Origin: a virus
Taxonomy: Duplodnaviria > Heunggongvirae > Uroviricota > Caudoviricetes
Virus record (IMG/VR): IMGVR_UViG_3300028648_000132
Reading direction: 5' to 3' (one strand)
DNA length: 64,000 nucleotides
Notes under the pieces: generated by a model
Told to the model about the DNA's origin: nothing
The model's input: only the letters and a program-made list of their open reading frames with translations
The model's database searches: none
In this document: positions 1-64,000 of the stretch, in pieces
Numbering within the stretch: the stretch's first letter is position 1
Layout: each line of letters starts with the position of its first letter
Program-made: the position numbers and the translations under genes

Positions 1-167
1 GAACCGGATGTCCAGACGGTTTGGGCGCGGGCGTAGCCGCCGCCGGTCGACTCGTTGGAGGGTGTCTGTGAGGTTCCGGGTGCGCCGGTCGCGCACCCAA
101 ACCAGTTGCCTAGTGCCTTCCAGGCGTCGGCGAGGGATTGCCGCGTCTGGGGTACTTGAATTGCCAT
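1..167 (-). CDS. hypothetical tail-region protein, N-terminal fragment; the gene continues past the window start
   Basis: ATG at 167..165 is preceded by a GGAGA RBS that overlaps the stop of the upstream minor tail gene. The frame stays open to position 1 (MAIQVPQTRQSLADAWKALGNWFGC...). Confidence 0.45.
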   Translation of the reverse strand, partial: MAIQVPQTRQSLADAWKALGNWFGCATGAPGTSQTPSNESTGGGYARAQTVWTSG

Positions 168-175
168 GTGGTCTC

Positions 176-1309
176 CTATTGCCTTGCGTAGAAGTGGGCT
201 TCGCCGCGGGCACCCGCGTTGCCGTTGCTGAATGCGCCGCCGCCCTTGCCACCCGAGCCGGGGGCGACGCCGTCGCCGGTGCCGCCGGTGTAGGTCTGGC
301 CGTTGAGGGAGACGTCGCGGTTGGAGTTGGCGTTTCCGCCGCCGACGGGGTCGCCGGACTGTGTGCCGACGCCGCCGCGTCCCGTTGCGCCAGGTGCGGT
401 GACGAGGGTGGAGCCGTTGACGATGCCGGTTGTGGGGCCACCGTTGCCGCCGTTACCTCCCCCGGTGCCCGCTGTGCCGCCGACACCGATGGAGCCGGTG
501 ATTTGTGTCGCCGTCCATGGGAAATGGACGCCGCGTTCCCAGGTTCCGTACACCCATTGGCCGCCGTCGCCGCCCTGTGCAGGGGTAAAGGAGAATTGGG
601 CGCCGCCACCGCCACCCCCACCGGGCAGGTAGGCATAGTCGATGTACCGGCACCAGTACGGGATGTTGTAGGTGTAGGACCCGGTCGCCGTGATGTCGGT
701 GCGTACCGGGGACATCGCCGGGAACGCCGCCCCGCACTGGAGCGTGCCGGTTGCGGCGAATGCCGCACCTAGTTGGTACTTCTGGGCTACTTGGACAGCC
801 AGCGTGCCTGCACCGGCGAGGGCCGCGCCCAGGGCGTACGCCTGCGCTACCTGTGCGGCCAAGGTACCCCCGCCGCCGAATGTGGCGCTTCGGGTGAACT
901 GTTGGAGTAGTTGTGCCGACAGCGTGCCTGCACCAGCGAGTTGCGCCAGACGGTCCAGGCGCACCCGTGCATCTACTGACATGCTGCCGGTGCCAGCCAA
1001 GGCGGCCGTACGTTGGTACAGCTGTCGGACGTCGGCCGCCAGTGCGCCTGCCCCGTTGTATCCCGCTGTAATGCCGTATATCTGGGAGACCTGGGCGTTG
1101 AGGGTGCCCGCTCCCGCCATATCGGCACCGACGGTGTACACCTGCGCAACGTCGACGGCCATGGTGCCCTCGGCGCTCAGGGCGGCCGTTCTATCGGGTA
1201 TCCAGAACCAGCCAGTGACCGGATCTTGCTGCTGCGTTTGTGGTGGTTCTTTCCACCAACCCAGTTGCGGCTCTGATGATTCCGGTTGCGGGTTGGTGGT
1301 CCAACTCAT
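176..1309 (-). CDS. minor tail protein, glycine-rich, with internal tandem ~20-aa repeats
   Basis: 377-aa ORF with long poly-Gly/GNGG stretches and six consecutive repeats of the form GAGTLxAQVxQxYxLGAAxA. It sits at the distal end of the tail gene block, and its TAG stop at 176-178 overlaps the next gene's RBS. Confidence 0.7.
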   Translation of the reverse strand: MSWTTNPQPESSEPQLGWWKEPPQTQQQDPVTGWFWIPDRTAALSAEGTMAVDVAQVYTVGADMAGAGTLNAQVSQIYGITAGYNGAGALAADVRQLYQRTAALAGTGSMSVDARVRLDRLAQLAGAGTLSAQLLQQFTRSATFGGGGTLAAQVAQAYALGAALAGAGTLAVQVAQKYQLGAAFAATGTLQCGAAFPAMSPVRTDITATGSYTYNIPYWCRYIDYAYLPGGGGGGGAQFSFTPAQGGDGGQWVYGTWERGVHFPWTATQITGSIGVGGTAGTGGGNGGNGGPTTGIVNGSTLVTAPGATGRGGVGTQSGDPVGGGNANSNRDVSLNGQTYTGGTGDGVAPGSGGKGGGAFSNGNAGARGEAHFYARQ

Positions 1310-1474
1310 CTACGGACCGGCGAATCCTATGCAGGAGACCATCTGACCGTCTGCGTCGTTGGTGCCGGTGATTTGTATCCAGTTGGGTGGGTTGGTTTTC
1401 CCGTCGGCGTCCAGGCCGCCGCGCACGGCGGTGAAGGTGATGCCGGGCAGTTCAGGCATGGTGAATGTAGTCAT
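1310..1474 (-). CDS. small hypothetical protein (54 aa), not in the ORF track
   Basis: ATG at 1474 with an AGAGAGAGG RBS 22 nt after the upstream stop. Its TAG stop abuts the ATG of the following gene. Sequence: MTTFTMPELPGITFTAVRGGLDADGKTNPPNWIQITGTNDADGQMVSCIGFAGP. Confidence 0.4.
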   Translation of the reverse strand: MTTFTMPELPGITFTAVRGGLDADGKTNPPNWIQITGTNDADGQMVSCIGFAGP

Positions 1475-1496
1475 CGCTGATGCCTCTCTCTGGTGG

Positions 1497-4013
1497 TTAT
1501 GCGATGCGGCGGCCGTCGAATGTGGCTATGCCGGATAGCGCTGTGATGCTTCGTGAGACAACGGTTTCCGAGCCGGTTGAGCCGTTGGACCGTATGTCGT
1601 AGTCGACCGCGATGAATCCTGGCTGCACGACATCTCCCGCCACCAGCGGGATTTCGAAGGCGCAACCCGACGGGATAGCGCCGGTGATGCGGGTGCCGTT
1701 CTTGTACACCACCCAGTAGGGCACGGATGTGCCCTTGGCGGTGACCGATCGGTAGGTGGTGTTGATGCGGTAGAGGCCGGTGGTGGTGATTTCGATGCGG
1801 GCTGTGCCCAGGTCGTCGAGGGTGACGTCGGTGGTGTAGTCGTTGAATGTGAAGAAACCGGACGGGAACGCACCGGAAGAATAGGGGCCGTAGGTGACGT
1901 CGGCGGTGCTATCTCGTCTGATGCTCCACGAATTTGACATCGAGAATCCTGCTCCCGCAGAGGTGTAATCGGACATCGCGAACGCGGCGACCCGGTAGGA
2001 GTCGTAGGTGAAAAACGGGCTCGCCCGCTGCACGCTGAACATCGAATACCGGTATGCCGCACCGATGCTGATGGTGTTGCCCGCGTCGGTGGCGGAGAGG
2101 ACCTGTCGGCCGTTGACGCGCACGAAGTAGTTGGTGCCCGCGCAGCGGATCTCGATGCGCGCGCCCTGCTTGACCGCCGAGAGCCCCGTCTGGAGCGTTA
2201 GGGGTGCGCTGAACGACCAGCTGGTACCCGAGCGGGTGAACTTGCCGATGCGGATCTCGCCCTCTTTGGCCAGGCAGTAGGCGCCCTGTGTGCGGCCCGA
2301 GTCGCATCGGATATAGACACCGGAGTAGTAGTTGCCATTTTGGGTGTCGCCCAACACAAATGACGCTGACTGGCCATCGGTGGCGTAGGTGTAGTTCGGG
2401 CTGGCGAAGAAGTACCCGTCGGAGTTGCCGTTCTTGACGCCCGCGTACCCCGAGTCCCCGCGAATAGTCACGTCTCCGGGGTTGGGTCCGGTGGTCCAGT
2501 CTGTCGAGTTCAGTGCGGCGCCGTCGGCGCCGGAGAAGGTGAAGCTGTAGCTGTTGCCGCCGCCGGTGTTCTGCTCGGTTTCCTGCTCCTGCAACGTGGT
2601 TTGCGCCGCGATTGCGCTCTTGAGTGCGTCGCGCGAGAGGCCGAGCAGCGATAGCAGTGATTCCTTGGCCTGGTTGATCTGCTCGCCGATGGTTCCCGTT
2701 GTGCTCGTGCCTGTTCCGTCGGCGCCAGTTTTGACGCCGGTCAGCATGTCGCCGAGGTTGCTGACCAGATCGTTGACCCGGCCCATGTCGAAATTGCCGA
2801 CCACGTCGCCCGCGTTCAGTGTCCCGCCAGCGGTGAGCTTCTGAGTCTTGTTGTTGCTCAGCCCGAACCAGTCCTTGACGGCCTGGATGGTCGAGTTGAT
2901 GGGTGTGACCACAAGCCCGCCGAAGATGTCCCGTATCTGGTTCAGCTGGGCGTTGAGGTCGGGGAGATCGGTGACCTTGGTCTGCGGGAGTAGCGGGATG
3001 TTGCCTAGGCCGAGCAAGCCCAGTATCTCTGCTGCGTCGATCTTGCCGTCAGCAGTGATTGCGGCGAGACGGTTTTGGATGTCGCCGATTTCGGCGTTGA
3101 CCTGACCGGCGACGGTGTCGAAGAACTCCTTGAAGCGGTCCAGTCCGACCTTGTGCGCCAGCTCCTCCAGGGCATTGCCAATGTCGGTGCCGAACTGCTC
3201 CAGCTGGGTGACAAGATCCTGCACGTAGTCCTGCGGGAGCTTCCCGGTCTTCCAGGTATCGGCGTCGTCGAACCACACGGCGCCTGCGGTGACGTCGCCG
3301 GTCACTAGGAGCGTGGTGCGGACTTCGTCGACGCCAGTGTCGGGCACGGTGTAGGTGCCGTGCAGCTCCACCCATCCGCTGCTGTCGGCCGCCGTCGGCT
3401 GGTGCTGGGCAACGACTGTCGACGAAACAGGGTTACCCGCCAGGTACGAGGTGACGATCAGCCGGATGGGGTTGGTGCCAGCACCAGCGGTAAGGCCCTG
3501 CCAGCGGGTGAATACCTCCAGTTCCAGGTGCTGCTTCTTGGCCACCGGTATGGCGTTGGAGTGCAGGTATTTTGCGACCCCTGCCATGACGGCCTTGACC
3601 GATCCCAATGGGCTGGTGCGGCCGATGGTGCCGTCCCACAACCAGTCCGGGTTGTCGACGACCGCGGCGTCGGTGTCGAAGCCGCCGTTGAGTAGCAGGT
3701 TCGGGAACCACTCGCCGATCTGTGACAGGGGGATGAGCGGCAGCAGTCCGGGCTTGATCCACGACAGGACGTTCGCAATGCCCTTCTTCAGCTCGTCCAG
3801 CCACTCGATGATCTCGGGGATGGGGTTGGTGGCTATACCCAGCAGGGAGTCGATGAGCCGTTGGAGTTCCTTCTGGATCATCACCGGCAGCTGCTTGAGG
3901 ACATCGCCGAGGTTGTTGATGGTCTTCTTGAGCGCCGGGTCCTGGGCGAGTTGGTTGGTCGGGTCGTATTCCGTCTTGAAGTTCTGTGGGACCAGATCGA
4001 CTGACCGAGGCAT
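1497..4013 (-). CDS. minor tail protein (838 aa)
   Basis: Start chosen at MPRSVDLVPQNFK (ATG at 4013), which overlaps the TAA of the upstream gene (TAATG). The upstream 68 codons of the track ORF are Arg/His-rich junk. Large beta-rich C-terminus typical of actinophage minor tail proteins. Confidence 0.7.
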   Translation of the reverse strand: MPRSVDLVPQNFKTEYDPTNQLAQDPALKKTINNLGDVLKQLPVMIQKELQRLIDSLLGIATNPIPEIIEWLDELKKGIANVLSWIKPGLLPLIPLSQIGEWFPNLLLNGGFDTDAAVVDNPDWLWDGTIGRTSPLGSVKAVMAGVAKYLHSNAIPVAKKQHLELEVFTRWQGLTAGAGTNPIRLIVTSYLAGNPVSSTVVAQHQPTAADSSGWVELHGTYTVPDTGVDEVRTTLLVTGDVTAGAVWFDDADTWKTGKLPQDYVQDLVTQLEQFGTDIGNALEELAHKVGLDRFKEFFDTVAGQVNAEIGDIQNRLAAITADGKIDAAEILGLLGLGNIPLLPQTKVTDLPDLNAQLNQIRDIFGGLVVTPINSTIQAVKDWFGLSNNKTQKLTAGGTLNAGDVVGNFDMGRVNDLVSNLGDMLTGVKTGADGTGTSTTGTIGEQINQAKESLLSLLGLSRDALKSAIAAQTTLQEQETEQNTGGGNSYSFTFSGADGAALNSTDWTTGPNPGDVTIRGDSGYAGVKNGNSDGYFFASPNYTYATDGQSASFVLGDTQNGNYYSGVYIRCDSGRTQGAYCLAKEGEIRIGKFTRSGTSWSFSAPLTLQTGLSAVKQGARIEIRCAGTNYFVRVNGRQVLSATDAGNTISIGAAYRYSMFSVQRASPFFTYDSYRVAAFAMSDYTSAGAGFSMSNSWSIRRDSTADVTYGPYSSGAFPSGFFTFNDYTTDVTLDDLGTARIEITTTGLYRINTTYRSVTAKGTSVPYWVVYKNGTRITGAIPSGCAFEIPLVAGDVVQPGFIAVDYDIRSNGSTGSETVVSRSITALSGIATFDGRRIA

Positions 4014-5416
4014 TAGACCGGCATGACCTCGACGTAAAGCTGGGCGTTGGCCTTGTCGAACAGGTAGGCACCGGCCAGGCCATCGTTGTAGAGGTTGACG
4101 TAGACGGTTCCCTGGTTGCCGGTGTGGTTGGGCGGCACCAGGGCGTAGGTGTTGTCCGGCGTGATGGCCATGGTGGGGTCGGACGGTGTCGACGCGTGCG
4201 GCGACATGTGCGCCCACTGGGACGTGTTACCGAAGCCGCGGGCAATGAGTTGGCCGGAGGTGGGGTGACCCAGTCGGACCTCGCAGCCGATGATGAGCGG
4301 GTCCTGGTCCAGCTCCACACCGGTCGCCTTGATCTTGCCGAACACAATCGGCTTCCACGGGAATGGTTGCGCAGGAATGGCAAAGGACCCGATGGGTGCC
4401 CGGGTGGAGAAGCCCTGGAAGTTGGTGAACGCGGCCTCGGGCACGGTGAACGGCCTGGGCAGGATCGATCCAATGGACATGGGCCGCCACTTACCGGATG
4501 CCCCGATGTTCTCGTCGAAGCCCAGGACCTGGAGGTGCTGCGGCGGTGTGGACATGTCGACGTCCGGGGCCTGCCCGAGGCTGGCGGCAGGACCTTGCGG
4601 GCCGCGCGGCACCTTCAAGTACAGGCGGCAGGACGGCGCGTACGGGGAGCCGGTCTGGTGAACGTATGAGTCCTGGGCGCCCTCTGGTGGGAGAAGCTCA
4701 ACGCTCCAACTGATCTGAGGCACCGGCCCCGGCGGGCCTTCCGATCCCATCATCAGGATGCGGTACTCGGTGCCGAACCAGATGTAGGCGCGAGACCCGA
4801 TGAGGTTGGTGACGCCCTCCTGCTCTGTGGTCACGACCACGGACGGGCTGGTGCCGCCGGTGGGTGTACCGGTCATCTGCGGCTGCCCGATGCCTGCTTT
4901 GGAACCGGCGAAGGTCACGGTGTATGGGCCGCCGGGGTTACCGACAACCTCGACGTCGCCAGTCGAGACATTGGGCAGAGCAACCAGTGCGTCCTCGAAG
5001 GCCTGGGCGGTGGCGTTACCGGCGATAGATGCGGTCGGCTGGCCGTCGTACGCGAGGGTGAAGGAGGTGGGGCCACCGTTGAGCGTCACCGTCTGTACCT
5101 CGTTGACGGTGGCGTAGTGGTTCATGATCCAGTACTTGCCGATGTCCTCGTCGATGTCCTGGAGGTTGGTCGGCAGGTCCTCCGGGTCGTCGATCAAGGA
5201 CTTCTGGAGGCGTAGCGCGAAGGCGTTGGTACCGGCCGGACCCTGCGGCCCCATGAGAGCGGGAACCACCAAAGTCGCCTGATCGCCTTGGATTTCCATG
5301 GTGACCGCGTACTGGTCCGGTGTCGCACCGTCGGACACCACGGCATAGATGTGGGTGTTGGTCAGCAGCGACTTGAGGTACACCATCAGGCCGATGGGTG
5401 GTACCGGTGCAGTCAT
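4013..5416 (-). CDS. minor tail protein with a short collagen-like G-x-y stretch
   Basis: 467 aa. Strong AAGGAGGA RBS upstream of the ATG at 5416. Contains the motif MGPQGPAGTNAF. Located between other minor tail proteins. Confidence 0.75.
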   Translation of the reverse strand: MTAPVPPIGLMVYLKSLLTNTHIYAVVSDGATPDQYAVTMEIQGDQATLVVPALMGPQGPAGTNAFALRLQKSLIDDPEDLPTNLQDIDEDIGKYWIMNHYATVNEVQTVTLNGGPTSFTLAYDGQPTASIAGNATAQAFEDALVALPNVSTGDVEVVGNPGGPYTVTFAGSKAGIGQPQMTGTPTGGTSPSVVVTTEQEGVTNLIGSRAYIWFGTEYRILMMGSEGPPGPVPQISWSVELLPPEGAQDSYVHQTGSPYAPSCRLYLKVPRGPQGPAASLGQAPDVDMSTPPQHLQVLGFDENIGASGKWRPMSIGSILPRPFTVPEAAFTNFQGFSTRAPIGSFAIPAQPFPWKPIVFGKIKATGVELDQDPLIIGCEVRLGHPTSGQLIARGFGNTSQWAHMSPHASTPSDPTMAITPDNTYALVPPNHTGNQGTVYVNLYNDGLAGAYLFDKANAQLYVEVMPV

Positions 5417-6025
5417 CTAGTCCTCCTTGGGACGGGGTGCGTCGGTGTAGCGGACCTCTGCCTTCGTGCGCCATTCGGCGGTAACGACCGGCCCCTCGCC
5501 GTCACGGCGGGCAGCTAGGCCGCGGACGTCGGGTGGGCGGAGTCGGTCGTCGCTGTAATCGCCTGGCTGTAGGTCGCGTTCGGCGTCGTCGGGGGCGTTG
5601 ACGTCCACCCATGTGCACGCGTTCTCATAGATGCCTGGTCCATGCATGCGGCGCTTCTTGATGTGCGCGGTGGCAGTGCGGCGGAATCCGTAAAGCACTG
5701 CGGTCCAGGCGATTGCGAGGATGGTGGCGGACATGTGGTTGAGGTCGTGGACGCGCCCGTTTTGGTCGACCGGGTACTCCATGACCTCCAGCAGCTCCAG
5801 GTATGCGCGCTGTATCTCGCGCATTTCCGCGACCTTCGCGGCCTGCTCGATGTCCAGGCCGGCATCGAGGCCGACCTGCATATCTGGTGTGAGGTCGGCA
5901 ATTTCGGCGTCATCTGCCGCCGCACAGACGGCGAGGTCGCGCGGGGACAGGGCGGCGTCGGCCACTGGAGGGGGCACCTGGTCTGCCGGTACGCGGTGGG
6001 CCTTGCCCGGCCGGTCGGCGGCCAT
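5417..6025 (-). CDS. hypothetical tail-region protein
   Basis: ATG at 6025 overlaps the stop of the upstream gene (TGATG). The track ORF's first 15 codons start at a TTG and are probably not translated. Confidence 0.5.
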   Translation of the reverse strand: MAADRPGKAHRVPADQVPPPVADAALSPRDLAVCAAADDAEIADLTPDMQVGLDAGLDIEQAAKVAEMREIQRAYLELLEVMEYPVDQNGRVHDLNHMSATILAIAWTAVLYGFRRTATAHIKKRRMHGPGIYENACTWVDVNAPDDAERDLQPGDYSDDRLRPPDVRGLAARRDGEGPVVTAEWRTKAEVRYTDAPRPKED

Positions 6026-7860
6026 CAGAAGATGGTTCCTTCGCCAAGGAATTGGGACAGGGTCGTCCAAACGGCCTGCAATGCACGAAGACCCCGCGCT
6101 GCGGGGTCTTCTTTGTCGCTGTCGTCGCCGATCGCCAGTTGCACTGTGACCGGCTCATTTCGGGACCACGTTCGCTTTATGGCGGTGATCTGGTCGACGA
6201 AGATGATGCCGCCCTGCTCGAACCCGGCCCGGTCGCCCAGGCCGATGTCGATGTCTATGGCGTGGGGTCGACCATTGACGACCTTGACCGTAAAGCCCTG
6301 CCAGGCGCGGGTTTTGAAGTGTCCAACGCGCATGGTGACGACGCCAGACAGTGTGTAGGCGGTGCCGCCGCCCTTCTCGAAATGCTCCTGCCAGGCCATG
6401 TCGCCGGTCCAGAGCGCGCGCCGCGGATCGGTGAAGCGCATCCAAGCCAGCAAAGTATTGTCCAGCTGCCCTTGATAGAGGTTGTCCAAACCTTCGGTGC
6501 CTGGCTGCTGGTAGGCGCCTATTGCATAGTTGATCACCTGCGCTAGTTGCGACAGCGCATATCTGATAGCAAATGTCTGGGCTTGGTTAACAATCTGCGG
6601 GCTACGGGAGCCCGTCATCACCGTTTTGACCGGCCCCTTATGTTGTCGCCGCTCTGACTCGATGATCCCGCTGAATTGGCCGTCGTACCAGATGGTTTTC
6701 GGCTTCTCCGGTGCAACGCCCAGCAGCTTCCGGAACACCGGATCGGTCTCGCCATCACCGTCCTCATCGAGGTTGATGAGGGTTTCGGTGATCATGTCGT
6801 CCAACGTGGCGCCGATGAGGTTGATGACACCGTCGGCCGCCGTTCCGGTCGGGCCGGTCACCCCCGACTTGTCCTCGATGGCGAAGACGATGCAGTTGCG
6901 GTGCGGCCGGGTGACATCGTTGACCGCCTCCTCAGCGACGGTGCCCCGCACCAGGTCTACGAGTTCGGTGTGTGGGGAGTCCTTGTCTTCCTTGAGCCAG
7001 GTGTAGGCGCGGAAGTCGCATCCCGCGTCCTTCAACATGTCGTTCATCGCCGCGTGCCAGTCCGTCCATGCCGCGCCGACGACAGAGAGGCGGGACTGGT
7101 CCAGGAGCGGGTTGACGAAGGCGACTTGGAGCGGCCAAGACAGTGGGTCGAGTCCACTGATGCCGCCGTTGAGCCAGCCGAAGGGGTTGAAGACATTGGT
7201 CGGGATGGACAGGAGCGGGAAGAACAGCCGCGCCAGGTTGATGAACATGGACGCGGACAGGATGGTGCGGGTATTGCCTGGTAGCACCCACATTTTCGGC
7301 AGCTGGACCTCGGGAGGAAACACGGGGTTGGCGGCGAAAAGCAGGTTTTTCGCATGCTGCCGGTTGCTGATGGCCTCCAGCTCCAGCGTGTGGACGCCGG
7401 ACGAGTCACGCTTGGCGTTGATGCCGGTGACCTTCCCGCCCCACCGGGTACGCCAGGTGGCCTGTGTGGGGATGGGGTCGACGACTAGGTGCAGGTCCTC
7501 GTGGATTTTGGTCTGTTGGAGGATGAAGTCTGTGAGCCAGTTGTCGTACCGCAGTACAACATTGGCCTGACCGGAGTCCGAGTGCATCTCCTCGACGGAC
7601 GCCAGCCGCTCGCCCGCAATCTGGGCGATAGGGTCCATGTTCTTGTCGAAGAGGCGCAGCATGGGTCGCTGGCGTGCCGCGCCTTCGATGGCGTCGCGTC
7701 GGCCGCGCAAGTACTTGTAGGCCGACATGGGGTCGGTGGCCGGGTCCGGCTTCGTGGGCCGATTCAACGTGTCTACGAGGGCGTCGTTGAGCCACCGGGT
7801 GAACTCCAGTGGCGCTGTTACTAATCCGTGCTGTACGCCATCTAGGAGTGCGCTAGTCAC
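6025..7860 (-). CDS. minor tail protein (611 aa)
   Basis: GTG start at 7860 immediately follows the upstream stop and has an AAGAGG RBS. Large protein in the tail block downstream of the tape measure. Confidence 0.7.
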   Translation of the reverse strand: MTSALLDGVQHGLVTAPLEFTRWLNDALVDTLNRPTKPDPATDPMSAYKYLRGRRDAIEGAARQRPMLRLFDKNMDPIAQIAGERLASVEEMHSDSGQANVVLRYDNWLTDFILQQTKIHEDLHLVVDPIPTQATWRTRWGGKVTGINAKRDSSGVHTLELEAISNRQHAKNLLFAANPVFPPEVQLPKMWVLPGNTRTILSASMFINLARLFFPLLSIPTNVFNPFGWLNGGISGLDPLSWPLQVAFVNPLLDQSRLSVVGAAWTDWHAAMNDMLKDAGCDFRAYTWLKEDKDSPHTELVDLVRGTVAEEAVNDVTRPHRNCIVFAIEDKSGVTGPTGTAADGVINLIGATLDDMITETLINLDEDGDGETDPVFRKLLGVAPEKPKTIWYDGQFSGIIESERRQHKGPVKTVMTGSRSPQIVNQAQTFAIRYALSQLAQVINYAIGAYQQPGTEGLDNLYQGQLDNTLLAWMRFTDPRRALWTGDMAWQEHFEKGGGTAYTLSGVVTMRVGHFKTRAWQGFTVKVVNGRPHAIDIDIGLGDRAGFEQGGIIFVDQITAIKRTWSRNEPVTVQLAIGDDSDKEDPAARGLRALQAVWTTLSQFLGEGTIF

Positions 7861-8874
7861 CTACCGAGACCTCTTATAGCGTTGCGGCAGTATCGCGGTG
7901 ACCTTTGCGTGGGGGTCGCTGTGCTTGACCCTGATCTGTGCGACATGCCTGGATGGGACTGATGCCTGGAACCGCTTGTCGAACCGCTTCCACACCGGCT
8001 CACCGGTCGCTGCCAGGTCGTGGAGCAGGAAGTCCAATATCTTTGAGCGCCTGGCGATCTGGTAGAAGATGTTGTCGACCGGGTCGTTGGACGCTGTGAG
8101 AGTCCGTTCCCTCGGGTCGGTGTCGACGAGGACGTATCCGTCCGACGGCGCGATGAGCGGCAGCTCGACCATGCGTCCGCTGTCGCCGTCCTCGACCCAG
8201 CAGCGTCCGGGCGGGACGATGAACTGGGTGAAGGACTCCAGATCGCCGCGGTTGGGCAATACGATGACGCCTTCTCCGTTGCCGCCGAATTGTGCTGCGG
8301 TGGCAGGGTTGTTCTGCCATGTGGCCCAGATGGATGGCTTGCTGTAGTACGGCTTTTGCGCCAGCCACTTCATCGGCCACTTGGCGAAGTTGTTGCCGAA
8401 GGCGACGGGGTCCCGCTTCTGGCTGCCGCCTATGGTCTGGGCGGGCCGCACCCTGATCCAGCGCCACCCGGAGAAGCGGGTGTATATGCCGAGCCAGCCG
8501 TCGCGGTTCTCATCCTGGCCGCGGAACCAGCGGTCCTCGGCCATGCGGTACTGGAAGTTGTTGAACGGTGCGCCCTTACCGCCGATGGATACGGTGAAGT
8601 TGATTTCGCGTTTGAGGATGTTGGCCCGCTCGACGGTGGCCCCTAGCTCGTAGGCGCCTTCGGTCAGCAGCAGTTCGAATGGCCAGTGATGCTCGCCCTC
8701 GATGTCCTCGGACAGCTGGACGCCCTGGCGTCCGGCGTTGATGCCGCCGTACATGTCCGTGAAGTCCCCGTCGGGGGATATGTAGACGATGCGTGTGTCT
8801 AGGCCCTGTAGGGCCTTCGGCAGCTTGTCCCATTGGTCGTAGGCGGGGATCTCGGACTGCCGGATGAACTTCAC
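7861..8874 (-). CDS. minor tail protein (possible distal tail protein)
   Basis: 337 aa. GTG start overlaps the tape-measure stop (GTGA). It is the first gene after the tape measure, the usual position of a Dit-like protein. Confidence 0.6.
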   Translation of the reverse strand: MKFIRQSEIPAYDQWDKLPKALQGLDTRIVYISPDGDFTDMYGGINAGRQGVQLSEDIEGEHHWPFELLLTEGAYELGATVERANILKREINFTVSIGGKGAPFNNFQYRMAEDRWFRGQDENRDGWLGIYTRFSGWRWIRVRPAQTIGGSQKRDPVAFGNNFAKWPMKWLAQKPYYSKPSIWATWQNNPATAAQFGGNGEGVIVLPNRGDLESFTQFIVPPGRCWVEDGDSGRMVELPLIAPSDGYVLVDTDPRERTLTASNDPVDNIFYQIARRSKILDFLLHDLAATGEPVWKRFDKRFQASVPSRHVAQIRVKHSDPHAKVTAILPQRYKRSR

Positions 8875-11800
8875 GGCTTCGGCAGTCCCGTCATCCGGGT
8901 GTTCATCCGGTCGGGCGGCTTGACCAGTCCCCCTGGGTCGTTGATGGTGACGGGGCCGTAGAACGCGGCGCCGGTGGCGCTGTTGTTGTTGCTGTTCTGG
9001 TTGGTCGTGTAGTTGTTGTTGCCGGGGTTCTGGCTGTTGGGCAGGAAGTCTCCGACCTGCGGCAGTGCTGCTTGTAGTGCGTCACCGACGACGCCCATGC
9101 CGCCGTCGCCGAAGTTGAAGTCGCCGAGTCCGCCGTCACCGGGGCCGGGTGCGCCGCCAAGGCCGTGACGGTTGTTGCGCATGGCCTGGGTGCCCATGGG
9201 GTTCTGCTGCTGTTGCTGCGGTCCGCCGAATGCGTTCTTGAGCATTCCGCCAATGGCGTTGGCGCCGCCGGTGAACAGTTTGAAGATTCCCCAGTCCATG
9301 GGGTTGGAGAAGATGGAGCCGTCGAGGCCGAACATCTCCATGGCGCCGGACATCATGTCTTTGGCGAAGCTCTTGCCGTCCGGCCCGCTGCCGGGCTGCT
9401 GACCGTTCTGGCCGCCGCGCCCACGCGTGTCAGCGTCGTTGACCTGTTCCTGCTTCGTGGACAGGTCATCGAGGGCGTCCTTGTGTTCGCGCTGCGCCCT
9501 GGTCAACCGCTCCTCGGCTGCCGCCTGCTCGGACGGCTTCACGTTCTTCTTGCTCTGGAGTTCGTCGAGCTTTCGCTGCGCCTGCTCGACGTCGAACTGC
9601 TTGTCCTGCACCTTCTGCTCCGCATCGCGCAGCTGGCGGCGTTGCGCGGGGGACGCACCCCCGCCGCCCCCACCGGAGCCGTAGCCGCCTGCCCCACCGC
9701 CGCCACCGCCGGAGCCGTACATGCTGTAGCCGCCGCCTGCTGCCCCACTAGGCCAGCCGTCGGGATACATGGCGTTGACGGGGATGTACGCCTGGTTAGT
9801 GAACTGGGGGTCGTCTGCACCTGCGGCCCCCGCACCGACCGTGAACTTGCCGACCTTGCCACCAGATTCGGCGTTACGGCCATCAGGAAGGGTCACGGCC
9901 ATATGGCCGCCACCGGGGCCGCCGTTCTTCCACCCGACACGCAGGGTGCCAGCGGGACCGCGGCCCATGACTGCGCCGCGAGCGGCCAGCCAGTCCCCGG
10001 CGTTAGCCGTCGCCATGCGCTCGCCGTATGGGGGTTGACCGACGGCGGCGTTGACAAGGACAGAGGCTGCGCCGGAACAGTCGGTACCGGACGGGCCGTG
10101 GCCGCCCCGCACGTAGGGTGCGCCCGCCATGTCGTTGGCTGCGTCCTCGATTGAGATGGGGCCGCCGCCCGCGTATCCGGGTATGCCGGTCATGATGCGC
10201 AGGAAGTTGGCCGACGGTACCCAACCGCGGTTCATGGCATTGATCAGCGGCATGTTGTCCCGGGTGGACTGTGCGGTGTTGATCGACTCCTTGTTCGATA
10301 CCTTGATGAATTGTCCTGCTGCACCACCCATTACGCGGGCAAGGATGGAATCACTGGTGCCTGTTCCCTGGCCGCTGATGACTCCCCGGCCGTCGACGTG
10401 TCCGCCAGAGGCGCGGCCTGGGACCTGCCCGGCGAGGGTGGCCGCGTTGAACACGCCCTGCAATCCGGGCGGCAAGATCGCGCCGAGCGAGTTGGCCAGC
10501 TTGAGATCAATGGGCAGAGTTGCGGTCGTATTGTTGACCTTGTACACCAGGTCGTTGAAACGCTTCTGCGCCTCATCGGTTGCAGCAGTGACCTTTACGA
10601 TGCCACCAGGCAGTTGAGTGACGGTGTACCCGAGTTCTTCGAGCTTCTTTTTGGTCTCGTCGTACTTCGCCGGGTCGACCTTGAGGTCGATGGACTTGTT
10701 GTTCGGCACCGAGACGATGGCGGCGCCAAGGTCCTTGAACCTTGCGACGCCCACGTCGGTCGCCTTCCACAAGCCGTACTGTGCTTGTGCCATGTCCCGC
10801 AACGACTGTGCGCCCTTGTCTGTCTCGCGGCGCTGCTCGTTGACGTTCTGAGTCAGCGTGATAAGCGACTCATTGGCGTCGGGCATCGCGTCGATAATCT
10901 GTTGCAGTCCAACGAGGTTCTGGTCACCCGGGTTGGCTGCGCGGTACTTGGCGATCTTGCCGTTGACGGTGTCCCAGCCGTTGCCCTCCTTGATGAGGGC
11001 GTTGTACAGCTCATCGGAGGAGACGCCCATGGCCTGGTACTGCTGCTGGATTACGTTCCAGTCCAGCTTGGTGCCGCCGGACCCGGTGATGGAAACCTTG
11101 TCCAGGCCCTCTCGGACGCCCTTGTCCAGCGCCAGCTTTTTGATGATGTCGTATGCCTGTGCGTTGCCGGTGCCAGTTGCGGCGTCCACCAACATGTTTG
11201 GGTCGATGCCGAGGCCCTTGGCCCGCCCGATGTCGGTTGTCTTGTACGGGTCTTCCTTGCCGAATCGTTCGGCGGCCTTGCGGCGGGTCTCATCGGTGAC
11301 GCGACCGCTGTCCTGGTCCAGGGTGGCGCGTAGTTCCTCCTCAGCCTGCTTCTGCTCCTGCGCCTTCTGGGCCGCCTTCTGGTGGGCGTCGGCGATCATT
11401 CCCATAGCGAGGCCGACACCGGCGGCGGCGACGCCCCACGGGCCGCCGAGCATGGACAGGACGCCGGACCCGGCGAGCTTCATGCCGGTCATCGCTGCGC
11501 CAGCTGTCCCCGCGGTGCGGGAGAAGAACAGGGACCGGTCGGCGGCCTGGTTGTAGCTGTCCTTCATCTGTGTTGCCCAGCCGCGTTGCGCGCGTGTCGA
11601 TTCGCCAGCTGTGCGGGTCGTGTTCTCCATGGCCTGTTGCGCCTGCGTAGCAGGGGTGCGCCACCCGGCAAAGGCGGTGCCCCATGCCTGGGTGGCCTTG
11701 GCGGCAACCTGTAGGGCGGGTCCGGCCAGCTTCGACTTGAGGTAGAGGGCGGTGAGGACAGCGACGAGGCCGGTGGTGAGCCACTGGTTGTTGCCGAGGA

Positions 11801-13577
11801 TGTCGGCCACAAGTTTCAGCGGCGGCTCCAGCGCCTGCATGGCGAAACCTAGGGCGCGCCAACCTGCTACAGCGGTTGCACCGGCGCCCATTGCGATGGC
11901 CTTGGATGCGGCGGCTAGCGAGGGCGTCAGGTCCTTGGCGGCGCTGGAGATGTCGCGCCAGCCCTGCCGGATCTGGTCGACCGCGGTACCGCTGCCGCCA
12001 CCGCCGGTCCTGAGGTCACGCATCGCGTCGGCGGCCTTGTCCAGCCAGCCAGTCATCCCCCTACCGGCTGACTGCAAAGTCGGCGAAACCAGGTCGTACA
12101 GAGCCAGCTTCGCGCTCTCGGCGGTGTTCTTGAGTCCCTCGACAACCCCCGGTAGGCCCTGCATCTGCGCGGCGGCCATCTCGCTGGCACCACCGGCGCG
12201 GCCGACAGCCCGGAACATCTCGTCGAACATCTGGACGCCGCCACCGGCTGCGACCATGGCCGCGCGCATCGCGTCAGAGCCAAACAAGATGTTGGTGTCG
12301 GCCTGGAACTGCTCTTCGGTCATCCTCTTTGACGCTGCGGCAACCTGTTCCAGCATGGAGCGGTAGCCGACGAACTTGCCGGTGGTGTCGTACAGGGTCA
12401 ACCCCAGGCTTTCGATAGCGCCCTGTGCGGGGTTGCCCTGGTCAGTGATGGCCTGGAGGGAGGTCTTGATGAGGGTGCCTGCATCGGAGCCGCGGATACC
12501 GGCGTTGGCCAGAAGTCCGAGGGCAGTAATCGTGTCCTGGGCGGTCAGCCCGAAGCCGTGAGCGACGGCACCGGCCTGCTGAAGACCGAGGGCGAAGTCG
12601 CCGATGTCGCCGGTGGATGCGTTGGCGACGTTGGCCAACATGTCAGCCATATTGGCCGCCTGGTTGGCGTCCATTCCGAAGGCGTGAAGGGCATTGGCCT
12701 GAATCTTGGCTGCCTCTGCTGCGGATACCTGTGCGGCGGTTGCTAATTGCAGGGTGCCGCGAGCCGCGGACATGGACTGGTCGACGTCGAAGCCGCCCTT
12801 GGCGAGTTCGGTCATGGCCTGGGCTGCGTCGGAGGCCGACACACCGGCGAGCTGAGTGTCAGCGCCCAGCTCGCGGGCGCGCCGAGAAACGGCCGCCATC
12901 TGCTCAGGTAGTGCGCGGGTGACGCCCTGCATGGTGTTGAGCGCCGAATCGAACGAAAGGCCCGTGTCGACAACGCTTTTGACGGCAGCGATGAATCCGC
13001 CGCCTGCGGCCAGTGCGGCGCCGGTGTTGAGGGCGCGCTGGAAGCCCTGCGCGAAGCGGGCGCCGGAGTCCGACCCGTACGCCTCGGCCCGCATGATCAG
13101 CCCCGCACCGAACGGCATCTTGACCTGACTGGACGCCTGCGACTGCGCCTTCTGAGCACGCTCCAAGTCCCGGGTGACGCGGGTCAGGTTCTGTGTCGAC
13201 ACCTCCTGTGCGCGCCGCGCCCGCGCCACACCCTCCTCAGCAGTAGCCCGCTGAGTGGCTGTGGCCCTGCCCTTCTCGTTGAGTTCGTTGAGTCGTGTCT
13301 GGGCGACGGTGAGGCGTCCCGTGGCGTCCGCGTCTGCCTTCTTCGCGGTCGCCAGTGCCTTCTCGGCACGTTCGACCTGGCGGAGTGCGTCGACCGCCGA
13401 CTTGCCGCTGGCGGCAAGGTTGCGGGCCATGTCGGCACCCATGGTGCGGGTGGCACGGCCGAAGCGGCGTTCCGCGTCGCGGCCGATGCGTTCGACGCCC
13501 GCGGCAAGGCCCGACGCCTCGGGCATCAGGGGCACCCATACTTGCGCCAGTTCAACGGCGGCGACTGCTGGACTCAA
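8871..13577 (-). CDS. tail tape measure protein (1568 aa)
   Basis: Very long protein with an Ala/Gln-rich coiled-coil N-terminus and internal Gly-rich segments. TTG start at 13577 with an AAAGGAG RBS, overlapping the stop of the chaperone T frame. Contains an embedded Cys-His peptidase-like motif (GPSGTDCSGA...GGGHMAV). Confidence 0.9.
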   Translation of the reverse strand: MSPAVAAVELAQVWVPLMPEASGLAAGVERIGRDAERRFGRATRTMGADMARNLAASGKSAVDALRQVERAEKALATAKKADADATGRLTVAQTRLNELNEKGRATATQRATAEEGVARARRAQEVSTQNLTRVTRDLERAQKAQSQASSQVKMPFGAGLIMRAEAYGSDSGARFAQGFQRALNTGAALAAGGGFIAAVKSVVDTGLSFDSALNTMQGVTRALPEQMAAVSRRARELGADTQLAGVSASDAAQAMTELAKGGFDVDQSMSAARGTLQLATAAQVSAAEAAKIQANALHAFGMDANQAANMADMLANVANASTGDIGDFALGLQQAGAVAHGFGLTAQDTITALGLLANAGIRGSDAGTLIKTSLQAITDQGNPAQGAIESLGLTLYDTTGKFVGYRSMLEQVAAASKRMTEEQFQADTNILFGSDAMRAAMVAAGGGVQMFDEMFRAVGRAGGASEMAAAQMQGLPGVVEGLKNTAESAKLALYDLVSPTLQSAGRGMTGWLDKAADAMRDLRTGGGGSGTAVDQIRQGWRDISSAAKDLTPSLAAASKAIAMGAGATAVAGWRALGFAMQALEPPLKLVADILGNNQWLTTGLVAVLTALYLKSKLAGPALQVAAKATQAWGTAFAGWRTPATQAQQAMENTTRTAGESTRAQRGWATQMKDSYNQAADRSLFFSRTAGTAGAAMTGMKLAGSGVLSMLGGPWGVAAAGVGLAMGMIADAHQKAAQKAQEQKQAEEELRATLDQDSGRVTDETRRKAAERFGKEDPYKTTDIGRAKGLGIDPNMLVDAATGTGNAQAYDIIKKLALDKGVREGLDKVSITGSGGTKLDWNVIQQQYQAMGVSSDELYNALIKEGNGWDTVNGKIAKYRAANPGDQNLVGLQQIIDAMPDANESLITLTQNVNEQRRETDKGAQSLRDMAQAQYGLWKATDVGVARFKDLGAAIVSVPNNKSIDLKVDPAKYDETKKKLEELGYTVTQLPGGIVKVTAATDEAQKRFNDLVYKVNNTTATLPIDLKLANSLGAILPPGLQGVFNAATLAGQVPGRASGGHVDGRGVISGQGTGTSDSILARVMGGAAGQFIKVSNKESINTAQSTRDNMPLINAMNRGWVPSANFLRIMTGIPGYAGGGPISIEDAANDMAGAPYVRGGHGPSGTDCSGAASVLVNAAVGQPPYGERMATANAGDWLAARGAVMGRGPAGTLRVGWKNGGPGGGHMAVTLPDGRNAESGGKVGKFTVGAGAAGADDPQFTNQAYIPVNAMYPDGWPSGAAGGGYSMYGSGGGGGGAGGYGSGGGGGGASPAQRRQLRDAEQKVQDKQFDVEQAQRKLDELQSKKNVKPSEQAAAEERLTRAQREHKDALDDLSTKQEQVNDADTRGRGGQNGQQPGSGPDGKSFAKDMMSGAMEMFGLDGSIFSNPMDWGIFKLFTGGANAIGGMLKNAFGGPQQQQQNPMGTQAMRNNRHGLGGAPGPGDGGLGDFNFGDGGMGVVGDALQAALPQVGDFLPNSQNPGNNNYTTNQNSNNNSATGAAFYGPVTINDPGGLVKPPDRMNTRMTGLPKP

Positions 13578-14068
13578 CCGGTTACTCCTTTCTTCATTCC
13601 GATGACGCGACCGGGCGACTCGCCCAGCGCGTAGTTGGCTGCGCGTAGTCGCTCGAATTCCTCAAGTGACATCTCGTCGCAGGTGAGTAGCCCTGGCGGC
13701 GGTGGTCCTACCGGCCGTTCTGGCTGCGGCACAGGGGCGTTGGGGTCGACGCCCTCACGGGCGATGCGCTGGGGCATGGTGACCAGGCCCGCATGCTGCT
13801 CCATCTGGGCAGCGAGCAGGTGAGACTCCCGGGTCCACCCGCCGTGGATGGCGTGGTAGACCGCAGTGCCGGGGGGTGCGGCCAGCACGATGGACCCGAG
13901 CTTGGCGACAGGCAGCCGCCGGTCGTCGAAATCTGAGTCCTTGTCTAGCGATATGAGGTCGCGCTCGACCGCGTGCCAGTGCTGGCCGATGGCCCGGGTG
14001 AGCGCACCTATTCCCCCGCGGTCAGTTTCGAGTCGGCGAACCAGGCGTCGAACACGGCCTTGTACTCG
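13574..14068 (-). CDS. tail assembly chaperone, -1 frame extension (T part of a G-T frameshift product)
   Basis: The frame -1 relative to the upstream chaperone is open from the UGA at ~14069 through the chaperone stop to 13574. It ends by overlapping the tape-measure start. This is the canonical position of the G-T programmed-frameshift pair. Confidence 0.5.
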   Translation of the reverse strand, partial: RVQGRVRRLVRRLETDRGGIGALTRAIGQHWHAVERDLISLDKDSDFDDRRLPVAKLGSIVLAAPPGTAVYHAIHGGWTRESHLLAAQMEQHAGLVTMPQRIAREGVDPNAPVPQPERPVGPPPPGLLTCDEMSLEEFERLRAANYALGESPGRVIGMKKGVTG

Positions 14069-14406
14069 TCATCGTCGAGGCCGACGATGCGGACCTGGAT
14101 TTCCTTGGGCACCCCTGCCCAGTCCATCCACTCGAACGCCTGGAAGGTCTCGTCCAGTTGATATAGCGCCCACCAGAATTGGCGGGTAGGTGGGGTGATC
14201 TCCGAGTACTTCGGAAACTGCACGACATACCCGTCGCTGGTCGTGAATTCGAACAGGGCTGTGCCGTCGGGGTACGGAGAAGGTGCCCCCGCCGAAGCGG
14301 GGGCCTCCTTCGTCTCGTCCACCGGTGCGTCGGCCGCCGCTGGTGCGGTTGCCTTCTTCGCCCCCGTCTTGCGGGGCGATGCCTTGCGCGCGGTGGTGGT
14401 GCTCAA
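14008..14406 (-). CDS. tail assembly chaperone (G)
   Basis: 132 aa between the major tail subunit and the tape measure. Acidic C-terminus (FEFTTSDGYVVQFPKY...DDDEYKAVFDAWF). ATG overlaps the major tail stop (ATGA). Confidence 0.75.
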   Translation of the reverse strand: MSTTTARKASPRKTGAKKATAPAAADAPVDETKEAPASAGAPSPYPDGTALFEFTTSDGYVVQFPKYSEITPPTRQFWWALYQLDETFQAFEWMDWAGVPKEIQVRIVGLDDDEYKAVFDAWFADSKLTAGE

Positions 14407-14984
14407 ATCGTCACCACGCCGTCGTTCCAGTACTGGTAACCGTGGTTACCGTCGGCGTCAGGGAACGGCTTGAGCGTGCACTCGTAGGCCGCCAGTTCCG
14501 AATGCGTCCACTTGATGGGCGCGACGGCGGTGATACGACCGATCGGGATGACCAGGCGCATGGAGATCAGGTTGTAGAAGCCGTCGAAAACCCAGGCGCC
14601 TGTGTCCAGGAGCTTGGCGTTCAGTTCGGCCTTGATCTCGGTGCCGGACGTGGTGCTGGCGGGGGTGACGGTGACGTTGGATGCACCGTGCACGGCCTTC
14701 TGCACGTCGACGTTGTTGACCTGGAGCAGCTTGAACTTGATTTCCAGGCCGTACTTTTCCTGGAGCACCGCGACCAGGTCGCCACCCCAGTTGTACTCTT
14801 CCTGGTTCGACCGGTCCTCGGTGCGTTCCAGGCCGTCCTTGCCGACGTGGCCAAGGTTGTTGAAGGCCACGGCGGGGGCGCCGATAGCGGTGGTCGGCAA
14901 GGTGGTGCCGACCGGTGCACGCAGGACGCCGCCGGTGACCCGCGGGGACGGGGCGGCCAGCTCCAGCACATTGTTGAGAGCCAT
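14403..14984 (-). CDS. major tail protein
   Basis: 193 aa with a GAGAGGA RBS, immediately upstream of the chaperone/tape-measure genes. Beta-rich sequence of the size and position typical for a siphovirus major tail subunit. Confidence 0.75.
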   Translation of the reverse strand: MALNNVLELAAPSPRVTGGVLRAPVGTTLPTTAIGAPAVAFNNLGHVGKDGLERTEDRSNQEEYNWGGDLVAVLQEKYGLEIKFKLLQVNNVDVQKAVHGASNVTVTPASTTSGTEIKAELNAKLLDTGAWVFDGFYNLISMRLVIPIGRITAVAPIKWTHSELAAYECTLKPFPDADGNHGYQYWNDGVVTI

Positions 14985-15060
14985 GCGGGGCTTTCCTCTC
15001 GTGATATGCGAAAGGCCGCCCCGGATGGGACGGCCTGATCTCCCGCGCGGGGGCGGTGAG

Positions 15061-15498
15061 TTATGGGGTGATGGGTGAGCCGATGGGCTGGCCCTGGACG
15101 CGCCAGGTGACCATCGACCGGTACCGGGGTGTCGCCACGTTCGGGTCCTTCGACTCGTGCGTCAGGCTCGTGGCGCGTGCCCAGACGACGTACCAGGTGT
15201 CGATGGTGAGGCCGGTTGCGGCGTCCATGAGTGCTGTCGCGGTCCGCGAGATGTTGGACGCTTCAACCTCATCCGGGTGATAGCCGAACAGAATGAGGTC
15301 TAGGTCCCATTCGAGGAGGTTGGCTCGGGAGCCGCCGCCGAACTCGACTCGCAGGAACCCGTCGGGCAGCGTCGTGTCGGTGCGGGTGGGCGGCAGTTTA
15401 GAGCCGACTGGAACCGTCAGGGCGGGTTGGGGTGTCAGGTACGTGACGGCCAGGGCCACCATGTCGGCGGGCAGCATGGCCGGATACAGGGCGGGCAT
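15061..15498 (-). CDS. head-to-tail joining protein (tail terminator-like)
   Basis: 145 aa. ATG overlaps the upstream stop. Lies in the connector block between the capsid and major tail genes. Confidence 0.5.
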   Translation of the reverse strand: MPALYPAMLPADMVALAVTYLTPQPALTVPVGSKLPPTRTDTTLPDGFLRVEFGGGSRANLLEWDLDLILFGYHPDEVEASNISRTATALMDAATGLTIDTWYVVWARATSLTHESKDPNVATPRYRSMVTWRVQGQPIGSPITP

Positions 15499-15803
15499 CA
15501 GCGGCCCCGTAATCCTGCGATCAGCTTGAGGAGACGCGCGTTGGCCGCGTCGTCTCGGCGGGCTGCATAGGATGCGGCGACGATGAAGATACGTGGACGC
15601 TGCGTTTTTGGATCACGTTGCACGACAATGTCGTAGCCGTCCGGCAGTCCCTCGGCGGCCTGGCGCGCTATCTGCTCGACGTATGCTCCGTACGCGTGCC
15701 GGATCTTGCGGAAGCCAGCCATGTTGTACTTGATGCGTACGGCCACTAGCCAACCCGCTTGAGAGAGATTTCGCCGCCGAACATCCGCGAGTACTTCCGC
15801 CAT
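15498..15803 (-). CDS. head-to-tail joining protein (neck/tail completion-like)
   Basis: 101 aa in the connector block. Overlaps the upstream gene by 58 nt; an alternative start is Met28 at 15722. Confidence 0.45.
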   Translation of the reverse strand: MAEVLADVRRRNLSQAGWLVAVRIKYNMAGFRKIRHAYGAYVEQIARQAAEGLPDGYDIVVQRDPKTQRPRIFIVAASYAARRDDAANARLLKLIAGLRGR

Positions 15804-16123
15804 GGCCCGTTACGCCAGTCACCGTCCGCTCCCATACCGACGACATCGAAGCGGGCGCCGTGGATGTCGACCTGATCCTGGGTTTTGTAGACGCTCGGGT
15901 CCTTCACCAACATCGTCAACTCGGCGATGTGCCGGGCCACGTACTCCGGCGCCACCGGCTCGACTCTGTCGGCGGCGCGTTCACCGCGGGGGTAGAACGC
16001 CATTGCCCGCCGGGGTGTCGGGGTCTGTGCCACGCCGCCAACGGTGTTGCCGTGCAGGTTCTTACCCGTTGTCGCGCTGTACGGGTAGTGCGCGATGTCG
16101 TAGGGCTCGGGGATGATGCTCAC
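15746..16123 (-). CDS. head-to-tail joining protein (head closure-like)
   Basis: GTG at 16123 overlaps the stop of the upstream adaptor (GTGA). The upstream 137 codons of the track ORF are Arg-rich artefact. Confidence 0.45.
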   Translation of the reverse strand: MSIIPEPYDIAHYPYSATTGKNLHGNTVGGVAQTPTPRRAMAFYPRGERAADRVEPVAPEYVARHIAELTMLVKDPSVYKTQDQVDIHGARFDVVGMGADGDWRNGPWRKYSRMFGGEISLKRVG

Positions 16124-16674
16124 GCGATGGCCTGGATGCGGTAGTCCGCCAGCCGGGACCGGTGGTCGTCGTTGAGCGACAGGCCCGCCGTGCCCTTGAA
16201 TTTGATGCGGAACGGGCCGCCGGTGGCCTCGGTCGCTACCGATGACGGCAGCTCGATGCCGCTGGAGGCCAACTCCAGGATTACCGCCTTCACGGCCAGC
16301 GGTACCTCCGGGTAGCCGTGGGTGAAAGTGACTTCGGCGTAGCGGGGGGACGGCAGTCCGAACACTGGCCAGTACCGGCCGCGCGGCCAGGTGGTGCGGG
16401 TTCGGGTAATGAATCCCGCCTCGTCCCAGTCGTATTCGTCTGGTTCGAGTACCTGGCCGTCGACCTTCACGGACTCGACATCGGTGACGTGCAGGGAGTG
16501 CAGCATGATGATGCCGCGCTCCCCTATCTCGCATCGCCGGTCGACCTCGCGACGCGACGGTGCGATGTGCCAGTCGCAGTAGTCCCGCACCGCCGATTCA
16601 GCGGCGTCTAGGAACCACTGCGGGTCACCGGCCTCGAACTTGCCGAGGTCAGTTGTCGTTACCAGGTCCGCCAT
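16120..16674 (-). CDS. head-tail adaptor/connector protein
   Basis: 184 aa, the first connector gene after the capsid region, with the size and order typical of HK97-like phages. Confidence 0.5.
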   Translation of the reverse strand: MADLVTTTDLGKFEAGDPQWFLDAAESAVRDYCDWHIAPSRREVDRRCEIGERGIIMLHSLHVTDVESVKVDGQVLEPDEYDWDEAGFITRTRTTWPRGRYWPVFGLPSPRYAEVTFTHGYPEVPLAVKAVILELASSGIELPSSVATEATGGPFRIKFKGTAGLSLNDDHRSRLADYRIQAIA

Positions 16675-16999
16675 TAGCGGCCTTGGTCTCCTCGGTCTTC
16701 ACCTGTGCCGGTGCAGATTCCGCCTTCGCAGGGGCCTTGGCGGGAGCAGGCTTGGCGGGCTTGGCGGATGCGTTCTCGGATGCGGGCGGGGTTGCCTTCT
16801 CCGGTGCCGCTGCGGCGGCCTTGTTTTCCACCGGCGAGATGACCTCGACGACGTCGGCGTCATCGCCGGGTTCGGTGCGCCACTCGGCGAGCTTGGCGTC
16901 GATGGCGGCGGTGTCTTCGCCGAGGCACGCCAGTAGCTCGCGCTTCGTCTCCAATGCGGCGACGGTGTCGGCGACGGCGTCACGCTTCTTTACTGCCAT
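16649..16999 (-). CDS. hypothetical protein with an Ala/Pro/Lys-rich C-terminal tail
   Basis: GAGGAG RBS before the ATG at 16999. 116 aa with the low-complexity C-terminus AKPAKPAPAKAPAKAES. Lies just downstream of the capsid gene. Confidence 0.5.
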   Translation of the reverse strand: MAVKKRDAVADTVAALETKRELLACLGEDTAAIDAKLAEWRTEPGDDADVVEVISPVENKAAAAAPEKATPPASENASAKPAKPAPAKAPAKAESAPAQVKTEETKAANGGPGNDN

Positions 17000-17043
17000 G
17001 GGATTTCAGCTCCTCTGTTGTTGTCGTGTCGGGGTGCTTGGCG

Positions 17044-17077
17044 CACCCACCGCCCCGGGGTTACGGGGCGGTGGGTG
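17044..17077 (-). terminator. GC-rich stem-loop (14-bp stem) just downstream of the capsid gene; no U-tract
   Basis: Perfect inverted repeat CACCCACCGCCCCG / CGGGGCGGTGGGTG, 14-48 nt after the capsid stop at 17091. Likely an mRNA-stabilising hairpin rather than a terminator. Confidence 0.4.
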
Positions 17078-17090
17078 GCCTAGCGGTGGG

Positions 17091-18470
17091 TCAGAAAGCG
17101 GGCGGGGTCAGTCCGCCGATCTCGACCACGGACTGCGGGTAGCGCCCGGCGGTGAAGGCCAGGTAGCCGTACACCTGGAGGCACACCGTCAGGTTCTTCG
17201 CGCCCGGCTCCGGCAGAGTGCGGGTACGGATACCCGACTCGAACAGCAGCAGGTCCGCGGAGCGCTGCACGTAGACAACGTCCTCGTTGGTGCCGGTGCC
17301 GTATGCGGTGCCGATGTTGGGGTCGGTCACCACGGGCAGGCCCTGGAGCTGGCCGACCACCTGCTGGGACGCAACGGCGTCCAGGGTGGCCACGGCGTTC
17401 TGCGGCGCGTTGGCCGCGGGCAGAACGAGCGGACGCTGGTCTCCGTCCAGCGACGCGGTGAGCCAGCCCCAACGGCGGGGGTGCATCACGATGTGCGTCG
17501 GCGGCAGGAACCGGCTGGTGTGGACCCGTTGGATGGCGTCGGCGATGGCCGCGTAGAACGAGGCCACGGTCAGCGCGGTGATGGCGATGGTGCCGATGCC
17601 CGGGGTGTTGTGAACACCCAGGACGTGGCCGCCGCTGCCGGACCCAGCCAGGGTCTCCAGGTCCAGCTTGGTGCCGAAGTCGGCAATCAGATCCTGGAAG
17701 ACCACCTCGTCGAAGTTGACGGGCGACTGGTCCAGCAGCTGGATTGCGACGTCCTGCTGACCGGCGACGGTCCGCACCTTGGCCTCGATGAAGTTGTCAT
17801 CGAGGTCCTGCTCGGTGACGGCCGCATTGTCGGCGGACTGGACAGCAGTAGCGGTCCCCGCGGTGACCTTGGGGATGTTGATGCTGTCGGTGCCACCAGG
17901 CAGCGGCTGCGACGTGACCAGGTTGGCGTAGGCGCGGCCAGCGCGCGCCAGGGGCACGTACTGGTTGACCAGCCAGGCCGGGGGCACGAAGTAGCCGCCG
18001 TTGCCGTCGGTGCGGTCCAGGTCGCGGTACTCGGAGTCGCTGGCGACGTCCTGGGCGTGACGCTGGAGCCGTTCCAGGCTCTTGCCGTTGGGGTCCATGT
18101 TCCGCTGGACCCGCATGAGGTCCTGGAGGTAGGACCGGCCGTTGCCCTTGACGTAGGCGGCTGCCTCCTTGACCGACTCGACCCGGGCCTGTGCGCGACG
18201 GACCTTGGCGGCCTCGTCGCTCAGCTTGCCGGACCGCTCGATTTCGTCGGACAGCTCCTGGATGCGCTCGTTGTAGCCCGCGATCTCGCCCTGCTTGGCC
18301 TTGATCTCGGCGGACTTGGCGCGGAACTCGACGTCTTCCTCAGGGGTGAGGTCCTGGCGAGCCTCTTCCTTGACGATGTCGGTGATGGCCGTCCGCTTCG
18401 CGAGCAGGGTTTCCAGCTCGGACTCGGCCTTGGCACGCAGCTCCATGAGCCGCTTGAGACGTTCCTCCAT
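17091..18470 (-). CDS. major capsid protein (HK97 fold) with an N-terminal scaffold-like coiled-coil domain
   Basis: 459 aa from MEERLKRLMELRAK. The N-terminal ~150 aa is coiled coil (a delta-domain analogue), followed by a capsid-like body. There is no separate scaffold gene, and the gene follows the protease as in HK97. Confidence 0.8.
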   Translation of the reverse strand: MEERLKRLMELRAKAESELETLLAKRTAITDIVKEEARQDLTPEEDVEFRAKSAEIKAKQGEIAGYNERIQELSDEIERSGKLSDEAAKVRRAQARVESVKEAAAYVKGNGRSYLQDLMRVQRNMDPNGKSLERLQRHAQDVASDSEYRDLDRTDGNGGYFVPPAWLVNQYVPLARAGRAYANLVTSQPLPGGTDSINIPKVTAGTATAVQSADNAAVTEQDLDDNFIEAKVRTVAGQQDVAIQLLDQSPVNFDEVVFQDLIADFGTKLDLETLAGSGSGGHVLGVHNTPGIGTIAITALTVASFYAAIADAIQRVHTSRFLPPTHIVMHPRRWGWLTASLDGDQRPLVLPAANAPQNAVATLDAVASQQVVGQLQGLPVVTDPNIGTAYGTGTNEDVVYVQRSADLLLFESGIRTRTLPEPGAKNLTVCLQVYGYLAFTAGRYPQSVVEIGGLTPPAF

Positions 18471-18584
18471 GGAGGTTCGTTCCTTTCGTGGATGCCCTTG
18501 GGGGCGTTTGGATTTGCAATGGGGGCGGCCCGAGCGGGGCACCGGCGGCCCCGAGCGGGGGCGGGCCGTTCGACCCGGCGCACG

Positions 18585-18611
18585 AAAAAGGCCCCCGGGG
18601 TGTCGGGGGCC
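18585..18611 (-). terminator. intrinsic terminator between the protease and capsid genes (minus-strand orientation)
   Basis: 8-bp GC stem GGCCCCCG / CGGGGGCC with a 6-nt loop, followed on the minus strand by UUUUU. Confidence 0.5.
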
Positions 18612-18663
18612 TTGCGGTTGGTGCGTCGGGCGGAATTTGTGGGGCGCCTAGTGGCGCCGGGTG

Positions 18664-19548
18664 TTACTGGTCGATGACTGCAAGCGCGTCGTTGAGGGAC
18701 AGCACGGAGCCATCCTCGGACGCAAAGCCCTGGCGAGCCATGGCCTCTCGTAGCGACATGCCCTTAGCGGCATCGTCATCGGATCGAGATTGCATGATCT
18801 GGGCTGCGGCAGCCGCGGCGTCTGCGGCCATGCGGGCAGTGTCATGGGCCGCCTGTACGGCGGCAACCTTGTCGATGCTGCCAAGGGAGTTCAGGACAGC
18901 GCGTGCTCGGCGGAGAAGTTCCCCGTCGGAACGGATTTCAGCGAGCGCGCCGGGGTCGCAGTCGGCCAGGAACGCGAGGGCCTGGTCGACTGATTTGAGT
19001 TCGGCGCTGGTGGTGGGGTTGGCACCGAAGTTGACCACGGACACATCTCCCTTGTGTAGCGAGACCTCGGTGATGGTGCGAAGGGCGTAGTTGTCCTCCG
19101 GGAAGTCCTCGGTGCACTCCCACTTCTGGCCCTTCACGCGGAACGCGAAGGACATCTCGTCCATGTCCTTGCGGCGCATCTTCGGCTCCAGCCGTTGCAC
19201 GTCGGGATCGGACCGGTCGAGCTGGGCCGTGACCTTGAGGCCGTGCCGGTCGACGCCGAGCTGGAGGGTGTCGGACTTGGTGCGCGCCAGCGGCATGCCC
19301 TCGTGGTTGATGAGCAGGTGCAGGTCCGGCTTCTCACGGAGGGTGTTGGTGAAAGCGGCCTTGTCCAGCTGCTCGATCCAGCCGCCAGCGTCGGGGCCGC
19401 CGTACATCTCGTACGGCTCGAAGGTCGACGCGTACCCGGTGAGGGTGATGGTGTCGCTGTCCTCGCGGACTTCGAACGACGACGTCCGGCGGTGCTCCCA
19501 GACGTCCTTGCGATTGTCGCGGTCGGCGCGAATGGTGTTGGTGGTCAT
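18664..19548 (-). CDS. prohead (capsid maturation) protease, HK97 family
   Basis: 294 aa containing HLLINHEGMPLARTKSDTLQL, which is typical of the S78/HK97 protease family. ATG overlaps the portal stop. Lies between the portal and capsid genes. Confidence 0.8.
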   Translation of the reverse strand: MTTNTIRADRDNRKDVWEHRRTSSFEVREDSDTITLTGYASTFEPYEMYGGPDAGGWIEQLDKAAFTNTLREKPDLHLLINHEGMPLARTKSDTLQLGVDRHGLKVTAQLDRSDPDVQRLEPKMRRKDMDEMSFAFRVKGQKWECTEDFPEDNYALRTITEVSLHKGDVSVVNFGANPTTSAELKSVDQALAFLADCDPGALAEIRSDGELLRRARAVLNSLGSIDKVAAVQAAHDTARMAADAAAAAAQIMQSRSDDDAAKGMSLREAMARQGFASEDGSVLSLNDALAVIDQ

Positions 19549-20852
19549 TGGTCCTCCTGTCCCGTGCCTTCTTCGTCCTCATCGGGTTCGTCGGCCGGTT
19601 CTTCTTCGGGGGTCTCGTCGTCCTCTGGTTCTGGCTCCGCCGCGGATGTCCCGGGTGGGTCCGGGGGTGTCCAGCCGAGGGGCGCCATGTTGGTGGGTTG
19701 CAGCCGGATGTCGCCGCCCTCCACGGGTTCCATGTCCTCGCGTTCGCGGATGTCGTTGACGCTGTAGACACCGGCGTCACGACCGGCCTTGTAGGACGTC
19801 CACAGGGACTTGATGTCGCCGCGGAGCAGGTCGTTGACGTCGAACTTCACGAAGACACCGCGCGGTAGCAGTGTCGACAGCTGCTGCTCGATGCAGGTGA
19901 GCCAGGGGCGCAGGGTGTACCGGACGAAGCCGGTGGACTGCTGCTCGATGCCGGTACCCCATGACGTCGTCTTCTCGGTGTCGCCGATCATGTGGGGCGG
20001 GATACGGAACAGCATGGCAATCTCGCCTCGCTGGTACTTACGGGTTTCCAGGAATTGGGACTCGTTGGGAGATATGGCGATTGGGCGCCACTTCACCCCG
20101 CCCGACAAGATGGCGGGGCGGCGACGGCCGCCGTGGCTGGCGATCCATTGCTGTTGCAGGTTCTTGGTTGCCGTCGCGTCTAGGACGAGGTCTGTCTCAA
20201 GGACCGAGCTGGGGTTGGCTGAGTCGCGGAAGTAGTTGAGGCCGTAGCGTTCTGCGGCAAGGGCGATGCCCACGGCTGCTGCTGCGCGCTGCACGGGGGA
20301 CAGCCCGAGGGCCGCTCCGGCGATGGGGTAGCGCTTGATGTGGAGGATGTCGGAGCGGTTGACCTTGCTGCCTTCAACGTAATAGTTGGGGTTAGGCCAC
20401 CGATCTTTGTCAGGCATCTCCACCGTGATGCAGTCGGGATGGACGGGCATAACACCGCGGGGCCGGTCATCGGGTCCGCGGGATGTTATGTAGCCGTAGC
20501 CATTTCCAGTTACAGCCAGTGCTTCAACCAGCATCCATACCCAGTCGAAGACCGTGTTTTCGACGTACGGCTGCTGGACAATAACGGGTTGGGGATCGAG
20601 GGCAACCTTGGTCTTGCCCTGGCGCCGGTACGCAACTAGCGGCAAGGCGGCGATGGTGTCGGCGAGAAGCGTTACGCAGGCGGTGAATGCGGCGACCTGC
20701 ATCTCGCGGGTACCGGTAGGGGTCATGGACCCGTACCCGTACATGCCATTCATCGCGGCGTCTTCGGCCGGGGTGGGCACGAACGACGAGCTGGTGATGG
20801 CCCGCTCCTCCACCGCGGGTGCACCGGTGAAGATGCGGGACAGGAAGCTCAC
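19545..20852 (-). CDS. portal protein
   Basis: 435 aa with an acidic C-terminal tail, directly downstream of the terminase genes. Conserved portal core (FRIPPHMIGD). GTG start overlaps the upstream stop. Confidence 0.85.
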   Translation of the reverse strand: MSFLSRIFTGAPAVEERAITSSSFVPTPAEDAAMNGMYGYGSMTPTGTREMQVAAFTACVTLLADTIAALPLVAYRRQGKTKVALDPQPVIVQQPYVENTVFDWVWMLVEALAVTGNGYGYITSRGPDDRPRGVMPVHPDCITVEMPDKDRWPNPNYYVEGSKVNRSDILHIKRYPIAGAALGLSPVQRAAAAVGIALAAERYGLNYFRDSANPSSVLETDLVLDATATKNLQQQWIASHGGRRRPAILSGGVKWRPIAISPNESQFLETRKYQRGEIAMLFRIPPHMIGDTEKTTSWGTGIEQQSTGFVRYTLRPWLTCIEQQLSTLLPRGVFVKFDVNDLLRGDIKSLWTSYKAGRDAGVYSVNDIREREDMEPVEGGDIRLQPTNMAPLGWTPPDPPGTSAAEPEPEDDETPEEEPADEPDEDEEGTGQEDQ

Positions 20853-21022
20853 TGCTCAGTCCGCCGCTCACGGCCAGGAGGCGGGTCTATTGCCAAACCT
20901 ATTGCTACACAACCTATTCCAGTGACAATTAGCCCCGCCGGGGGGTAAATTACCCACACGCCAGCGACAATCGCGAAGATTCCTAGCAGCTCAACGAGCG
21001 TTGCTACAGCAAACCTGATCAC
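20849..21022 (-). CDS. small membrane protein (57 aa, two TM helices), not in the ORF track
   Basis: GTG overlaps the TerL stop (GTGA), and its TGA overlaps the portal GTG (GTGA). Hydrophobic sequence VIRFAVATLVELLGIFAIVAGVWVIYPPAGLIVTGIGCVAIGLAI.... Confidence 0.45.
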   Translation of the reverse strand: MIRFAVATLVELLGIFAIVAGVWVIYPPAGLIVTGIGCVAIGLAIDPPPGRERRTEQ

Positions 21023-22629
21023 TCAAACTCCCCTCGTTCCCATCGCGCGATCTCCTCGTCGTCGGGCCATTCATGGATTTCAGGTACCGGGTCGGGTACC
21101 GGTATCCCTTTGGATTCGGCCCACGCCGCGGCGGCGCAGGCAACTAGCGGTGACGCATCGACCGGGCTTCCCTTGCGGTCGAATACCCATGCGTCGCCTA
21201 GTGATTTCGCTGCGGCGGATGCGGCGGCTGTGTCGAGCGCTGCTTGCGGCCGGTGCTTGATTCCGCGTTGCACGAGGCCGTCGTAGAAGTCGCCACATGC
21301 CTTAGCGAGGTCTGGGCCGCCCCACTCCAGCACCGGGATTTCGGCCTTTTCCATGCCCTCGATCAGCCCGGAGGCTGGCGCACCGCGTACCTGTACAGCC
21401 ACCGCGACGAACTTTCCGGCGCGTGTGGAGTCGGTGAACCACGGGATGATCCAGTCGGTTCCGCGTCCGGCCTTCACGACCTCGACGTGCAGAAGGCCAT
21501 CCGCGCGGCGCGCCGCGATGGCGATATATGCGCGCGAGCGTTGGAAGTTGACGTCTACGGCAGCCCACACAGGCGCCCCCTCAGCCCTGCGTGAGTCCGG
21601 GTCCATCGTTTCCGCCCAGTGCTCGGGCTCGATGATTCCGGGCAACAAGGTGTCGACCCATTGGCATAGGTGCTCGGTTTTGAATCCGGCGATGTCGCCG
21701 CGCTTCGCCTCGTACTTGGCGGCCAGGGACTCCTCGTCGTGGCCCGGCAGCCAGCCGAGGGCTGGGTTGGCCATGGGCCACACCGACCGGTTACTCGGCT
21801 CGGCGTCGTCCGGTGCTGACCACTCGAAGAGGCCGGTGCTGGTGCCGTCGGTGTCCCGCCGGTAGATGTCCTCTAGGCAGCCCTGCCGGACGGAACGAAG
21901 CACCATGGAGCGCGTGTCACCGGCGTTGGAGGCACAGACCACCTGGCTGTTCGGCCGGGCAGTAGTGGTCGGGACTATGGCATCCCAGGCCAGCCAGTCG
22001 TGGTGCTCGCGCAGCTCGTCCAGCTGCGCGAGATCGACGGAGAAGGAACGGCCGCCCTTGCGGTTTGCGGCGACCGCGCGCCATGACCGGCGGCCGGTCA
22101 GCAGCATTCGGTGCTTGCCGTTCGTCTGTACGTGCTTGACGAATTCCCGCTTGAGGGCTGGGCATTCGTCGACGTTGATGACAACTTCGCCCAGCGTCGC
22201 CTCGGCGTACTCCAGGCCCTGCGCGGCGATCAGAACCGTCTTGGCCGCCGGTGGCTTCCCGGCCATCGGGTGGCCGGTCTTATTGAGGTACAGGCGCCAG
22301 AGGCCGAGGCCGCGCAGCCACTGGGTTTTGCCGTTCTGGCGGGCGATCAAAATGCAGACGGTGCGGAACCTGAATCCGGTTCCGTTGGCGCCCTTCTCCA
22401 GGGCGTGGATGTAGAGCCACTTCTGGTACGGCAGAAGTTCCCAGTTGACGACGTTTTCGAGGAAGTCGATGCAGCCGAAACCCCACGAGGTAGCGGGGTT
22501 TAGACCACACCCGCATTCGCAGGTTTCGGGGAGGTCGGGGTCGCAGTGGTCAGCTAGGGGTGGGGTGAACAGCCTGGGGACTGTGTGTCCCCTAAGCGTT
22601 CTGTCGAGAACGCCACTGGTCGAGGTCAC
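21019..22629 (-). CDS. terminase large subunit
   Basis: 536 aa. ATPase Walker A-like motif ARQNGKTQWL, followed by an acidic nuclease-fold C-terminal half. The N-terminus carries a Cys cluster. Confidence 0.9.
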   Translation of the reverse strand: MTSTSGVLDRTLRGHTVPRLFTPPLADHCDPDLPETCECGCGLNPATSWGFGCIDFLENVVNWELLPYQKWLYIHALEKGANGTGFRFRTVCILIARQNGKTQWLRGLGLWRLYLNKTGHPMAGKPPAAKTVLIAAQGLEYAEATLGEVVINVDECPALKREFVKHVQTNGKHRMLLTGRRSWRAVAANRKGGRSFSVDLAQLDELREHHDWLAWDAIVPTTTARPNSQVVCASNAGDTRSMVLRSVRQGCLEDIYRRDTDGTSTGLFEWSAPDDAEPSNRSVWPMANPALGWLPGHDEESLAAKYEAKRGDIAGFKTEHLCQWVDTLLPGIIEPEHWAETMDPDSRRAEGAPVWAAVDVNFQRSRAYIAIAARRADGLLHVEVVKAGRGTDWIIPWFTDSTRAGKFVAVAVQVRGAPASGLIEGMEKAEIPVLEWGGPDLAKACGDFYDGLVQRGIKHRPQAALDTAAASAAAKSLGDAWVFDRKGSPVDASPLVACAAAAWAESKGIPVPDPVPEIHEWPDDEEIARWERGEFE

Positions 22630-23044
22630 TCACGTTGTCACCGGTGGCGTCGCCGCTGCCCTCGGTGCTCTCGTCGTCTTCGTTGCCGTCGGGGTCCGGC
22701 GGGTCTCCGCCGCCGACCCGGCTTCCGGCGGCTGGCTCAAGCCCGAATAGCCGGGCCTCCTGCTGGGCGACGCGGCGGCAGTGTTCCGCGGATCGGGTGT
22801 CACCGGCGACAGCGCGCGGGTAGTGGGCGGCCCACAGTGCCTCCAGCCGCTCCAGGTAGACGTCGAATGCCTTGTCGCGGAGCAGGTCGCGCCGCTCTGA
22901 CTTCGCCATCTCGCGGCGCACCGCCTTGTGGCAGGCGGCCAGGGTGTTGTAGCCGCAGGCCTCCTGGATGGCGCGGAAGGACTTACCGGCGATGAACAGC
23001 CGTACCGCCTTCATGTCCCGTTCCAGGCGTTCGGCGGCGCGCAC
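22592..23044 (-). CDS. putative terminase small subunit (HTH)
   Basis: 150 aa immediately upstream of TerL, with an HTH (KSFRAIQEACGYNTLAACHKAV) and an acidic C-terminus. Confidence 0.5.
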   Translation of the reverse strand: MRAAERLERDMKAVRLFIAGKSFRAIQEACGYNTLAACHKAVRREMAKSERRDLLRDKAFDVYLERLEALWAAHYPRAVAGDTRSAEHCRRVAQQEARLFGLEPAAGSRVGGGDPPDPDGNEDDESTEGSGDATGDNVSDLDQWRSRQNA

Positions 23045-24501
23045 TAGTCGCGGCCGTCCTCATCGGCCGGGGGGTCGATGACCATCTGGACCTCGCCGCA
23101 CCGGCGGGCGGCCCGTTTCCGGTCGCCCTTCACCAACACGAGGATGTCCTGGTGGGTCCGTCCCAGCGAGCGGCCCTGCGTGAACTGCTTGGCGGCCGTG
23201 AATCGGTTGGAGCCAACCGCCTGCACGAGCACGGCGTCGTTGGCCAGCTTCATATCGGCCTCCCCGGCAGCGCGCTGCACGAGTGCCCGCATGTCCCTCA
23301 GGTCTCCGCGCTTGTCGCGGACGGACCCGACGACCAGGCAGGCGAAGGAGTCGTCGATGAGCACGCGCGCCACCTCCCCGATGGTCTCGATGAACGCCTG
23401 GTCGAATTCGGCCGTCGACATGGCGGATAGGTCCGCTGGGTCCTTGGAGTACTGCTCCAGGTCGTAGTACGGAGGGCAGCCGATCATCATGTCGAAGGAG
23501 TCAGCGGCGAAGGACTTGAGCAGCTCCCGGGAGTCGCCCTGCACCCATTCCGGCCGCGGGCCGGGGTTGTACAGGTTCGGCTCGACCGCCGCCCACTGCT
23601 CGTCGTTCTCTGCGATCTGGTCTGCCGACAGGTCTATGCCGCGGTACCGGCGGCCGATTGCGGACGACACGATGCCGCGGACGCTGCCACCGGCCCACGG
23701 GTCGATCACCGCGGCGCCGGGCGGGGAGAACCAGGTCACCAGCAGCTCCGCCAGCACGGGGTCGAACACCGAGACGTGACCGCCCTCGTACTGCTTGAGC
23801 TGGTCGCCGTATCGCTCGATGATCTCGTCGTCGGCCAGGGTCCGGCCTAGCTTGGCCTCGGCGGTGTTCTTGACCTGGTACCAGTTCTTGTAGACCGTCT
23901 GGGCTGCCTGGTAGGCCATCTGTCCGGCGACCGCGCGGCCCTCGACCGACGCGATGCCGAGGGCCTTCCACGCCCTGCCCCGGTCACGCCACTGCCCCTG
24001 CCGGGAGTCCAGCACCGACAGCGGAGGCACACCGAACCGCTCGGCCAGCGTCGCCTTGGCGCCCTCGGTGTCCCCCTCGCCCGGGTTCAACTCGGCCGCC
24101 AGCTCCTCCAAGTCGGCCGCCGAGTACCCGGTGCCGTCCAGCTCATCCAGGCCCTCAAGGAGCGCCAACAGTTCGGCAGTGTCGTAGTCACCGAGGTCGG
24201 ACAAACGGTTGTCGGCCGCGACGATGGCCTTGGCCTGCTGCTCGGACACATCCAGCAACGTGGCGCTGATCGTGTCCCAGCCCAGCTTGCGGGCGGCCAG
24301 CAGGGTGTGGTTGCCCGCCAGCACCTCCATGGGCCGTCCGGTCTTAGTCCCTGCGTTGACGACAATGGGCCGGTACTGGCCGTGCCGGGACAGCGACCGG
24401 ACGATGGCGTCAACCTGGCCCCGGCGCGGATTGCCGGCAAAAGTCCTCAGGTCCGTCACAGCAAACACTCGGACGACCAGGTCCTCGGGGGTCATCGCCA
24501 T
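23044..24501 (-). CDS. DNA methyltransferase fused to an N-terminal ParB-like nuclease domain
   Basis: AdoMet-binding motif I DPWAGGSVRG and catalytic motif CPPYY, consistent with an N6A/N4C-type MTase. N-terminal ParB-like region (RPIVVN...AGNHTLLAARKLGW). Start taken at Met18 (MAMTPEDL). Confidence 0.75.
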   Translation of the reverse strand: MAMTPEDLVVRVFAVTDLRTFAGNPRRGQVDAIVRSLSRHGQYRPIVVNAGTKTGRPMEVLAGNHTLLAARKLGWDTISATLLDVSEQQAKAIVAADNRLSDLGDYDTAELLALLEGLDELDGTGYSAADLEELAAELNPGEGDTEGAKATLAERFGVPPLSVLDSRQGQWRDRGRAWKALGIASVEGRAVAGQMAYQAAQTVYKNWYQVKNTAEAKLGRTLADDEIIERYGDQLKQYEGGHVSVFDPVLAELLVTWFSPPGAAVIDPWAGGSVRGIVSSAIGRRYRGIDLSADQIAENDEQWAAVEPNLYNPGPRPEWVQGDSRELLKSFAADSFDMMIGCPPYYDLEQYSKDPADLSAMSTAEFDQAFIETIGEVARVLIDDSFACLVVGSVRDKRGDLRDMRALVQRAAGEADMKLANDAVLVQAVGSNRFTAAKQFTQGRSLGRTHQDILVLVKGDRKRAARRCGEVQMVIDPPADEDGRD

Positions 24502-24680
24502 GTGGATTCCGTCAACTTTCGTCGGGGGGGGAGGACACAAGCCGGGCGGCATGGGCCTCGGCTAGGCGTTTGAAGTTTCGGAGCCCCCTTACCCCTCTGG
24601 TTGGCCCTGAGACGGCCGTTCGTGGGGTCGCCGGTGTCATAGGTCCTCTGTGGCACAGGGGCGTACAGGGCGTTTCAGCG

Positions 24681-25433
24681 TTACCACTGCTCTGAGGGCA
24701 TACCGATGTCGATGTGGGCGTCGTCGGTGCCGCGTTTGAGGTTGCAGTCGCGGTGGGAGGGCCGGAGGTTGTTGACGTCCATGGCCAGCTCGGGGCGTTC
24801 CTTGACTGGTGCGGCGTGGTCGGCGTTGAAGACATCGGGGTGGTAGGGGTCGGTGATGGTGTAGTCGATGGGGCGGTGGCAGATCCAGCAGGGTGCGCCG
24901 GTGGTGCCGTCGTCGTTGGTGTGGTGGGCGCAGGCGGTGCGGAAGTCGGCGACGAGCTTGCGGTAGGCGCGGGAGCGTGGGCGTCCGTCTGCGTCCAGGC
25001 CGGGTACGGCGGCGGGGTCCACGGGTGTGGTGGGTGCTTCGTCGTGGGTCTCGTACCAGTGGCGTGCTGCCTGCTGGATGTTGTGGGGCCGCTGCTGCTG
25101 GGCGCGGGCGAGCACAACGTCCTTGCCGGGGTTGATGGTTACGACCTCTGCGCCCAGCGCCCGGTACTTGGTGAGCAGGGCCTCGCTGGGTGTGGAGTGG
25201 ATGACGTACACGTCGGTGGTGGCGATCAGCAGTACCGCGGTGTCTATGGCTGCCTGCCGGGCTGCCTTCGTTACGGCCTTCACGTGCTCGGGGTGGCTGT
25301 GGGGGTCACCGCTGGGCGGGGTGAGGACGTTGGCGATGGCGTCGTAGTCGATGGTGATGTCGCCGGGCTGGGCGTTGGCCTGCACCCACGTTGACTTGCC
25401 TGCGGCGGGTGGACCGGTCACCACGTACAGCAC
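24681..25433 (-). CDS. P-loop kinase-like NTPase fused to an HNH endonuclease domain
   Basis: Walker A GPPAAGKST at the N-terminus. C-terminal HNH motifs CWICHRPIDYT...ADHAAPV...HRDCNLKRG. Confidence 0.7.
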   Translation of the reverse strand: MLYVVTGPPAAGKSTWVQANAQPGDITIDYDAIANVLTPPSGDPHSHPEHVKAVTKAARQAAIDTAVLLIATTDVYVIHSTPSEALLTKYRALGAEVVTINPGKDVVLARAQQQRPHNIQQAARHWYETHDEAPTTPVDPAAVPGLDADGRPRSRAYRKLVADFRTACAHHTNDDGTTGAPCWICHRPIDYTITDPYHPDVFNADHAAPVKERPELAMDVNNLRPSHRDCNLKRGTDDAHIDIGMPSEQW

Positions 25434-25581
25434 TAGACGCCCTCAGATAGGAGTGGTGTGTGGGTGTGCGCGTGGTCGTTGAAGTTCCCTGTGACGGTGA
25501 TCTGGCTGCATGTGGCGCAGTGCAGTACCGCGCCGTTAGTGCACGGGTACCAGACCCATGGGCCTGGGCAGCCGGTCAGCA

Positions 25582-25836
25582 TCAGCGCAACCACCGGAGC
25601 AGGCGCAGCAGTGGCCGCTTCCAGCGGGGCGCCGTGAGGTACCGCACGGTGTCGTGTAGCTCAGTGATGAGCTTGTGGGCGCGGGTGATCGGGTCCTGGC
25701 CGGGTGCAGGGCAGGTGGGTGGTTGTAAGTCAGGTGTAAGTCCGTCGGTGACGTGGACCCATGAATATTTCTTGCCGCTGATGTGGTCGATGTAGACGAC
25801 GCCGTTGATGACGACGCCTACGCGCTGGCCGGTCAT
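25582..25836 (-). CDS. hypothetical protein
   Basis: 84-aa ORF in an operon of co-directional genes. Its stop overlaps the start of the downstream gene. Confidence 0.4.
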   Translation of the reverse strand: MTGQRVGVVINGVVYIDHISGKKYSWVHVTDGLTPDLQPPTCPAPGQDPITRAHKLITELHDTVRYLTAPRWKRPLLRLLRWLR

Positions 25837-26267
25837 CAGTGGAGGCCTACGGGCTTGTGGCCGCGGACGTCGGCGTCACCGGGGCAGCCAGTGCACAAGG
25901 CGTCAGGGCCGCCGAGCCATTCGGGTGCCGGGTGCTCGCACTTGCCGTCGGCGTGGGCGGGGTGGCCGCAGTACCCGCACGGGGGGCTACTGGTGTCGGC
26001 CTCGGGTCGCTCCACGGTCGCCACGAACTCGTAGAACGTGTACTCAGCCAGCGGTCGGTCGAGGCGTTCGGCGGCGAGGTAGGCGCCAGTCCTCGGGTCT
26101 GTCGGCAGGGCGTCAACCGGGACTGTCGACTCGGTGAAGTCGACGACGGTGAGGCCGTCAGCCGCCGCGGTGGTCTCGAATGACTCGCGGGAGTGCCAGC
26201 GCACCTGATCCAGGTCCATGTCGGGAAGTACCGGGATGACGGCGCGGAGCTGGCGCTGATTGCTCAC
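25836..26267 (-). CDS. hypothetical Cys/His-rich protein
   Basis: 143 aa with C-terminal CGYCGH...CEHP...CTGC clusters. Confidence 0.45.
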   Translation of the reverse strand: MSNQRQLRAVIPVLPDMDLDQVRWHSRESFETTAAADGLTVVDFTESTVPVDALPTDPRTGAYLAAERLDRPLAEYTFYEFVATVERPEADTSSPPCGYCGHPAHADGKCEHPAPEWLGGPDALCTGCPGDADVRGHKPVGLH

Positions 26268-26704
26268 CAGAACAACCGATCATCGGCGCGCGGCGCGTGA
26301 TAGATACGGGCGGGCGGCCCGTACAGCAGCTCGCGCGGTACCGGTACGTCATCGAACACGTAGGTGTCCACGCGCAGGCGGGGCGAGCACGTGGAGCCAA
26401 TCGAGCGGAAGTGGACACGGCCGCCGGAGCGGTGCCGGACGGACGGATCACCATTCCGTCGAGACACCCGGTCGAGTACGTCCACCCCAGGCACAAGGTG
26501 CTCATCCAGCAGACGGCGGAAGGTGTCGGTGGCCACGGTCCAATCGAACGCCTCATACAGGACGGTGCGACCGCGACGAATCTCACCGGCAACGAGGTCG
26601 AGCAGGACGTGCGTCTTGCCGTGCATGCGGTCACCGCTGACCGTGACCACAGTGACCTTCGGGCCAGCAACGGCATCCTGGTGGACCTGCTCCGCAGTGG
26701 TCAC
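26264..26704 (-). CDS. small P-loop NTPase
   Basis: Walker A-like GDRMHGKT and Walker B-like TYVFDDV. Confidence 0.45.
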   Translation of the reverse strand: MTTAEQVHQDAVAGPKVTVVTVSGDRMHGKTHVLLDLVAGEIRRGRTVLYEAFDWTVATDTFRRLLDEHLVPGVDVLDRVSRRNGDPSVRHRSGGRVHFRSIGSTCSPRLRVDTYVFDDVPVPRELLYGPPARIYHAPRADDRLFW

Positions 26705-26982
26705 GCGTGGCGGTCCTGGATGACGGTCTGGTGGGCGTTGGCGATCGGCTCCCGCGAGACCTCACGGGCGATGGCTGCGTTGCCCCACATCAGGACTTCC
26801 TCCAGCTTGGTCAACGCGAGGGACTTCTCGCGGCCCGGCGGGAGGATGGTGTCTAGGTCGTGGGCCAGTTCCCGGCACTTGCCGCGGATGGTCTCGTGGC
26901 TGGTGACCTGCTCAGGGTCGGGTCGGTGGTAGTTGAACCGGTGGTCGATGTCTGCGTGGCTGGTGGGGGTGCTGTGGAACAT
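26701..26982 (-). CDS. hypothetical protein
   Basis: Start at MFHSTPTSH with an AAGGAGA RBS; an alternative start is 27018. The upstream ~225 codons of the track ORF are Arg/Pro/Ser junk. Confidence 0.45.
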   Translation of the reverse strand: MFHSTPTSHADIDHRFNYHRPDPEQVTSHETIRGKCRELAHDLDTILPPGREKSLALTKLEEVLMWGNAAIAREVSREPIANAHQTVIQDRHA

Positions 26983-27077
26983 GGCTGGGTCTCCTTGGAG
27001 CCATAGGTTGCAGGTCATGGTCAGACCTGCCTCGTTGATCACTGCTCGCAGCAGCGGGTCGTGGAGGGCGGGTTGGG

Positions 27078-27449
27078 TCAGCACAGGTAGCACTTCTTCT
27101 TGGTGTGGTCGTGCTGGCGTCGGTGGCAGCCGGGGCATGTGCCGCCGAGCTGCTGGCCGCAGTGCCCGCACACCTCGGGGGCGCGCGGTGCCGGTGCGGC
27201 AGGGGTGGGCAGTGTGAGGAGCAGGGTGTAGAAGGTCAGCGGCTGGGACGCCGGATATGCCATGCCTGCGGCGGTGGCCACGACGTCGGGGGTGAGGAGG
27301 TCGGGGTCGGTGGTGATCACCACGGGCTTGCAGCGGCGGCCCTTGCGGGACTGCCCCGGTGTGATGATCTGCCAGCCGGTCAGGTCCAGTAGGTCGGCCA
27401 GCCGCTCGCCGTCCTCGCGGCTGCGGGCGACTACGACACCGGCGCGCAT
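27078..27449 (-). CDS. zinc-ribbon protein
   Basis: ATG at 27449 overlaps the upstream stop (ATGA). C-terminal CGHCG...CPGC motif. Confidence 0.45.
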   Translation of the reverse strand: MRAGVVVARSREDGERLADLLDLTGWQIITPGQSRKGRRCKPVVITTDPDLLTPDVVATAAGMAYPASQPLTFYTLLLTLPTPAAPAPRAPEVCGHCGQQLGGTCPGCHRRQHDHTKKKCYLC

Positions 27450-27931
27450 CAGACGGGCGCCGGGTGGTTCTGGAACCAGCCCTCGTACTGCTGCGGCGTG
27501 AGGAACGGATACCGCTGCACCGTGGTGAGGTTGACCGTCCCACCACCGGTGGTGGGGGCGACGATGGCGAAGTTCCGCCATGACCGGTCACCGCGGTTGA
27601 ACACGATGTTGGAGAAGCTGATGTCGATGTACAGCGGCTGATCCCACGCCAGGAGCGGGGTGTTGGCGATGAGCTTGACGTTGACCGTGCCATCCAGCTG
27701 CTTCAACCGGCCTTCGTCGAGGCGGGCCGTGAAGGTGTCGAGCGCGAAGTCGGTGGGGCGTGGGTTGTACTCGGCGGCGCGGAACGCCCAGCCGGACGGC
27801 ACCCGGTACCGGAACAGGATGGTGCCGGTGACGGGCCGAATATCCGGCTCGTTGTCCGGGTCGGTCTGGCGGTCGGTGACACCTGCCCAGGTGTCGTAGC
27901 TGACCGTGAACGACTCTGGCAGAGCGCTCAC
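27449..27931 (-). CDS. hypothetical protein
   Basis: 160-aa ORF without an Arg-rich artefact, in an overlapping operon arrangement. Confidence 0.5.
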   Translation of the reverse strand: MSALPESFTVSYDTWAGVTDRQTDPDNEPDIRPVTGTILFRYRVPSGWAFRAAEYNPRPTDFALDTFTARLDEGRLKQLDGTVNVKLIANTPLLAWDQPLYIDISFSNIVFNRGDRSWRNFAIVAPTTGGGTVNLTTVQRYPFLTPQQYEGWFQNHPAPV

Positions 27932-28275
27932 TTGCCCTTGGCGCCCTTACCGGTGTCCGCCGCGGTGTCGTCCTCGCCGCCGGTAGCGGTGTACGCCTCG
28001 CCGGTGTGCACGGTCTCCAGCACCTCAGGGTCCTGGTTGGTGACGTCGCCTAGGTGGGCGTCCGGCGCGACGATGAAGGACTCCGGCGCCACGTCGTCGA
28101 GGCTGATGACGCCGTCCATGACGGTGCCGGTCGGGATGGCGGGGTCAGTGCGATGCCCGGACTCGATGGCGGCCAGGGTTACCGTGCCTTCCGCGGTGGT
28201 GTCGATGGTGTATTCGTCGACGTCCTGCAAGTAGATGACGCGGTCGTTGAAGCGGATCTCAAGGCGTGCGGCCAT
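27928..28275 (-). CDS. hypothetical acidic protein
   Basis: 115 aa, tightly overlapping its neighbours. Confidence 0.5.
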   Translation of the reverse strand: MAARLEIRFNDRVIYLQDVDEYTIDTTAEGTVTLAAIESGHRTDPAIPTGTVMDGVISLDDVAPESFIVAPDAHLGDVTNQDPEVLETVHTGEAYTATGGEDDTAADTGKGAKGK

Positions 28276-28603
28276 CAGGGTCTCCTAGGTTGGGGAAGAG
28301 GGACTTGAAGGGGATGGACGGGAGACCGCGTAGGCGTGAAAGCAGCTCAGTCACAATGGTTTTAGCGAGTTCGTCGAGCTTGTTGAGGCCAGTGCGGTCC
28401 AGGATTGCGCGGGTAACGGCGTCGGCGATCACGGGCAGCTTGTCGTCCAGCTCGCCGATTCGGGCGAAGACGCGGTCGAGTACTCGGTCAATGAGCTTGT
28501 CCAGCAGCCGGTCGACGAGTGTGTTTGATGGACGTTGACCGGGCAGGATCGAAGGATCGTCCATGCGTGTATCTCCCTGATTAGGAACGTGTTTGGGGTG
28601 CAC
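28259..28603 (-). CDS. hypothetical protein
   Basis: 114 aa. First gene after a 415-bp non-coding region; an alternative start is Met14 at 28564. Confidence 0.45.
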   Translation of the reverse strand: MHPKHVPNQGDTRMDDPSILPGQRPSNTLVDRLLDKLIDRVLDRVFARIGELDDKLPVIADAVTRAILDRTGLNKLDELAKTIVTELLSRLRGLPSIPFKSLFPNLGDPDGRTP

Positions 28604-28896
28604 CGGGCCTAGTTACCCGTTCGGCCGTGACGCGATAGCTGCCCAGCTTGTTCCACGCGAGGGCAAATGGCGGCCCGGTGCACCGGCCTTGGGGCTTCCC
28701 GCCAGCGCGGCGCAGCGCGCCCTCACCCCCAAGGAGTTGGGGCGTCCTGGGCGTCGGAGTACCACCCGCCCGACAGGCCGGGCGGCGATGTGGTGGCGTA
28801 CCTGGTGACCCTGGCGCCGGGCATGCGGCGAACCTGGGGTCGCGCGCTTACCGGCAGTATCAGCGGTACCGGGTTGACGCGGCGCGGGGGCGGGAA

Positions 28897-28938
28897 GCGG
28901 ATAAACGAAACGCCCCCGGGGTGAGGTCCGGGGGCGTT
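28897..28938 (-). terminator. strong intrinsic terminator (11-bp stem) in a 415-bp intergenic region
   Basis: AACGCCCCCGG-GGTGAGGT-CCGGGGGCGTT, followed on the minus strand by a UUCGUUUAU tract. Confidence 0.5.
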
Positions 28939-29018
28939 CAAGGCACAGCGGTGCCAACGACATATGTATAACACGTGATACGGGCGCAGGCCCGTACGCA
29001 GGTCAGACGGTGTGTCGG

Positions 29019-29405
29019 TCAGCCGGTATATGGGAATCCCCGCCACAGCCGGGCGCACTGGCGGTTGATCTCAAGCTGGGTCTGTTCGGCGGAGCGGGCC
29101 GCCCGCCAGAGCACGTCGCCGAAGAACTGGATCACGTCGGCAGGGACAGGTGTTTCCCGGTAAGTGTGGAGCAGCTGATCGAGCGACGCTGTCATGGCGT
29201 CGAGGCTGCTGACCCCGACTGACTCGGCGATGCGTTCAAGCTGACCGAACGCCTGGTAGTCGGGGTCTCTGCGGACCTCGGCCTCAAGCTGGAGCACCCG
29301 CTCCGCGGCCTCGTGCAACTCCCCTGCATTCCATGTCAGCGCCATGTCAACATGGTGCCAGACTGTGTCCGAGGCGTCTCCGGGCCGCGAGGAACGTCTC
29401 CACAA
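29019..29405 (-). CDS. hypothetical protein
   Basis: Helical protein of 128 or 108 aa (alternative start Met21 at 29345), directly downstream of the membrane protein gene. Confidence 0.45.
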   Translation of the reverse strand: MWRRSSRPGDASDTVWHHVDMALTWNAGELHEAAERVLQLEAEVRRDPDYQAFGQLERIAESVGVSSLDAMTASLDQLLHTYRETPVPADVIQFFGDVLWRAARSAEQTQLEINRQCARLWRGFPYTG

Positions 29406-29426
29406 CTAGGGGCCTACACGGTAGAG

Positions 29427-30020
29427 CTATCGCCCGTCGTCGGGGTCGGTCGGCTGCCCCGGTAGCTCCCGTAGTCGTTTGTCTAGCTCCAGTGCTTCCC
29501 GCTGGTTCCTGATGTCCTCGGCCATGATGCGCACAGCCCGTTCGCGCCTGGCGAGGTCGGCGTCCTTTTGCTCCTGCTCCAGTTGGAACTCGGCGCGGTC
29601 GTTGGCAATCGTCTTCTCCCTGAGTGCTTCCTGCGCCAGCAGCTTGGCGGTGTGCCCGTCGGTCAGATCGAACGACAACCGACTCAGCCTGTGGCCCATC
29701 CACATCGCGTAGCTGCCGAATACGGCCGACGCGCTGAAAACGGCAGGGTTGAGGCCAAGGACCAGGGTCGCTATACCACCAACAACGACGGCCGCTGCGC
29801 CAAGGAGAAACAGAGCCGTCGATAAGCCCCGGGTTAAACGTGAGTGCTGCGCTAGCTGCTTCGCAACCTCGTGGAACGCGCCCACGGAGATGGTGGCAGC
29901 CAGCCCGCCCCCAAACGTTGCCAGGAGGAGCACCTGTAGCCAGGACGGCATCCCAAGCTCGGAGTTCCCGCCCTGGCCGTCTGCCAGTAGAACCGTGACG
30001 CTCTCCAACCCGGCGTACAT
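29427..30020 (-). CDS. membrane protein with 3-4 TM helices and a C-terminal coiled coil
   Basis: 197 aa. Hydrophobic segments LQVLLLATFGGGLAATISVGAF and TALFLLGAAAVVVGGIATLVLGL, followed by charged coiled coil EQEQKDADLARRERAV. Confidence 0.55.
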   Translation of the reverse strand: MYAGLESVTVLLADGQGGNSELGMPSWLQVLLLATFGGGLAATISVGAFHEVAKQLAQHSRLTRGLSTALFLLGAAAVVVGGIATLVLGLNPAVFSASAVFGSYAMWMGHRLSRLSFDLTDGHTAKLLAQEALREKTIANDRAEFQLEQEQKDADLARRERAVRIMAEDIRNQREALELDKRLRELPGQPTDPDDGR

Positions 30021-30026
30021 CAGGAT

Positions 30027-30326
30027 CTATCGGGGCCTGTTTAGGGCTTCGTCGACCATCTGCCTGAGGTCAGGGCTGGGCGGTTCGACCGCCTCGATTC
30101 TCTCCAAGTCACGGGGCGCATAGGTGAACCAGCGCGGTGTCCTCGGGGTGGGGTTGGGCGGCACCAGCGGATTGTCAATAAGTTGTTGCTTGGTGCCGTT
30201 GGGGTCATGGACTAGCAGGCTCCCGTCCGCGAGTATTAGCCACTGCGCCCCGGTGCCGAACTGGTCGTATATCGGGTTGTCGTAGCGGTAGACCTTGATC
30301 CCGATGTAAGCCTCAGTCATGGCCAC
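30027..30326 (-). CDS. hypothetical protein
   Basis: Compact 99-aa ORF. Confidence 0.45.
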   Translation of the reverse strand: MAMTEAYIGIKVYRYDNPIYDQFGTGAQWLILADGSLLVHDPNGTKQQLIDNPLVPPNPTPRTPRWFTYAPRDLERIEAVEPPSPDLRQMVDEALNRPR

Positions 30327-30344
30327 AACCTACCGGGGAAACGC

Positions 30345-31100
30345 CTAGCTCGGCTGTTCGGCTGCTAAATGCATTGCGAGGAGCGCGGCGGCGACGGTGG
30401 GTGCATCGTCGGCGGCAAGGGGTGTGGGTATGCCGGACAGCGCGAGCCGGTTGCCACGCGGGGTGCGGTCCAAACGGACGGCGCCGTCCGCCCACGGCTG
30501 GCCGCCCAGCGGCACCCGGACCGACTCGGACCCGTACTCGTCCAGCCCCACCTCCGGCAGCTCCACTAGCAGACAGCCAGCCGCCTGGAGAAGCGACGGG
30601 AGGACCGCCGCTATGCGGGCCGCGACCTGCTCCGGCGTATAGACCAGTGTGGTGGGGTGGGTATCGCCTAGGCGGGTTTGCGTGGTGCCAAGCAGGTTGG
30701 GTACACCCGCAATGGCCTGGCTGATCTTTGCCTCAATACGGCGTGCCATGTCCACTGTCCTATCAGCTGCCACCGACAGAGGGATCGCGCGCCGACCAGC
30801 GCGTGGTGCCGGTGCAGCGTTGATGGCGTTGATCGCTGCGGCGGCGACCTGGTCCATATCCAGCTCTATCGCGGTCATGTCGATAACCGACCGGTCGCGG
30901 TCGACATGCCCGAATCGTTCAGCCTGCCGCTCCAGCTCCACCCAGATCCCGTCCCGCACCCGGGCGACCTCGTCAGCCATCGGCGCGGCCATGTCGAGTA
31001 CTGATGTAACGATCTGCATAGTCGTCATATCCTTCGCGTGGCCTGTAGGTGTAGCCACCCATCGGTGAGTCTTCTGCGCGAGGGTCGGCCACGCGAACAC
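30345..31100 (-). CDS. hypothetical protein
   Basis: 251 aa by the track; the start is probably internal (Met25 at 31028). Ala-rich. Confidence 0.45.
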   Translation of the reverse strand: MFAWPTLAQKTHRWVATPTGHAKDMTTMQIVTSVLDMAAPMADEVARVRDGIWVELERQAERFGHVDRDRSVIDMTAIELDMDQVAAAAINAINAAPAPRAGRRAIPLSVAADRTVDMARRIEAKISQAIAGVPNLLGTTQTRLGDTHPTTLVYTPEQVAARIAAVLPSLLQAAGCLLVELPEVGLDEYGSESVRVPLGGQPWADGAVRLDRTPRGNRLALSGIPTPLAADDAPTVAAALLAMHLAAEQPS

Positions 31101-31160
31101 CCGATATGTGCATCCATGGCGCTGGGTCAGAACCCTTGGTTTGGCCCTCCTCAGGGTTGG

Positions 31161-31607
31161 CTACGTCCATGGGTTGTCGTACCTCCAGTTGTGCATGTCT
31201 TCGCCGGGGTGGACGTGGTCGCCCCGGCGGGTTATCTGCTGCCATTCCAACGGGATACGAAGGAGTGGGGGTCGTCCGATGAGTAGGTCCAATGCCTTCA
31301 AACGTTGTGGCACAACACGTGTCGGTGGGTAGAAGTTGATGTTGTTCGGGTCGGTCAGCACCACGTTGTAGGCGGACGGCCAGACGTCTTGTGTGTAGCC
31401 GTCGCGCAGCTCGATAGTGAGGTAGAAGCCCCTGCTAAAGCCCTTGTTGTCGAAGTCGACGTGTTGCACCACGTTGACCAAGCCGCGCTCCTCCGCAGTC
31501 CTGCTGCTACGGATATTGGGACCGAGGCGCCACCAGCAGTCGGCGGGGCCGGGCAGTCGACGCGCGATCACCGACCGCGGCGCGGGGGCGGGCAGGTTGT
31601 CGGTCAC
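31161..31607 (-). CDS. hypothetical protein
   Basis: GTG at 31607 overlaps the upstream stop (GTGA). The upstream Arg-rich part of the track ORF is artefact. Confidence 0.45.
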   Translation of the reverse strand: MTDNLPAPAPRSVIARRLPGPADCWWRLGPNIRSSRTAEERGLVNVVQHVDFDNKGFSRGFYLTIELRDGYTQDVWPSAYNVVLTDPNNINFYPPTRVVPQRLKALDLLIGRPPLLRIPLEWQQITRRGDHVHPGEDMHNWRYDNPWT

Positions 31608-32344
31608 CGATGCCCCAACCCTGCGAAGCGTAGATGCAGTTGAACGGCACCGCCTTTGATACGGAACCATGCGAAAACCCCGTAGGTGGGGTGGGTGAAC
31701 AACTCCACATAGCTGTCCGCCAGGTCCGGAATCGAGGTATGGAGCAGACGTACGCCAGGACGCGCACCGTACACGGCTGCGCACGGGACGACGTGCGTCA
31801 GATACTGGCCGCCGACCCGTATCCGAAGCCAGAGCATGTCTGTTTCATGGCTATAAGACGACTCACACCTGATGTCGACCGTCCGGTGGTGGCTCGGACG
31901 GAGCCGGTACACCTCGGGTGTCTCAACTGCTCGGTACTCGGCGGGCACCAACTCAGCGATAACGAGCGTGAAATATGTTGGGAGGGGGCGATCATCTAAT
32001 AGGTGCGGTGGCTCGGACGACTCCGCTGGGCTGTCGATACGGAAACGACCCAGCGGGACGCTGCGATCCGCACGAATACCAAAGCCACCGAACGTCCGTG
32101 ACGGCTCGCCTTCATAGTGGCTGGCGTACACGTCCCCGGGTCGGCGGTCGGTGTCGGTTACCGCGCTGGCTTTCAGCCCGGTAGCGCCGGGGCAGCCGTT
32201 GGTCGCTAATCCGTGCCACCCGTTGCCGCATTTGGGGCAGGTGTCCTGGTTGATGTTGTGGTCGTACCCCGAGGATTCCTGCTCCAGCTGCTCGTCGACG
32301 AGCGCGGCTATCGCGTCGACGACATCGGCCTCCGGGTTCCTCAC
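31604..32344 (-). CDS. hypothetical protein with a CPKCG zinc knuckle
   Basis: GTG at 32344 overlaps the upstream stop (GTGA). 246 aa. Confidence 0.45.
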   Translation of the reverse strand: MRNPEADVVDAIAALVDEQLEQESSGYDHNINQDTCPKCGNGWHGLATNGCPGATGLKASAVTDTDRRPGDVYASHYEGEPSRTFGGFGIRADRSVPLGRFRIDSPAESSEPPHLLDDRPLPTYFTLVIAELVPAEYRAVETPEVYRLRPSHHRTVDIRCESSYSHETDMLWLRIRVGGQYLTHVVPCAAVYGARPGVRLLHTSIPDLADSYVELFTHPTYGVFAWFRIKGGAVQLHLRFAGLGHR

Positions 32345-32649
32345 CGGTGCGCTGCCTCCCAGGCGCGGAACCGCTCCCACATGGCCATCGCCGGGAGGTC
32401 GCGCGGGTAGGTGGGCTCGCCGTCGAAGATGTGCAGCGCGGTGTAGCCGGGCGCGAAGTGGGTGAGGCCGGTCTGGCTGAACACACCGCCGCCGTAGGCG
32501 TCGCCCTCGATCTCCCACTCAACGACCGGGCGGGCGTCTGGTCCCACGATGACGATGCGCTCGATGACCGTGGTGTCGGCGATGCGGTGAGCCAGTTGCA
32601 CCAGACGCCACGCCAGCCACCGGTGGAGACCTATCTCCCGAATCACCAC
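32341..32649 (-). CDS. hypothetical protein
   Basis: 102-aa ORF. Confidence 0.45.
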   Translation of the reverse strand: MVIREIGLHRWLAWRLVQLAHRIADTTVIERIVIVGPDARPVVEWEIEGDAYGGGVFSQTGLTHFAPGYTALHIFDGEPTYPRDLPAMAMWERFRAWEAAHR

Positions 32650-33074
32650 GGCCTCTCCCTGGCCAGTCCGGCTAAGTGGGCGGCCGCAGCAGCGATAGCA
32701 TCGAAGGCATCGGCGGCCGTGCCGATGTCGACTTTGCCGACGGAATCCTTAAGGTGCTTAACGTTTCGGCGCATCACAGCCTTCGCCCCGGCCGCCACCG
32801 CCCGCGGGTCGTCGGCACGGAACACGTAGGCGGCCGAGGAGTCCCATCGCCCGCGGGACCAGCGTTCGTAATGATCTTCGCGCTGACGGTAGTCGGAGCG
32901 ATGCACGCGCTCGAGTTCCGCACCGTTTGTATCGGCGATGACGATGTCGCGGGCCAGTACGCGGCTCACAACACCCACCTGTACTACGTCAGCGTGGTGG
33001 CGGTTGGATGTCACTACGACGACGTTGGCGCCCACCATCATCCAGCCAGGCAAGCCGTCGGCGGCATTCGTCAT
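32643..33074 (-). CDS. hypothetical protein
   Basis: ATG at 33074 overlaps the upstream stop (ATGA). 143 aa. Confidence 0.45.
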   Translation of the reverse strand: MTNAADGLPGWMMVGANVVVVTSNRHHADVVQVGVVSRVLARDIVIADTNGAELERVHRSDYRQREDHYERWSRGRWDSSAAYVFRADDPRAVAAGAKAVMRRNVKHLKDSVGKVDIGTAADAFDAIAAAAAHLAGLARERPW

Positions 33075-33463
33075 GGTGCGACCACGGTGATGATGGGCTT
33101 GCCGGGCATCATGTCGGCTAGCTCGGTCAACGGGTTGATGCGCTTGTGCGCGTCCCCGCCCAACGGTGTGACGGCCAGTTCGGCCCCGTGCACCTTTTCC
33201 AGGTTGGCCAGGCAGGTCATGTAGGCGTCTGCATCTGGCAGTTCGGGTACGTCGACGTCGGCCAGTTGGGGGTGTTGCGCCAGCAGTGCTGGCTTGCATT
33301 CGCCTGCGGCGCGGGGCAATTGGTGGGTGAAGAGGTTGTCGCCGGTCATGTAGTTGAGGAGTTGGTAGATATCGCCGATGTCAGCTACCAGGAACACGTC
33401 TGTGGTGACGGTCAGGATGGCGCCCAGGCCGAAGGTGCGCGGGGTGGGTGCGGTCACGGTCAT
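33071..33463 (-). CDS. hypothetical protein
   Basis: 130-aa ORF with no extension artefact. Confidence 0.5.
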   Translation of the reverse strand: MTVTAPTPRTFGLGAILTVTTDVFLVADIGDIYQLLNYMTGDNLFTHQLPRAAGECKPALLAQHPQLADVDVPELPDADAYMTCLANLEKVHGAELAVTPLGGDAHKRINPLTELADMMPGKPIITVVAP

Positions 33464-33793
33464 CTAGTCTTCTCCGGCGGCGTTGGGGGCCTTGATGTTT
33501 GGCCAGTAGATGACGGTGCGGCGGCCCATGCTGTCGGTGTAGGTGGGCAGCGACCAAATACGGTCGACGAGATCTGCGACGTCATCGTCGGCGCCTGCCA
33601 GGACGTAGGCCAGCTCTGCGGTGACCGCGGGGGTGAGGTTGGAGTCGTCCAGGACGACGGCCAGGCATTCCTTGCCGTACATGCCTCGCCCGCTGTAGTC
33701 CGTTCGGACAGTGGGTAATTCGCCGTCGCCAGCGTAGTTGTTGAGGCTGTCCTCGAAGGAGGTCAGCTGCTCGGCGGTCAGGGTCTCGTTCAT
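33464..33793 (-). CDS. hypothetical protein
   Basis: 109 aa. Its ATG lies 11 nt downstream of an AT-rich GTATAG-N4-CTATAC palindrome. Confidence 0.5.
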   Translation of the reverse strand: MNETLTAEQLTSFEDSLNNYAGDGELPTVRTDYSGRGMYGKECLAVVLDDSNLTPAVTAELAYVLAGADDDVADLVDRIWSLPTYTDSMGRRTVIYWPNIKAPNAAGED

Positions 33794-33803
33794 GAGATAA
33801 ACT

Positions 33804-33819
33804 GTATAGTTAGCTATAC
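33804..33819. promoter_or_regulatory. 16-bp palindrome GTATAGTTAGCTATAC (operator and/or -10 element) immediately 5' of the gene 33464-33793
   Basis: AT-rich dyad in a 68% GC genome. It shares the core AGCTATAC with three other sites (36836, 37257, 37305). Confidence 0.4.
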
Positions 33820-33832
33820 GTTATGTCGAGCG

Positions 33833-33946
33833 TTAGTCGGCGCGGATAACCGCGATGATCACGGCCGTCATGCAGAGCACCGCGACGACAAGGACGACCG
33901 CGGCGGGCCAGCCGTTCAGGCTCTGGAGTGGGGTGTTGAAATCCAT
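33833..33946 (-). CDS. small membrane peptide (37 aa)
   Basis: MDFNTPLQSLNGWPAAVVLVVAVLCMTAVIIAVIRAD, a single TM helix. The upstream part of the track ORF is artefact. Confidence 0.35.
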   Translation of the reverse strand: MDFNTPLQSLNGWPAAVVLVVAVLCMTAVIIAVIRAD

Positions 33947-33963
33947 TGCGGCGTCTGCCTTCC

Positions 33964-34194
33964 TTACCTGGTGACGTGTTGGGCGGTTGGGGTGCGGCCG
34001 TCGAGAATTTTCTGGATCAGGCCCGGGCTGCACGTCACCGCTGCGGCCAGCGTGGCGTAGGTCCACTTCTCTCGTTCGGTGGTCCACAGCTCGCGAACTA
34101 GCCGGTCCCGTTCGTACCGGTGTTGTTCGCCGACGCGGGAGGCATCACGCTGCAACCGGTGATGCTCCCGCGCCTGCTGTGCCCTTGGGTCCAC
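33964..34194 (-). CDS. small putative DNA-binding protein
   Basis: 76 aa with an HTH-like stretch (KWTYATLAAAVTCSPGLIQKIL), immediately downstream of the Ro60-like gene. Confidence 0.4.
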   Translation of the reverse strand: MDPRAQQAREHHRLQRDASRVGEQHRYERDRLVRELWTTEREKWTYATLAAAVTCSPGLIQKILDGRTPTAQHVTR

Positions 34195-34200
34195 GCGTTC

Positions 34201-35916
34201 CTACAGTCCGGCCGAGAAGTCCGAGATCAACTGCGGGACAGCCGAGTCGAAACCAGACACGTCGAGCTGGCCGGGGTCGGCGGGGTCGGCGATGGTGAAG
34301 CGGGTTGCCGTCATGCCGACAACGATCAGGCGGGCGTTGATGCCCATCTTGTTGCGGTAGTCGCGGAGCGCCTGGTGCGGGTGGACGTCGCCGAACCAGG
34401 TCTCGTTGTCGGTGATGACCACGAACGTGTCGAACTCGCGCTTGGACTGCTGCGCCCACAGCATCGGGAGTGCGCAGTCTGTGGCGCCGAAGCTGAGTCC
34501 GGCGGTGTACCGGCACACGTCGTCGAGGCGACGGCGCGGTGTGATGTCCAGCGGGGTGAGTAGGTGCTGGGACCGGTAGCCGTAGCCCGAGCGCGCGGCC
34601 TGTCGGCCGTCGGTGAAGCCGACGACTTCGTGGTCCGGCTCGACGTTGGCGGTGACGAGCGCGAGCGCGGCTGCGGCCTCGCGGCATGTCAGCGGCATAC
34701 CCGAGATCGCGGCGCCCATGGAGCCGGACACGTCCAGCGCCAGCAGGGTGCGCATGCCCGACGGCTCCACCGCGCCGTAGGCGTTGTAGAACGCAGCGTC
34801 CAGGGCATCCACGACCTTGCGTTCCGGCGTCCAGGTGGAGTCGCCGCGCGCCGAACGCCCGGACGCATAGGTGCGCTGTGCGATCAGGACGTTGACCGGG
34901 TGGACGCGGCCCTTTCGTAGACGGTCGGCGTCCTGGAGCTGAGCAACGACACGATCCAGATATTCACCATGCAGGACCCCATGCCGGGTCAGCCGCGGCA
35001 GTTGGCGCATCAAAGCCGTCTGCGGCAGACCATGCTCAATCAGCGCTTCCCACACAGCCGTGAAGTTGAGCGCGACGTCTGGCAACGCTTCCCAGGGAAG
35101 GCCGTTGCCACGTCGAATGATGCTCACCCATTCCTTGGGTTGGGTGGCGCGCTGGGCGTCCTCGAAGTCCTCGATGATCGCCAGGGGGTGGTCGACCGCC
35201 AGATCGACATTCGGCAGCTTGGGCCGGGAGGCGTTGCGCTCCCCTGCCTTCAACTGCTCGGCGGTGAGGGGCTGAACCTTGCCGATGTAGTCGTTCAGGC
35301 CCTTGCCGACTGCCCAGTTGAAGGCGAGGCGGCGGGCCGGGTCCGCCGTGGCGGGGCCGGACAGGCGTAGGAGGTCCCGGTGCATCCAGCCTTCGCGCTG
35401 CCGGTACTTGACCAGCTGGTAGGCGAGACGGTCGACGGGCTTGTCGAGGTACCAGCCGCCGACGGCGCGCTGCATGGCGCGGCCCCACCCGCGGAACTGC
35501 TCCATGTACTTGACGAACGTGTACAGCTGGGTGCCGGTGCGGGCGACCGTGGGCAGGGCTGCCGCGGCGGCGCGGCGGCCGTCGACGTCCTCTGCTGCTG
35601 CGGCGATAGCGAGGGCGAACAGGGCCGGGTTCTGTCGGGGCGCGCGTCCGGCCACCGATACCTCGACGATGTGCTGGACGAGGTGGACCGGGTCGGCCGC
35701 TGCTGCGCGGAACACCACCGCCGCGGTGTCCTTAGTCAGGTCGGCGGCGTTGGTGTAGTAGGTGCCGCCGTCGGTGCCGAGGGTGAGGAAGCGGTGCAGC
35801 AGCGTCTCGTCGTCGATGGTGAAGGTGTAGCCACCGGCGGAGTTCTTCACCTGCCGGGGGTCCGCCTGCTGCGACTGCGGCGTCTTACGGGTTCCGATAG
35901 TGGTGAGAACGTCCAC
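34201..35916 (-). CDS. rsr: Ro60/Rsr-like ribonucleoprotein (TROVE domain plus C-terminal vWA domain)
   Basis: 571 aa. C-terminal vWA domain with the MIDAS motif LALDVSGSMGAA, and a long helical TROVE-like N-terminal region. GTG start with an AAGGAGA RBS. Immediately adjacent to tRNA-like ncRNA modules, the arrangement described for rsr/Y RNA loci. Confidence 0.8.
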   Translation of the reverse strand: MDVLTTIGTRKTPQSQQADPRQVKNSAGGYTFTIDDETLLHRFLTLGTDGGTYYTNAADLTKDTAAVVFRAAAADPVHLVQHIVEVSVAGRAPRQNPALFALAIAAAAEDVDGRRAAAAALPTVARTGTQLYTFVKYMEQFRGWGRAMQRAVGGWYLDKPVDRLAYQLVKYRQREGWMHRDLLRLSGPATADPARRLAFNWAVGKGLNDYIGKVQPLTAEQLKAGERNASRPKLPNVDLAVDHPLAIIEDFEDAQRATQPKEWVSIIRRGNGLPWEALPDVALNFTAVWEALIEHGLPQTALMRQLPRLTRHGVLHGEYLDRVVAQLQDADRLRKGRVHPVNVLIAQRTYASGRSARGDSTWTPERKVVDALDAAFYNAYGAVEPSGMRTLLALDVSGSMGAAISGMPLTCREAAAALALVTANVEPDHEVVGFTDGRQAARSGYGYRSQHLLTPLDITPRRRLDDVCRYTAGLSFGATDCALPMLWAQQSKREFDTFVVITDNETWFGDVHPHQALRDYRNKMGINARLIVVGMTATRFTIADPADPGQLDVSGFDSAVPQLISDFSAGL

Positions 35917-35947
35917 CGTGCATCTCCTTGGTAGGGGTGCGGGCGGC

Positions 35948-36030
35948 GCGAACGTGTGTGGGGCTGCCGGGGTTTGTCATCCATGTGAGGGAGGGGTTAA
36001 CCGACTGCGATCCTGCTCGTGCCACCCGTG
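35948..36030 (-). ncRNA. degenerate Y-RNA-like stem (module 0), without a tRNA-like domain
   Basis: Carries the conserved 5'-strand motif variant AGGATCGCAGTCGGTTAAC and a 3'-strand CACACACGUUCG that pair over a short internal loop. Lies between rsr and module 1. Confidence 0.3.
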
Positions 36031-36048
36031 AGGGGCTATTGGGCGGGT

Positions 36049-36168
36049 GATGTGAACGTGTGTGTGCTGACCGGGATTTCGCTTTTACACCCGCACTAGG
36101 TGCGGGCGACAGGGATTGAACCTGCATTACCAATTGAGTGATAACCGACCGAGCGTCCTGTTCACATC
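36049..36168 (-). ncRNA. Y-RNA-like (YrlA-like) ncRNA module 1 with a tRNA-like domain
   Basis: 9-bp closing helix GAUGUGAAC / GUUCACAUC. Conserved motif GUGAACAGGACGCUCGGUCGGUUAUC, a D-loop-like CAAUUGGUAAUG, T-arm GCAGG-UUCAAUC-CCUGU, and a closed acceptor-like hairpin CCCGCAC-CUA-GUGCGGG. Confidence 0.5.
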
Positions 36169-36217
36169 GGGTTGTCTGTCGTGCGCGTAGGTGGTGTGGG
36201 CGTGTGGGGTGCCGACC

Positions 36218-36332
36218 GGCGTATGTGGACAATTGCCTCTACCAATTGGGCTACACCCCGCGAGCGAGGTGGTGGGGCTCGAACCCACACCTGACTGTTT
36301 TGGTAACCGACCTGCGTCCTGTCCACACCGCC
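36218..36332 (-). ncRNA. Y-RNA-like ncRNA module 2 (permuted tRNA-like)
   Basis: Conserved motif, then T-arm GUGGG-UUCGAGC-CCCAC, an acceptor-like hairpin CACCUCG/CGGGGUG closed by a short loop, then UA plus a D-arm-like GCCCAAUUGGUAGAGGC. Closing helix GGCGGUGUGGAC / GUCCACAUACGCC. Confidence 0.5.
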
Positions 36333-36363
36333 TGCGCGCGTGCGTCTGCTGGTGTCTTGAGGT

Positions 36364-36497
36364 GGTGTGAGCGTGTGGGTGTCGTCCGGGTTTTAGCGCT
36401 CTAGGCCGCTGAGCTACAACCACTTTCGTGGCTGGCGGGATTCGAACCCGCGTCTCTCTCATGAAAGGAGATAACCGAACGAAGTCCTGTTCACACC
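36364..36497 (-). ncRNA. Y-RNA-like ncRNA module 3 (permuted tRNA-like; best preserved)
   Basis: Conserved motif, an anticodon-like hairpin UCUCC-UUUCAUG-AGAGA, T-arm GCGGG-UUCGAAU-CCCGC, acceptor 3' strand CAGCCAC, a GAAA loop, acceptor 5' strand GUGGUUG, then UA and a canonical D-arm GCUC-AGCGGCCUA-GAGC. Closing helix GGUGUGAAC / GCUCACACC. Confidence 0.55.
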
Positions 36498-36510
36498 GTG
36501 CTACGTATGG

Positions 36511-36665
36511 AGTTGTGTTGGGTGATGGGGCGAACGTGTGTGTGCTGACCGGGTTTAAGCGCTCTACCAACTGAGCTACAGCCGGGGGTTGGCTGGCGGG
36601 ACTCGAACCCGCGACCTCTCCATTAGCAAGTGGTAACCGATCTGCGTCCTGCTCGCACCATCTGG
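36511..36665 (-). ncRNA. Y-RNA-like ncRNA module 4 (permuted tRNA-like)
   Basis: Conserved motif, T-arm GCGGG-UUCGAGU-CCCGC, an acceptor-like hairpin CAGCC-AACCCCC-GGCUG, then UA and a canonical D-arm GCUC-AGUUGGUA-GAGC. Closing helix GAUGGUGCGAGC / GUUCGCCCCAUC. Confidence 0.5.
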
Positions 36666-36687
36666 TGTTTATGTTGTGGTTTGGGGG

Positions 36688-36808
36688 CGACGTGAACGTG
36701 GTTGGCGCTGGACGGGTTTGGCTCCATTTCCCCGCTTGGCTCGGGGCGTTCTAACTTGAACTACGGGGCGTGGCCCCGAGATAACCGACCTGCATCCTGT
36801 TCACGTCG
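36688..36808 (-). ncRNA. Y-RNA-like ncRNA module 5 (divergent internal hairpins)
   Basis: Perfect 10-bp closing helix CGACGUGAAC / GUUCACGUCG. Carries the conserved motif, but internally has GC hairpins (CUCGGGGC...GCCCCGAG) instead of a clear T/D pair. Confidence 0.4.
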
Positions 36809-36835
36809 TCCGTTGTTTTGTTGTCTGAAAACGAA

Positions 36836-36853
36836 GCTATACCGCGGTATAGC
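36836..36853. promoter_or_regulatory. perfect 18-bp palindrome GCTATACCGCGGTATAGC between the secreted-protein gene and the ncRNA array
   Basis: A hairpin/operator candidate containing the AGCTATAC core. It is followed on the minus strand by a U-rich stretch (UAUAGCUUCGUUUUCAG), so it could act as a terminator for the upstream gene and/or as a promoter/operator for the array. Confidence 0.4.
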
Positions 36854-36907
36854 GGTGCGGCAACAGGATTCCGGGGTGGCTGTATAGCCGCTCGGTAGCC
36901 GCGACCA

Positions 36908-37246
36908 TCACTTTCCGGCGCCAGCGCCTCCGCTCGCCGAGGACCCACCGCTACCTGCGGACCCGCTACCAGCGCTGTTGCCTCCACTTTCACCCGCGCC
37001 TGGACTTGCCGGACCTGTAGGTGGATGGTGTTGGCCCTCAGGGCATTCCGGGTCCTCTGGGGGTTTGTATCCGCCGCCACCTGCTGGGGTGAAGGGTGCG
37101 GGTCGGGCACCCAGGCATGTCTTGGCGTCTGTCGCGGCGTACAGGCAACGCTCTGGGAATGCGGAGGCCGTTGTAGTTGGGAGTGCCGTGAGGGCGGCGA
37201 TGGCGGTAGCAATGAAGGCAATGCGTTTTGCACTAAGGCTTTTCAT
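36908..37246 (-). CDS. small secreted protein (signal peptide, Gly/Ser/Pro-rich)
   Basis: Start at MKSLSAKRIAFIATAIAALTALPTTTASA, a predicted signal peptide. 112 aa. The upstream 111 codons of the track ORF are artefact. Sits next to a divergent promoter region. Confidence 0.55.
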   Translation of the reverse strand: MKSLSAKRIAFIATAIAALTALPTTTASAFPERCLYAATDAKTCLGARPAPFTPAGGGGYKPPEDPECPEGQHHPPTGPASPGAGESGGNSAGSGSAGSGGSSASGGAGAGK

Positions 37247-37256
37247 GACTCGAAAC

Positions 37257-37320
37257 GTATATAGAGCTATACACATAAGCAAGGCTGTTACGGCTTGTTC
37301 TTTCGTATAGTGAGCTATAC
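37257..37320. promoter_or_regulatory. divergent promoter/operator region with two GTATA(T/G)-N4-CTATAC palindromes
   Basis: GTATATAGAGCTATAC at 37257-37272 and GTATAGTGAGCTATAC at 37305-37320, with the shared 10-mer GAGCTATACA. Both lie between the minus-strand secreted-protein gene and the plus-strand island. TATAGT/TATAGC are -10-like. Confidence 0.4.
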
Positions 37321-37330
37321 ATTCTGAGTC

Positions 37331-37582
37331 ATGGCAAGAGTGACACTCACAGCGAAAGCGCGGATGCGCGCCAACAAGCGCCGCGTCATGTCGGCACTCC
37401 GCAACGCCGGTATGCCGCTCCTGGTCGACAACCGCGACGGCATCTGGCGCCTCTATTTCATCGGCACCGACGACACCGGTGTCGAGCTGGAGCTGATCCT
37501 GGTCCCACACGCCACCCAGGACTGGACCTGGGTATGTATCCACGCCATGCCCACCAAGTACCGGAAAGGAGGGGCACAATGA
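37331..37582 (+). CDS. putative BrnT-like (DUF4258-like) toxin
   Basis: 83 aa. N-terminal LTAKARMRANKRRVMSALRNAG resembles the HAxeRMxeRgIs opening of DUF4258/BrnT toxins. First gene of the plus-strand island; its stop overlaps the next ATG (ATGA). Confidence 0.4.
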   Translation: MARVTLTAKARMRANKRRVMSALRNAGMPLLVDNRDGIWRLYFIGTDDTGVELELILVPHATQDWTWVCIHAMPTKYRKGGAQ

Positions 37583-37773
37583 CCCTCATGAGCAGTCACA
37601 GCGAAGCCGACCTCAAGCGCCTCACCTTCGGCGATGACCTGGTCGTCGACGACATCGACCTCGACAAGGACGAGTTCCTTGTCGGCGACGGCGTCCGGCT
37701 GACCAACGACGCGGCAGACAAGATGGCCGATGAGACTTTGGCCGAGGTCCGACGCCAGAACATCCGACCGTGA
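37579..37773 (+). CDS. putative BrnA-like (DUF4415-like) antitoxin
   Basis: 64 aa from MTLMSSHSEADLKRLTFGDDLVVDDIDLDKDEF. The DDIDLDKDEF segment resembles BrnA N-terminal motifs. Translationally coupled to the upstream gene. Confidence 0.35.
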   Translation: MTLMSSHSEADLKRLTFGDDLVVDDIDLDKDEFLVGDGVRLTNDAADKMADETLAEVRRQNIRP

Positions 37774-38105
37774 CCGGCCCTGACGTCGCTGCACCGCGGG
37801 ACATCGTTGCCGACAGCCTCGGTGGTGGATGGCCACAGGCAGATGCTGCACTGGACGCGCTCGACCGCGCCGGATATGCCGTAGTAGCCAAGGTGTGGGT
37901 CGCGCAACTCGAACTGATCGAGCACCGCGGCGGTTGGATCGGCGTCTACGTCACCCCAGAAGGCGCCGCCGCGGCCCTGGTCAAGTGGGCGCGCGGTGTT
38001 GGCGTCCCGATCGAGCACTACGACCCTGCGACCGGGTCAGAAATACTGGACGAACACCCCGAGATAGAAACGTACGGCGTCTCATATGTGGAGGTGGAGC
38101 GATGA
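37770..38105 (+). CDS. hypothetical protein
   Basis: 111-aa ORF in the plus-strand island. Confidence 0.45.
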   Translation: MTGPDVAAPRDIVADSLGGGWPQADAALDALDRAGYAVVAKVWVAQLELIEHRGGWIGVYVTPEGAAAALVKWARGVGVPIEHYDPATGSEILDEHPEIETYGVSYVEVER

Positions 38106-38410
38106 AGTGGACCTGCGAGCGGCCCGGCCGCTGGACCGGCACCGACGGCGCCAACACCGCCACCGCCATACGCATGCGCGAAGGCATGATCGGCTGCAAC
38201 GAATGGATGTGGGTCACTAAGGTCAACGGCGAGCACATCACCAATGCGGATGGGCTCCGCGAGGCGAAGCGGGCTGTGTCCGAGCGACTTAGCGGCACAA
38301 ACCTACATGCCGCGCGACGAGCCGCTGCCGAGCAAGGCGCGGCAATCGGTGAACGTCAACGACTAGGGCTGGCGCCAACCCGTGCGGAGATCACCCGTGC
38401 AGAATCGTGA
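38102..38410 (+). CDS. hypothetical protein
   Basis: ATG at 38102 overlaps the previous stop (ATGA). The upstream 91 codons of the track ORF are Arg-rich artefact. Confidence 0.45.
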   Translation: MKWTCERPGRWTGTDGANTATAIRMREGMIGCNEWMWVTKVNGEHITNADGLREAKRAVSERLSGTNLHAARRAAAEQGAAIGERQRLGLAPTRAEITRAES

Positions 38411-38600
38411 ACTCATAGAGCAGGCCGTGAGCGAATACGGGTGGGCAACTGAGAAACCCACCATCTACGCGCCGATGTTGTACAAGTACACCAAGGCAGG
38501 CCGCCATCCGGTGCTGGTTATCTACGACATCCACGGCGATCTGGACGGCGAGATGATTGTGACGGCCGACGAAATCGTGGCTGAACTGTCCAGCAACTAA
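38397..38600 (+). CDS. hypothetical protein
   Basis: GTG start at 38397 (VQNRELIEQAVSEYGW...). Its end converges on the stop of the minus-strand early operon at 38597. Confidence 0.4.
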   Translation: MQNRELIEQAVSEYGWATEKPTIYAPMLYKYTKAGRHPVLVIYDIHGDLDGEMIVTADEIVAELSSN

Positions 38601-39031
38601 ACGTCATCCGGCGGCCAGTAGATACGGGCGTCCAACCGCTGCTGCTCCTCGGGGGTTGTGGGTGCTGGCGGGTCGTTGTTCCGCATGTAGCGCTCCCACG
38701 CGGAACGGCGGCGAGTCTCGGCGTGGTGCTTCTCAGCGGCCTTCCGGGCGGCGCGTAGGTCGTTGCCGCAGTAGAGGTCCCGGGATGACGTAATAGCGTC
38801 CCAGTCGGTCGACCCTGGCGCGTATTCAGTGATCCAGCAGCGTTTGACTATCTCGGTGGTGGTGTTGGTCGGCGGGTCCCAGAGGGTGTACCCGGTTGTT
38901 CGCGGCAACAGGGTGTAGGTCCCGCCGACTTCGTCGCGGTGGTGGGCGACCCACAACCAGCGGCCCTTGTGCCAACGGTCCTCGACTCGTTTCCATGCCA
39001 GGGTGACGTCGACGAAGGCGATGCCGGTCAT
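38597..39031 (-). CDS. hypothetical protein
   Basis: ATG at 39031 overlaps the upstream stop (ATGA). 144 aa. Last gene of the early operon. Confidence 0.45.
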   Translation of the reverse strand: MTGIAFVDVTLAWKRVEDRWHKGRWLWVAHHRDEVGGTYTLLPRTTGYTLWDPPTNTTTEIVKRCWITEYAPGSTDWDAITSSRDLYCGNDLRAARKAAEKHHAETRRRSAWERYMRNNDPPAPTTPEEQQRLDARIYWPPDDV

Positions 39032-39372
39032 GCTGTTCCGCCACTTTGGGGTATCTCGATGGCCGACGCCACCATGTACTTGACCTCTGCCATGTGCCGC
39101 TCGAACCGTTCGCGCTGGGCTTTCTCGTAGGGGCGTTCTACGCGTTGGGTTGGCCAGTCGGGCTCCATGATGCGGCGTTGGGCCTCGGCTTCGGCGGCCT
39201 CCATGACGCCGGTGATCCACCTGCCGTCGTTGATCAATGGCCGGGCGTCGGCGGGCAGCGTCTCCACCGTGTCGCGGCCATTGGTGGACGGTTCGCATTT
39301 GTAGAAGCCGCCCCAGTTGTCGAGCTGCCAGAAGATCTGGCCTGACGGGGTGGCCCATAGTTCCCAGATCAT
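39028..39372 (-). CDS. hypothetical protein
   Basis: 114-aa ORF. Confidence 0.45.
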   Translation of the reverse strand: MIWELWATPSGQIFWQLDNWGGFYKCEPSTNGRDTVETLPADARPLINDGRWITGVMEAAEAEAQRRIMEPDWPTQRVERPYEKAQRERFERHMAEVKYMVASAIEIPQSGGTA

Positions 39373-39794
39373 GCGCTGGTGCCTCCCTGTCGGCGGACGC
39401 GTTGACGGGTCAGGTAGGACAGCACGTCGGCGACGTTGTATTCCGGTTTGCCTTCCTGCCCTGCCCGTTCGGTTATGCCGTCACCCAGTCCTTTTCGGCG
39501 CCTGTATGCCCAGTTTCGGACCTGGTGCTCGGTGAGTTGGACGATGTGGGCGAGGTGGATGACGAGGTCGGCGGCCGACAACCACGCCTCCTGGTCGACA
39601 GGGGCGACAGATGGCACCGCCCAGTAGACGCCGAGGTCTTGCCAGTACCTGTCACGTTCTATGAGGGCCTGCATTGGGTCGATGATGCGTCCGGCCGCGA
39701 CGTCTTCAAGGAGCTGGCGGTAGGACAGGGCGACACGTTTCGCCTTGTCCTCGCGGCTGTCGCCGGTCCACTTCCAAACCTTCTGATCAGTCAT
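39369..39794 (-). CDS. HTH DNA-binding protein (MerR/Xis-like)
   Basis: 141 aa with an HTH stretch LAHIVQLTEHQVRNWAYRRR. Confidence 0.45.
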   Translation of the reverse strand: MTDQKVWKWTGDSREDKAKRVALSYRQLLEDVAAGRIIDPMQALIERDRYWQDLGVYWAVPSVAPVDQEAWLSAADLVIHLAHIVQLTEHQVRNWAYRRRKGLGDGITERAGQEGKPEYNVADVLSYLTRQRVRRQGGTSA

Positions 39795-39877
39795 AGTCGT
39801 GCCCTATCGCTGGGCTGCGGCACACGTGGTGTGTCCCGTCTCTGGGTTCCATGGAAGCAGGTGCCGGGTACGCGGTT

Positions 39878-40198
39878 TCATGCGTCGCTGCTCCGTCCGC
39901 CGAAGGTCAGCAGGATGCCAGCCATGGTGAGCCAGTCGTGCGCTGTCTCGCCGTCGTTGATGCGGTTGAGCATTTGGTCGACCAGCATCAGGCACAGGCG
40001 TCGGCGGGCCGGGTAGGTAACCCAGCGTTGGCGCGGGAACTGCGGTACCTGCGTGACGGTGTCGGCGCATACCAGCGCGGTGTCGACGGTGTACTTGGTT
40101 GGCGGGGACAGCATGTCCAGCCAGTCGGAGAAGTCTGGCATAGCTGGGATGCTGGCGGCCACGGCCTCGGCGTACCGGCGGTAGACCCGGGTCTCCAT
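39878..40198 (-). CDS. hypothetical protein
   Basis: Start at METRVYRRYAE. The upstream part of the track ORF is artefact. Confidence 0.4.
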   Translation of the reverse strand: METRVYRRYAEAVAASIPAMPDFSDWLDMLSPPTKYTVDTALVCADTVTQVPQFPRQRWVTYPARRRLCLMLVDQMLNRINDGETAHDWLTMAGILLTFGGRSSDA

Positions 40199-40227
40199 AA
40201 CGTGCAGGTCCTCCACCGCGGCGCCGG

Positions 40228-40584
40228 TCACGTGGTCCGCCCGGCGCTGACGACCTTGTGCCGGGTGATGCTGCGGTAGTCCCACGACCCCGGCTCCAGC
40301 CCTGAATACCACGCCTGGGCGGTGCTCTCGTCACCGAACACCACTTGCAGCCGGGAGCCGCCCTGGAGGGCGGTGCCGCCGCCCTGGTACCCCAACCAGA
40401 CCTCCTGCGTGGTGCCCTGGTTGGCAGCGAACCGGAGGAAGGCGGCGTAACAGGTGGCGCACCACCAGTACTTCTCACCCTTGGCGCCTGCGTGCGCGCC
40501 GCGCTCATAGTCCCGGGAACTGGTGGACTCGGACCCGCACCGGTCGCATTTGTAGATCGTGCTGACGACCGTCTGGACACCCAT
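40228..40584 (-). CDS. zinc-ribbon protein
   Basis: 118 aa with CDRCGS...CATC. Confidence 0.45.
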   Translation of the reverse strand: MGVQTVVSTIYKCDRCGSESTSSRDYERGAHAGAKGEKYWWCATCYAAFLRFAANQGTTQEVWLGYQGGGTALQGGSRLQVVFGDESTAQAWYSGLEPGSWDYRSITRHKVVSAGRTT

Positions 40585-41621
40585 CAGTTGCCGCCCGACG
40601 GTGTGGTCTGCCGCTGCTCGGGTGTCTGGTGCGGTACCAGCCCGTCGTTGAGGATCGTGGTCACCTTGTCCACGACCAGCCGTCCGGCGCCTGCCTCGTC
40701 CAGCAGTGGCTCGTCGGCGACACGCTGGACCATCTCGTTAATGCCGTCGAGGCGCCAGTATGCCTCGGCTAGTAGGTGTTTGAGTTGGTCGAGTAGTTGC
40801 ATGTTCTTCTCCCGTTCTTCGAGTTCGCGCATGAGGTCGATGACGCCACGCTGGAGCCAGGGGTATTCCCGTTCCCCGTATGTCCGGCCGCAGGTGGTGC
40901 AGTCGTATTGGCTGGTGCCGTCCCAGCGGCCGACGGTGTATGCGCCGCACTGCTGGCCGTCCCGTTTGACCGCGGGGCAGGGCATGGCGGAGTGGTGTCG
41001 GAGACGGGGTAGGCCGAGGGCCTGATAGACGTTGCGGGACAGCTCGATTAGTTGGAGGGCTATGTCGATGCCGTCGCGGTCTACGAGGTGGCGGGGTTGC
41101 CCGTGCTGGGGATGCCAGCCCTCGTCGCCGTCGGGTACGCGGCCCCAGACGAGCATGGGTTGGGCGGGCTGGGCTAGGAGTACGTCCAGGTTTTCGCTGA
41201 CGACGGCGACGGAGCGGGCGACTACCTGGCGTTGGTGGACGGTGAAGCCCTGGCGGCCGTGGCGCTGCCTGCCGGTCAGGTTCATCGCGTGCTCCACCAT
41301 TTCCGCGGCCCGGTCGGCGGTCTCGACGATGTCGCGTTGGAGTGCGTCGCGTTGGGTGTTGAGGTTGATGGCTGCGGTGGCGGTCATGGTGACACGAGCG
41401 CGGTCGACGTACACACGTTCGCCGATGCCCTCGTGGAGCCGGTCCCAGTCCCGGGGTAGTCCGTTCACGGCGTACCGGAGGCGGGTTAGGCAGCCGCCGC
41501 AGACCACACCGTCGGCAATGAGTTGGCCGGAGGGTGCGTCGTCTTCGTCGACGACGGTTGACCAGTCGTGATTGATGCATCGGTGTCCGAACGCGCAGCG
41601 GTGCGGATCACGTTGCGTCAC
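40584..41621 (-). CDS. hypothetical Cys-rich protein (346 aa)
   Basis: GTG at 41621 overlaps the upstream stop (GTGA). Multiple CxxC pairs. Confidence 0.45.
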   Translation of the reverse strand: MTQRDPHRCAFGHRCINHDWSTVVDEDDAPSGQLIADGVVCGGCLTRLRYAVNGLPRDWDRLHEGIGERVYVDRARVTMTATAAINLNTQRDALQRDIVETADRAAEMVEHAMNLTGRQRHGRQGFTVHQRQVVARSVAVVSENLDVLLAQPAQPMLVWGRVPDGDEGWHPQHGQPRHLVDRDGIDIALQLIELSRNVYQALGLPRLRHHSAMPCPAVKRDGQQCGAYTVGRWDGTSQYDCTTCGRTYGEREYPWLQRGVIDLMRELEEREKNMQLLDQLKHLLAEAYWRLDGINEMVQRVADEPLLDEAGAGRLVVDKVTTILNDGLVPHQTPEQRQTTPSGGN

Positions 41622-41944
41622 AGGGTTACTCCTATCAGGCAGTCGAGGTGGATGTAGTCGTGGTTGGGCACAAGGACGTTTGGCACGGGTGGCCCGGTCA
41701 GGACGGGTATGCATCGTTGGTCGTCGTCGATCTGCTGGCCGCACCTGAGACAGGCTGTCGCGGGCAGCTCCTGGCCTGGTTCAAGGAACCAGATGCGGCC
41801 CTGGTGTTTGATCCAGCGGCGCCCGCACCCCGGGCACGTCCAGCCGTAGCCTTGCAACACCATGGCCACGTCCGGGGTGTACTGGCCGCAACCGCACAGG
41901 ACGGGTGCGCCTGCGCTGCTCACTGCGCCTCGTCCTGTTCCCAT
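41618..41944 (-). CDS. zinc-ribbon protein
   Basis: Start at MGTGRGAVSS (an alternative start is 41862). Motifs CGCG...CPGCG...CLRCG. Confidence 0.4.
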   Translation of the reverse strand: MGTGRGAVSSAGAPVLCGCGQYTPDVAMVLQGYGWTCPGCGRRWIKHQGRIWFLEPGQELPATACLRCGQQIDDDQRCIPVLTGPPVPNVLVPNHDYIHLDCLIGVTL

Positions 41945-42372
41945 GAATTGCGGCACGTGATGCAGGTGCGGAGGACGTACCTGCGGTGCGGGAACTCGGC
42001 GGTTAGCGGGCTGTCCCACCACGTCTCGTATTCGGGTATCTCGACCTGGTGCGCTGCCTGGGTGTCGCATTGGGTGCAGGTGTCGAAGGCATGGAATTGC
42101 AGAGCGATTCGGTATGGGTGGGTCTTGCGTGCGAACCAGTGGCCGTCGTTGTCGCGGGCTTTCGGCGGCCATACGGCGATCTCCACTATGGTGCCGGTGA
42201 CGTTGAAGGGCAGGTCCAGGATGTCGCCGGGGTGCAGGGTGTCGGTCAGCCTGGCGCGGACCAAGTCGTCGTGTGCGAGGTTCAGGCGGAAGGGTATTGG
42301 CCACTTCTTACCGTTGCGGTGCAACGTAACTGGGGTGGTCGGATCGTCCAGACGAACGGTCTGATAGGTCAC
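41920..42372 (-). CDS. hypothetical protein with a C-terminal zinc ribbon
   Basis: GTG at 42372 overlaps the upstream stop (GTGA). Confidence 0.45.
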   Translation of the reverse strand: MTYQTVRLDDPTTPVTLHRNGKKWPIPFRLNLAHDDLVRARLTDTLHPGDILDLPFNVTGTIVEIAVWPPKARDNDGHWFARKTHPYRIALQFHAFDTCTQCDTQAAHQVEIPEYETWWDSPLTAEFPHRRYVLRTCITCRNSWEQDEAQ

Positions 42373-42980
42373 TGCTGCCTCCAAGTCTGTCCACACTCCG
42401 TGCACTCCCGGGTAACCGAGCCGGGGTCCTGGGTGCATGGCTGTATGTAGTGGGTGTTGATGAATCCGCAACGGGGGCAGGCGCATTGTGCGGCGAACTC
42501 AGATACGCGGTAGGTGTCGGGTCGGGTCGGTTTGGCTATCTCGGGTGCGCCTAGGACCTTGTATCCCTGGCCGAGCCAGAGGTATGCAACCTCGCTCGTG
42601 CGGTCCCACCACCACTTGCCGATGTGGTCGGTGGCGGCGTTGACCATGCTGGGCAACTCGTCGTAGGAGTCGACCTCGCCGAACATGTACAGGGGCTGGC
42701 CAGTACCGGAGCGGGCAAGTAGTGCACGCCGTAGCGGGTTCGGTTCGACTCCGACCCAGCGCTGGCCGCCGATGTTCACGTCGCCGACGATGGTGTGTGC
42801 GGCGATGCTGCCGCGGCTGGCCTGCACCGTGATGGTCCCGCCAGCCTGGATCGCGACGGAATTGTCTCCGGAGATCTGGATCTGGTTGCCACGTCGGCGC
42901 AGTCCGAGCGTCAACAGGTATGCGGTGAATCCGCCACTAGCCGCAAGGAATAGCGCCATGGCCTCAAGAAGCACGCTCAC
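42369..42980 (-). CDS. membrane-anchored protein with a C-terminal zinc ribbon
   Basis: GTG at 42980 overlaps the upstream stop. N-terminal TM helix VLLEAMALFLAASGGFTAYLLTLGL. C-terminal CACPRCG...CTECG. Confidence 0.45.
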   Translation of the reverse strand: MSVLLEAMALFLAASGGFTAYLLTLGLRRRGNQIQISGDNSVAIQAGGTITVQASRGSIAAHTIVGDVNIGGQRWVGVEPNPLRRALLARSGTGQPLYMFGEVDSYDELPSMVNAATDHIGKWWWDRTSEVAYLWLGQGYKVLGAPEIAKPTRPDTYRVSEFAAQCACPRCGFINTHYIQPCTQDPGSVTRECTECGQTWRQQ

Positions 42981-43294
42981 GACGCCAACCCCCGCGGCCG
43001 GTTGTTGATGCGCGCTAGCTCCATGCCCTGTCGCTCCAGTTCCTCCCGCTCTGCCGCGCGCAGGTACGCGCTCTGCAACTGGAGGACGACGTGCCGGATG
43101 GCGTCCTGCTGGGTGTCGACGCAGGCGATGGGGTGCTGCTCCCACGGCCGCCATATGCACCATTGCGGCGACGCGGCGAGCACGTCGTCAGGTCGCGCGG
43201 ACCAGTCGCGACGCTGCCAGGGTGTCTGTTCACCGTCCTGTGCTTTGCGTATGCGCCAACGCTTTAGCTGCTCCGGAGTCCACTCACGGTGCAT
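42977..43294 (-). CDS. hypothetical protein
   Basis: Start at MHREWTPEQLKRW. The upstream Ser/Thr/Arg-rich 114 codons are artefact. Confidence 0.4.
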   Translation of the reverse strand: MHREWTPEQLKRWRIRKAQDGEQTPWQRRDWSARPDDVLAASPQWCIWRPWEQHPIACVDTQQDAIRHVVLQLQSAYLRAAEREELERQGMELARINNRPRGLAS

Positions 43295-43688
43295 TGAAAA
43301 CCTCCTCGTATTTGCGTACGTCGCGGACGATGTGTGATGGCTTGACCACCGGCGCCTGGCACGTAGAGCACATGGGTATGACGCCAGCACGAGTAGCGGC
43401 AACCATGCGGTCGCGCACCTCCCACTGGGCCGCCATCCACAGCGCCCGTGCGCAATTCGTGCACAACAGGAACACCTCGTTGCCGAACTCGTCCGCCTCC
43501 TCGCCGTCGCAGTTGTCCAGGACGTGTATCGAGACGACCGCGGTGACCGGCCGCCTGCACATGTGTTGTGGGTGCTGGCAGGTGGGGCGGCGGCCGACGA
43601 ACTGGTCGTTGAGCCCGACCAGCTGGGCATCGACAAGGGCCGCGATCTGCTCGTCGGTGAGCCGACCGTCGGTCATGGCCACTGCCAC
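43284..43688 (-). CDS. hypothetical Cys-rich protein
   Basis: 134 aa with motifs CQHPQHMC and CTNC...CSTC. Confidence 0.45.
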   Translation of the reverse strand: MAVAMTDGRLTDEQIAALVDAQLVGLNDQFVGRRPTCQHPQHMCRRPVTAVVSIHVLDNCDGEEADEFGNEVFLLCTNCARALWMAAQWEVRDRMVAATRAGVIPMCSTCQAPVVKPSHIVRDVRKYEEVFNAP

Positions 43689-43885
43689 CCGCCAATCGCC
43701 CTGAATGCCTCGTGCAGGTGCCAGGACGCCGACTTGAGCAGGTCCTGCGCTTCCTTGTCTCCGATGGCAACAGTGGCCCGCTTCATGTCGATCTCAGCGA
43801 GGGTGATCTGCCGGAGCATGTTGTGCCGCGCGTACTCGTGGAAGATCTCTGGCTGATGGGTCGTCGTGTGCTCACTGGCGTTCAT
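43673..43885 (-). CDS. hypothetical protein
   Basis: 70-aa ORF. Confidence 0.4.
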   Translation of the reverse strand: MNASEHTTTHQPEIFHEYARHNMLRQITLAEIDMKRATVAIGDKEAQDLLKSASWHLHEAFRAIGGWQWP

Positions 43886-44826
43886 CCGGCCGCCTTCTGG
43901 TCGTCGGTGGGTCGTGGGACGAGCTGTAGGGGTTTACGGCACGTGCAGGGCAGGACGCCGGAACCGTCGTCGGCCTCGATCCAGCCGCCGCCCTGGCAGC
44001 GGGTGCACGCCTCGCGGCGGGCCAGTGCTTCGGCTCGGTCTGCCTTCTGGCGGTCCGCGGCGTCGCTGGCGGCGGCCTCGGATGCCAGCCGGGCTGTCAT
44101 GCAGTCGCGGCAGTTTGGGGGATGTGGGTCGTTGATGTGCTTGGGGCAGCGGGTGGGCGCCTCCCCAACGTAACCACCTACCCAAGGTGACCCCTTCCCC
44201 CTCCCCTTCCCCTTCCCCCTAGTGATCCCGATGCCATCGGAATGGCATTCCAATGGCACATCGGATTGCGGTGGGTTTTCGATGCCATCGGGGTCGGTTT
44301 CAGATGGCATCGAAATGCCATCGAGGTCACTGTCTGTGGGCGTTGGGTCGTCGTCCGGCCTTGGGTCTGTCGGGGTGCCGTCTGGACCCGGGCCAGATGG
44401 GTCGATCTGGTTGGCGACGTTCACCGCATCGGTACGACGGGTGCGCCGCAACTCGGCCGCCAGCACCACACGTAGGACCGGGGATTCGACGGCCTGGGCG
44501 CATTTCAGGGCGTTCGCGAATAGGTACTTGTGTTTGAGGACGCCGTCGTTGCGTATGTACGAGCGGACCAACAGTTCCTCGGTGTCCTCGTCGTAGGCCA
44601 CATAGAGGTGCTCGGCGAGTTCGTTTGTAGCGCGGCGTACATCGGCGACGCTGGTGTGGTCGCAGCCCTTCGCCCACTTGCTTAGTTGCAGCGGCAGGAC
44701 ACCGGCATTGTTCACATTCGGCTGCGACAGCAGGAGCATATACATGCGCTGCGCCTCCACGGATCGCTGCTGAAAGTCTTTGTCCCGCCATATGATTGTC
44801 AGAATCCGACCATGGTCGCGCGGCAC
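43882..44826 (-). CDS. putative replication initiator/organiser protein carrying internal iterons
   Basis: GTG at 44826 with an AAGGAGA RBS. N-terminal wHTH-like domain (ILTIIWRDKDFQQRSVEAQRMYMLLL). Low-complexity linker encoded by a repeat cluster. C-terminal Cys-rich domain. Confidence 0.45.
   Translation of the reverse strand: MPRDHGRILTIIWRDKDFQQRSVEAQRMYMLLLSQPNVNNAGVLPLQLSKWAKGCDHTSVADVRRATNELAEHLYVAYDEDTEELLVRSYIRNDGVLKHKYLFANALKCAQAVESPVLRVVLAAELRRTRRTDAVNVANQIDPSGPGPDGTPTDPRPDDDPTPTDSDLDGISMPSETDPDGIENPPQSDVPLECHSDGIGITRGKGKGRGKGSPWVGGYVGEAPTRCPKHINDPHPPNCRDCMTARLASEAAASDAADRQKADRAEALARREACTRCQGGGWIEADDGSGVLPCTCRKPLQLVPRPTDDQKAAG
44191..44324. repeat. iteron-like repeat cluster (about six copies of RATGSCATY on an ~11-bp register) plus a (CCCCTT)n hexanucleotide repeat, lying within the initiator-like coding sequence
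   Basis: GATGCCATC at 44230 and 44281, GATGGCATC at 44303, and AATGCCATC / AATGGCATT / AATGGCACA at 44314 / 44241 / 44252. Spacings are 11, 11, 29, 22 and 11 bp. CCCCTT appears five times at 44191-44220. Confidence 0.5.
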
Positions 44827-44828
44827 AG

Positions 44829-45212
44829 CTATGTCTCCTTCTGGTTGGCTAGTTCTAGTAGGACGTCCGCGTGGCAGGAGGCGTCGAGTCGACACCAGCA
44901 GCAGAGGTCGTGGCCGCGGAGAAGTGGCACCAGATCCTCCACGCGTTTCATGGAGCCAAGTAGCCAGTGGCGGTATAGGCGCACTGCGTAGTTACTCGCC
45001 CACTCGTGTGTCCCGGTGCCCTGAAAGAACTTTCCGGGTCCTGCGACGGTCCAGACACGTACACGGCGGGCACCCAGTAGGTCCGGCTCTGTCCCGGCGC
45101 ACACGACCTTGAACGGGTTGCCCCATCGCGATGGCCGGGCAACTACTATCGCGCCTTCCGGTTTCCGCCACCCTGCGCTACGCCGCAACTGGATACGTTG
45201 GGGCATGCTCAC
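44829..45212 (-). CDS. DUF4326-like phage protein
   Basis: 127 aa with GWRKPEGAIVVARPSRWGNPF, a signature common in small phage proteins of this family. Confidence 0.5.
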   Translation of the reverse strand: MSMPQRIQLRRSAGWRKPEGAIVVARPSRWGNPFKVVCAGTEPDLLGARRVRVWTVAGPGKFFQGTGTHEWASNYAVRLYRHWLLGSMKRVEDLVPLLRGHDLCCWCRLDASCHADVLLELANQKET

Positions 45213-45955
45213 CAGCCGAACTCCGTGGGCACGTACACCTGGGTCTGCGACCGGATGAAGCCAGTGTCTAAAGGCGGCTGGTCGGACTCCGTGACGCGTA
45301 TCAGGAGGCGCCAGCCGCGGGTCTCAGCCGGGGTAGCGGTGTGGATGTTCCACCAGTCCCACGACATCCATTGCGCCAGTGGAGCGTCCAGGAAGTCGTC
45401 GTTACCCATTCGTGGTGCTGCCGCGTTCACCTTCTGAGTCAGCTCGCGGTACAGGCCGGAGTCCCCACTGTGCTCCAGGCCGACGACGTACGGGTGCCGC
45501 ATGAACCGTGTGGGGCAGTCGTTCCCGATATGGACGGTGTGGAACCGGGGCCGGTAGCCCCGCGCCTCCAGGAGAGCTTGGTGCGCCAGCGATGGAGCCC
45601 CGGTGTTGGACGCGCTGGCCGACATAAGGCTGGCTTCGCCGGGATTGTCTGCGTTACGCCGCGGTACGCCGTCGGTGTGCCAGCCGGGTATCGCCGGGAT
45701 GAACCCGGGCAGCAGCAGCGACACCTTCGTGTCGACGTGCACGTGTGTGTGATCGCCGACAATGGGCGCCCGCTCCAGGCACCGCCGGACAGCGGGGCCG
45801 CCGAACAGGACGGCGTTCTGGAGGCTGGCGCGTTCCAGGTTGGGGGTTGCCGGTATGCACTTGAGGTCGGCGTAGTCGAAGAAGTCGACGACCGGACCTG
45901 GTTGCACGGGGCGGGAGTTGAATGTGTACGACGCGGTCACTGGGTCACGGCCCAT
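45209..45955 (-). CDS. hypothetical protein (possible metal-dependent enzyme; HVHVD...H pattern)
   Basis: 248-aa ORF. Confidence 0.45.
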   Translation of the reverse strand: MGRDPVTASYTFNSRPVQPGPVVDFFDYADLKCIPATPNLERASLQNAVLFGGPAVRRCLERAPIVGDHTHVHVDTKVSLLLPGFIPAIPGWHTDGVPRRNADNPGEASLMSASASNTGAPSLAHQALLEARGYRPRFHTVHIGNDCPTRFMRHPYVVGLEHSGDSGLYRELTQKVNAAAPRMGNDDFLDAPLAQWMSWDWWNIHTATPAETRGWRLLIRVTESDQPPLDTGFIRSQTQVYVPTEFGW

Positions 45956-46353
45956 TCCACGGGATGGACGGTCCAGCTGAAACCTGGCAGCTCCGTGCTG
46001 CTGTCTACCTCCAGTTGCGCGTCACTGGGGGGTTGAATCACTAACCAGGTCAATCGCTTCTCGGCGGCCGAGTAGTAGCGGCGGGCCAGGCGTCCGTCTG
46101 TGTGGACGGCCACGCTGCCCTCGGCGTAGCCCAGGCGCTTGACGTTGAGGGCGCGGAGCAACCCGACCACTAGGTGTTTGGCGGTGTTGTGCTCCAGCTT
46201 CTTCGGGAAGTCGGGTACCTCCTTCTGTAGCCAAACGATCATGGCAGCCAGCTCGGTGTCGCTAACGGTCACACGGCCGTCTAGATATTCAGGTGGAGCT
46301 TCCGGCGGGGTCTGGACCGGTGCGCCAGTGTCCAATGTCGCGTTGAGGTTCAC
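45937..46353 (-). CDS. hypothetical protein
   Basis: 138-aa ORF. Confidence 0.45.
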   Translation of the reverse strand: MNLNATLDTGAPVQTPPEAPPEYLDGRVTVSDTELAAMIVWLQKEVPDFPKKLEHNTAKHLVVGLLRALNVKRLGYAEGSVAVHTDGRLARRYYSAAEKRLTWLVIQPPSDAQLEVDSSTELPGFSWTVHPVEWAVTQ

Positions 46354-46706
46354 GCTGTCTCCTTGTCATGGGTTGCGTTGCCGGACATGGGCGCCCAGCT
46401 GAGCAGCCCATGGTGGTTGCTGCGGTAGTTGTCGACGGCCGCCTGTGCCCTATCTCGGCTGTAGTCCATGGATGTCCACCACTCGACGTCGTGCCAGACG
46501 TCCCGTAGCGCCTTCATCTGCTCGGACTCCCACGCGGTGAACGCCTCGTTAATGCGGGCGATGAGGGCACGGGTGTCCCGGGCGGCGCGAGTACCCGGAA
46601 AGGACGAGTCGAGGGCGTCAGCCATGTCGTTGAGGGTGGACATATGGCACATGACTTCGTCTAGGTCGTCCGAGTACAGGTAGTTGAAGCTGCCGCCGCT
46701 CACCAC
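46350..46706 (-). CDS. hypothetical protein
   Basis: 118-aa ORF. Confidence 0.45.
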   Translation of the reverse strand: MVSGGSFNYLYSDDLDEVMCHMSTLNDMADALDSSFPGTRAARDTRALIARINEAFTAWESEQMKALRDVWHDVEWWTSMDYSRDRAQAAVDNYRSNHHGLLSWAPMSGNATHDKETA

Positions 46707-46749
46707 TGGGCTCCCAGCTGCTCTAGGTCGGACATGAAGCAGACCATCG

Positions 46750-47667
46750 TCATGCCGCCTTCGCCTCCGGATATTCGCGCGGAAACTGTTCGGGCCACTC
46801 GCTGGGGTCGCCGCCCTTGCGGTCGTTGAGTTTCAGAGCGCGCGCCAGGTGCTCGCCGTACTGCTTCATGTGGAACGCGACACCGGCCGCCTCACATTGG
46901 TCACGGAGCTGCTTGGCCCAGTCGAGGTGCATTGGCCGCGCACCAGGGCCGGACTCACCGCCGACGATCATCCAGTCGATACCGCGGTCGAACTCGTCAC
47001 GGGCGAGCAGCCCGGTAGTCGCAGTGTCGATCAGTCCCAGCAATGGCTCGGCACTGACGAACCGCACAGCGGCCGGTGTGTCGTACAGCGCAGGGAGCCG
47101 AAGCTCTGCCCGCTTCTGGTCCTCGGCGCTCACACCCAGCCACACGTTCGGCAGCGGCCACACAATGTCATCGCCCCGCGGCCATTCCAGGCGCTCCTCA
47201 CTAGCGCGCCGGTTATCGACGGCGTTGCGCACCATCGCTTCCAGGCTCAGCCCTGCCCCGGTGCCGCTGAGGTCGCGGGAGGTCATGATCGAACGCATGC
47301 GTCCATGGCGCTTGGTGAGGAGCTGGAATGTGTGTTGCGGCGCCAAGGCCATGACGGCGTACACCTGCGCAATGAACACGTCAGACACCCTGTCGTGGAA
47401 CAGATCAGACATGCTGTTGACGAAAATACGGCGTTGACGTGTCCACCGGAGCGCCTGGTCTAGTGCAGTCGGGTGAACCGTGAGTCCGAAGCCTGGGCCT
47501 GACGTCCTCGGGTCTCCGTCTGCCTGGTACCGCGGAGATCCCATGGCCTTCAACCGCTTTGCCAAGGTCATGGCGTAGCAGTTGTCGCATCCGGGCGACA
47601 CCTTGTTACATCCGGTTGTCGGATTCCAGGTGGCATCTGTCCATTCGATGCCTGTTTTGTCCCCCAT
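46750..47667 (-). CDS. phage Gp37/Gp68-family (DUF5131) protein
   Basis: Start at MGDKTGIEWTDATWNPTTGCNKVSPGCDNCYA, the hallmark N-terminus of this family. ATG overlaps the upstream stop. Confidence 0.65.
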   Translation of the reverse strand: MGDKTGIEWTDATWNPTTGCNKVSPGCDNCYAMTLAKRLKAMGSPRYQADGDPRTSGPGFGLTVHPTALDQALRWTRQRRIFVNSMSDLFHDRVSDVFIAQVYAVMALAPQHTFQLLTKRHGRMRSIMTSRDLSGTGAGLSLEAMVRNAVDNRRASEERLEWPRGDDIVWPLPNVWLGVSAEDQKRAELRLPALYDTPAAVRFVSAEPLLGLIDTATTGLLARDEFDRGIDWMIVGGESGPGARPMHLDWAKQLRDQCEAAGVAFHMKQYGEHLARALKLNDRKGGDPSEWPEQFPREYPEAKAA

Positions 47668-48281
47668 CAGAACGGCACCTCCGCAGTCCCAGCCTCCATC
47701 AGGCGCAGCTTGTTGAGCATTTGCCAGTTCCACCGGGCGTCGGAAAGAGCGTCGTGGGCGGTATCAGGTTTCGGCACAGTGCCGCCGCTGACGCCGAGGC
47801 GGTCCATCTCCTGCTTGAGGTCCAGGGTGTACATGGGCATGAACCGCGGGTGGTGAATCATCCGGCCCCATAGCTGGCACAGGGCCACGTGGTCGTAGGC
47901 GCCGTAGTACGCCCAGAGCACTGGCAGCTCATCAACGGCGACGGCCTCGTCTCGGTCGGCGAGGTCGCCGACGATGAGCTGGCGAACCTCGTTGGCAATT
48001 ACCCACTTTGGTTTGACCAGCGGGGAGCGCATGTCGATGCCGCCCCACGACCAGCCGGTATCGCCGAATCCTTGACGCTTCTTCACCTGCCCGGTGGAGT
48101 GTGTGGGCAGGTGACGTACGACGTTGTCCATCAGCCAGTCGTCCTTGCGGATACGGTCCCAATCGGCCTCGCTGTTGACGGCGTAGTACTCGCGGCCGTC
48201 TTCGCACACGATGCCGATTGAGATCAGGTCGATGGTGCGACCGTCTTCCAGGAACTCGGTGTCGTAGCAGTAAATGGTCAT
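47667..48281 (-). CDS. DnaQ-like 3'-5' exonuclease (DEDDh)
   Basis: Start at MTIYCYDTEF, with Exo I (DTE) and Exo III (HDALSDA) motifs. The upstream 100 codons are artefact. Confidence 0.65.
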   Translation of the reverse strand: MTIYCYDTEFLEDGRTIDLISIGIVCEDGREYYAVNSEADWDRIRKDDWLMDNVVRHLPTHSTGQVKKRQGFGDTGWSWGGIDMRSPLVKPKWVIANEVRQLIVGDLADRDEAVAVDELPVLWAYYGAYDHVALCQLWGRMIHHPRFMPMYTLDLKQEMDRLGVSGGTVPKPDTAHDALSDARWNWQMLNKLRLMEAGTAEVPF

Positions 48282-48490
48282 CACTCGCTCGTTTCTGCGG
48301 GGTTTTCGGCCCATGGCTGGTAGTGCTCGGGGCAGCGGATGCCGCCTTGGCCGCCCAAGTCGATGGCGATCATGGCGGGGGTGGTGCAGTCGGTTATCCC
48401 GCACGGTCCGAGGTCGCTGTCGGCGACGATGAAGGTGATGCCGTCCCCGGATTGGTATGTGCCGGTGCGGATGTTGACGGTGTTGGCCAT
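48281..48490 (-). CDS. hypothetical protein
   Basis: Start at MANTVNIRTGTYQ (69 aa). ATGA-type overlaps on both sides. Confidence 0.4.
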   Translation of the reverse strand: MANTVNIRTGTYQSGDGITFIVADSDLGPCGITDCTTPAMIAIDLGGQGGIRCPEHYQPWAENPAETSE

Positions 48491-48693
48491 CAGGTGCCCG
48501 TTTCGACTGGGTGCAGTTCGTCGCGCTTGTACCAGCGGAACGCATCGGGAACCCGCTTGGCGGCGTCGGGGTGGTCGGCATCGGCTAGCAGGTAGTACTC
48601 GCCCTCGGCCCCGACACGAGGCGCGACATGGACGCGGTAGACCTTCTTGCCCCCTCTGATTCGCACCAACCTGTTGCGGGGTATTCGCTTCAT
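48490..48693 (-). CDS. hypothetical protein
   Basis: Start at MKRIPRNRLVRIRGG. ATG overlaps the upstream stop. Confidence 0.4.
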   Translation of the reverse strand: MKRIPRNRLVRIRGGKKVYRVHVAPRVGAEGEYYLLADADHPDAAKRVPDAFRWYKRDELHPVETGT

Positions 48694-49010
48694 CGTGGTG
48701 TCCTTCGGGGGTGTGCAACTTCGGTGTGTTGCAGGTCGCGGTAGCACCAGGGTTGGCCGGACTCGCGGTGGTACCAGTGACCGCCGTTGTGCATGTGTTG
48801 ATAGATGGCTTCGCCACACTCGTCGCAGACCGGCTCGGCATCCGGGTCTAATTCGGCGGGCTCGTCCGTCTCGAATTCGCGGGCGGTGTTGAGGTGGCCG
48901 AGCGGGCAGTGGAATGGCGACCCGCCAAGCCACAGCGGCACACCAAAATACGTGTCGCATTGGTCGCAAATAACCGCCGTCAGAACGATCTTCACCTTGA
49001 TCTGTGGCAT
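48690..49010 (-). CDS. zinc-finger protein
   Basis: Start at MPQIKVKIVLTAVICDQCD. Motifs CDQCD...CPLGH...CDECG. Confidence 0.4.
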   Translation of the reverse strand: MPQIKVKIVLTAVICDQCDTYFGVPLWLGGSPFHCPLGHLNTAREFETDEPAELDPDAEPVCDECGEAIYQHMHNGGHWYHRESGQPWCYRDLQHTEVAHPRRTPR

Positions 49011-49477
49011 CAGTCTTCCTCCGGTCGTACTTCGACGGATGGGGTGACGTCGTGGCCAGTGCCCTTGTGGTGGCCGTCGGCCCATAGGTCGCGGTCGTCC
49101 TCGGTGCCAAACGGGAGATTCATATCGACGCACTCCTGGCAGGTGGCGAGGTAGTACACCGCGGGGCGGCCAGGGAATACCGTTGGCAGGTTGACCTTTA
49201 CGGCAGTAGCGGAGGCCAGGCGCTCCCCGTCAGCGTCCAGAGGCAGGGCCATGTACCCCACTCCATCGTCGCGCAGGGTCGCCTCCACGACGTACTGCTC
49301 GCTGACGTAAGCGCGGTGACCTTGCAGCGAGATGTGGCGGACGGCAAACGCTTCCGCTTGAACCTTGCCTACGTCGGTGCCTGGGAACGCCCAAGTTTGA
49401 CCGTCGCTGTCACCAGGTCCGGGCGGGCATACGGTGCACACGACGGCCCATTGCCGTTGTGTATCAATGATCTTCAT
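49010..49477 (-). CDS. hypothetical protein
   Basis: Start at MKIIDTQRQWAVVCTVCPPG. ATGA overlap with the upstream gene. Confidence 0.4.
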   Translation of the reverse strand: MKIIDTQRQWAVVCTVCPPGPGDSDGQTWAFPGTDVGKVQAEAFAVRHISLQGHRAYVSEQYVVEATLRDDGVGYMALPLDADGERLASATAVKVNLPTVFPGRPAVYYLATCQECVDMNLPFGTEDDRDLWADGHHKGTGHDVTPSVEVRPEED

Positions 49478-50442
49478 CGGTCCACATCGCTGTTGTGTTC
49501 GCTGTGCACGTGCTCGATGGCCTTGTTGGGGTCCGCGGTCCGCCAGTCGGGCCAGGTGCGCTGCTCGTTCCTGGTCTGCTTCGCAAGGATCGCGTCGATG
49601 ATCTGTTGCGGTTCCCACCCAGCGCGCCAGGCTCCGTCGAAGGCCAGGATGATGACGTCTACCCATTCGGAGATGTCGTCGGGGGCGTCCCGTATCTCGT
49701 TCAGCTCTTTGCCGATGTGGTCCAAGACGCCGTTGGTTCGGGCACCCGGGCCGAAGGTTGCGAGGCTGAATGCACGCTGTCGTGCCAGGTGTGCTGCGTC
49801 TATTACGCGGGTGGGTGACGTGCTCGGTCGCTGCTGTTCGTCCACCGTTGTGGGCTCACCGCAACCAGCCGCCCCGAACTCGTCCCATGGGATAAACCGG
49901 TCTACTTCGAATACCTCGCCCCGGTGGACGCGCATACGGTCTATGGCGTTGTCGACGTTGGTTTCGTCCGCGCGGTCCTTGCACCAGAACCCCCAGAGGC
50001 GTACCCGCCGCCCTGTCACGATGAGCGTCCAGCACGGGAGCTTGCGCTGATCGCGGCGCGCGAGGAACTGATTTGAGTGCGTCGCGGCCGGTACCAACTC
50101 CACGCGGTGTCGCCATGTGCCGGGCCGGAAGGCCAGCGGCCGGTCACCCCAGAACAGGCGCCACGGCTCCGGGGCGGACCGGACGGACCGACCCTCCTCA
50201 GTGACCTCCACGTACTGCCCCCACAACATCAGGGAGACGAACCACCAGGGGTGGTCGTGCAGGGCGCGGTCATCGTCGTCACGCAGGAACTTGTGGAGGT
50301 AGATGTTGAGCCACCGGTTGCGAGGGATTACGTACCAGCGCAATAGGTACGGCGCCTCGCCTTCGGCGCCGATTGGTTGGTGCGGTTCCAGGCGCAACCA
50401 CTTGCGGAGCCAGTGGTGGTTGTTGGGGCCGGTGGCGGTCAT
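49474..50442 (-). CDS. two-domain protein with a C-terminal MazG-like nucleotide pyrophosphohydrolase domain
   Basis: C-terminal GWEPQQIIDAILAKQTRNEQRTWPDW is typical of phage MazG-like/DUF550 proteins. Start at Met34, overlapping the upstream stop. Confidence 0.5.
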   Translation of the reverse strand: MTATGPNNHHWLRKWLRLEPHQPIGAEGEAPYLLRWYVIPRNRWLNIYLHKFLRDDDDRALHDHPWWFVSLMLWGQYVEVTEEGRSVRSAPEPWRLFWGDRPLAFRPGTWRHRVELVPAATHSNQFLARRDQRKLPCWTLIVTGRRVRLWGFWCKDRADETNVDNAIDRMRVHRGEVFEVDRFIPWDEFGAAGCGEPTTVDEQQRPSTSPTRVIDAAHLARQRAFSLATFGPGARTNGVLDHIGKELNEIRDAPDDISEWVDVIILAFDGAWRAGWEPQQIIDAILAKQTRNEQRTWPDWRTADPNKAIEHVHSEHNSDVDR

Positions 50443-50804
50443 CGCTTCTCCCCCGCCCCAACAACCCGTAGGTGTGTTGAAACCTGCGGTGTGACACCGT
50501 CCCAGCGGCACCATTGGCGCGCGCACGGCTGGCATACCCATAGCGGGTTACGTCCGTCGCTCTTGACGCGGTACACGCCCTGGCAGGTAGCGCACCGCAC
50601 CGCGGCCCCGAGGTATTCGGCGCTGGGCTGGACGACTTCTGTGTCCTGGGTGACGGTGGCCCGCATGCCGGTGATCGCGTCGGCCAGTGCTTCGGTATCA
50701 ACGCTCTGGACGTATGTCTCGACTCGGTTGGCTACTCCACGGAGGAGTCGGTTGGCGAGACCAGACGCTGCCTTCACCACACGTTCAATATCGTTGGTGG
50801 TCAA
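50439..50804 (-). CDS. hypothetical protein with a C-terminal zinc ribbon
   Basis: TTG at 50804 overlaps the upstream stop (TTGA). Motif CATCQ...CQPC. Confidence 0.4.
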   Translation of the reverse strand: MTTNDIERVVKAASGLANRLLRGVANRVETYVQSVDTEALADAITGMRATVTQDTEVVQPSAEYLGAAVRCATCQGVYRVKSDGRNPLWVCQPCARQWCRWDGVTPQVSTHLRVVGAGEKR

Positions 50805-51097
50805 TGCTTCTTCCCCTTGTGTCGGCGCTGGCGCCGGTTGCCGTCCGGGTGTGCCAACGGGATCTCGTCGCGCTGGTGGGCGCGTTGTGGTTGTGGGCGT
50901 GGGATAGACCGGAAGGTGACCTTTGTCTGGTCGGCCTCGGGGTCGTAGATCGCGGCCACGGGTGTGTAGAGGGCGCCGAACATGTCCGGTCCCCATCGCT
51001 GGTTGACACTCATGACGTGGTCGGCGATGTCGCCCCGGTAGTTGAGGGTGTTTCGTTTGGCGGTGGGGAACATGTCGGCCTGGGTGAGGGTGGCCAT
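50801..51097 (-). CDS. hypothetical protein
   Basis: 98-aa ORF. Confidence 0.45.
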   Translation of the reverse strand: MATLTQADMFPTAKRNTLNYRGDIADHVMSVNQRWGPDMFGALYTPVAAIYDPEADQTKVTFRSIPRPQPQRAHQRDEIPLAHPDGNRRQRRHKGKKH

Positions 51098-51375
51098 CAG
51101 GGCTCCTTGGCTGGGTCTAGGGCTTCAACGACCGGGTGGATGACCTGAGACGGGTCGAGGGTGATCGCGATTTCTGCTGTTATGGGCGAGAATTCAGCCG
51201 CGTCCACTGTCACCCCGACCTTGACGGTGATCTGGTCGCGCGCCAGCTTCGCCGGACGGTTGGCCCGGTATCCGGCGATGCGCAGGCCGTTGACGACCTT
51301 GAGTCCGTCGTCACCCATGCGCCAGCCGCGGGACGCCTCCAAGATCAGGTAGCCGGTGGCGGTGTGTGTGGTCAC
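51097..51375 (-). CDS. hypothetical protein
   Basis: GTG at 51375 overlaps the upstream stop (GTGA). 92 aa. Confidence 0.4.
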   Translation of the reverse strand: MTTHTATGYLILEASRGWRMGDDGLKVVNGLRIAGYRANRPAKLARDQITVKVGVTVDAAEFSPITAEIAITLDPSQVIHPVVEALDPAKEP

Positions 51376-51773
51376 CCGGCCGCCGCCTTCTCCTTGGCGG
51401 CCTGCTCCGCGGCCTTGATGTTGACCGCGTTCTCGATGATTGGGTCCATGTACGTGTACGCGTCCCCGGGCAACACGCTTACCTTCACCGTTTCGCCACG
51501 CACCTTCTGGACTGCATTCGCCCAGCGCCGCAACTTGGCGGTGTCGGCCAGCTGCTCCAACGAGGGGCAGGTGTTGTCGAGCCAGCTGTGCTGGTCGCGG
51601 AGGAACTTGCCGCACACGTCCTTCGCCCGCGGTATCTGATGCAGGAAGATCCGGTTGCCGGTCATGTGCGACAACAGGTCCTGCACCTGCACCACGGTGC
51701 AGATGGCGCCTTCGGGGAGTCCGTTGGTGACGGCTAACACCGCCACCAACGGGAACTCCTTCCTCCTGCTCAC
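51372..51773 (-). CDS. hypothetical protein
   Basis: GTG at 51773 overlaps the upstream stop. An internal AGGAGGAAGGAG sequence followed by TTG/GTG near 51746 is an alternative start. Confidence 0.4.
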   Translation of the reverse strand: MSRRKEFPLVAVLAVTNGLPEGAICTVVQVQDLLSHMTGNRIFLHQIPRAKDVCGKFLRDQHSWLDNTCPSLEQLADTAKLRRWANAVQKVRGETVKVSVLPGDAYTYMDPIIENAVNIKAAEQAAKEKAAAG

Positions 51774-52594
51774 AGCTCGCGGATCGTGTCGGGCGCGGGA
51801 CCGAACACGGACTTGATGACGGCCAGCTTCGCCACCTCGGCGTCGAACGCTGCGTCCTTGACGTCCCCGGCGCGGTCGAGCTTGTAGCCGAGAAGCAAGC
51901 CGTCCTGGCCGATGCGGAACCGCAGGCGCGCGGTGAGGTCGTACACGTCGCCGCGCTCGTAGACCGGGATGCGGAGGGTGAAGTGCTCGGGCACCTCGAT
52001 ATGTCCGCCCTTGCCGCCAGCGGTCGCGGTGGCCTCCTCCTTGTACTGGAACTGCACCTCGCCGGACTGGGTGCGGTGGCCGGACTGGAACTCGACCTTG
52101 CGCTTCGTCTGGAAGTTCTGCACGACCTCCATCAGGTCCGCCGCCGGTGGCGACGTGATGGAGGCTAGGCCGTCCTCGATGTGCTCGGCGAACGCAATCT
52201 GGTTGAGCAGCTTGCCGTCGGCTGCCGCCCAGTGGTTCCACTCGCGGGACAGCTGGAGCGCCACCACGATGCGGTGGTCACGCCAGCCCTTGTCGTTCAG
52301 TACCGCGGTGATGCGGCTGGGGCCGCGGTCGGCGTACGCGACGGCGTCGAGTTGCAGAGTGCCGTCGCTCAGCTTGTTGAAGCTGTCGACGTCCAGGACG
52401 GTGGTGGTGCCGCGGTCGCGGCGTGGGTTCGGCAGATACCGCTCCAGCGAGTCGAAATCGCGGTGTTCGTCGGAGTTGGTGACGTACGACAGGATGTGCT
52501 CGGTGTCGGGCACTACCTGCTCGGTGCGGTGCCGCTCCGCCGCGTTGGTGAGTTCGGCGACAGCGTCTGCCTCGGTGCGGATTTCGTCGGTCAT
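51770..52594 (-). CDS. hypothetical protein (possibly DUF2303-like)
   Basis: 274 aa, upstream of the recombination genes. Confidence 0.45.
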   Translation of the reverse strand: MTDEIRTEADAVAELTNAAERHRTEQVVPDTEHILSYVTNSDEHRDFDSLERYLPNPRRDRGTTTVLDVDSFNKLSDGTLQLDAVAYADRGPSRITAVLNDKGWRDHRIVVALQLSREWNHWAAADGKLLNQIAFAEHIEDGLASITSPPAADLMEVVQNFQTKRKVEFQSGHRTQSGEVQFQYKEEATATAGGKGGHIEVPEHFTLRIPVYERGDVYDLTARLRFRIGQDGLLLGYKLDRAGDVKDAAFDAEVAKLAVIKSVFGPAPDTIREL

Positions 52595-52597
52595 GGG

Positions 52598-52963
52598 TCA
52601 GGCTTCCTTTCGGATGTTCGTGGTGCTCTCGGCGACCGATTTCATGGACTCGAACTGGAGTTGCGCTGGGTCGGTGCGGGTGACGTTGCCCTCGCGGTCG
52701 ACGAACCACAGGGACACCTGGCGGTCGGCCTGCGGCGCCTTGACATTCACGTCGTCCTTGATGACCAACATGGAGGTGTTGGCCTGCTCAGAAACGCTGA
52801 GCTTCAACGTGAGTGACCCGGCCTTGCCGGTCGCTCGGACGGCGGCAACAACTTCCCTGAGCCCTTCGGACAGCTCGTCGTGTACGCGGCCCTTCTGTAG
52901 TTCCCGCAGGAAGTCAGCGAACGGGCGTACCCGGTCCTCGTCCTCGGGGGCTGGAGTGGTCAT
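52598..52963 (-). CDS. hypothetical protein
   Basis: Start at MTTPAPEDEDRVRPFADFL (121 aa). Confidence 0.45.
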   Translation of the reverse strand: MTTPAPEDEDRVRPFADFLRELQKGRVHDELSEGLREVVAAVRATGKAGSLTLKLSVSEQANTSMLVIKDDVNVKAPQADRQVSLWFVDREGNVTRTDPAQLQFESMKSVAESTTNIRKEA

Positions 52964-52989
52964 ATGGGCGGTGTTCCTTTCGTGGGGTG

Positions 52990-53877
52990 TTACTTGGTGG
53001 GTGCGGGGATGGTGGCGAGGGCGCCGGTGCCGGGCCAGCAGCCCCACGGCGACATGCCCTTGTCCAGTGCCTTTGTGATGCAGTTCTGCACAATCACGTT
53101 GGGGTCGTTGGACACTGACGAGGAGAGGATGCGGTTGGCTTCGGCCTGCTCGGTGGCCGTCTTCTTCGCCTGCTCGGCCTTCGCAGTGTTCGCACGCTCC
53201 GCGTTCAGCTCGTTGATACGGGCCTCGGTGCCGTCGTCGTAATCGATGGTGGGGACGGCGACGTCCAGGATGTCGACCTGGTCACCTACCAGGGCGCGCA
53301 GCTTCTCGGACGCATCCTTGGCGAACGCCTCCAGCGGTAGTCCGTTGGCCCACTTGGTTGCCAGCGGGTCGAGCTTCGAGAACACGTCGTTGAGAGAGAC
53401 CTGGAGGTTGCGGGTGATCAGGTTTGTGCGGACGTTGTCGAACGACCGGTACTGCACGTACAGCTCGTCGGCGGCGTCCTGTTTGATCTGCCAGCGCACA
53501 GATACGTCAGCGTCCGCGGTGGACGAGTTGCCCAGACGGACCTTGATGCGGCCGGTGCCCTCGTATTTGTCGATCTGGACTGCTGCGTCCATCTCATCGA
53601 CCGTCGCCCACGGCTTCTTCCAGTGCAGACCGTTGGACAGGGTGTCGCCGGACGGCTTGCCGAATACCGTCTCGATACCGACCTTGCGGGTACCAACGAC
53701 GGTGAAAGAGCCGATCACGAGGACGAAGACGGCGATAGCCAAGGCGATACCGCCAATGAACAGTGTCACTACGGGGCCATCAGCACGCCGGTTGAATCGG
53801 CGGCCGACAAGCCCGCCTAGTAGCAGCAGTATCGCAATACTGCCGAAGATCAGGAATGTTACGAATTCCCAGGACAT
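52990..53877 (-). CDS. SPFH/band-7 (prohibitin/HflK-like) domain membrane protein
   Basis: Start at MSWEFVTFLIFGSIAILLLLGGLV with an AAGGAGA RBS. Two TM helices, then an SPFH-like core (VGTRKVGIETVFGKPSGDTLSNGLHWKKPWATVDEMDAAVQ) and a coiled-coil tail. Confidence 0.65.
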   Translation of the reverse strand: MSWEFVTFLIFGSIAILLLLGGLVGRRFNRRADGPVVTLFIGGIALAIAVFVLVIGSFTVVGTRKVGIETVFGKPSGDTLSNGLHWKKPWATVDEMDAAVQIDKYEGTGRIKVRLGNSSTADADVSVRWQIKQDAADELYVQYRSFDNVRTNLITRNLQVSLNDVFSKLDPLATKWANGLPLEAFAKDASEKLRALVGDQVDILDVAVPTIDYDDGTEARINELNAERANTAKAEQAKKTATEQAEANRILSSSVSNDPNVIVQNCITKALDKGMSPWGCWPGTGALATIPAPTK

Positions 53878-53881
53878 TTGG

Positions 53882-55090
53882 TTAGTTCTCCTTGTTGTTG
53901 AGTGCGGAGATGATGTCTGCCGCTTCTGACTCGGACAGGTCATTGATGTCCGAGATTTCCCTGCCGATGACCGACCAGAGGTAGGTGTACGTTTCGACAG
54001 CGGATTCCTTGAGGCGGAACGAGTACTTGGCATTGGCGAGAAGGCCGCGGACAGTACCGATGTCCTTCTTCGTTGCCAGGTAATCGCCGCGGCTGTTGAC
54101 CTCTGCTGGGTCACCCTCGCCGGGTGTTCCGCTGCCGGACGGCGGGATGGGGTCACCGCCGTCCGGCGCGGGGACCTCCTCGGCCGCGGGTTCTGTAGCA
54201 CCCGCACCCTGTTCCGAGTGCGTCACAGTTTGTGCCAGATCGCCGGTGGTCGTTGCCGCGGGGTCCGTCTTGGGAGTGGCCTTTGTTTCCGTTGCACGGG
54301 CGGTGATTTCGTCCTGGGTGGACTGTGACGCGGGCGGGAATATCTCGCGCTTGTCCATGCCGTCGCGGGTGATGGAGGTGTATGTGATCCCCATCTGGGC
54401 GATGTCTCCGGCGTCCCAGGCGCCGCGCTTCTTCCCGATCCTGGCCTCCATCTGGGCCTCGGTGACGCCGAGTTCCTGACGGAACTTGCCGACCATGGTT
54501 TCGATGCGGTCCTTGAGGGGGACGCCTTCGCCCTTCACCAACGTGTTGCGGCACAGGTCCTGCGCCATCTCGGTGAACCACTTCGGCAGCACCGACGAAA
54601 TGCACTCGCGTACAGCGCGAGCACCGGCGTTGTTGTTGTTGTTCGTGATGTCGCCGAGGTCGTTTAGCTCCTCGCGGCGCCCCTGCTTCATGCGGGCGTG
54701 CGGCACAATGAACGTGCGCGTGGAGCGCGTGTTGGTCTGGACGTCCCAGGCGAACGCCTGGATCTCGGACTCAGCTTTGAGGTCGTCGCGGTGCAGCTCG
54801 TTGACGCCGTATTGCACGTTGCCCCACAGCCGGGCCAGCTCACGCATCAGGTGCACGGAGGGGCCGGTGCCGCGGCTGGGCACCTGGTAGAACGCCTGTA
54901 CCGCCATGGCCATGCGGCTGCACGCGTCCCGCATTTCCGCCTCTGCGCGCTGGAGGTCACGGGGAATCTGTTGCGCCACAATGACTGCTGACTGAACCTC
55001 GGCGACCGCGCGGGACTGTTCCACCGATGTGGCTTGGCTGATCGCAGTGCGGGGTGCGGCGGCGACGGGCTGGTACTGCGTGACGGTCAT
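53882..55090 (-). CDS. recT: RecT-family single-strand annealing protein
   Basis: 402 aa. N-terminal core GPSVHLMRELARLWGNVQYGVNELHRDDLKAESEIQAFAWDV resembles RecT. Adjacent to a YqaJ-type exonuclease gene. Confidence 0.65.
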   Translation of the reverse strand: MTVTQYQPVAAAPRTAISQATSVEQSRAVAEVQSAVIVAQQIPRDLQRAEAEMRDACSRMAMAVQAFYQVPSRGTGPSVHLMRELARLWGNVQYGVNELHRDDLKAESEIQAFAWDVQTNTRSTRTFIVPHARMKQGRREELNDLGDITNNNNNAGARAVRECISSVLPKWFTEMAQDLCRNTLVKGEGVPLKDRIETMVGKFRQELGVTEAQMEARIGKKRGAWDAGDIAQMGITYTSITRDGMDKREIFPPASQSTQDEITARATETKATPKTDPAATTTGDLAQTVTHSEQGAGATEPAAEEVPAPDGGDPIPPSGSGTPGEGDPAEVNSRGDYLATKKDIGTVRGLLANAKYSFRLKESAVETYTYLWSVIGREISDINDLSESEAADIISALNNKEN

Positions 55091-55986
55091 TAGTCAAGGT
55101 CTCCTTCTTGCTGGTAGATGGCGTAGCTGGGCAGGGATATGGAATTGATGTCCTGGCCGTAGTCCGGCCAGTGGTCGTTGGCGACGCATTGCGCGTAGAG
55201 GTCGATGGCCTTGCGGTTGCGTCGTCGGCCGAGATCTATTGCGGCTGGGTCTAGTTCGTTGACCGACACGAGGTAGGGCGGGCTCTTCGACTGGACGATG
55301 AACACGAAAGCGGCATCGTCAGCTATCTCGCATGCCGCTAGCCCGTCGAGGTACCAGGGCGCCTGCATGTGGTACCCGTATTCGGCTGCTGCCTTGGCGA
55401 AGTGACCCGGGTGCGCCGATGTCGAGGTCTTGTAGTCGACAACCACCAGGCGGTGGCGGCCCGGATTGGGTAGCCAGTCGGGCCGGAAACGCAGTCGCAC
55501 GCCAGTTTCAGGGTCGTGCCAGTACCCGGACAGCTCAGGTGTTCCGTCTGCCAGCAAGATGCGGGCAATGGGGTGCTCGCGAACCTTCGCGGCCATGGCC
55601 TTTGCCTCTGCGACATCGTCGATGTGCATCGGTATCTGGCCGTTAGCGCGGGCCTCCTTCGCCGCCTCCTTCCACATGGTGGTTGACGTCGGCGAGTCGG
55701 ACACCTTGCCGTCTTTCGTCAACCCGTGTTCCTTCGGGTCTAGCGCGACGATCTCCCCGCCCTCGCCGAGGACGTATAGGTGGGCGGCGTGGCCGAAGTC
55801 GTACTCCTTCTTAGGTTTCCGCGGCTGGTCCTGGTAGTGGCGGAATATCGCCGGGCATGCCGGTGCCAGAAGCGCGCGGGCACCGGAGGAGGACAGGCTG
55901 CCGCGGTCTGCGTGGTACGCCTCGTCGGGGATACCGGCATACATGCCGTCCACGGCGGGGATCAGCTTGGTGACGGCGGCGGTCAT
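55090..55986 (-). CDS. YqaJ/lambda-exonuclease-like (RecE-like) PD-(D/E)XK exonuclease
   Basis: Start at MTAAVTKLIPAVDGMYAGIPDEAYHAD, overlapping the upstream stop (ATGA). DxK motif VVVDYKTSTS. Confidence 0.65.
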   Translation of the reverse strand: MTAAVTKLIPAVDGMYAGIPDEAYHADRGSLSSSGARALLAPACPAIFRHYQDQPRKPKKEYDFGHAAHLYVLGEGGEIVALDPKEHGLTKDGKVSDSPTSTTMWKEAAKEARANGQIPMHIDDVAEAKAMAAKVREHPIARILLADGTPELSGYWHDPETGVRLRFRPDWLPNPGRHRLVVVDYKTSTSAHPGHFAKAAAEYGYHMQAPWYLDGLAACEIADDAAFVFIVQSKSPPYLVSVNELDPAAIDLGRRRNRKAIDLYAQCVANDHWPDYGQDINSISLPSYAIYQQEGDLD

Positions 55987-56333
55987 GCGTTGCGACCTTT
56001 CGGTAGGTAGTTGTCGTGCAGGTAGATGTCGTGCAGAGGCAGCGCGATGGGGGTGTCGTAGACGTCCTGGCCGTGGGTGAGGGTGAGTCCCACTGCTTCG
56101 GCGTCCGCCGGGTTGGTGGTGACCCAGTGGTGGCAGTCGCGGCACAGGTGGACGATGTTGGCCGGATGCCATCGGCCGCCCTGTGATCGGTTGCGGCGGT
56201 GGTGCATATCGGTGCCGTGTTCCTTGCCGCACCACTCGCACCAGCCCATTGACCGGCCGCCGACGTGGTCCCGGGTTAGGGCCTCTGTCCAGTCGGTGAT
56301 GTACGGCTCTGACCAGATGTCGTCGGCGGTCAC
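55983..56333 (-). CDS. HNH endonuclease
   Basis: GTG at 56333 overlaps the upstream stop (GTGA). Motifs CEWCGKEHGTDMHHRRNRSQGGRWHPANIVHLCRDCHHW. Confidence 0.55.
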   Translation of the reverse strand: MTADDIWSEPYITDWTEALTRDHVGGRSMGWCEWCGKEHGTDMHHRRNRSQGGRWHPANIVHLCRDCHHWVTTNPADAEAVGLTLTHGQDVYDTPIALPLHDIYLHDNYLPKGRNA

Positions 56334-56518
56334 GCCGCACTCCGCCGTTCCCAAAGGTGTTTGACGCGTCGGGTCCACGGCTCGCACAGGTCGAACTTCT
56401 CGTGGGACATGGGGCAACGCGCAATGCCGTGAGGGTCGCGGTGGAGCAGCACATTGCCGTTCCGTGTGCTGTACACGGTTGCTCCGCAGACTGGGCACCT
56501 GCGGCGCCGTGTACTCAT
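56330..56518 (-). CDS. zinc-ribbon protein
   Basis: 62 aa with CPVCG...CPMSH. Confidence 0.4.
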   Translation of the reverse strand: MSTRRRRCPVCGATVYSTRNGNVLLHRDPHGIARCPMSHEKFDLCEPWTRRVKHLWERRSAA

Positions 56519-56730
56519 TCGTCGCCACCAGGCGCCTCACGAAGCACTTTGTCTCGCACCCACTTACGTGCCGCCGCGCGGGCTGCGGCGGTAGTTGGGA
56601 ACGGCCCGGGGTGGAAGTGCACGTTGCCCTTGTTGGAGAACCAGCGCCAGCTCCAACCACTACCGTCGGTGCGTTCCTGGGTAGTAATGGCGCCGGGTAG
56701 CGGCTGGGACTTCTTACGTGCTGTGCTCAC
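56515..56730 (-). CDS. hypothetical protein
   Basis: GTG at 56730 overlaps the upstream stop (GTGA). 71 aa. Confidence 0.35.
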   Translation of the reverse strand: MSTARKKSQPLPGAITTQERTDGSGWSWRWFSNKGNVHFHPGPFPTTAAARAAARKWVRDKVLREAPGGDE

Positions 56731-57515
56731 GCTGCCACCACTCCCTTCTTGCGTAGCCGCTTGAGCCGTGCCTCGACGGATTCTGTTGTGACGCCCATGC
56801 GTTCGGCGATCTGGTCGTTGGTCAGACCGAGATCCGCGTAGTCGCGGTAAAGATCGATCCACACCACGGCGCCGTCCCGCGTATGAGGAGTTGCATCCGG
56901 GTCATCTATCTCCTCGTCGCACCAAGCGACCGGCGGTGCCCACCCATTGCGCACCGCCACACGACGTGCGACGTCGGACGGGCCAGGCAGCTCCTGTAGC
57001 TCGCGGTACAGTGCGTCGACCTCGCGGGCGCGGCTGACCGTGACCCGCTTGGTGAACCCCGTCGCTACTTTGGACAGGCCGCCCACGTCGATGCCCAGGC
57101 GTATCGACAGGTGCTGTTGCGACCACCCAATGGCTGCCAGTGCGAGGACTCGGCGGCGCGTTCCTGTCGCGTCGATCCGTGCCCCTGCTGCCATCTGCGG
57201 CCCAAATGGGCATACGGGTATCGGGATGGCGAGCACCGCGGCGCGGGTGGTTCGTTTCACCAGACGTTGGTCTTCCTGAGTCAGGAAGTCGATGGCCCGA
57301 TGGGTCACCCCGGCAAGCTCTGCGATGCGGGATATACCGACACCGGCCGCCATGAGGGCGAGAATGCGGGTCCGGGTGTCATCCGCCGGTACGTGCAGTG
57401 GGCTCCAACGACCGTTGGAGACAGCGAGTCGCCGGTACTTGGCGTAGTGGGTGGGGCACAGTCCGCGGGCCTGTACCAACTCGGTGCAGTTCGGGCGGGT
57501 GCATTCCTTCCTCAT
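56727..57515 (-). CDS. multi-HTH DNA-binding protein with an N-terminal Cys4 finger
   Basis: Start at MRKECTRPNCTELVQARGLCPTHYAKY (ATGA overlap). Several HTH-like segments, including the sigma-70 region 4-like IAERMGVTTESVEARLKRLRKKG. Confidence 0.5.
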   Translation of the reverse strand: MRKECTRPNCTELVQARGLCPTHYAKYRRLAVSNGRWSPLHVPADDTRTRILALMAAGVGISRIAELAGVTHRAIDFLTQEDQRLVKRTTRAAVLAIPIPVCPFGPQMAAGARIDATGTRRRVLALAAIGWSQQHLSIRLGIDVGGLSKVATGFTKRVTVSRAREVDALYRELQELPGPSDVARRVAVRNGWAPPVAWCDEEIDDPDATPHTRDGAVVWIDLYRDYADLGLTNDQIAERMGVTTESVEARLKRLRKKGVVAA

Positions 57516-57766
57516 GACGCACGGTTCCTGCGACGCGCTTTGCGGGCCGCGCGGTTCCGGCGTCGCCGACGCTGGACCTCCTCCGCAGGCACTGTTCCGG
57601 CGTAGGTGTTGGACTGCCGTTGCAGCCCCAGGAAGGTGGCGTATGCGAGGGTGTTGGTCTTGGCGGCTGCCTGCACCCGTAGCCGCTCCATGGGAGACAG
57701 CTCGCTCTTTGCGGTCTCGATGTTCTTGCGCTCCAGCTCGTGGTGTCGTGCGACGGGGTCGTTCAT
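57512..57766 (-). CDS. hypothetical protein
   Basis: Start at MNDPVARHHELERKNIETAK (84 aa). The upstream part is artefact. Confidence 0.4.
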   Translation of the reverse strand: MNDPVARHHELERKNIETAKSELSPMERLRVQAAAKTNTLAYATFLGLQRQSNTYAGTVPAEEVQRRRRRNRAARKARRRNRAS

Positions 57767-58389
57767 TGGTCCTTCCCGGGGTAGAGGCGGCGGAAGCACT
57801 CGACGGTCGCGCGGGCGTCTCCCAGCGCGGTGTGCTCGGCCTCGTTGGTGACGCCGAGTAGTTGGCACACCCCGGCGAGGCCGGGTATGTCGTCGGGTGC
57901 GATGTTGAGAGTGCCTGCGGCGTAGGCGCATACGTCTGCGAGACGGTGATGCCATGGCGCCTCCACACGAGTGCTGCCACCGGGTAGCCGCGGCTCCTGC
58001 TGGAGCAGCCACTCGTAACCGATCAGCAGCATGTCGGCGTCAAACCGGGGGTTTGCGCCTGCCAGGGTCTGCCCTTGTAGCAGCTCGAAAACGTCTTGGT
58101 AGCAGCGGATTGACGTGTCGCGGTCAAGCTGGTCCTTGTACAGGCCCTGCTCGTAGTACATGTTGATCCGCATGGCTTCCCGGTCTGCCTTGCCCAGCTC
58201 ATCTCCGGTAATGAAGGGCACGAAGCGGATTTCGCGGCCGGTCTTGAGGTTCACGGCCGCTACCTCGACTGGAAGGTGGACATTCCGGTCCAGTCCGGTT
58301 GTTTCCAGGTCGACGACCCACACGTCGCGGCTCACGCAGTCCTCCAGCGGGATGCCTTGGTATATAGGTCGATGAGTGGCTGATGCCAT
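57763..58389 (-). CDS. DnaQ-like 3'-5' exonuclease (DEDDh)
   Basis: 208 aa. Exo I VVDLETTGL and Exo III HTALGDARAT motifs. Confidence 0.65.
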   Translation of the reverse strand: MASATHRPIYQGIPLEDCVSRDVWVVDLETTGLDRNVHLPVEVAAVNLKTGREIRFVPFITGDELGKADREAMRINMYYEQGLYKDQLDRDTSIRCYQDVFELLQGQTLAGANPRFDADMLLIGYEWLLQQEPRLPGGSTRVEAPWHHRLADVCAYAAGTLNIAPDDIPGLAGVCQLLGVTNEAEHTALGDARATVECFRRLYPGKDQ

Positions 58390-58631
58390 GGGCAGTAGGC
58401 GGATACGGAGAGGGCGATGACCCGTCCGGCGGCCTGGTCGGTGAACCCCCGTTGGTTGAGCGCGAGCCCGATGCTGTTGATGCCGTGGAAGGTTGGGTCG
58501 GCGCCTACAACGACGCAGACTGCGCCGCCGATGTCATTGGCGACGTCGTTGACCCTGTCGGCCGACGCAGGCGCGGCGGTCGCTAGCGCCAGCCCGGCAG
58601 CCATGGCGACGGTAGGAAGTAGGCGCATCAT
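58332..58631 (-). CDS. small secreted protein (DUF732-like)
   Basis: Signal peptide MMRLLPTVAMAAGLALATAAPASA, then a conserved Cys pair. An alternative start is Met10. Confidence 0.45.
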   Translation of the reverse strand: MMRLLPTVAMAAGLALATAAPASADRVNDVANDIGGAVCVVVGADPTFHGINSIGLALNQRGFTDQAAGRVIALSVSAYCPWHQPLIDLYTKASRWRTA

Positions 58632-59242
58632 GCTGCGGCCTCCACCAGCGCCGCGAGATTACGCACGCGGGGAACGCGGTCCTTGTAGATGTCTGGATAC
58701 TCTTCGGCCCGACGCAGATAGCTATCGAGCGCGCCTCGGAATCCCTCGCGCTCTTCGGCGGTGAGTACCGACCACTCGTCCGGCAGGGCCACGGCGGCGT
58801 CGCCATAGATCGCGCTGCTTCCGAGGTTGCCCCCGGGGTCTGTGATCACAGTCAAACTGGCCCGGCGGTCGTAGAAGGCGGCCTTGTAGAAGACGTTGAC
58901 GCGTTCTACGCCGCGGTCGTCGACGATGGTTGAGTGCATGGCGTGTTCGCTGCCCTTGCGTGACCACCCCTCCGGGAGGGTGGCGTGGACGAACAGCGAG
59001 TCACTCTCGACACTTTCGCCGCGTTGGAATCCCCACTGTTCCAGAACATCCCAACCATTGATGTCGAGCAATTCGTCGCCCTCGCCTGACCACACCCGCC
59101 CGGCGTCGGCAGGGAGGAGGTCGGACTTGAGGAGCTGCTGTTGCCCGGACCGCTCCATACCCTCGATGTAATTGGAGGTGTTGCCGTCCAAGCAGCCAGC
59201 TAGGTGCTCGATGGGGTGGCGTTTCGAGGTGTTCTCAATCAT
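58628..59242 (-). CDS. hypothetical protein
   Basis: 204-aa ORF. Confidence 0.45.
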   Translation of the reverse strand: MIENTSKRHPIEHLAGCLDGNTSNYIEGMERSGQQQLLKSDLLPADAGRVWSGEGDELLDINGWDVLEQWGFQRGESVESDSLFVHATLPEGWSRKGSEHAMHSTIVDDRGVERVNVFYKAAFYDRRASLTVITDPGGNLGSSAIYGDAAVALPDEWSVLTAEEREGFRGALDSYLRRAEEYPDIYKDRVPRVRNLAALVEAAA

Positions 59243-59388
59243 GCTGCTGCACCCCAGATTTCGGCCGGGTCGCCGTGCTTGGCGGCTAGCTCGTCCCAGA
59301 TTGGGTTAGGACTTAGGGGCGTCGGCGGCGGTGTCGGTTGGACACCGAATAGTGCGCGGCGCCACCACTTGGTTTCGCGTACGGGCAT
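59239..59388 (-). CDS. small hypothetical protein (49 aa), not in the ORF track
   Basis: AAGGAGA RBS before the ATG at 59388. Its TGA overlaps the downstream ATG (ATGA). Sequence: MPVRETKWWRRALFGVQPTPPPTPLSPNPIWDELAAKHGDPAEIWGAAA. Confidence 0.4.
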   Translation of the reverse strand: MPVRETKWWRRALFGVQPTPPPTPLSPNPIWDELAAKHGDPAEIWGAAA

Positions 59389-59419
59389 GGTCGTCTCCTT
59401 GTGCTGGGTAGGTGGCTGT

Positions 59420-59776
59420 TCAGGTGAGTGCTAGTTGTTGACTGCCGCCGAGGCGGTAGTGCATTTCCGCGACCCCGTCGGGCGTTAGGTAAATCTGTTT
59501 GGGGCGTTCTTTGGTTTGTCCTGTGGGCGTTTGGTATCCGCCTCCGTCATGGAGTGCGAGGTACCCGAGGGTCACGGACTCGGCGTAGGCGATCCAGCGG
59601 TGGTCACGGCCGCGGAATATCCATTCCTCGCGGGCCATGGCGTCGAATAGTTGGTCGCGGCCGACGGCGATTGCAGGGTCGAGAGATAGGAGGCGCGCAG
59701 CCTCGGCGACTGTTTGGTCACCCGTGATGTCCGTGAGATGCATTGGCAGCTCTGGCCGTTGATGGATGCGCGCCAT
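59420..59776 (-). CDS. antirepressor-like protein (KilAC/ANT-like domain)
   Basis: Start at MARIHQRPELPMHL. Core DQLFDAMAREEWIFRG...LTPDGVAEMHYRLGG resembles ANT/KilA-C domains. Confidence 0.45.
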   Translation of the reverse strand: MARIHQRPELPMHLTDITGDQTVAEAARLLSLDPAIAVGRDQLFDAMAREEWIFRGRDHRWIAYAESVTLGYLALHDGGGYQTPTGQTKERPKQIYLTPDGVAEMHYRLGGSQQLALT

Positions 59777-59780
59777 GCCA

Positions 59781-59876
59781 TCACCGGGCCGCCATGACGT
59801 TGACCGTGAGGACGGCGCCGAGAAATGCGCCGAACAGCAGCATCCAGAACAGCGGGACCACAACCTCGCGGATCAT
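59781..59876 (-). CDS. small hydrophobic peptide (31 aa), not in the ORF track
   Basis: GGAGG RBS, ATG at 59876 (MIREVVVPLFWMLLFGAFLGAVLTVNVMAAR), a single TM helix. Confidence 0.3.
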   Translation of the reverse strand: MIREVVVPLFWMLLFGAFLGAVLTVNVMAAR

Positions 59877-60155
59877 CTACTTCGCCTCCAAGGTCCGCAG
59901 GGCGTCAATCAGCCGCGCTACGAGCGTGAGTACCCGGCGTGCCGACTGGAGGTCTGCGGTGTTGATATCGCCCCAGTCGACGCCGAGATCTCGCCTGGCA
60001 GTGGCGGTTAGGTCCACCTTGATATGCGCCGGGAGCATGTGTGTGGGGTGCACGATGCGTGCGACAACATCCATGGTGGGCCGGGGCCGGACGCTCGACT
60101 CTGTGCCATCGGTCGCCCAGTTGCCGCCTCCTCCGCACAACGGAACGGCGGTCAT
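59877..60155 (-). CDS. hypothetical protein
   Basis: 92 aa. ATG overlaps the upstream stop. Confidence 0.45.
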   Translation of the reverse strand: MTAVPLCGGGGNWATDGTESSVRPRPTMDVVARIVHPTHMLPAHIKVDLTATARRDLGVDWGDINTADLQSARRVLTLVARLIDALRTLEAK

Positions 60156-61015
60156 CGGAGTACTTCCTGTGTTGGTGCGCCGACGAGCTGCGGGAAGTTG
60201 GTCTTGTTCCAGCCTCCCTTGGGCTGCTGCAACCGGGCCACGTGGTGGTCGGATAGCCAGTGGTTGAAGGCGGCGACGAAATAGCCGATGGCCTCGGCGT
60301 CGGGCATATTGAAACCCTCGCCACGGATGCGGTCGAACCTGTTGCGCAGTGCAAGGATTGGCGAGCCGATTTCGAGGCCGACGCCGTCGAGGGTGCGTTG
60401 GAAGAATTCGGATGTGACCTCCACGCCGTGGATGCGGCCGATGCCCGCGTAGACGGCCATGATGAGTCCGCGGCGCGCCTTGATGCGCGTGTAGTGGGTG
60501 CCGCGCCTAATCAACTCAAAGGTGTCGGGGTTGGCGAGGGTCCACTCGACAATCTCAGAGCTAGTGACCGAGCCTGTGGCGCGGTCGGTGTAAAACCAGC
60601 CGCGCTCCCAGATGATCAGCGTCTTGACGGCTGATGCGTCGGACTTGGAGGCGGTGATGCCGGACAGGTTGAGTTGGTCGCTGGGTGACCGTTTGGTGCC
60701 CTGGTCCATGGTGATCTGGGTTTCGGGCGGCAGGTTGCGGACTACGACCGAGTCGACGGACACACCGCACAAGGAGATGGCGTGGAGGCGGTGCTGACCG
60801 TCCAGCAGGGCGCCCTCGGTATCGAATTTGATTGCCTCGCCGTTCATCTGCCAACGGCCTGCCTCCATGTCGGCGGCCAGCTGGATGACCTTGCGCTCGT
60901 TGAGGGGGCGGTTGTGGGTGTTGAACTTGAGGTACGCGTCGGCGGTTGGGCCGTCGATGGTTTCGATGTCCGTCGTGATGGCCGGTGGCCGGTGCAGCGG
61001 TATAGCATTCGACAT
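60152..61015 (-). CDS. ParB-like nuclease domain protein
   Basis: Start at MSNAIPLHRPPAITTD. Motif KFDTEGALLDGQHRLHA (ParB N-terminal DGQHR). Confidence 0.6.
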   Translation of the reverse strand: MSNAIPLHRPPAITTDIETIDGPTADAYLKFNTHNRPLNERKVIQLAADMEAGRWQMNGEAIKFDTEGALLDGQHRLHAISLCGVSVDSVVVRNLPPETQITMDQGTKRSPSDQLNLSGITASKSDASAVKTLIIWERGWFYTDRATGSVTSSEIVEWTLANPDTFELIRRGTHYTRIKARRGLIMAVYAGIGRIHGVEVTSEFFQRTLDGVGLEIGSPILALRNRFDRIRGEGFNMPDAEAIGYFVAAFNHWLSDHHVARLQQPKGGWNKTNFPQLVGAPTQEVLR

Positions 61016-61035
61016 GAAGCAACTCCTTGTTGTGG

Positions 61036-61950
61036 TTACGAGGGGAACTTCTCGATGACGCGTTGCAGCGCGTCTCGTGCGCGGACCAGGTCGCTCTTGC
61101 GTAGGGCGAGTTGGTCCGCGTTCTTGTCGAAGCGGTCGTCGGCCGCCAGTGCCTCTACCCGCTTCACCGCCTTCGTGACTGCCGTGGTGGCGTCGTCGAA
61201 GGAGTCTGTGATCGGTTTCCGGCGCGCTGGGGCTGGCGCTGGCTCGGGTTCCGGTTCTGCCGCGACGGGTTCTGTCAGGTCGTCGCAGTAGCGGTGGATG
61301 TCGTCGAACTCGTCGAAGCGTTCGTGGTCTTCCTGGGTGGCGTTGTCGTACAGCTCGATGCGGGCGCCGCAGGGGCATACGGCGAACGAGGTGAGGGTCG
61401 GCTGTACGCCGTCGGTCACGGGTGCGTTGTGCACGACTGAGTACCCGTCGCCGGAGATAAGTAGCGACGGGGTCAGTGGTGGCCCGGAGGCCGTCCCGCC
61501 GTGTGGCAAGTGGGCGGACTCCGGGTGGTCTTCGGTTGTGGGGAGGTCTGGCACGACGGCCAGGTGAGGGCGGACAGGCTGGGTGGACGCGTACGTCTTG
61601 CCGTCGGTGCCCATGACAGCCGCAGGTGCGGCAGATGCCGCGCCTGACAGGTCGCGGCGGACGGTGCGGTCATCGACTCCTATTGCGGAGCCGATTGCGC
61701 GTGTTGATAGGCCGAGGTCGCGCAGGGACTGCACTACCTCGCCGCGGGTCTCGCGGGGCAGCTTGAACCAGGTGGACCCGAACTCGCGTTCGCAGTAGAC
61801 GTCCCAGGTCGGGTATCCGAGAACTGCCCAGGCGCGGTCGGTGTAGGCCTTGGCGATGAGGTCCCAGGCCCGGTCAATTGTGGTGCGGATGCGCTCGGTG
61901 AGGTCACGAGCGGCCGAGGGGGACATGGCGGTGGCTGCGATGGTGCTCAT
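61036..61950 (-). CDS. HTH DNA-binding protein
   Basis: Start at MSTIAATAMSPSAARDL (ATGA overlap). HTH segment LRDLGLSTRAIGSAIGVDDRTVRRDL. Confidence 0.5.
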   Translation of the reverse strand: MSTIAATAMSPSAARDLTERIRTTIDRAWDLIAKAYTDRAWAVLGYPTWDVYCEREFGSTWFKLPRETRGEVVQSLRDLGLSTRAIGSAIGVDDRTVRRDLSGAASAAPAAVMGTDGKTYASTQPVRPHLAVVPDLPTTEDHPESAHLPHGGTASGPPLTPSLLISGDGYSVVHNAPVTDGVQPTLTSFAVCPCGARIELYDNATQEDHERFDEFDDIHRYCDDLTEPVAAEPEPEPAPAPARRKPITDSFDDATTAVTKAVKRVEALAADDRFDKNADQLALRKSDLVRARDALQRVIEKFPS

Positions 61951-62180
61951 GACGCGGCCTGTGCGTAGTCGTTGAGGTCGCGGGTGGCCTGGCGGGCCTG
62001 GGCGTAGAGGCGGACGGCCTGGTGGTCGAGCAGGTAGGTCTTGCCGACGAGTCGGGCGGGGATACGGCCGGAAACGGCGAGCGCCTGGAGAGTCCGTTTG
62101 GAGACGTTGTATGTAGTCGCGGCCTTGGTGACGGTGATCTCGTCTGGCTGCTCGGGTATCTCGGCGGTGGGTGCGGCCAT
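61947..62180 (-). CDS. Cro/excisionase-like HTH protein (first gene of the leftward early operon)
   Basis: Xis/MerR-type HTH TTYNVSKRTLQALAVSGRIPARLVGKTYLL. Start taken at the ATG at 62180; the track start at 62216 is a TTG. Divergent from the repressor gene across a 162-bp operator region. Confidence 0.55.
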   Translation of the reverse strand: MAAPTAEIPEQPDEITVTKAATTYNVSKRTLQALAVSGRIPARLVGKTYLLDHQAVRLYAQARQATRDLNDYAQAAS

Positions 62181-62342
62181 ACGCCCATCTTGCGCATATT
62201 CGCATAGTGCGCGCAAGCGCCTGCATTGAAGTTTTCGCAGTTAGGGAACTTATTGGCCTTTAGCAGCAATCAGCCGGTGTTTGCGGATTGGGCTATTTCG
62301 TACCACCTTGCGAGTGTGCGCGTACGCGCATAGCATGCGCAT
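62181..62342. promoter_or_regulatory. divergent immunity control region with operator-like dyads
   Basis: Two related dyads: CGCATAGTGCGCGC (~62201-62215) and CGCATAGCATGCGC (~62326-62340). Also a perfect 14-bp palindrome TGCGCGTACGCGCA at 62317-62330 and recurring GCGCATA heptamers, one of which overlaps the repressor start codon. Confidence 0.45.
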
Positions 62343-62645
62343 ATGACCGTTGCATACGAAACCGGGACTATCCCCCCAATGCGTCTGCGATACCGCCTAC
62401 AGATCGCACGGGAAGAAGCCCAACTAGATCAAAGGCAACTGGCCGACATGATGGGCGTCGGCCGGTCGGTAATTGGCAATTGCGAAAAGGGTCGGACCGT
62501 CCCTAAAAAGATCGTCCTCAACGCCTGGGCATTGGCCTGTGGAGTGCCAGTAAGTTGGCTAGCCGAGGGCGAAGGTGAGCAGCCGCCGGAGGGCGACGGG
62601 CCGTCTGTGGTGCGCCCGAAGGGATTCGAACCCCTAACCTTCTGA
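62343..62645 (+). CDS. immunity repressor (XRE-family HTH), prophage form with its C-terminus encoded across attR inside host tRNA-Arg
   Basis: 100 aa with the HTH LDQRQLADMMGVGRSVIGNCEKGRTV. Transcribed divergently from the cro-like gene. The last ~12 codons (VVRPKGFEPLTF*) are read from the tRNA-Arg gene. Confidence 0.6.
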   Translation: MTVAYETGTIPPMRLRYRLQIAREEAQLDQRQLADMMGVGRSVIGNCEKGRTVPKKIVLNAWALACGVPVSWLAEGEGEQPPEGDGPSVVRPKGFEPLTF

Positions 62646-62683
62646 TCCGTAGTCAGATGCTCTATCCGTTGAGCTACGGGCGC
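62608..62683 (-). tRNA. tRNA-Arg (anticodon ACG), CCA encoded; integration site (attR overlaps its 3' end)
   Basis: Cloverleaf: GCGCCCG-UA-GCUC-AACGGAUA-GAGC-A-UCUGA-CUACGGA-UCAGA-AGGUU-AGGGG-UUCGAAU-CCCUU-CGGGCGC-A-CCA. Confidence 0.9.
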
Positions 62684-62730
62684 TTACTATTCAATTGTTG
62701 CAGGTCAACAGGTTTGGCCTGCAGACCGAC

Positions 62731-62819
62731 GCGGAGGCGAGAGGATTTGAACCTCCGGTCCCCCGTAAAGGGGACAACTCATTAGCAGTGAGTCCCATTC
62801 GGCCGCTCTGGCACGCCTC
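62731..62819 (-). tRNA. tRNA-Ser (anticodon GCU), type II with a long variable arm
   Basis: GGAGGCG acceptor, D-arm GCCAGAGCGGCCGAAUGGGAC, anticodon loop CUGCUAA, and a long variable arm before the T-arm GGAGG-UUCAAAU-CCUCU. Coordinates are approximate to +/-1 nt. Confidence 0.85.
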
Positions 62820-62956
62820 CTGAACTTCCTGAGCGGGACTCCGGACCCATAAAAATGGATCCCGAACCGCCGAGGGCACAGAGTACAGGGCCGCGCGCCC
62901 CAAAGGCAAAGCCGTTGGTCGTCATCGGGCCCCACGTGCCCCGATAGTCTGGTCAC

Positions 62957-64000
62957 GTGCCCGCACGACTTCGCCCCGAACTGACCGAACTACCGGCCTA
63001 CACACCGGGCCGAAACGTCCCCGGCGCCATCAAGCTCGCCAGTAATGAGACCGTGCAGGAGCCGCTGCCGAGCGTGCGGGCCGCCCTCGCCGAGGCGGGG
63101 TCGCTGATCAATCGGTACCCCGATAATGGCTACGCCGAGCTGCGCTCGCACCTGGCCAAGCACGTCGACATGCCGCCCGAGCACATCGCGGTGGGGTGCG
63201 GGTCGGTGAGCCTATGCCAGCAGCTGGTCCAGATCACCGCAACGGTGGGCGACGAGGTGCTGTTCGGCTGGCGGTCCTTTGAGACCTATCCGTTGGTGGT
63301 GCGGGTCGCGGGGGCGACTCCGGTGCAGGTACCGCTGGTCGACCACACCTATGACCTCGCCGCCATGGCGGCCGCCGTAACCGACGTCACCCGGCTGATC
63401 TTCGTCTGCAACCCCAACAACCCGACCGGCACCGTGGTGCGGCCCGCCGAACTGCGGCGGTTCGTCGAGTCGGTGCCGCCGCATATCCTGATCGCGATCG
63501 ACGAGGCCTACGTCGAGTACGTACGCGAGGACTTCACCGACAGCCTCGCACTGGTGCGTGAGCACCCCAATGTCGTTGTCTTACGCACCTTCTCAAAGGC
63601 ATACGGCCTGGCGGGGCTGCGAGTCGGCTACGCGGTCGGCGATCCCGATGTGATCACCACACTGGGCAAGGTGTACGTACCGTTCAGCGCGTCGAGCCTG
63701 GCGCAAGCTGCCGCGGTGGCTTCCCTCGGCGCCGCCGAAGAGCTGCTCGCGCGCACCAATGACGTTGTCACCGAACGCGCCCGGGTGACCAGTGCGCTGC
63801 GGGAAGCCGGCTATCAGGTGCCGCCGTCGCAGGCGAACTTCGTGTGGTTGCCGCTGGGCGAGCGCTCCACCGAATTCGCGCAAGCCTCCGCCGAGGCCCG
63901 AATCATTGTGCGCCCCTTTGGAACCGATGGCGTCCGGGTGACCATCGGAGCACCGATGGAAAACGACGCGTTCCTGAAGTTCTCGCGCGCCTGGCGCTAG
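62957..64000 (+). CDS. hisC: histidinol-phosphate / aromatic amino-acid aminotransferase (class II PLP), host gene
   Basis: 347 aa with a GTG start. The PLP-lysine motif FSKAYGLAGLRVGY and NPNNPTG are typical of the HisC family. The synteny with tRNA-Arg and tRNA-Ser resembles the mycobacterial hisC2/pat locus. Confidence 0.85.
   Translation: MPARLRPELTELPAYTPGRNVPGAIKLASNETVQEPLPSVRAALAEAGSLINRYPDNGYAELRSHLAKHVDMPPEHIAVGCGSVSLCQQLVQITATVGDEVLFGWRSFETYPLVVRVAGATPVQVPLVDHTYDLAAMAAAVTDVTRLIFVCNPNNPTGTVVRPAELRRFVESVPPHILIAIDEAYVEYVREDFTDSLALVREHPNVVVLRTFSKAYGLAGLRVGYAVGDPDVITTLGKVYVPFSASSLAQAAAVASLGAAEELLARTNDVVTERARVTSALREAGYQVPPSQANFVWLPLGERSTEFAQASAEARIIVRPFGTDGVRVTIGAPMENDAFLKFSRAWR

Follow-up and report, generated by a model that had tools for sequence, protein, structure and literature searches.

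The analysed DNA (64,000 nucleotides, hereafter the window) is a Cluster MabK prophage of Mycobacterium abscessus, ~95% identical to prophiGD43A-5; its computed GC content is 65.0%, not ~68% as given in the initial annotation. The segment considered here holds a Ro-like protein gene, a Y-RNA-like array, genes for a small helix-turn-helix (HTH) protein and a secreted protein, a toxin-antitoxin operon, and four short palindromes, A to D (Table 1). The gene at 33464..33793 heads a run of minus-strand genes, and the 37-aa gene, the last of the Ro unit, ends 4 nt before the -35 element of promoter A. The Rfam YrlA matches in the array (E = 6e-8, 7e-4 and 9e-4) are below the gathering score, and there is one match to the tRNA model. 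The secreted-protein gene is unannotated in the GenBank relatives; its start region is conserved in all of them. The BrnT-like toxin starts, in the annotation of the relatives, at a GTG 9 nt further in.

Table 1. Coordinates of the palindromes, putative promoters and genes in the window
Feature	Position	Strand	Details
phrog_14658 gene, 109 aa	33464..33793	-	Downstream of promoter A; prophiGD43A-5 gene 55
Promoter A (putative)	33801..33829	-	-35 TCGACA 33824-33829, 17-nt spacer, -10 TACAGT 33801-33806, 7 nt, ATG 33793
Palindrome A, GTATAGTTAGCTATAC	33804..33819		Perfect half-sites
37-aa gene, prophiGD43A-5 gene 54	33833..33946	-	Annotation transferred from relative and ORF list
Small HTH protein, 76 aa	33964..34194	-	Long helix 3-39, helix-turn-helix 46-64
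Ro-like RNA-binding protein, TROVE and vWA	34201..35916	-	Annotation of relatives; Pfam on homologous contigs
Y-RNA-like / tRNA-like array	35950..36810 (approximate)	-	Rfam YrlA, tRNA model
Promoter B (putative), Y-RNA/Ro unit	36834..36863	-	-35 TTGCCG 36858-36863, 18-nt spacer, -10 TAGCTT 36834-36839
Palindrome B, GCTATACCGCGGTATAGC	36835..36852		Perfect 18-mer, swapped half-sites CTATAC-CGCG-GTATAG
Secreted protein, 112 aa	36908..37246	-	Signal peptide, Gly/Ser-rich tail (translation)
Promoter C (putative)	37254..37282	-	-35 TTGCTT 37277-37282, 17-nt spacer, -10 TACGTT 37254-37259, 7 nt, ATG 37246
Palindrome C, GTATATAGAGCTATAC	37257..37272		1 mismatch; GTATAGCTCTATATAC in promoter orientation
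Promoter D (putative)	37295..37323	+	-35 TTGTTC 37295-37300, 17-nt spacer, -10 TACATT 37318-37323, 7 nt, ATG 37331
Palindrome D, GTATAGTGAGCTATAC	37305..37320		Perfect half-sites
Toxin-antitoxin operon	37331..37773	+	BrnT-like toxin 37331-37582, antitoxin 37579-37773

The 8-mer AGCTATAC occurs four times in the 64 kb, on the plus strand only (33812, 36835, 37265 and 37313), against a mean of 0.25 copies in shuffled sequence, and none of 100 shuffles had four or more. The initial annotation had reported this four-fold recurrence, each copy within a palindrome, with coordinates and sequences that were all correct. Its view that the four palindromes are equivalent holds for three of them: those at 33804, 37257 and 37305 match GTATAG-N4-CTATAC with zero, one and zero mismatches, respectively, and are the only matches in the window at up to two mismatches (0.28 expected). 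The fourth, at 36835-36852, is the single match to the swapped arrangement CTATAC-N4-GTATAG at up to one mismatch (position 36837; 0.01 expected), and what it has in common with the others is limited to the CGCG centre, the pair of TATA cores and the 10-bp register. As a unit the common 8-mer is partly incidental, because its position relative to the gene differs between sites (promoter-proximal for brnT; distal, as GTATAGCT, at the other two sites) and the central 4 nt of the dyad are not conserved among relatives. The supposed weaker relative at 28966 has three mismatches and is at chance level (8 matches vs 5.06 expected; 13 of 100 shuffles reach 8); lying between a gene end and a terminator and lacking promoter geometry, it was rejected as a regulon member. 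The palindromes are, as had been proposed, distinct from the immunity operators: the immunity region (62180-62345) contains no copy at up to three mismatches and has repeats of other kinds (TGCGCGTACGCGCA, GCGCAT-AGC-ATGCGC and CTTGCGC-N15-GCGCAAG).

The surroundings of the palindromes look like promoters. A -35 element (TTGnnn or TCGACA) is followed after 4-5 nt by a 16-bp dyad, GTATAG-N4-nTATAC, whose last 3 nt form, together with NNT, a TANNNT -10 element. Sites A, C and D have an identical register of 17-nt spacer, TACNNT, 7 nt and ATG; no Shine-Dalgarno sequence is present (at the ATG at 33793, none within 10 nt upstream), and on this basis leaderless mRNAs are predicted for brnT, gene 33464-33793 and the secreted-protein gene. 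In mycobacteria the TANNNT -10 element is centred 7-12 bp upstream of the transcription start (PMC3898074), in agreement with this register, and a consensus promoter scan independently called site A as TCGACA-17-TACAGT. Earlier the half-sites had been read as -10 hexamers; the overlap is there, but TACAGT, TACGTT and TACATT fit better than TATAGT/TATAGC because they give the 17-nt spacers and 7 nt to the ATG. The gap between palindrome A and gene 33464-33793 is 10 nt, not 11 nt as first stated, and is the same at the other two protein-gene sites. Putative promoter B, with a predicted start near 36826, is in the common register.

MabK relatives have 7-8 such promoters per genome, 3 or 4 of them beyond the left edge of the window. 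Sites E, F and G are found in prophiGD43A-5 and prophiT37-1 near the polymorphic-toxin/integrase end, and some relatives have an eighth, H; all four are intergenic with a -35 in register, and F and G are located 35-45 nt upstream of genes that do have a Shine-Dalgarno sequence (GGGAAGG and AGGAGGA), which is consistent with the leaderless reading of the closer sites. The site classes are unrelated in sequence except in the -35, dyad and -10, thus they do not derive from recent duplication. Across ~12 MabK genomes, variable columns number 0/48 in the left and 2/48 in the right half-site (2/96 together) as against 14/32 in the linker, 13/32 in the centre and 29/56 in the discriminator (56/120 together; Fisher p = 3e-15), a contrast resting on few substitutions, since the genomes are close kin (~94-95% identical where measured, in prophiGD43A-5 and prophiT37-1) and the loci were mostly fetched by motif-based scans. 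When orthologues were fetched through an anchor in the coding sequence and not through the motif, none had lost the dyad. At site A, 9 distinct orthologous sequences have the same half-sites but differ in centre and flanks; the -35 TTG and the -10 of promoter C are kept in orthologues, promoter D is conserved, and all MabK relatives share an identical palindrome B. What is directly shown is thus that the sites are non-random, that their geometry is promoter-like and that their half-sites are selectively conserved. Invariant half-sites with a free centre and flanks are the pattern of a protein footprint and would fit a dedicated regulator. The left half-site lies at about -28 to -23, a stretch in which RNA polymerase is not known to make base-specific contacts; its invariance points to another protein.

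We propose, with a probability of roughly 0.6, that a family of sigma-A-type promoters carries the 16-base palindromes as built-in operators for a putative dimeric repressor. With 10 bp between their centres, the half-sites face the same side of the helix, as would suit a dimeric DNA-binding protein, and a bound dimer would cover the spacer and the -10 and exclude RNA polymerase, for which reason repression is its most likely action; repression and activation cannot be told apart from sequence. In this way 7-8 accessory-gene promoters per genome would be repressed independently of the immunity repressor; the transcription starts, the repression and the existence of the binder are all inferred. 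A shared operator would bring together the toxin-antitoxin pair, the secreted protein, the Ro/Y-RNA module and other accessory genes. Such co-control had been suggested initially; it is partly supported, by the regulatory sites at accessory-gene promoters, but is uncertain for the Y-RNA/Ro locus. Site B, in front of the Y-RNA/Ro/HTH unit, has swapped half-sites in the common register and a terminator-like hairpin; because it differs symmetrically from the others at four positions, it may not be a target of the same protein.

It could be argued that the promoters form a family with no binder of their own and that the AT-rich dyad is kept for the polymerase (bendability, melting, an unusual extended -10) or for a particular sigma factor. 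The dyad does overlap the -10 and fill the spacer of complete-looking sigma-A promoters, and AT-rich spacers can affect promoter strength. We consider this unlikely: spacer flexibility would not predict invariant G/C positions in the left half together with a free centre, no role in recognition by the polymerase is known for dyad symmetry at a 10-bp spacing, and the predicted immunity-region promoters of the same phage lack the motif. Just as unlikely, in our opinion, is a binder supplied by the host, either a regulator of M. abscessus or a nucleoid protein (Lsr2, for example), with the accessory genes following a host signal and the operator model unchanged. Lsr2 is attracted to AT-rich islands in GC-rich mycobacterial DNA, and no phage protein could be assigned as the binder; Lsr2, however, is not known to have a strict dyad-specific site. 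A search of 185,579 species genomes for the motif with leaderless geometry gave four matches, all in unrelated bacteria and none in a mycobacterial representative genome, and ~2.5 kb of host flank in four loci contained no copy. By chance alone ~0.06 copies would be expected in 5 Mb of M. abscessus chromosome. In IMG/VR, MabK is the only mycobacterial-prophage DNA with the motif, the other high-GC matches being isolated single copies in metagenomic contigs.

We give very little credence to the palindromes being hairpins that act as terminators, processing sites or cruciforms at gene boundaries. All four could form hairpins, but those of A, C and D are AT-rich, reach only -5 to -5.6 kcal/mol, have no T tracts, lie upstream of genes and would not be transcribed if the promoters are real. 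For site B alone a dual or terminator role is a doubtful but more serious possibility: it has a 7-bp stem (-9.2 kcal/mol) followed by TTCGTTTTC on the minus strand, was flagged as terminator-like by the scan, and could terminate the transcript of the secreted-protein gene just upstream. Sparky (CTGTAC-TGCG-GTACAG) and BearBQ (TGTAA-TGCG-TTACA) have homologous palindromes upstream of their first Y RNA, in both cases without a T tract, although the symmetric A-T to G-C change in Sparky would preserve the stem. Least credible of all is that the sites are short conserved recombination points at which accessory cassettes are exchanged between phages. They do flank variable modules: L152 has a different gene with its own site H in place of the small gene after the Ro-linked HTH, and the polymorphic-toxin cassette beside site E is swapped between prophiGD43A-5 and prophiT37-1 (PMC9934374). 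However, a 16-bp sequence offers little length for homologous exchange, this reading does not account for the constant spacing to -35, -10 and start codons, and the motif was not found in cassette-donor clusters, e.g. in prophiGD36-2. More likely, the flanking of modules is a by-product of morons with their own promoters.

The operator reading agrees with the dedicated regulator proposed initially as far as the non-random promoter sites at accessory genes and the footprint pattern in ~12 prophages go, but for the binding protein it offers candidates only. We rank gp109 of prophiGD43A-5 first. This 73-aa MabK-specific protein ('long helix + HTH') is encoded just past the left edge of the window, its own predicted leaderless promoter carries site E, and, like the motif, it is confined to MabK prophages (50,697 phage records, 5.8 billion proteins). 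It has two allelic forms with different putative recognition helices (VKRDSIYKIV and VTRDGIYKIC), and the sites are the same in both, which would count against it. Second is the Ro-linked HTH protein (33964-34194), which has a weak Pfam HTH_31 match and an AF2 model with pLDDT 83. Its gene invariably comes immediately downstream of a phage Ro gene (MabK, Sparky, BearBQ/Cashline, L152, L153). Three or four phage lineages combine it with a palindrome that precedes the first Y RNA, and we regard it as a candidate for palindrome B, the Y-RNA site, at the least. Searches against known regulator families gave no significant match for either protein. In third place we put a host regulator or some other phage protein. 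Of the two small HTH proteins put forward initially, 33964-34194 is thus retained, but nothing ties 39369-39794 to the sites. Homologues of the TetR-like gp116 are present in prophages without the motif.

Elements of this kind, ordinary switches, are already known; the MabK instance is undescribed for this phage group. It is useful to compare it with the SAS/ESAS of Cluster K mycobacteriophages, which are asymmetric, include the ribosome-binding region and are thought to act in translation. Both are short conserved motifs placed upstream of several start codons at a short, constant distance, but the MabK motif is a dyad, has no Shine-Dalgarno sequence with it and coincides with promoter elements of genes predicted to be leaderless. 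TetR/tetO-type or toxin-antitoxin autoregulatory operators have a palindrome that occupies the spacer or the -10 of a small operon's promoter. Site D within the brnT promoter resembles these, but the MabK dyad is common to six or seven unrelated promoters, and no such dyad accompanies the BrnT homologue of Gordonia phage Eyre. The stoperators of Cluster A mycobacteriophages (L5 gp71) and MabJ prophages (PMC9934374) are likewise one short conserved site repeated intergenically across a mycobacteriophage genome, with a phage-wide regulon. They are, however, 13-14 bp long, asymmetric, orientation-dependent, present in 14-30 copies and bound by the immunity repressor, most of them inside transcription units where they block elongation, whereas the MabK sites are palindromic, fewer and each in register within a promoter. 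CI/Cro-type operators of temperate phages (lambda OR/OL; the 12-bp palindromic operators of BPs gp33, with integration-dependent immunity) are similar in being dyad sites of 12-17 bp that overlap the -35/-10 in several copies. There a small HTH dimer binds and occludes the promoter, which for the MabK sites is a proposal only; unlike CI/Cro operators, these lie outside the immunity switch, at 7-8 scattered accessory promoters, and the binder need not be the immunity repressor. A GTATAG-N4-CTATAC dyad is also present in the CI(HTH_3)/Cro divergent region of L172, an unrelated low-GC phage contig.

The recurrence of the 8-mer AGCTATAC reported in the initial annotation was confirmed: the word occurs four times in the window against 0.25 expected, a number reached by no shuffle. 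With up to two mismatches, the 16-bp dyad GTATAG-N4-CTATAC (half-sites GTATAG and CTATAC; GTATAGTGCGCTATAC is one such 16-mer) has three copies, at 33804, 37257 and 37305 (0.28 expected), and the swapped form CTATAC-N4-GTATAG has one, at 36837 (0.01 expected). These counts and the shuffles exclude chance as the origin of the sites. The setting is GC-rich as claimed, with 65% GC measured rather than ~68%. The four copies had been described as one palindrome; this holds for sites A, C and D, which are alike, but the 18-mer at 36835-36852 (site B) has its half-sites in reversed order. Neither is the 8-mer the conserved core it was taken for: its AGCT falls outside that core, and the central four bases vary in relatives (CGCA, CAGA, CGAA, TGCG, CGCG and CTCT are among the variants). 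The "weaker relative" at 28966 had to be removed from the family, it has three mismatches, a stringency at which the window contains 8 matches against 5.06 expected, and it sits between a gene end and a strong terminator, without promoter features. This sequence, GTATAACACGTGATAC (28966-28981), is a near-palindrome around CACGTG at a gene end, it is kept in prophiGD43A-5, and next to it on the minus strand comes a strong terminator (28905-28940), a GC-rich hairpin with a T tract. The interpretation given with the palindrome, a dedicated regulator of the accessory genes and the Ro/Y-RNA locus distinct from the immunity operators, is as a whole partly supported.

A 5-kb query from this region matched prophiGD43A-5 (MW584167, 95% identity) and prophiT37-1 (94%) over 94% of its length. 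Both are Cluster MabK prophages of Mycobacterium abscessus integrated at a tRNA gene (attB-1), and their attP lies within the repressor gene, an arrangement of integration-dependent immunity. The window has the opposite orientation to the GenBank records, it corresponds to roughly the first 62.6 kb of the record together with 1.3 kb of host DNA; past its left edge lie the lysis genes, a polymorphic-toxin cassette and the integrase end of the prophage. In the Y-RNA-like array the Rfam YrlA matches have E-values from 6e-8 to 9e-4, all below the gathering score. ARAGORN found no tRNA in the array, and the tRNA-Thr annotated there in prophiGD43A-5 is probably a Y-RNA tRNA-like domain. The secreted-protein ORF is kept in all MabK relatives and is unannotated in MW584167 and OQ417969; its product had no match in Pfam, PHROGs or NCBIfam.

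Features of the accessory region, dyad sites in the window and in MabK relatives, and Ro-linked HTH genes
Feature	Coordinates	Strand	Sequence, context or source
Gene 55, then two small genes, then Ro-like protein	33.4-37.8 kb		annotation of relatives
BrnT-like toxin and antitoxin	33.4-37.8 kb	opposite orientation	annotation of relatives
"tRNA" inside the Y-RNA-like array	33.4-37.8 kb		annotation of relatives
Y-RNA-like array, about five units with tRNA-like domains	35950-36810	-	
Secreted-protein ORF, 112 aa, clear signal peptide MKSLSAKRIAFIATAIAALTALPTTTASA, Gly/Ser-rich tail	36908-37246	-	translation
Site A	33804-33819	-	TCGACA-taac-GTATAGCTAACTATAC-AGT-ttatctc-ATG; gene 33464-33793
Site B	36835-36852		TTGCCG-caccg-CTATACCGCGGTATAG, -10 = TAGCTT; register as at A, C and D
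Site C	37257-37272	-	TTGCTT-atgt-GTATAGCTCTATATAC-GTT-tcgagtc-ATG; ORF 36908-37246
Site D	37305-37320	+	TTGTTC-tttc-GTATAGTGAGCTATAC-ATT-ctgagtc-ATG; brnT, 37331
Site E			upstream of gene 109 (73-aa protein); predicted leaderless: TATACT, 6 nt, ATG
Site F			upstream of a plus-strand ORF annotated in prophiT37-1 as gene 107; opposite strand annotated in prophiGD43A-5
Site G			upstream of gene 115
Site H (eighth, some relatives)			before another small gene, which follows the Ro-linked HTH gene
Ro-linked HTH gene, window	33964-34194	-	
Ro-linked HTH gene, L140	5001-5210		
Ro-linked HTH gene, L141	4992-5207		
Ro-linked HTH gene, contig L152	6001-6228		
Ro-linked HTH gene, contig L153	6001-6270		

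When each site is read toward its adjacent gene, the dyad occupies the promoter spacer, and the -10 takes its first 3 nt from it. At sites A, C and D the palindrome's last three bases and the following NNT form the TANNNT hexamer (TACAGT, TACGTT, TACATT) expected of a mycobacterial leaderless sigma-A promoter, the ATG comes exactly 7 nt after the hexamer, and the 10 nt preceding the ATG contain no Shine-Dalgarno sequence. The -35-like hexamers fall in the expected range of 16-18 nt upstream of the -10, with a spacer of 17 nt for TCGACA, TTGCTT and TTGTTC, and of 18 nt for TTGCCG at site B. Mycobacterial promoters are marked above all by a TANNNT -10 whose centre lies 7-12 bp upstream of the start point, and leaderless mRNAs are common in these bacteria (PMC3898074). 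Because of this geometry and its agreement with the published pattern, we infer that sites A, C and D are sigma-A-type promoters of predicted leaderless mRNAs. A stricter scan for 9 of 12 consensus positions independently called site A alone, as TCGACA-17-TACAGT. In the GenBank relatives brnT begins at a GTG (37340), 9 nt into the ORF. The likelier start is the ATG at 37331, whose distance to the palindrome, exactly 10 nt, is that of both other predicted leaderless sites. Site B keeps the same register and lies ~20 nt upstream of the first Y-RNA stem, and it is thus plausibly the promoter of the Y-RNA/Ro/HTH unit.

To see which positions are constrained, the orthologous copies were aligned per site class (2-10 distinct sequences per class) and variable columns were counted by segment. 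None of the 48 columns of the left half-site was variable, and only two of the 48 of the right half-site, both at its first base; the corresponding numbers were 12/48 for the -35 hexamer, 14/32 for the 4-nt linker, 13/32 for the central 4 nt and 29/56 for the 7-nt discriminator. Taken together, 2/96 half-site columns were variable vs. 56/120 in linker, centre and discriminator (Fisher p = 3e-15). As the motif itself had served to collect the sites, retrieval was repeated from a 36-nt anchor located downstream, in coding or transcribed sequence, and no orthologue without the dyad was found. Between site classes the sequence is unrelated outside the -35, the dyad and the -10, which argues that the shared motif does not stem from recent duplication. 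At all sites the half-sites are inverted, with centres 10 bp apart, about one helical turn. Inverted half-sites, conservation of the half-sites and overlap with the core promoter are the features of a dyad-symmetric operator of an HTH repressor, and the invariance of the left half-site, together with the dyad symmetry and the 10-bp spacing, is the trace expected of a dimeric DNA-binding protein.

It could be argued that the conserved bases are promoter features only, with no protein bound to them. We find this improbable: the left half-site is located at about -28 to -23, where RNA polymerase is not known to read bases, and base-specific conservation of a dyad there is left unexplained. That the palindromes act as hairpins or terminators is highly unlikely as a general explanation. 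An intrinsic terminator has a stable G+C-rich stem followed by a T tract and lies downstream of a gene, whereas the hairpins at A, C and D are weak (-5 to -5.6 kcal/mol), their stems are AT-rich, there is no T tract, and they lie upstream of genes. The idea is viable at site B only, whose sequence can also fold into a hairpin with a 7-bp stem (-9.2 kcal/mol) and TTCGTTTTC behind it, a short way past the end of the secreted-protein gene; a scan flagged it as terminator-like, it is marginal as an intrinsic terminator, and both a promoter and a terminator role are possible for it. Cassette swaps do happen next to the sites, as would be expected of recombination junctions, but 16 bp in strict register with promoter elements fit better with morons that bring along regulated promoters of their own, and we see hardly any chance that recombination accounts for the motif.

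The reading that we prefer, with a probability of about 0.6, is that the dyad is a shared operator in predicted leaderless sigma-A promoters, probably repressive, for which there are candidate binders only. A protein dimer on the dyad would cover the spacer, and with it the upstream half of the -10, in a sigma-A promoter that is complete in other respects, and would repress a MabK-specific regulon by promoter occlusion; repression is proposed because the dyad is in the classic position of a repressor site. In the window the regulon would include the toxin-antitoxin pair, the secreted protein and gene 33464-33793 with the genes behind it, probably also the Y-RNA/Ro unit, and beyond the window gene 109, the gene-107-type ORF and gene 115. 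Published text describes prophiGD43A-5 as mostly silent, with expression of its toxin-immunity cassette.

The sites beyond the window came from a scan of the complete prophiGD43A-5 record, which contains the four orthologous sites and three more (E, F and G) outside the part covered by the window; these three are also present in prophiT37-1, and every site is intergenic. Sites F and G are 35-45 nt upstream of their genes, which have Shine-Dalgarno sequences (GGGAAGG and AGGAGGA), and this fits sites marking transcription starts. The plus-strand ORF behind one palindrome promoter (MW584167 ~73258-73575; 33258-33575 (+) in the record piece L004) has a Shine-Dalgarno sequence and a strong terminator downstream. 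Gene 114 of prophiGD43A-5 is annotated on the minus strand, whereas prophiT37-1 has the plus-strand gene (107) annotated; gene 114 is a probable wrong-strand call. Among the IMG/VR matches listed for pattern scans, the motif was present in mycobacterial-prophage DNA only in ~10 MabK-like prophages of isolate genomes; the remaining matches listed were single copies in unrelated or low-GC contigs, which we regard as chance hits. The B-type pattern was found only in MabK and Sparky. Scanning 185,579 species, one genome each, with the leaderless geometry as pattern gave four matches, all in unrelated bacteria and read as chance.

The claim that the dyad is distinct from the immunity operators was borne out. 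No copy with up to three mismatches is present in the immunity region (62180-62345), the repeats there being CTTGCGC-N15-GCGCAAG, TGCGCGTACGCGCA and GCGCAT-AGC-ATGCGC, and the dyad is thus absent from the divergent repressor/early-lytic promoters, where immunity operators have their copies. Since the immunity region has other repeats and no dyad, the dyad circuit appears to be separate from immunity. The repressor ORF (62343-62642) extends into the tRNA at attL, an arrangement of integration-dependent immunity, and its ATG is 6 nt after a TAGCAT, so the repressor mRNA may be leaderless too. One word of the immunity region, TGCGCGCA, recurs after site E in the gp109 promoter of the relatives, which hints at possible dual control of that promoter.

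Which protein binds the dyad? Ten proteins encoded near the sites were searched against Pfam, PHROGs and NCBIfam, which yielded no more than weak hints of HTH domains, and two candidates deserve consideration. The first, gp109 (the product of gene 109 in prophiGD43A-5), is 73 aa long, it is predicted to form a long helix (3-45) and a helix-turn-helix, and it weakly matches PHROG 686 ("HTH DNA binding protein"). It is confined to MabK prophages (50,697 phage records and 5.8 billion proteins searched), a distribution that mirrors that of the motif, and its own predicted leaderless promoter bears site E, which would permit autoregulation. It must be noted, however, that two allelic forms of gp109 differ in the putative recognition helix, yet their sites are the same. 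The second candidate, the 76-aa protein encoded at 33964-34194, has the same architecture (long helix 3-39, HTH 46-64, pLDDT 83). BLASTP and hhalign detected no homology between the two. AF2 models of both had no significant Foldseek match in the PDB.

HTH proteins of the 33964-34194 type are always encoded directly downstream of Ro, and this in phages of different clusters: in MabK, in Mycobacterium phages Sparky and Farewell, and in Gordonia phages BearBQ and Cashline. Two assembled contigs show the same order. A homologue of site B precedes the first Y RNA in Sparky (CTGTAC-TGCG-GTACAG, a single copy in 50 kb), in BearBQ (TGTAA-TGCG-TTACA) and, in degenerate form, in L153 (CATTAC-TGAG-GTATAG). 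Recognition helix and palindrome arm seem to change together in three or four lineages (LIQKI/GTATAG, LIAKI/GTACAG, LVAAI/TTACAG), a suggestive correspondence. The comparison suggests that a phage Ro module of three parts is conserved: a palindrome promoter, Y RNAs with Ro, and an HTH gene. The 33964-34194 protein is a reasonable candidate for site B. It is a weaker one for the other sites, because GTATAG-N4-CTATAC was not found in the other lineages with a Ro-linked HTH (50 kb of Sparky, the 10-kb BearBQ locus, 12 kb of L153).

Other candidates were rejected. The TetR-like gp116 is an unlikely binder: homologues with 42-59% identity adjoin the integrase in many M. abscessus prophage clusters, prophiGD36-2 has a homologue and no copy of the motif, and the T37-1 orthologue is just 59% identical while the sites are identical. 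Autoregulation of BrnA type by the antitoxin is unlikely too, as a dyad of this kind is absent from the brnT locus in Gordonia phage Eyre; the 64-aa antitoxin has no clear DNA-binding domain. When the immunity repressor was compared with the CI of L172, an unrelated IMG/VR metagenomic phage contig of 41% GC, the likeness was of a generic Xre type and the recognition helices differed. Less probably, the binder is a host regulator.

Mechanistically the MabK dyad is close to operators of the CI/Cro type, as in temperate phages, and to those of the TetR type. It is a further example of an established class of element and no new kind of mechanism. L172 has GTATAG-N4-CTATAC twice (3153-3214 and 6033-6100), with extra half-sites, between its HTH_3 CI-like and Cro-like genes. 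This use of the dyad as a switch operator in a CI/Cro divergent region is an analogy only, and apparently convergent. The immunity operators of the prophage itself are other repeats. The "stoperators" of Cluster A/MabJ (PMC9934374) are asymmetric, have one orientation and lie mostly inside transcription units, whereas every MabK site is a palindrome inside a promoter. The palindrome is unmentioned in the two papers of the Hatfull laboratory on these prophages, and a full-text search for the 16-mers returned nothing relevant.

Toxins, toxin-antitoxin systems and secreted proteins of M. abscessus prophages are thought to shape virulence and phage resistance, and the regulation of this cargo is largely unknown. 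The main value of the finding is that one operator common to 7-8 promoters would define a directly testable regulon, and that the predicted leaderless starts lead to several corrections of annotation: a secreted protein that had no annotation, a gene probably called on the wrong strand and the brnT start. There is also a hint that phage Ro/Y-RNA modules bring their own regulator. A wider reading, which we hold only tentatively and consider somewhat doubtful, is that MabK prophages have a second circuit, independent of immunity, in which a single small "long helix + HTH" protein of no known family, either gp109 or the Ro-linked HTH, controls essentially all lysogenic-conversion cargo at once through leaderless promoters, and that phage Ro/Y-RNA modules are generally mobile three-part units. 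If true, the cargo would comprise BrnTA, the secreted protein, the Ro/Y-RNA module and the genes flanking the polymorphic-toxin cassette, and the mobile module would consist of an operator-bearing promoter, the Y RNAs with Ro, and its own HTH regulator.

An isolated half-site-like word, GGCTGTATAGCC (36880-36891), lies 17 nt beyond the stop codon of the secreted-protein gene and is invariant in all MabK relatives.

Follow-up and report, generated by a model that had tools for sequence, protein, structure and literature searches.

The rsr-Y RNA Locus

The window analysed here, a 64,000-nt stretch of viral DNA (IMGVR_UViG_3300028648_000132), is ~95% identical to prophiGD43A-5, a Mycobacterium abscessus prophage of cluster MabK, and the prophage sequence ends at ~62645. 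In the early co-directional gene block of this prophage lie rsr and, 29–891 nt 5′ of the rsr start and on the same minus strand, six small RNA modules (Table 1), a position within the neighborhood that is characteristic of YrlA (less than 4 kb from rsr, same strand). The early block also encodes an Acb2/Tad1-domain anti-defence protein and a polynucleotide-kinase-like protein. Taken together, the evidence presented below makes it very likely that the locus is an rsr-Y RNA operon, in which six Y RNA genes, all different and all members of the actinobacterial YrlA/YrlB family, precede the gene for their putative binding partner, the Ro60 orthologue Rsr.

The 571-aa product of rsr is a Ro60/Rsr protein. 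Profile searches recover the TROVE domain (Pfam PF05731, residues 23–347, 1.2e-46) and the Ro60-type vWA domain (vWA_Ro60, PF25045, residues 389–567, 5.6e-64), the translation contains LALDVSGSM, and the MIDAS residues D395, S397, G398, and S399 are invariant in an alignment of 18 Rsr sequences. Moreover, the protein matches the solved structures of Rsr (PDB 2NVO, 2.5e-103), Xenopus Ro60 (1YVP, 1e-98), and human RO60 (9NEN, 1.9e-98), and is 65% identical to the Rsr of M. smegmatis (P0049). The original prediction of a prophage-borne Ro60/Rsr homologue with a TROVE body and a C-terminal vWA/MIDAS motif (DVSGSM) at 34201–35916, adjoined by Y-RNA-like genes, is thus borne out by the domain matches, the identity to prophiGD43A-5, and the frame that the modules share with M. 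smegmatis YrlA and YrlB. The array had also been placed on the strand of rsr, which is correct, and downstream of the gene, which is not: because rsr is read right to left, the array lies upstream (5′) of it.

The modules were delineated with a covariance model (R1) trained on 10 YrlA-type modules, of which three belong to the window. Across the 64 kb, R1 yields six matches, which all fall within 35945–36807 of the minus strand and are far beyond chance (E 7e-32 to 5e-07), with the next best match at 12 bits; a filter-free scan of 33500–38500 returned the same six and no seventh module. The strand is fixed by conserved G.U/U.G pairs and by the difference between plus- and minus-strand scores. 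The MFE z-scores of M2, M4, and M6 are not significant (for the other three modules, see Table 1). These boundaries agree closely with the intervals proposed initially (36049–36808 and 35948–36030), except that the second interval had been taken for a degenerate stem. We rejected the notion that M6 is a decayed remnant: every related prophage retains a short module next to rsr, and M6 is far closer to its orthologue (Table 1) than to any paralogue (at most 52% identity). None of the six modules is annotated as a Y RNA; the GenBank records of MabK prophages leave five of them without any annotation, and the M2 orthologue is labelled tRNA-Thr(tgt) in the prophiGD43A-5 record.

The modules are separated by spacers of 25–34 nt, in which neither a TANNNT −10 element nor a terminator was found. 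The palindrome upstream of M1 contains GTATAGCT, which occurs four times in the window, always on the minus strand, against 0.31 expected; the other three copies lie within GTATAG-N4-CTATAC palindromes just before minus-strand starts. Furthermore, the prophage lineage L093, the Rsr of which shares 76% identity with that of the window, retains GGTATAG(C/T)T with CAACAAAACA 11 nt further on. The same palindrome scores as a weak terminator-like hairpin for the upstream ORF and could instead be the terminator of that ORF rather than a promoter/operator. On the other side of rsr, a 76-aa ORF with a weak helix-turn-helix match (Pfam HTH_31, 7.9e-4, below the curated cutoff) is possibly the last, co-transcribed gene of the array-rsr unit, given that the next GTATAGCT site is at 33812–33819.

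Table 1. Features of the rsr-Y RNA locus, in window coordinates.
Feature	Position	Strand	Evidence and remarks
Palindrome GCTATAC-CGCG-GTATAGC(T), 28 nt upstream of M1	36835..36853	minus	Candidate −10 element/operator of the array-rsr unit (putative function)
Y RNA module M1, 119 nt	36689..36807	minus	R1 40.6 bits vs 10.3 on plus strand; MFE z-score −3.0
Y RNA module M2, 133 nt	36527..36659	minus	R1 134.2 bits; Rfam YrlA 43 bits, E 7e-08; 87% identity to L093_2
Y RNA module M3, 134 nt, YrlA type	36364..36497	minus	R1 130.9 bits; Rfam YrlA 28.9 bits, partial match; MFE z-score −3.5
Y RNA module M4, 137 nt, YrlA type	36193..36329	minus	R1 103.5 bits; Rfam YrlA 28.5 bits, below threshold
Y RNA module M5, 120 nt	36049..36168	minus	R1 79.9 bits; 91% identity to orthologue L093_4; MFE z-score −3.2
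Y RNA module M6, 79 nt	35945..36023	minus	R1 35.3 bits, E 5e-07; 77% identity to orthologue L093_5; fold
rsr, 571 aa, GTG start	34201..35916	minus	ORF; TROVE ring domain and Ro60-type vWA domain with MIDAS DVSGS
Small ORF, 76 aa, directly after rsr	33964..34194	minus	ORF; equivalent of prophiGD43A-5 gene 53

Architecture and Conservation of the Modules

All six modules share one frame, a covarying closing helix of 8–9 bp followed by a conserved inner helix and loop, into which different inserts are set. The 5′ and 3′ ends of each module, as is characteristic of YrlA, pair into this helix-loop-helix frame, and the pairing is upheld by compensatory changes. When 10 modules are aligned with MAFFT, both sides have changed at 17 of 32 pairs and 94.7% of cells are paired, compared with 83.2% in shuffled alignments (none of 500 shuffles reaches the observed value) and 32–47% when the partners are slid. 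Among 69 homologous modules from 15 loci, compensatory changes occur at 29 of 32 pairs, including all eight of the closing helix and five of the eight inner pairs, with 95.6% of cells paired (72.5% shuffled, 35–44% slid); these counts draw on non-independent paralogues and relatives, and the second alignment, unlike that made with MAFFT, had been fitted to the model. The long 5′/3′ helix that had been proposed to close each module is supported by this covariation.

The assignment of this closing helix as the Ro-binding stem holds in part. The end-paired stem covaries as anticipated, but strong conservation lies further in, at the inner helix with its internal loop (AGGAC...GGUCGGUUA / CCGGUC...CACACG), whereas the terminal helix covaries freely, so that the inner element would be the likelier site of Rsr contact. 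The published Rsr-site motif of the 5′ strand, GNCGAAN0-1G, is kept in part: both M. smegmatis RNAs carry GUCGAUCG, with a single departure, and the modules of the window carry GCAGAUCG, GCAGGUCG, UUCGUUCG, CUCGGUCG, and GCAGUCGG, with two to three departures (GCAGAUCG or GCAGGUCG in M1, M2, M4, and M6; NUCGKUCG in M3 and M5); UCGGUUA is the invariant block of this Y RNA lineage in place of the motif.

The inserts are of several kinds. M2, M3, and M4 contain a complete tRNA-like effector domain in the permuted order of YrlA, namely variable stem, T arm, closed acceptor-like hairpin, and D arm, with a UA linker. In M3, the T arm GCGGGUUCGAAUCCCGC and the D arm UAGCUCAGCGGCCUAGAGC flank a 7-bp acceptor-like hairpin with a GAAA loop, and in M4, the arms GUGGGUUCGAGCCCCAC and UAGCCCAAUUGGUAGAGGC flank the 7-bp hairpin CACCUCG/CGGGGUG. 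M5 consists of the stem frame, a 7-bp hairpin, the T arm GCAGGUUCAAUCCCUGU, and a 9-bp hairpin, without a D arm, which is the layout of M. smegmatis YrlB. M1 encloses three non-tRNA-like hairpins within a perfect 9-bp closing helix (GACGUGAAC/GUUCACGUC), and M6 is a minimal module in which the common frame holds a short non-tRNA-like insert. Accordingly, T-arm and D-arm elements, initially ascribed to every module, are present together in M2–M4, reduced to a T arm in M5, and lacking in M1 and M6; without a complete tRNA-like domain, M1, M5, and M6 belong to other Y RNA types (YrlB-like or unclassified) rather than to YrlA.

M2, M5, and M6 are more similar to their orthologues in L093 (Table 1) than to any paralogue within the array (at most 74%, 67%, and 52% identity, respectively), which indicates that the paralogues are old and individually conserved.

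Relationship to Known Rsr/Y RNA Systems

Comparison with M. smegmatis, in which YrlA and YrlB were demonstrated experimentally to be discrete Rsr-bound RNAs (Chen et al., 2014, RNA 20:1715; PMC4201824), indicates that the six modules are homologous to these RNAs. At the M. smegmatis locus, which displays the same frame (GCCGGACGUCGAUCGGUUA...CACACGCCCACAUC), R1 recovers exactly the two known RNAs, and the published YrlA and YrlB probes (PMC4201824) fall inside the two matches. As in the window, the M. smegmatis Y RNAs share the strand of rsr, which they immediately precede, and have the identical frame ...GGAC..(N)UCGGUUA... / ...CCGGU..CACACGCCCAC...; the closest counterpart of YrlA is M2, with the same CCACUUCUAAUGGA stem, T arm, type of 7-bp acceptor hairpin, and D arm, and YrlB is resembled by M5, with its T arm plus hairpin. 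Unlike this chromosomal locus with two RNAs, the prophage possesses six, including the tRNA-like paralogues M3 and M4, the three-hairpin M1, and the minimal M6.

A phage rsr with a YrlA-type RNA immediately upstream is also found in the cluster C mycobacteriophages (ET08/Bxz1 group), and 22 phages with a Ro-like protein and YrlA have been listed (Chen et al., 2014; PMC4201824). Part of M2 aligns to ET08 by BLAST, and in that genome, where an annotated ORF, probably spurious, runs over the Y RNAs, R1 detects a YrlA at 85 bits along with another, short module. The cluster C phages, myoviruses of 155 kb, are lytic and have ~30 tRNAs and two modules, whereas the window represents a 76-kb temperate MabK prophage with six modules and no true tRNA genes annotated. 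In Thermus phage phiLo, Ro60 is encoded with upstream Yrl1 and Yrl2, and binding by the phage Ro60 and a complex with host PNPase were shown experimentally (NAR 2025; PMC12135203); the two phiLo RNAs are defined via a CGAA motif in a bulge, are not described as tRNA-like, and come from a distant host phylum.

The YrlA of rtc-type rsr operons combines an end-paired Rsr-binding stem with a tRNA-like effector domain (T arm, closed acceptor stem, D arm, and variable loop), as do the tRNA-like modules, and the Rfam YrlA model aligns M2 end to end. In contrast to the window, the RNAs of these operons lie 3′ of rsr, the repair enzymes RtcB and RtcA are encoded in the operon, and expression is under RtcR/sigma-54 control; inspection of genes surrounding the locus and of the prophiGD43A-5 annotation (record positions 1–45000) revealed neither rtcB nor rtcA. 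The window further differs in its diverged GNCGAA motif and in its Rfam scores, with no module attaining the gathering score of 69 bits (RF02553). The validated M. smegmatis YrlA also falls below it (45.1 bits), so the cutoff leaves out known actinobacterial members and sub-threshold scores are not decisive. Deinococcus radiodurans, with Rsr, Yrn1, and Yrn2, resembles the window in having several small RNAs upstream of rsr, and in its RYPER machine (Rsr-Y RNA-PNPase) the Rsr ring is connected to PNPase through a Y RNA; the prophage protein matches the Rsr structure 2NVO (2.5e-103), and the Yrn RNAs are a separate lineage with a metazoan-like binding helix.

Functional Predictions and Alternative Explanations

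Under the operon interpretation, a promoter/operator at ~36835–36853 would drive leftward transcription of the array and rsr into a single precursor, probably alongside the early lytic genes, and this precursor would be cut into RNAs of ~80–140 nt. The predicted Rsr contact of each RNA is the conserved inner helix with its loop, AGGAC-GC-A-GGUCGG-UUA / CCGGUC-A-GC-ACACAC. The variable domain may, by analogy with D. radiodurans, Salmonella, and phage phiLo, be an effector arm that links Rsr with host PNPase or tRNA-recognising enzymes, or that gates access to the Rsr ring; where PNPase is the effector, contact with its KH/S1 domains can be envisaged on the same grounds (PMC4201824; PMC12135203). 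For YrlA-type RNAs, no effector has been assigned even in model bacteria (bioRxiv 10.1101/312249). The 7-bp acceptor-like stems of M3 and M4 resemble that of M. smegmatis YrlA, and hence RNase P cutting and CCA addition may occur. In an infected cell, the way the host degrades or repairs structured RNA might thereby be redirected. The functions proposed at the outset, a quality-control or decoy module or RNAs with distinct cargo domains, likewise have the standing of hypotheses. Published RNA-seq of the GD43A lysogen, in which most of the prophage is described as silent (PMC8092301), counts against the operon interpretation, as do the Rfam YrlA scores below the gathering level, the partial retention of GNCGAAN0-1G, and the non-significant MFE z-scores of three modules.

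Could the modules be remnants of a phage tRNA cluster, or genuine if unconventional tRNAs, that stand beside rsr by chance? The T-arm and D-arm sequences are strong, the M2 orthologue carries a tRNA-Thr label in GenBank, and the Rfam tRNA match at 36427–36585 exceeds its gathering score. This match is a chimera that joins the D arm of M2 to the T arm of M3 across a 100-nt insert, and ARAGORN detects no tRNA in 35900–36900. Neither a cloverleaf with an anticodon arm nor an open acceptor with discriminator base and CCA was found; the arms are permuted, T before D, and the acceptor stem is closed by a loop. Together with the covarying non-tRNA frame, which is the most conserved part of the modules, and the linkage to rsr across ~160 loci, the permuted order contradicts a decayed or permuted tRNA array, which we regard as extremely improbable. 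An unlikely but more credible possibility is that the RNAs, stabilised by Rsr, chiefly sponge host factors that recognise the tRNA elbow or acceptor, such as tRNA-targeting toxins, defence nucleases, nucleotidyltransferase toxins, RNase P, the CCA-adding enzyme, or modification enzymes, instead of adapting Rsr to exonucleases. The retention in M2–M4 of the T-loop/D-loop elbow, the UA linker, and closed acceptor stems would suit such decoys, as would the anti-defence and kinase-like genes of the same early block and the idea, discussed in the literature, that phage TROVE proteins and their tRNA-like partners serve in conflicts as platforms for RNA repair (PMC7824862). Moreover, D arms vary among paralogues and, in sister arrays, resemble those of host tRNA-Ser(GCU) (L093_1), tRNA-Glu(UUC) (L099_2), and tRNA-Glu(CUC) (L093_3), although this comparison employed a small, arbitrary tRNA set and is generic for M2 and M3. 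Against decoys, half of the modules are not tRNA-like, none has the anticodon loop or free CCA end that most known tRNA-directed toxins target, and nothing links the locus to a specific defence system.

Alternatively, the modules might function mainly in cis as the 5′ leader of the rsr mRNA, for example, with Rsr bound to M6 near the ribosome-binding site autoregulating translation or mRNA stability, and with no release of trans-acting RNAs. M6 ends 28 nt before the GTG start with an AAGGAG Shine-Dalgarno sequence between them, most loci keep a short module about as far from the start, and the spacers are devoid of −10-like elements and terminators. Yet the equivalent upstream modules of M. 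smegmatis accumulate as discrete Rsr-bound RNAs (PMC4201824), and diversified, individually conserved inserts would be superfluous in a leader. We consider a purely cis-acting role improbable, somewhat more so than the decoy function, and such a role is compatible with the operon interpretation and not exclusive of it.

Genes for partner RNAs beside a Ro60 gene are an arrangement already known; six copies are unusually many. Modules lie directly 5′ of rsr on the same strand in nearly all of ~160 loci. Among 81 sampled chromosomal rsr loci, the mode is two modules and the maximum four, against which the initial description of five to six copies as unusually elaborate holds; it does not hold against phage contigs, with up to seven modules in related prophages and 9–10 in two unrelated viral lineages. 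The D arms of the present array would be Leu-, Lys-, or Val-like and those of sister arrays Ser-like and Glu-like, as judged against the same small, arbitrary tRNA set. We speculate, with considerable reservation, that Y RNA arrays preceding phage rsr are a general, hitherto undescribed feature of actinobacteriophages, each array supplying a diversified set of Rsr-bound adaptors or decoys, with tRNA-like domains patterned on different tRNA species that would point one Rsr at, or shield it from, several tRNA-recognising host factors.

Conservation of Ro60 and Y RNAs extends from bacteria to humans, in whom Ro60 is a major autoantigen in lupus and Sjögren syndrome. Because the Rfam YrlA threshold misses a validated mycobacterial member, actinobacterial and phage Y RNAs are systematically under-annotated, and the practical consequences extend to the MabK records, with one module called a tRNA and five omitted, and to the probably spurious ET08 ORF. 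Furthermore, a temperate phage of a clinically important pathogen in which a single rsr is preceded by six Y RNAs, each conserved in its own right and together spanning at least four architectures, amounts to a compact natural experiment on the partners of Y RNA effector domains.

The rsr gene and its prophage

The product of rsr, the Ro60/Rsr gene of the window, combines a TROVE domain (Pfam, 1.2e-46) with the Ro60-specific vWA domain (5.6e-64) and retains the MIDAS motif DVSGS, which bears out its original identification as a Ro60/Rsr homologue. It matches the solved structures of D. radiodurans Rsr, Xenopus Ro60 and human RO60 at 1e-98 to 1e-103, and its closest cellular relatives are the mycobacterial Rsr proteins, that of M. 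smegmatis included (65-68% identity). The original prediction also placed a Y RNA array downstream of this gene on the same strand; the strand is correct, but since rsr reads right to left, the repeats at 35945-36807 lie upstream of it.

The window shares ~95% identity with Mycobacterium phage prophiGD43A-5. The latter, a prophage of cluster MabK, is integrated at a tRNA attB site (PMC8092301). The prophage end overlaps the 3' end of a host tRNA-Arg(ACG), with tRNA-Ser(GCU) next in the host flank, consistent with the attB-1 integration known for MabK phages. The prophiGD43A-5 record lists rsr as gene 52 ('Ro-like RNA binding protein') and the second module as tRNA-Thr(tgt), the remaining modules being without annotation; this tRNA-Thr is counted as the sole tRNA of the prophage in a description that mentions neither Ro nor Y RNAs (PMC8092301). 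The entry (MW584167 26001-26079; 8389-8467 of the fetched locus L001) covers the 5' two-thirds of a YrlA-type module and is probably an annotation error, as is, probably, the 'hypothetical protein' gp219 of phage ET08 (2260-2433 of locus L164), which overlaps two Y RNA modules.

Features of the rsr-Y RNA locus and its surroundings (window coordinates unless a fetched rsr locus, L-number, is named)
Feature	Position	Strand	Remarks
rsr	34201-35916	-	571-aa product
M1	36689-36807	-	119 nt; insert of three hairpins, not tRNA-like
M2	36527-36659	-	133 nt; YrlA-type insert
M3	36364-36497	-	134 nt; YrlA-type insert
M4	36193-36329	-	137 nt; YrlA-type insert
M5	36049-36168	-	120 nt; insert of 7-bp hairpin, T arm and 9-bp hairpin
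M6	35945-36023	-	79 nt; short insert without tRNA-like part
Octamer GTATAGCT	33812-33819, 36835-36842, 37265-37272, 37313-37320	-	
ACAACTYCATA spacers	36498-36526, 36660-36688; L163 (M. smegmatis) 3834-3850		also in spacers of L090, L093 and L099
CTGTAC-N4-GTACAG(TT)	L007 ~3493-3512, L017 ~3565-3583, L100 ~3321-3340, L102 ~3469-3488		
Small HTH-like ORF	33964-34194		
ORF, 112 aa	36908-37246	-	between BrnT-like pair and array; not annotated in prophiGD43A-5
BrnT-like toxin and antitoxin pair	37331-37582, 37534-37773	+	counterparts in prophiGD43A-5
Acb2/Tad1 hairpin domain protein	26701-27693	-	3.5e-21
AAA_33 kinase + HNH protein	24681-25433	-	
tRNA-Ser(gga) call	11909-12007	+	ARAGORN, 99 nt
Prophage end	~62645 (region ~62608-62820)		attL side, truncated immunity repressor

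Architecture of the Y RNA modules

All six modules (M1-M6), separated by spacers of 25-34 nt, share one frame. Its 5' part is a 9-nt closing strand, GRYGYGARC, followed by AGGAC, GC, A, GGUCGG and UUAYC; after the variable insert, the 3' part consists of CCGGUC, A, GC and ACACACAC, leading into the complementary closing strand. For M4, automatic pairing gave a wrong internal match as the 3' closing strand, and the homology-based strand was used instead. M6 ends 28 nt before the GTG of rsr, with an AAGGAG ribosome-binding site in between. In M2-M4 the insert opens with a short stem and a T arm of sequence GCGGGUUCGARUCCCGC. Next come a closed hairpin that resembles an acceptor stem, with 5 bp in M2 but 7 bp in M3 and M4, a UA linker and, last, a D arm of sequence GCUCAG..GGUAGAGC. 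YrlA is known for this tRNA-like, circularly permuted order (PMC4201824; bioRxiv 10.1101/312249). The T- and D-arm-like elements originally ascribed to every module are thus present in M2-M4, whereas M5 has the T arm only and M1 and M6 are not tRNA-like.

A strict regular expression for the 5' motif (CAGGA..CGGTTA) misses M. smegmatis, which has CCGGA, and picked up arrays in M. abscessus prophages alone; a looser one was too noisy for module counts. We therefore used a covariance model, R1. Its underlying MAFFT alignment comprises ten modules of YrlA type: M. smegmatis YrlA, three modules of the window and six of related prophages. Over the 64-kb window R1 finds exactly six modules, scoring from 134 down to 35 bits, with the next match at 12 bits; a filter-free scan returned the six again and no seventh, with at most 10 bits on the opposite strand.

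Single-sequence folding energies do not tell M2, M4 and M6 apart from shuffles, and we therefore relied on covariation. In the unfitted alignment of the ten modules, both sides change in 17 of 32 pairs, and 94.7% of cells are paired, against 83.2% in shuffled alignments (0 of 500 reach the observed value) and 32-47% with partners slid. The model-fitted alignment of 69 modules from 15 loci, which leans towards the R1 model, gives both-side changes in 29 of 32 pairs and 95.6% paired cells (72.5% shuffled, 35-44% slid); in both alignments the sequences are related. The proposed closing helix is supported, with compensatory changes in all eight of its pairs among the 69 modules. In the same set, the inner UCGG/CCGG block hardly varies, its U.G and G.U pairs included. 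This contrast indicates that the terminal helix is constrained in structure only and the inner helix and loop in sequence, which makes the latter the likelier Rsr contact. We reject a reading of the array as DNA-level repeats or iterons, given that its G.U pairs are strand-specific and that changes in the helices are compensatory.

Relationship to validated Y RNAs and to tRNAs

In M. smegmatis, YrlA and YrlB bind Rsr, as shown by immunoprecipitation, and YrlA is both cut by RNase P and provided with CCA (PMC4201824). Published probe sequences place both RNAs directly 5' of rsr in the fetched locus; their frame is that of the window modules, and YrlA and M2 have the CCACUUNUAAUGGA stem in common. 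At relaxed thresholds, the Rfam YrlA model matches M2 over its full length (43 bits, E 7e-08), M3 (28.9 bits) and M4 (28.5 bits), all below the gathering score of 69 bits. The validated M. smegmatis YrlA itself reaches only 45.1 bits, so these low scores reflect the model and not the RNAs. Of the GNCGAAN0-1G motif known from the literature, the window modules show no more than a partial version.

Could the modules instead be the remnants of a decayed tRNA array? At gathering thresholds, the only Rfam match in the array is indeed a tRNA (36427-36585), an artefact in which the D arm of M2 and the T arm of M3 are bridged over 100 nt, and ARAGORN predicts no tRNA in the array. Decay is contradicted by the order of the arms, the conservation of the frame and the linkage to rsr. 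Elsewhere in the window, ARAGORN calls a tRNA-Ser(gga) within the structural-gene region, probably a false positive since Rfam at gathering threshold reports no tRNA there. The resemblance to tRNAs also allows the modules to be read as decoys, which we consider unlikely. D arms vary between paralogues, and those of sister arrays resemble the D arms of tRNA-Ser and tRNA-Glu in a comparison with a small reference set, the 159 tRNAs that chanced to fall in the fetched loci; in the same comparison M2 and M3 are generic. The comparison is suggestive of a tRNA identity for the sister arrays, and the D-arm differences bear on the earlier idea of distinct cargo domains.

Array size and evolution

We scanned ~160 fetched rsr loci with R1, which recovers exactly the two known RNAs of M. 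smegmatis. The 81 chromosomal actinobacterial loci, counted by hand for matches 5' of rsr, have a mode of two modules and a maximum of four. Among IMG/VR contigs, the M. abscessus prophage group carries six or seven modules, a group with a 76% identical Rsr carries five, and four other viral lineages carry five or six at default filters. Filter-free scans of two of these lineages revealed contiguous arrays of ~ten (L139, 2638-3970) and ~nine (L104, 2872-3977) modules in front of rsr, in two unrelated viral contigs (Rsr 54-56% identical); they are larger than any array that we found in the literature consulted. The window array, called unusually elaborate in the original prediction, exceeds all 81 chromosomal loci but is itself surpassed by some phage arrays. 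Of the phage genomes on deposit, prophiGD43A-5 and prophiT37-1 alone have the whole array, whereas two modules are present in ET08 and one in Microbacterium phage FuzzBuster.

M2, M5 and M6 share 87%, 91% and 77% identity with the modules in matching positions of the lineage with the 76% identical Rsr, compared with at most 74%, 67% and 52% for any other module of their own array; judged by these identities, the paralogues are not recent duplicates. Modules are gained or lost whole: an extra YrlA-type unit lies between M2 and M3 in three loci (L087, L088, L090). In Promicromonospora and relatives (chromosomal loci L019, L024, L025, L028, L049 and L051), a further pair of such modules, also Y RNA-like, lies 1.5-2.7 kb upstream of rsr on the opposite strand (~1.0-2.6 kb into the locus, minus strand).

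Transcription and gene neighborhood

The palindrome GCTATACCGCGGTATAGC(T) lies 28 nt upstream of M1, where a weak terminator-like hairpin is predicted as well. It contains the octamer GTATAGCT, of which the window has four copies against 0.31 expected, always on the minus strand; the site before M1 has its half-sites in reverse order relative to the other three, which lie in 16-bp GTATAG-N4-CTATAC palindromes just before minus-strand gene starts. These sites are likely to form a promoter/operator family of the prophage region. The inspected sequences upstream of the internal modules contain no TANNNT (-10-like) element and there is no terminator between M6 and rsr, so that array and rsr are probably one transcript, which may extend to the small HTH-like ORF, since the next octamer lies at 33812. 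A cis-regulatory leader is accordingly conceivable for the modules, but we consider it unlikely. Many modules, M. smegmatis YrlB included, are preceded at 8-14 nt by a CA-rich motif, ACAACTYCATA; it departs from the -10 consensus, does not consistently match the RNase E motif of mycobacteria, and could be a processing signal. At several chromosomal and phage loci, the palindrome CTGTAC-N4-GTACAG(TT), containing the -10-like hexamer TACAGT, lies ~14 nt before the first module, and M. smegmatis has TAGCGT at equal distance (L163 ~3680-3690); this suggests a conserved candidate promoter of rsr-Y RNA operons, possibly repressor-controlled.

The locus sits in a long block of small co-directional early genes. 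The Acb2/Tad1 hairpin domain is a fold of anti-CBASS and anti-Thoeris sponges, and the kinase/HNH protein is the counterpart of the prophiGD43A-5 'polynucleotide kinase'; both genes belong to the same block, which thus places counter-defence and RNA-end-healing genes near rsr. No rtcB or other RNA ligase gene was found among the ~20 ORFs around the locus or in the prophiGD43A-5 annotation (record positions 1-45000). On the opposite strand, ~520 nt upstream of the array, lies the BrnT-like pair, neither member of which has a Pfam match at E<0.01. BrnT toxins are ribonucleases, and a functional tie to the RNA-handling locus is conceivable. The ORF between this pair and the array has a signal-peptide-like N terminus, a Gly/Ser/Pro-rich tail and no Pfam match. 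In the published account, the toxin-antitoxin pair is placed among the early lytic genes (PMC8092301).

Implications

The array and its rsr gene are real, and the core of the original interpretation is right; by sequence, this is a previously unannotated example of the known rsr-Y RNA (YrlA/YrlB) kind. On the most likely reading, one precursor, probably made early in lytic growth, would be processed into six Y RNAs and the rsr mRNA, Rsr would contact each Y RNA through its conserved inner helix and loop, and each variable domain would serve as an effector arm. By analogy with D. radiodurans and Salmonella (PMC4201824) and the Ro60-Yrl-PNPase complex of phage phiLo (PMC12135203), such particles could bring Rsr to host PNPase or to enzymes that recognise tRNAs, or could control access to the Rsr cavity, and would thereby redirect how structured RNA is degraded or repaired. 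Modules M3 and M4, whose 7-bp acceptor-like stems are like that of M. smegmatis YrlA, may be RNase P substrates.

In the literature consulted, we found no description of Y RNA arrays as a pattern in phage rsr loci. The array of this prophage, whose six paralogues are each conserved and represent at least four architectures, points to such a wider pattern.
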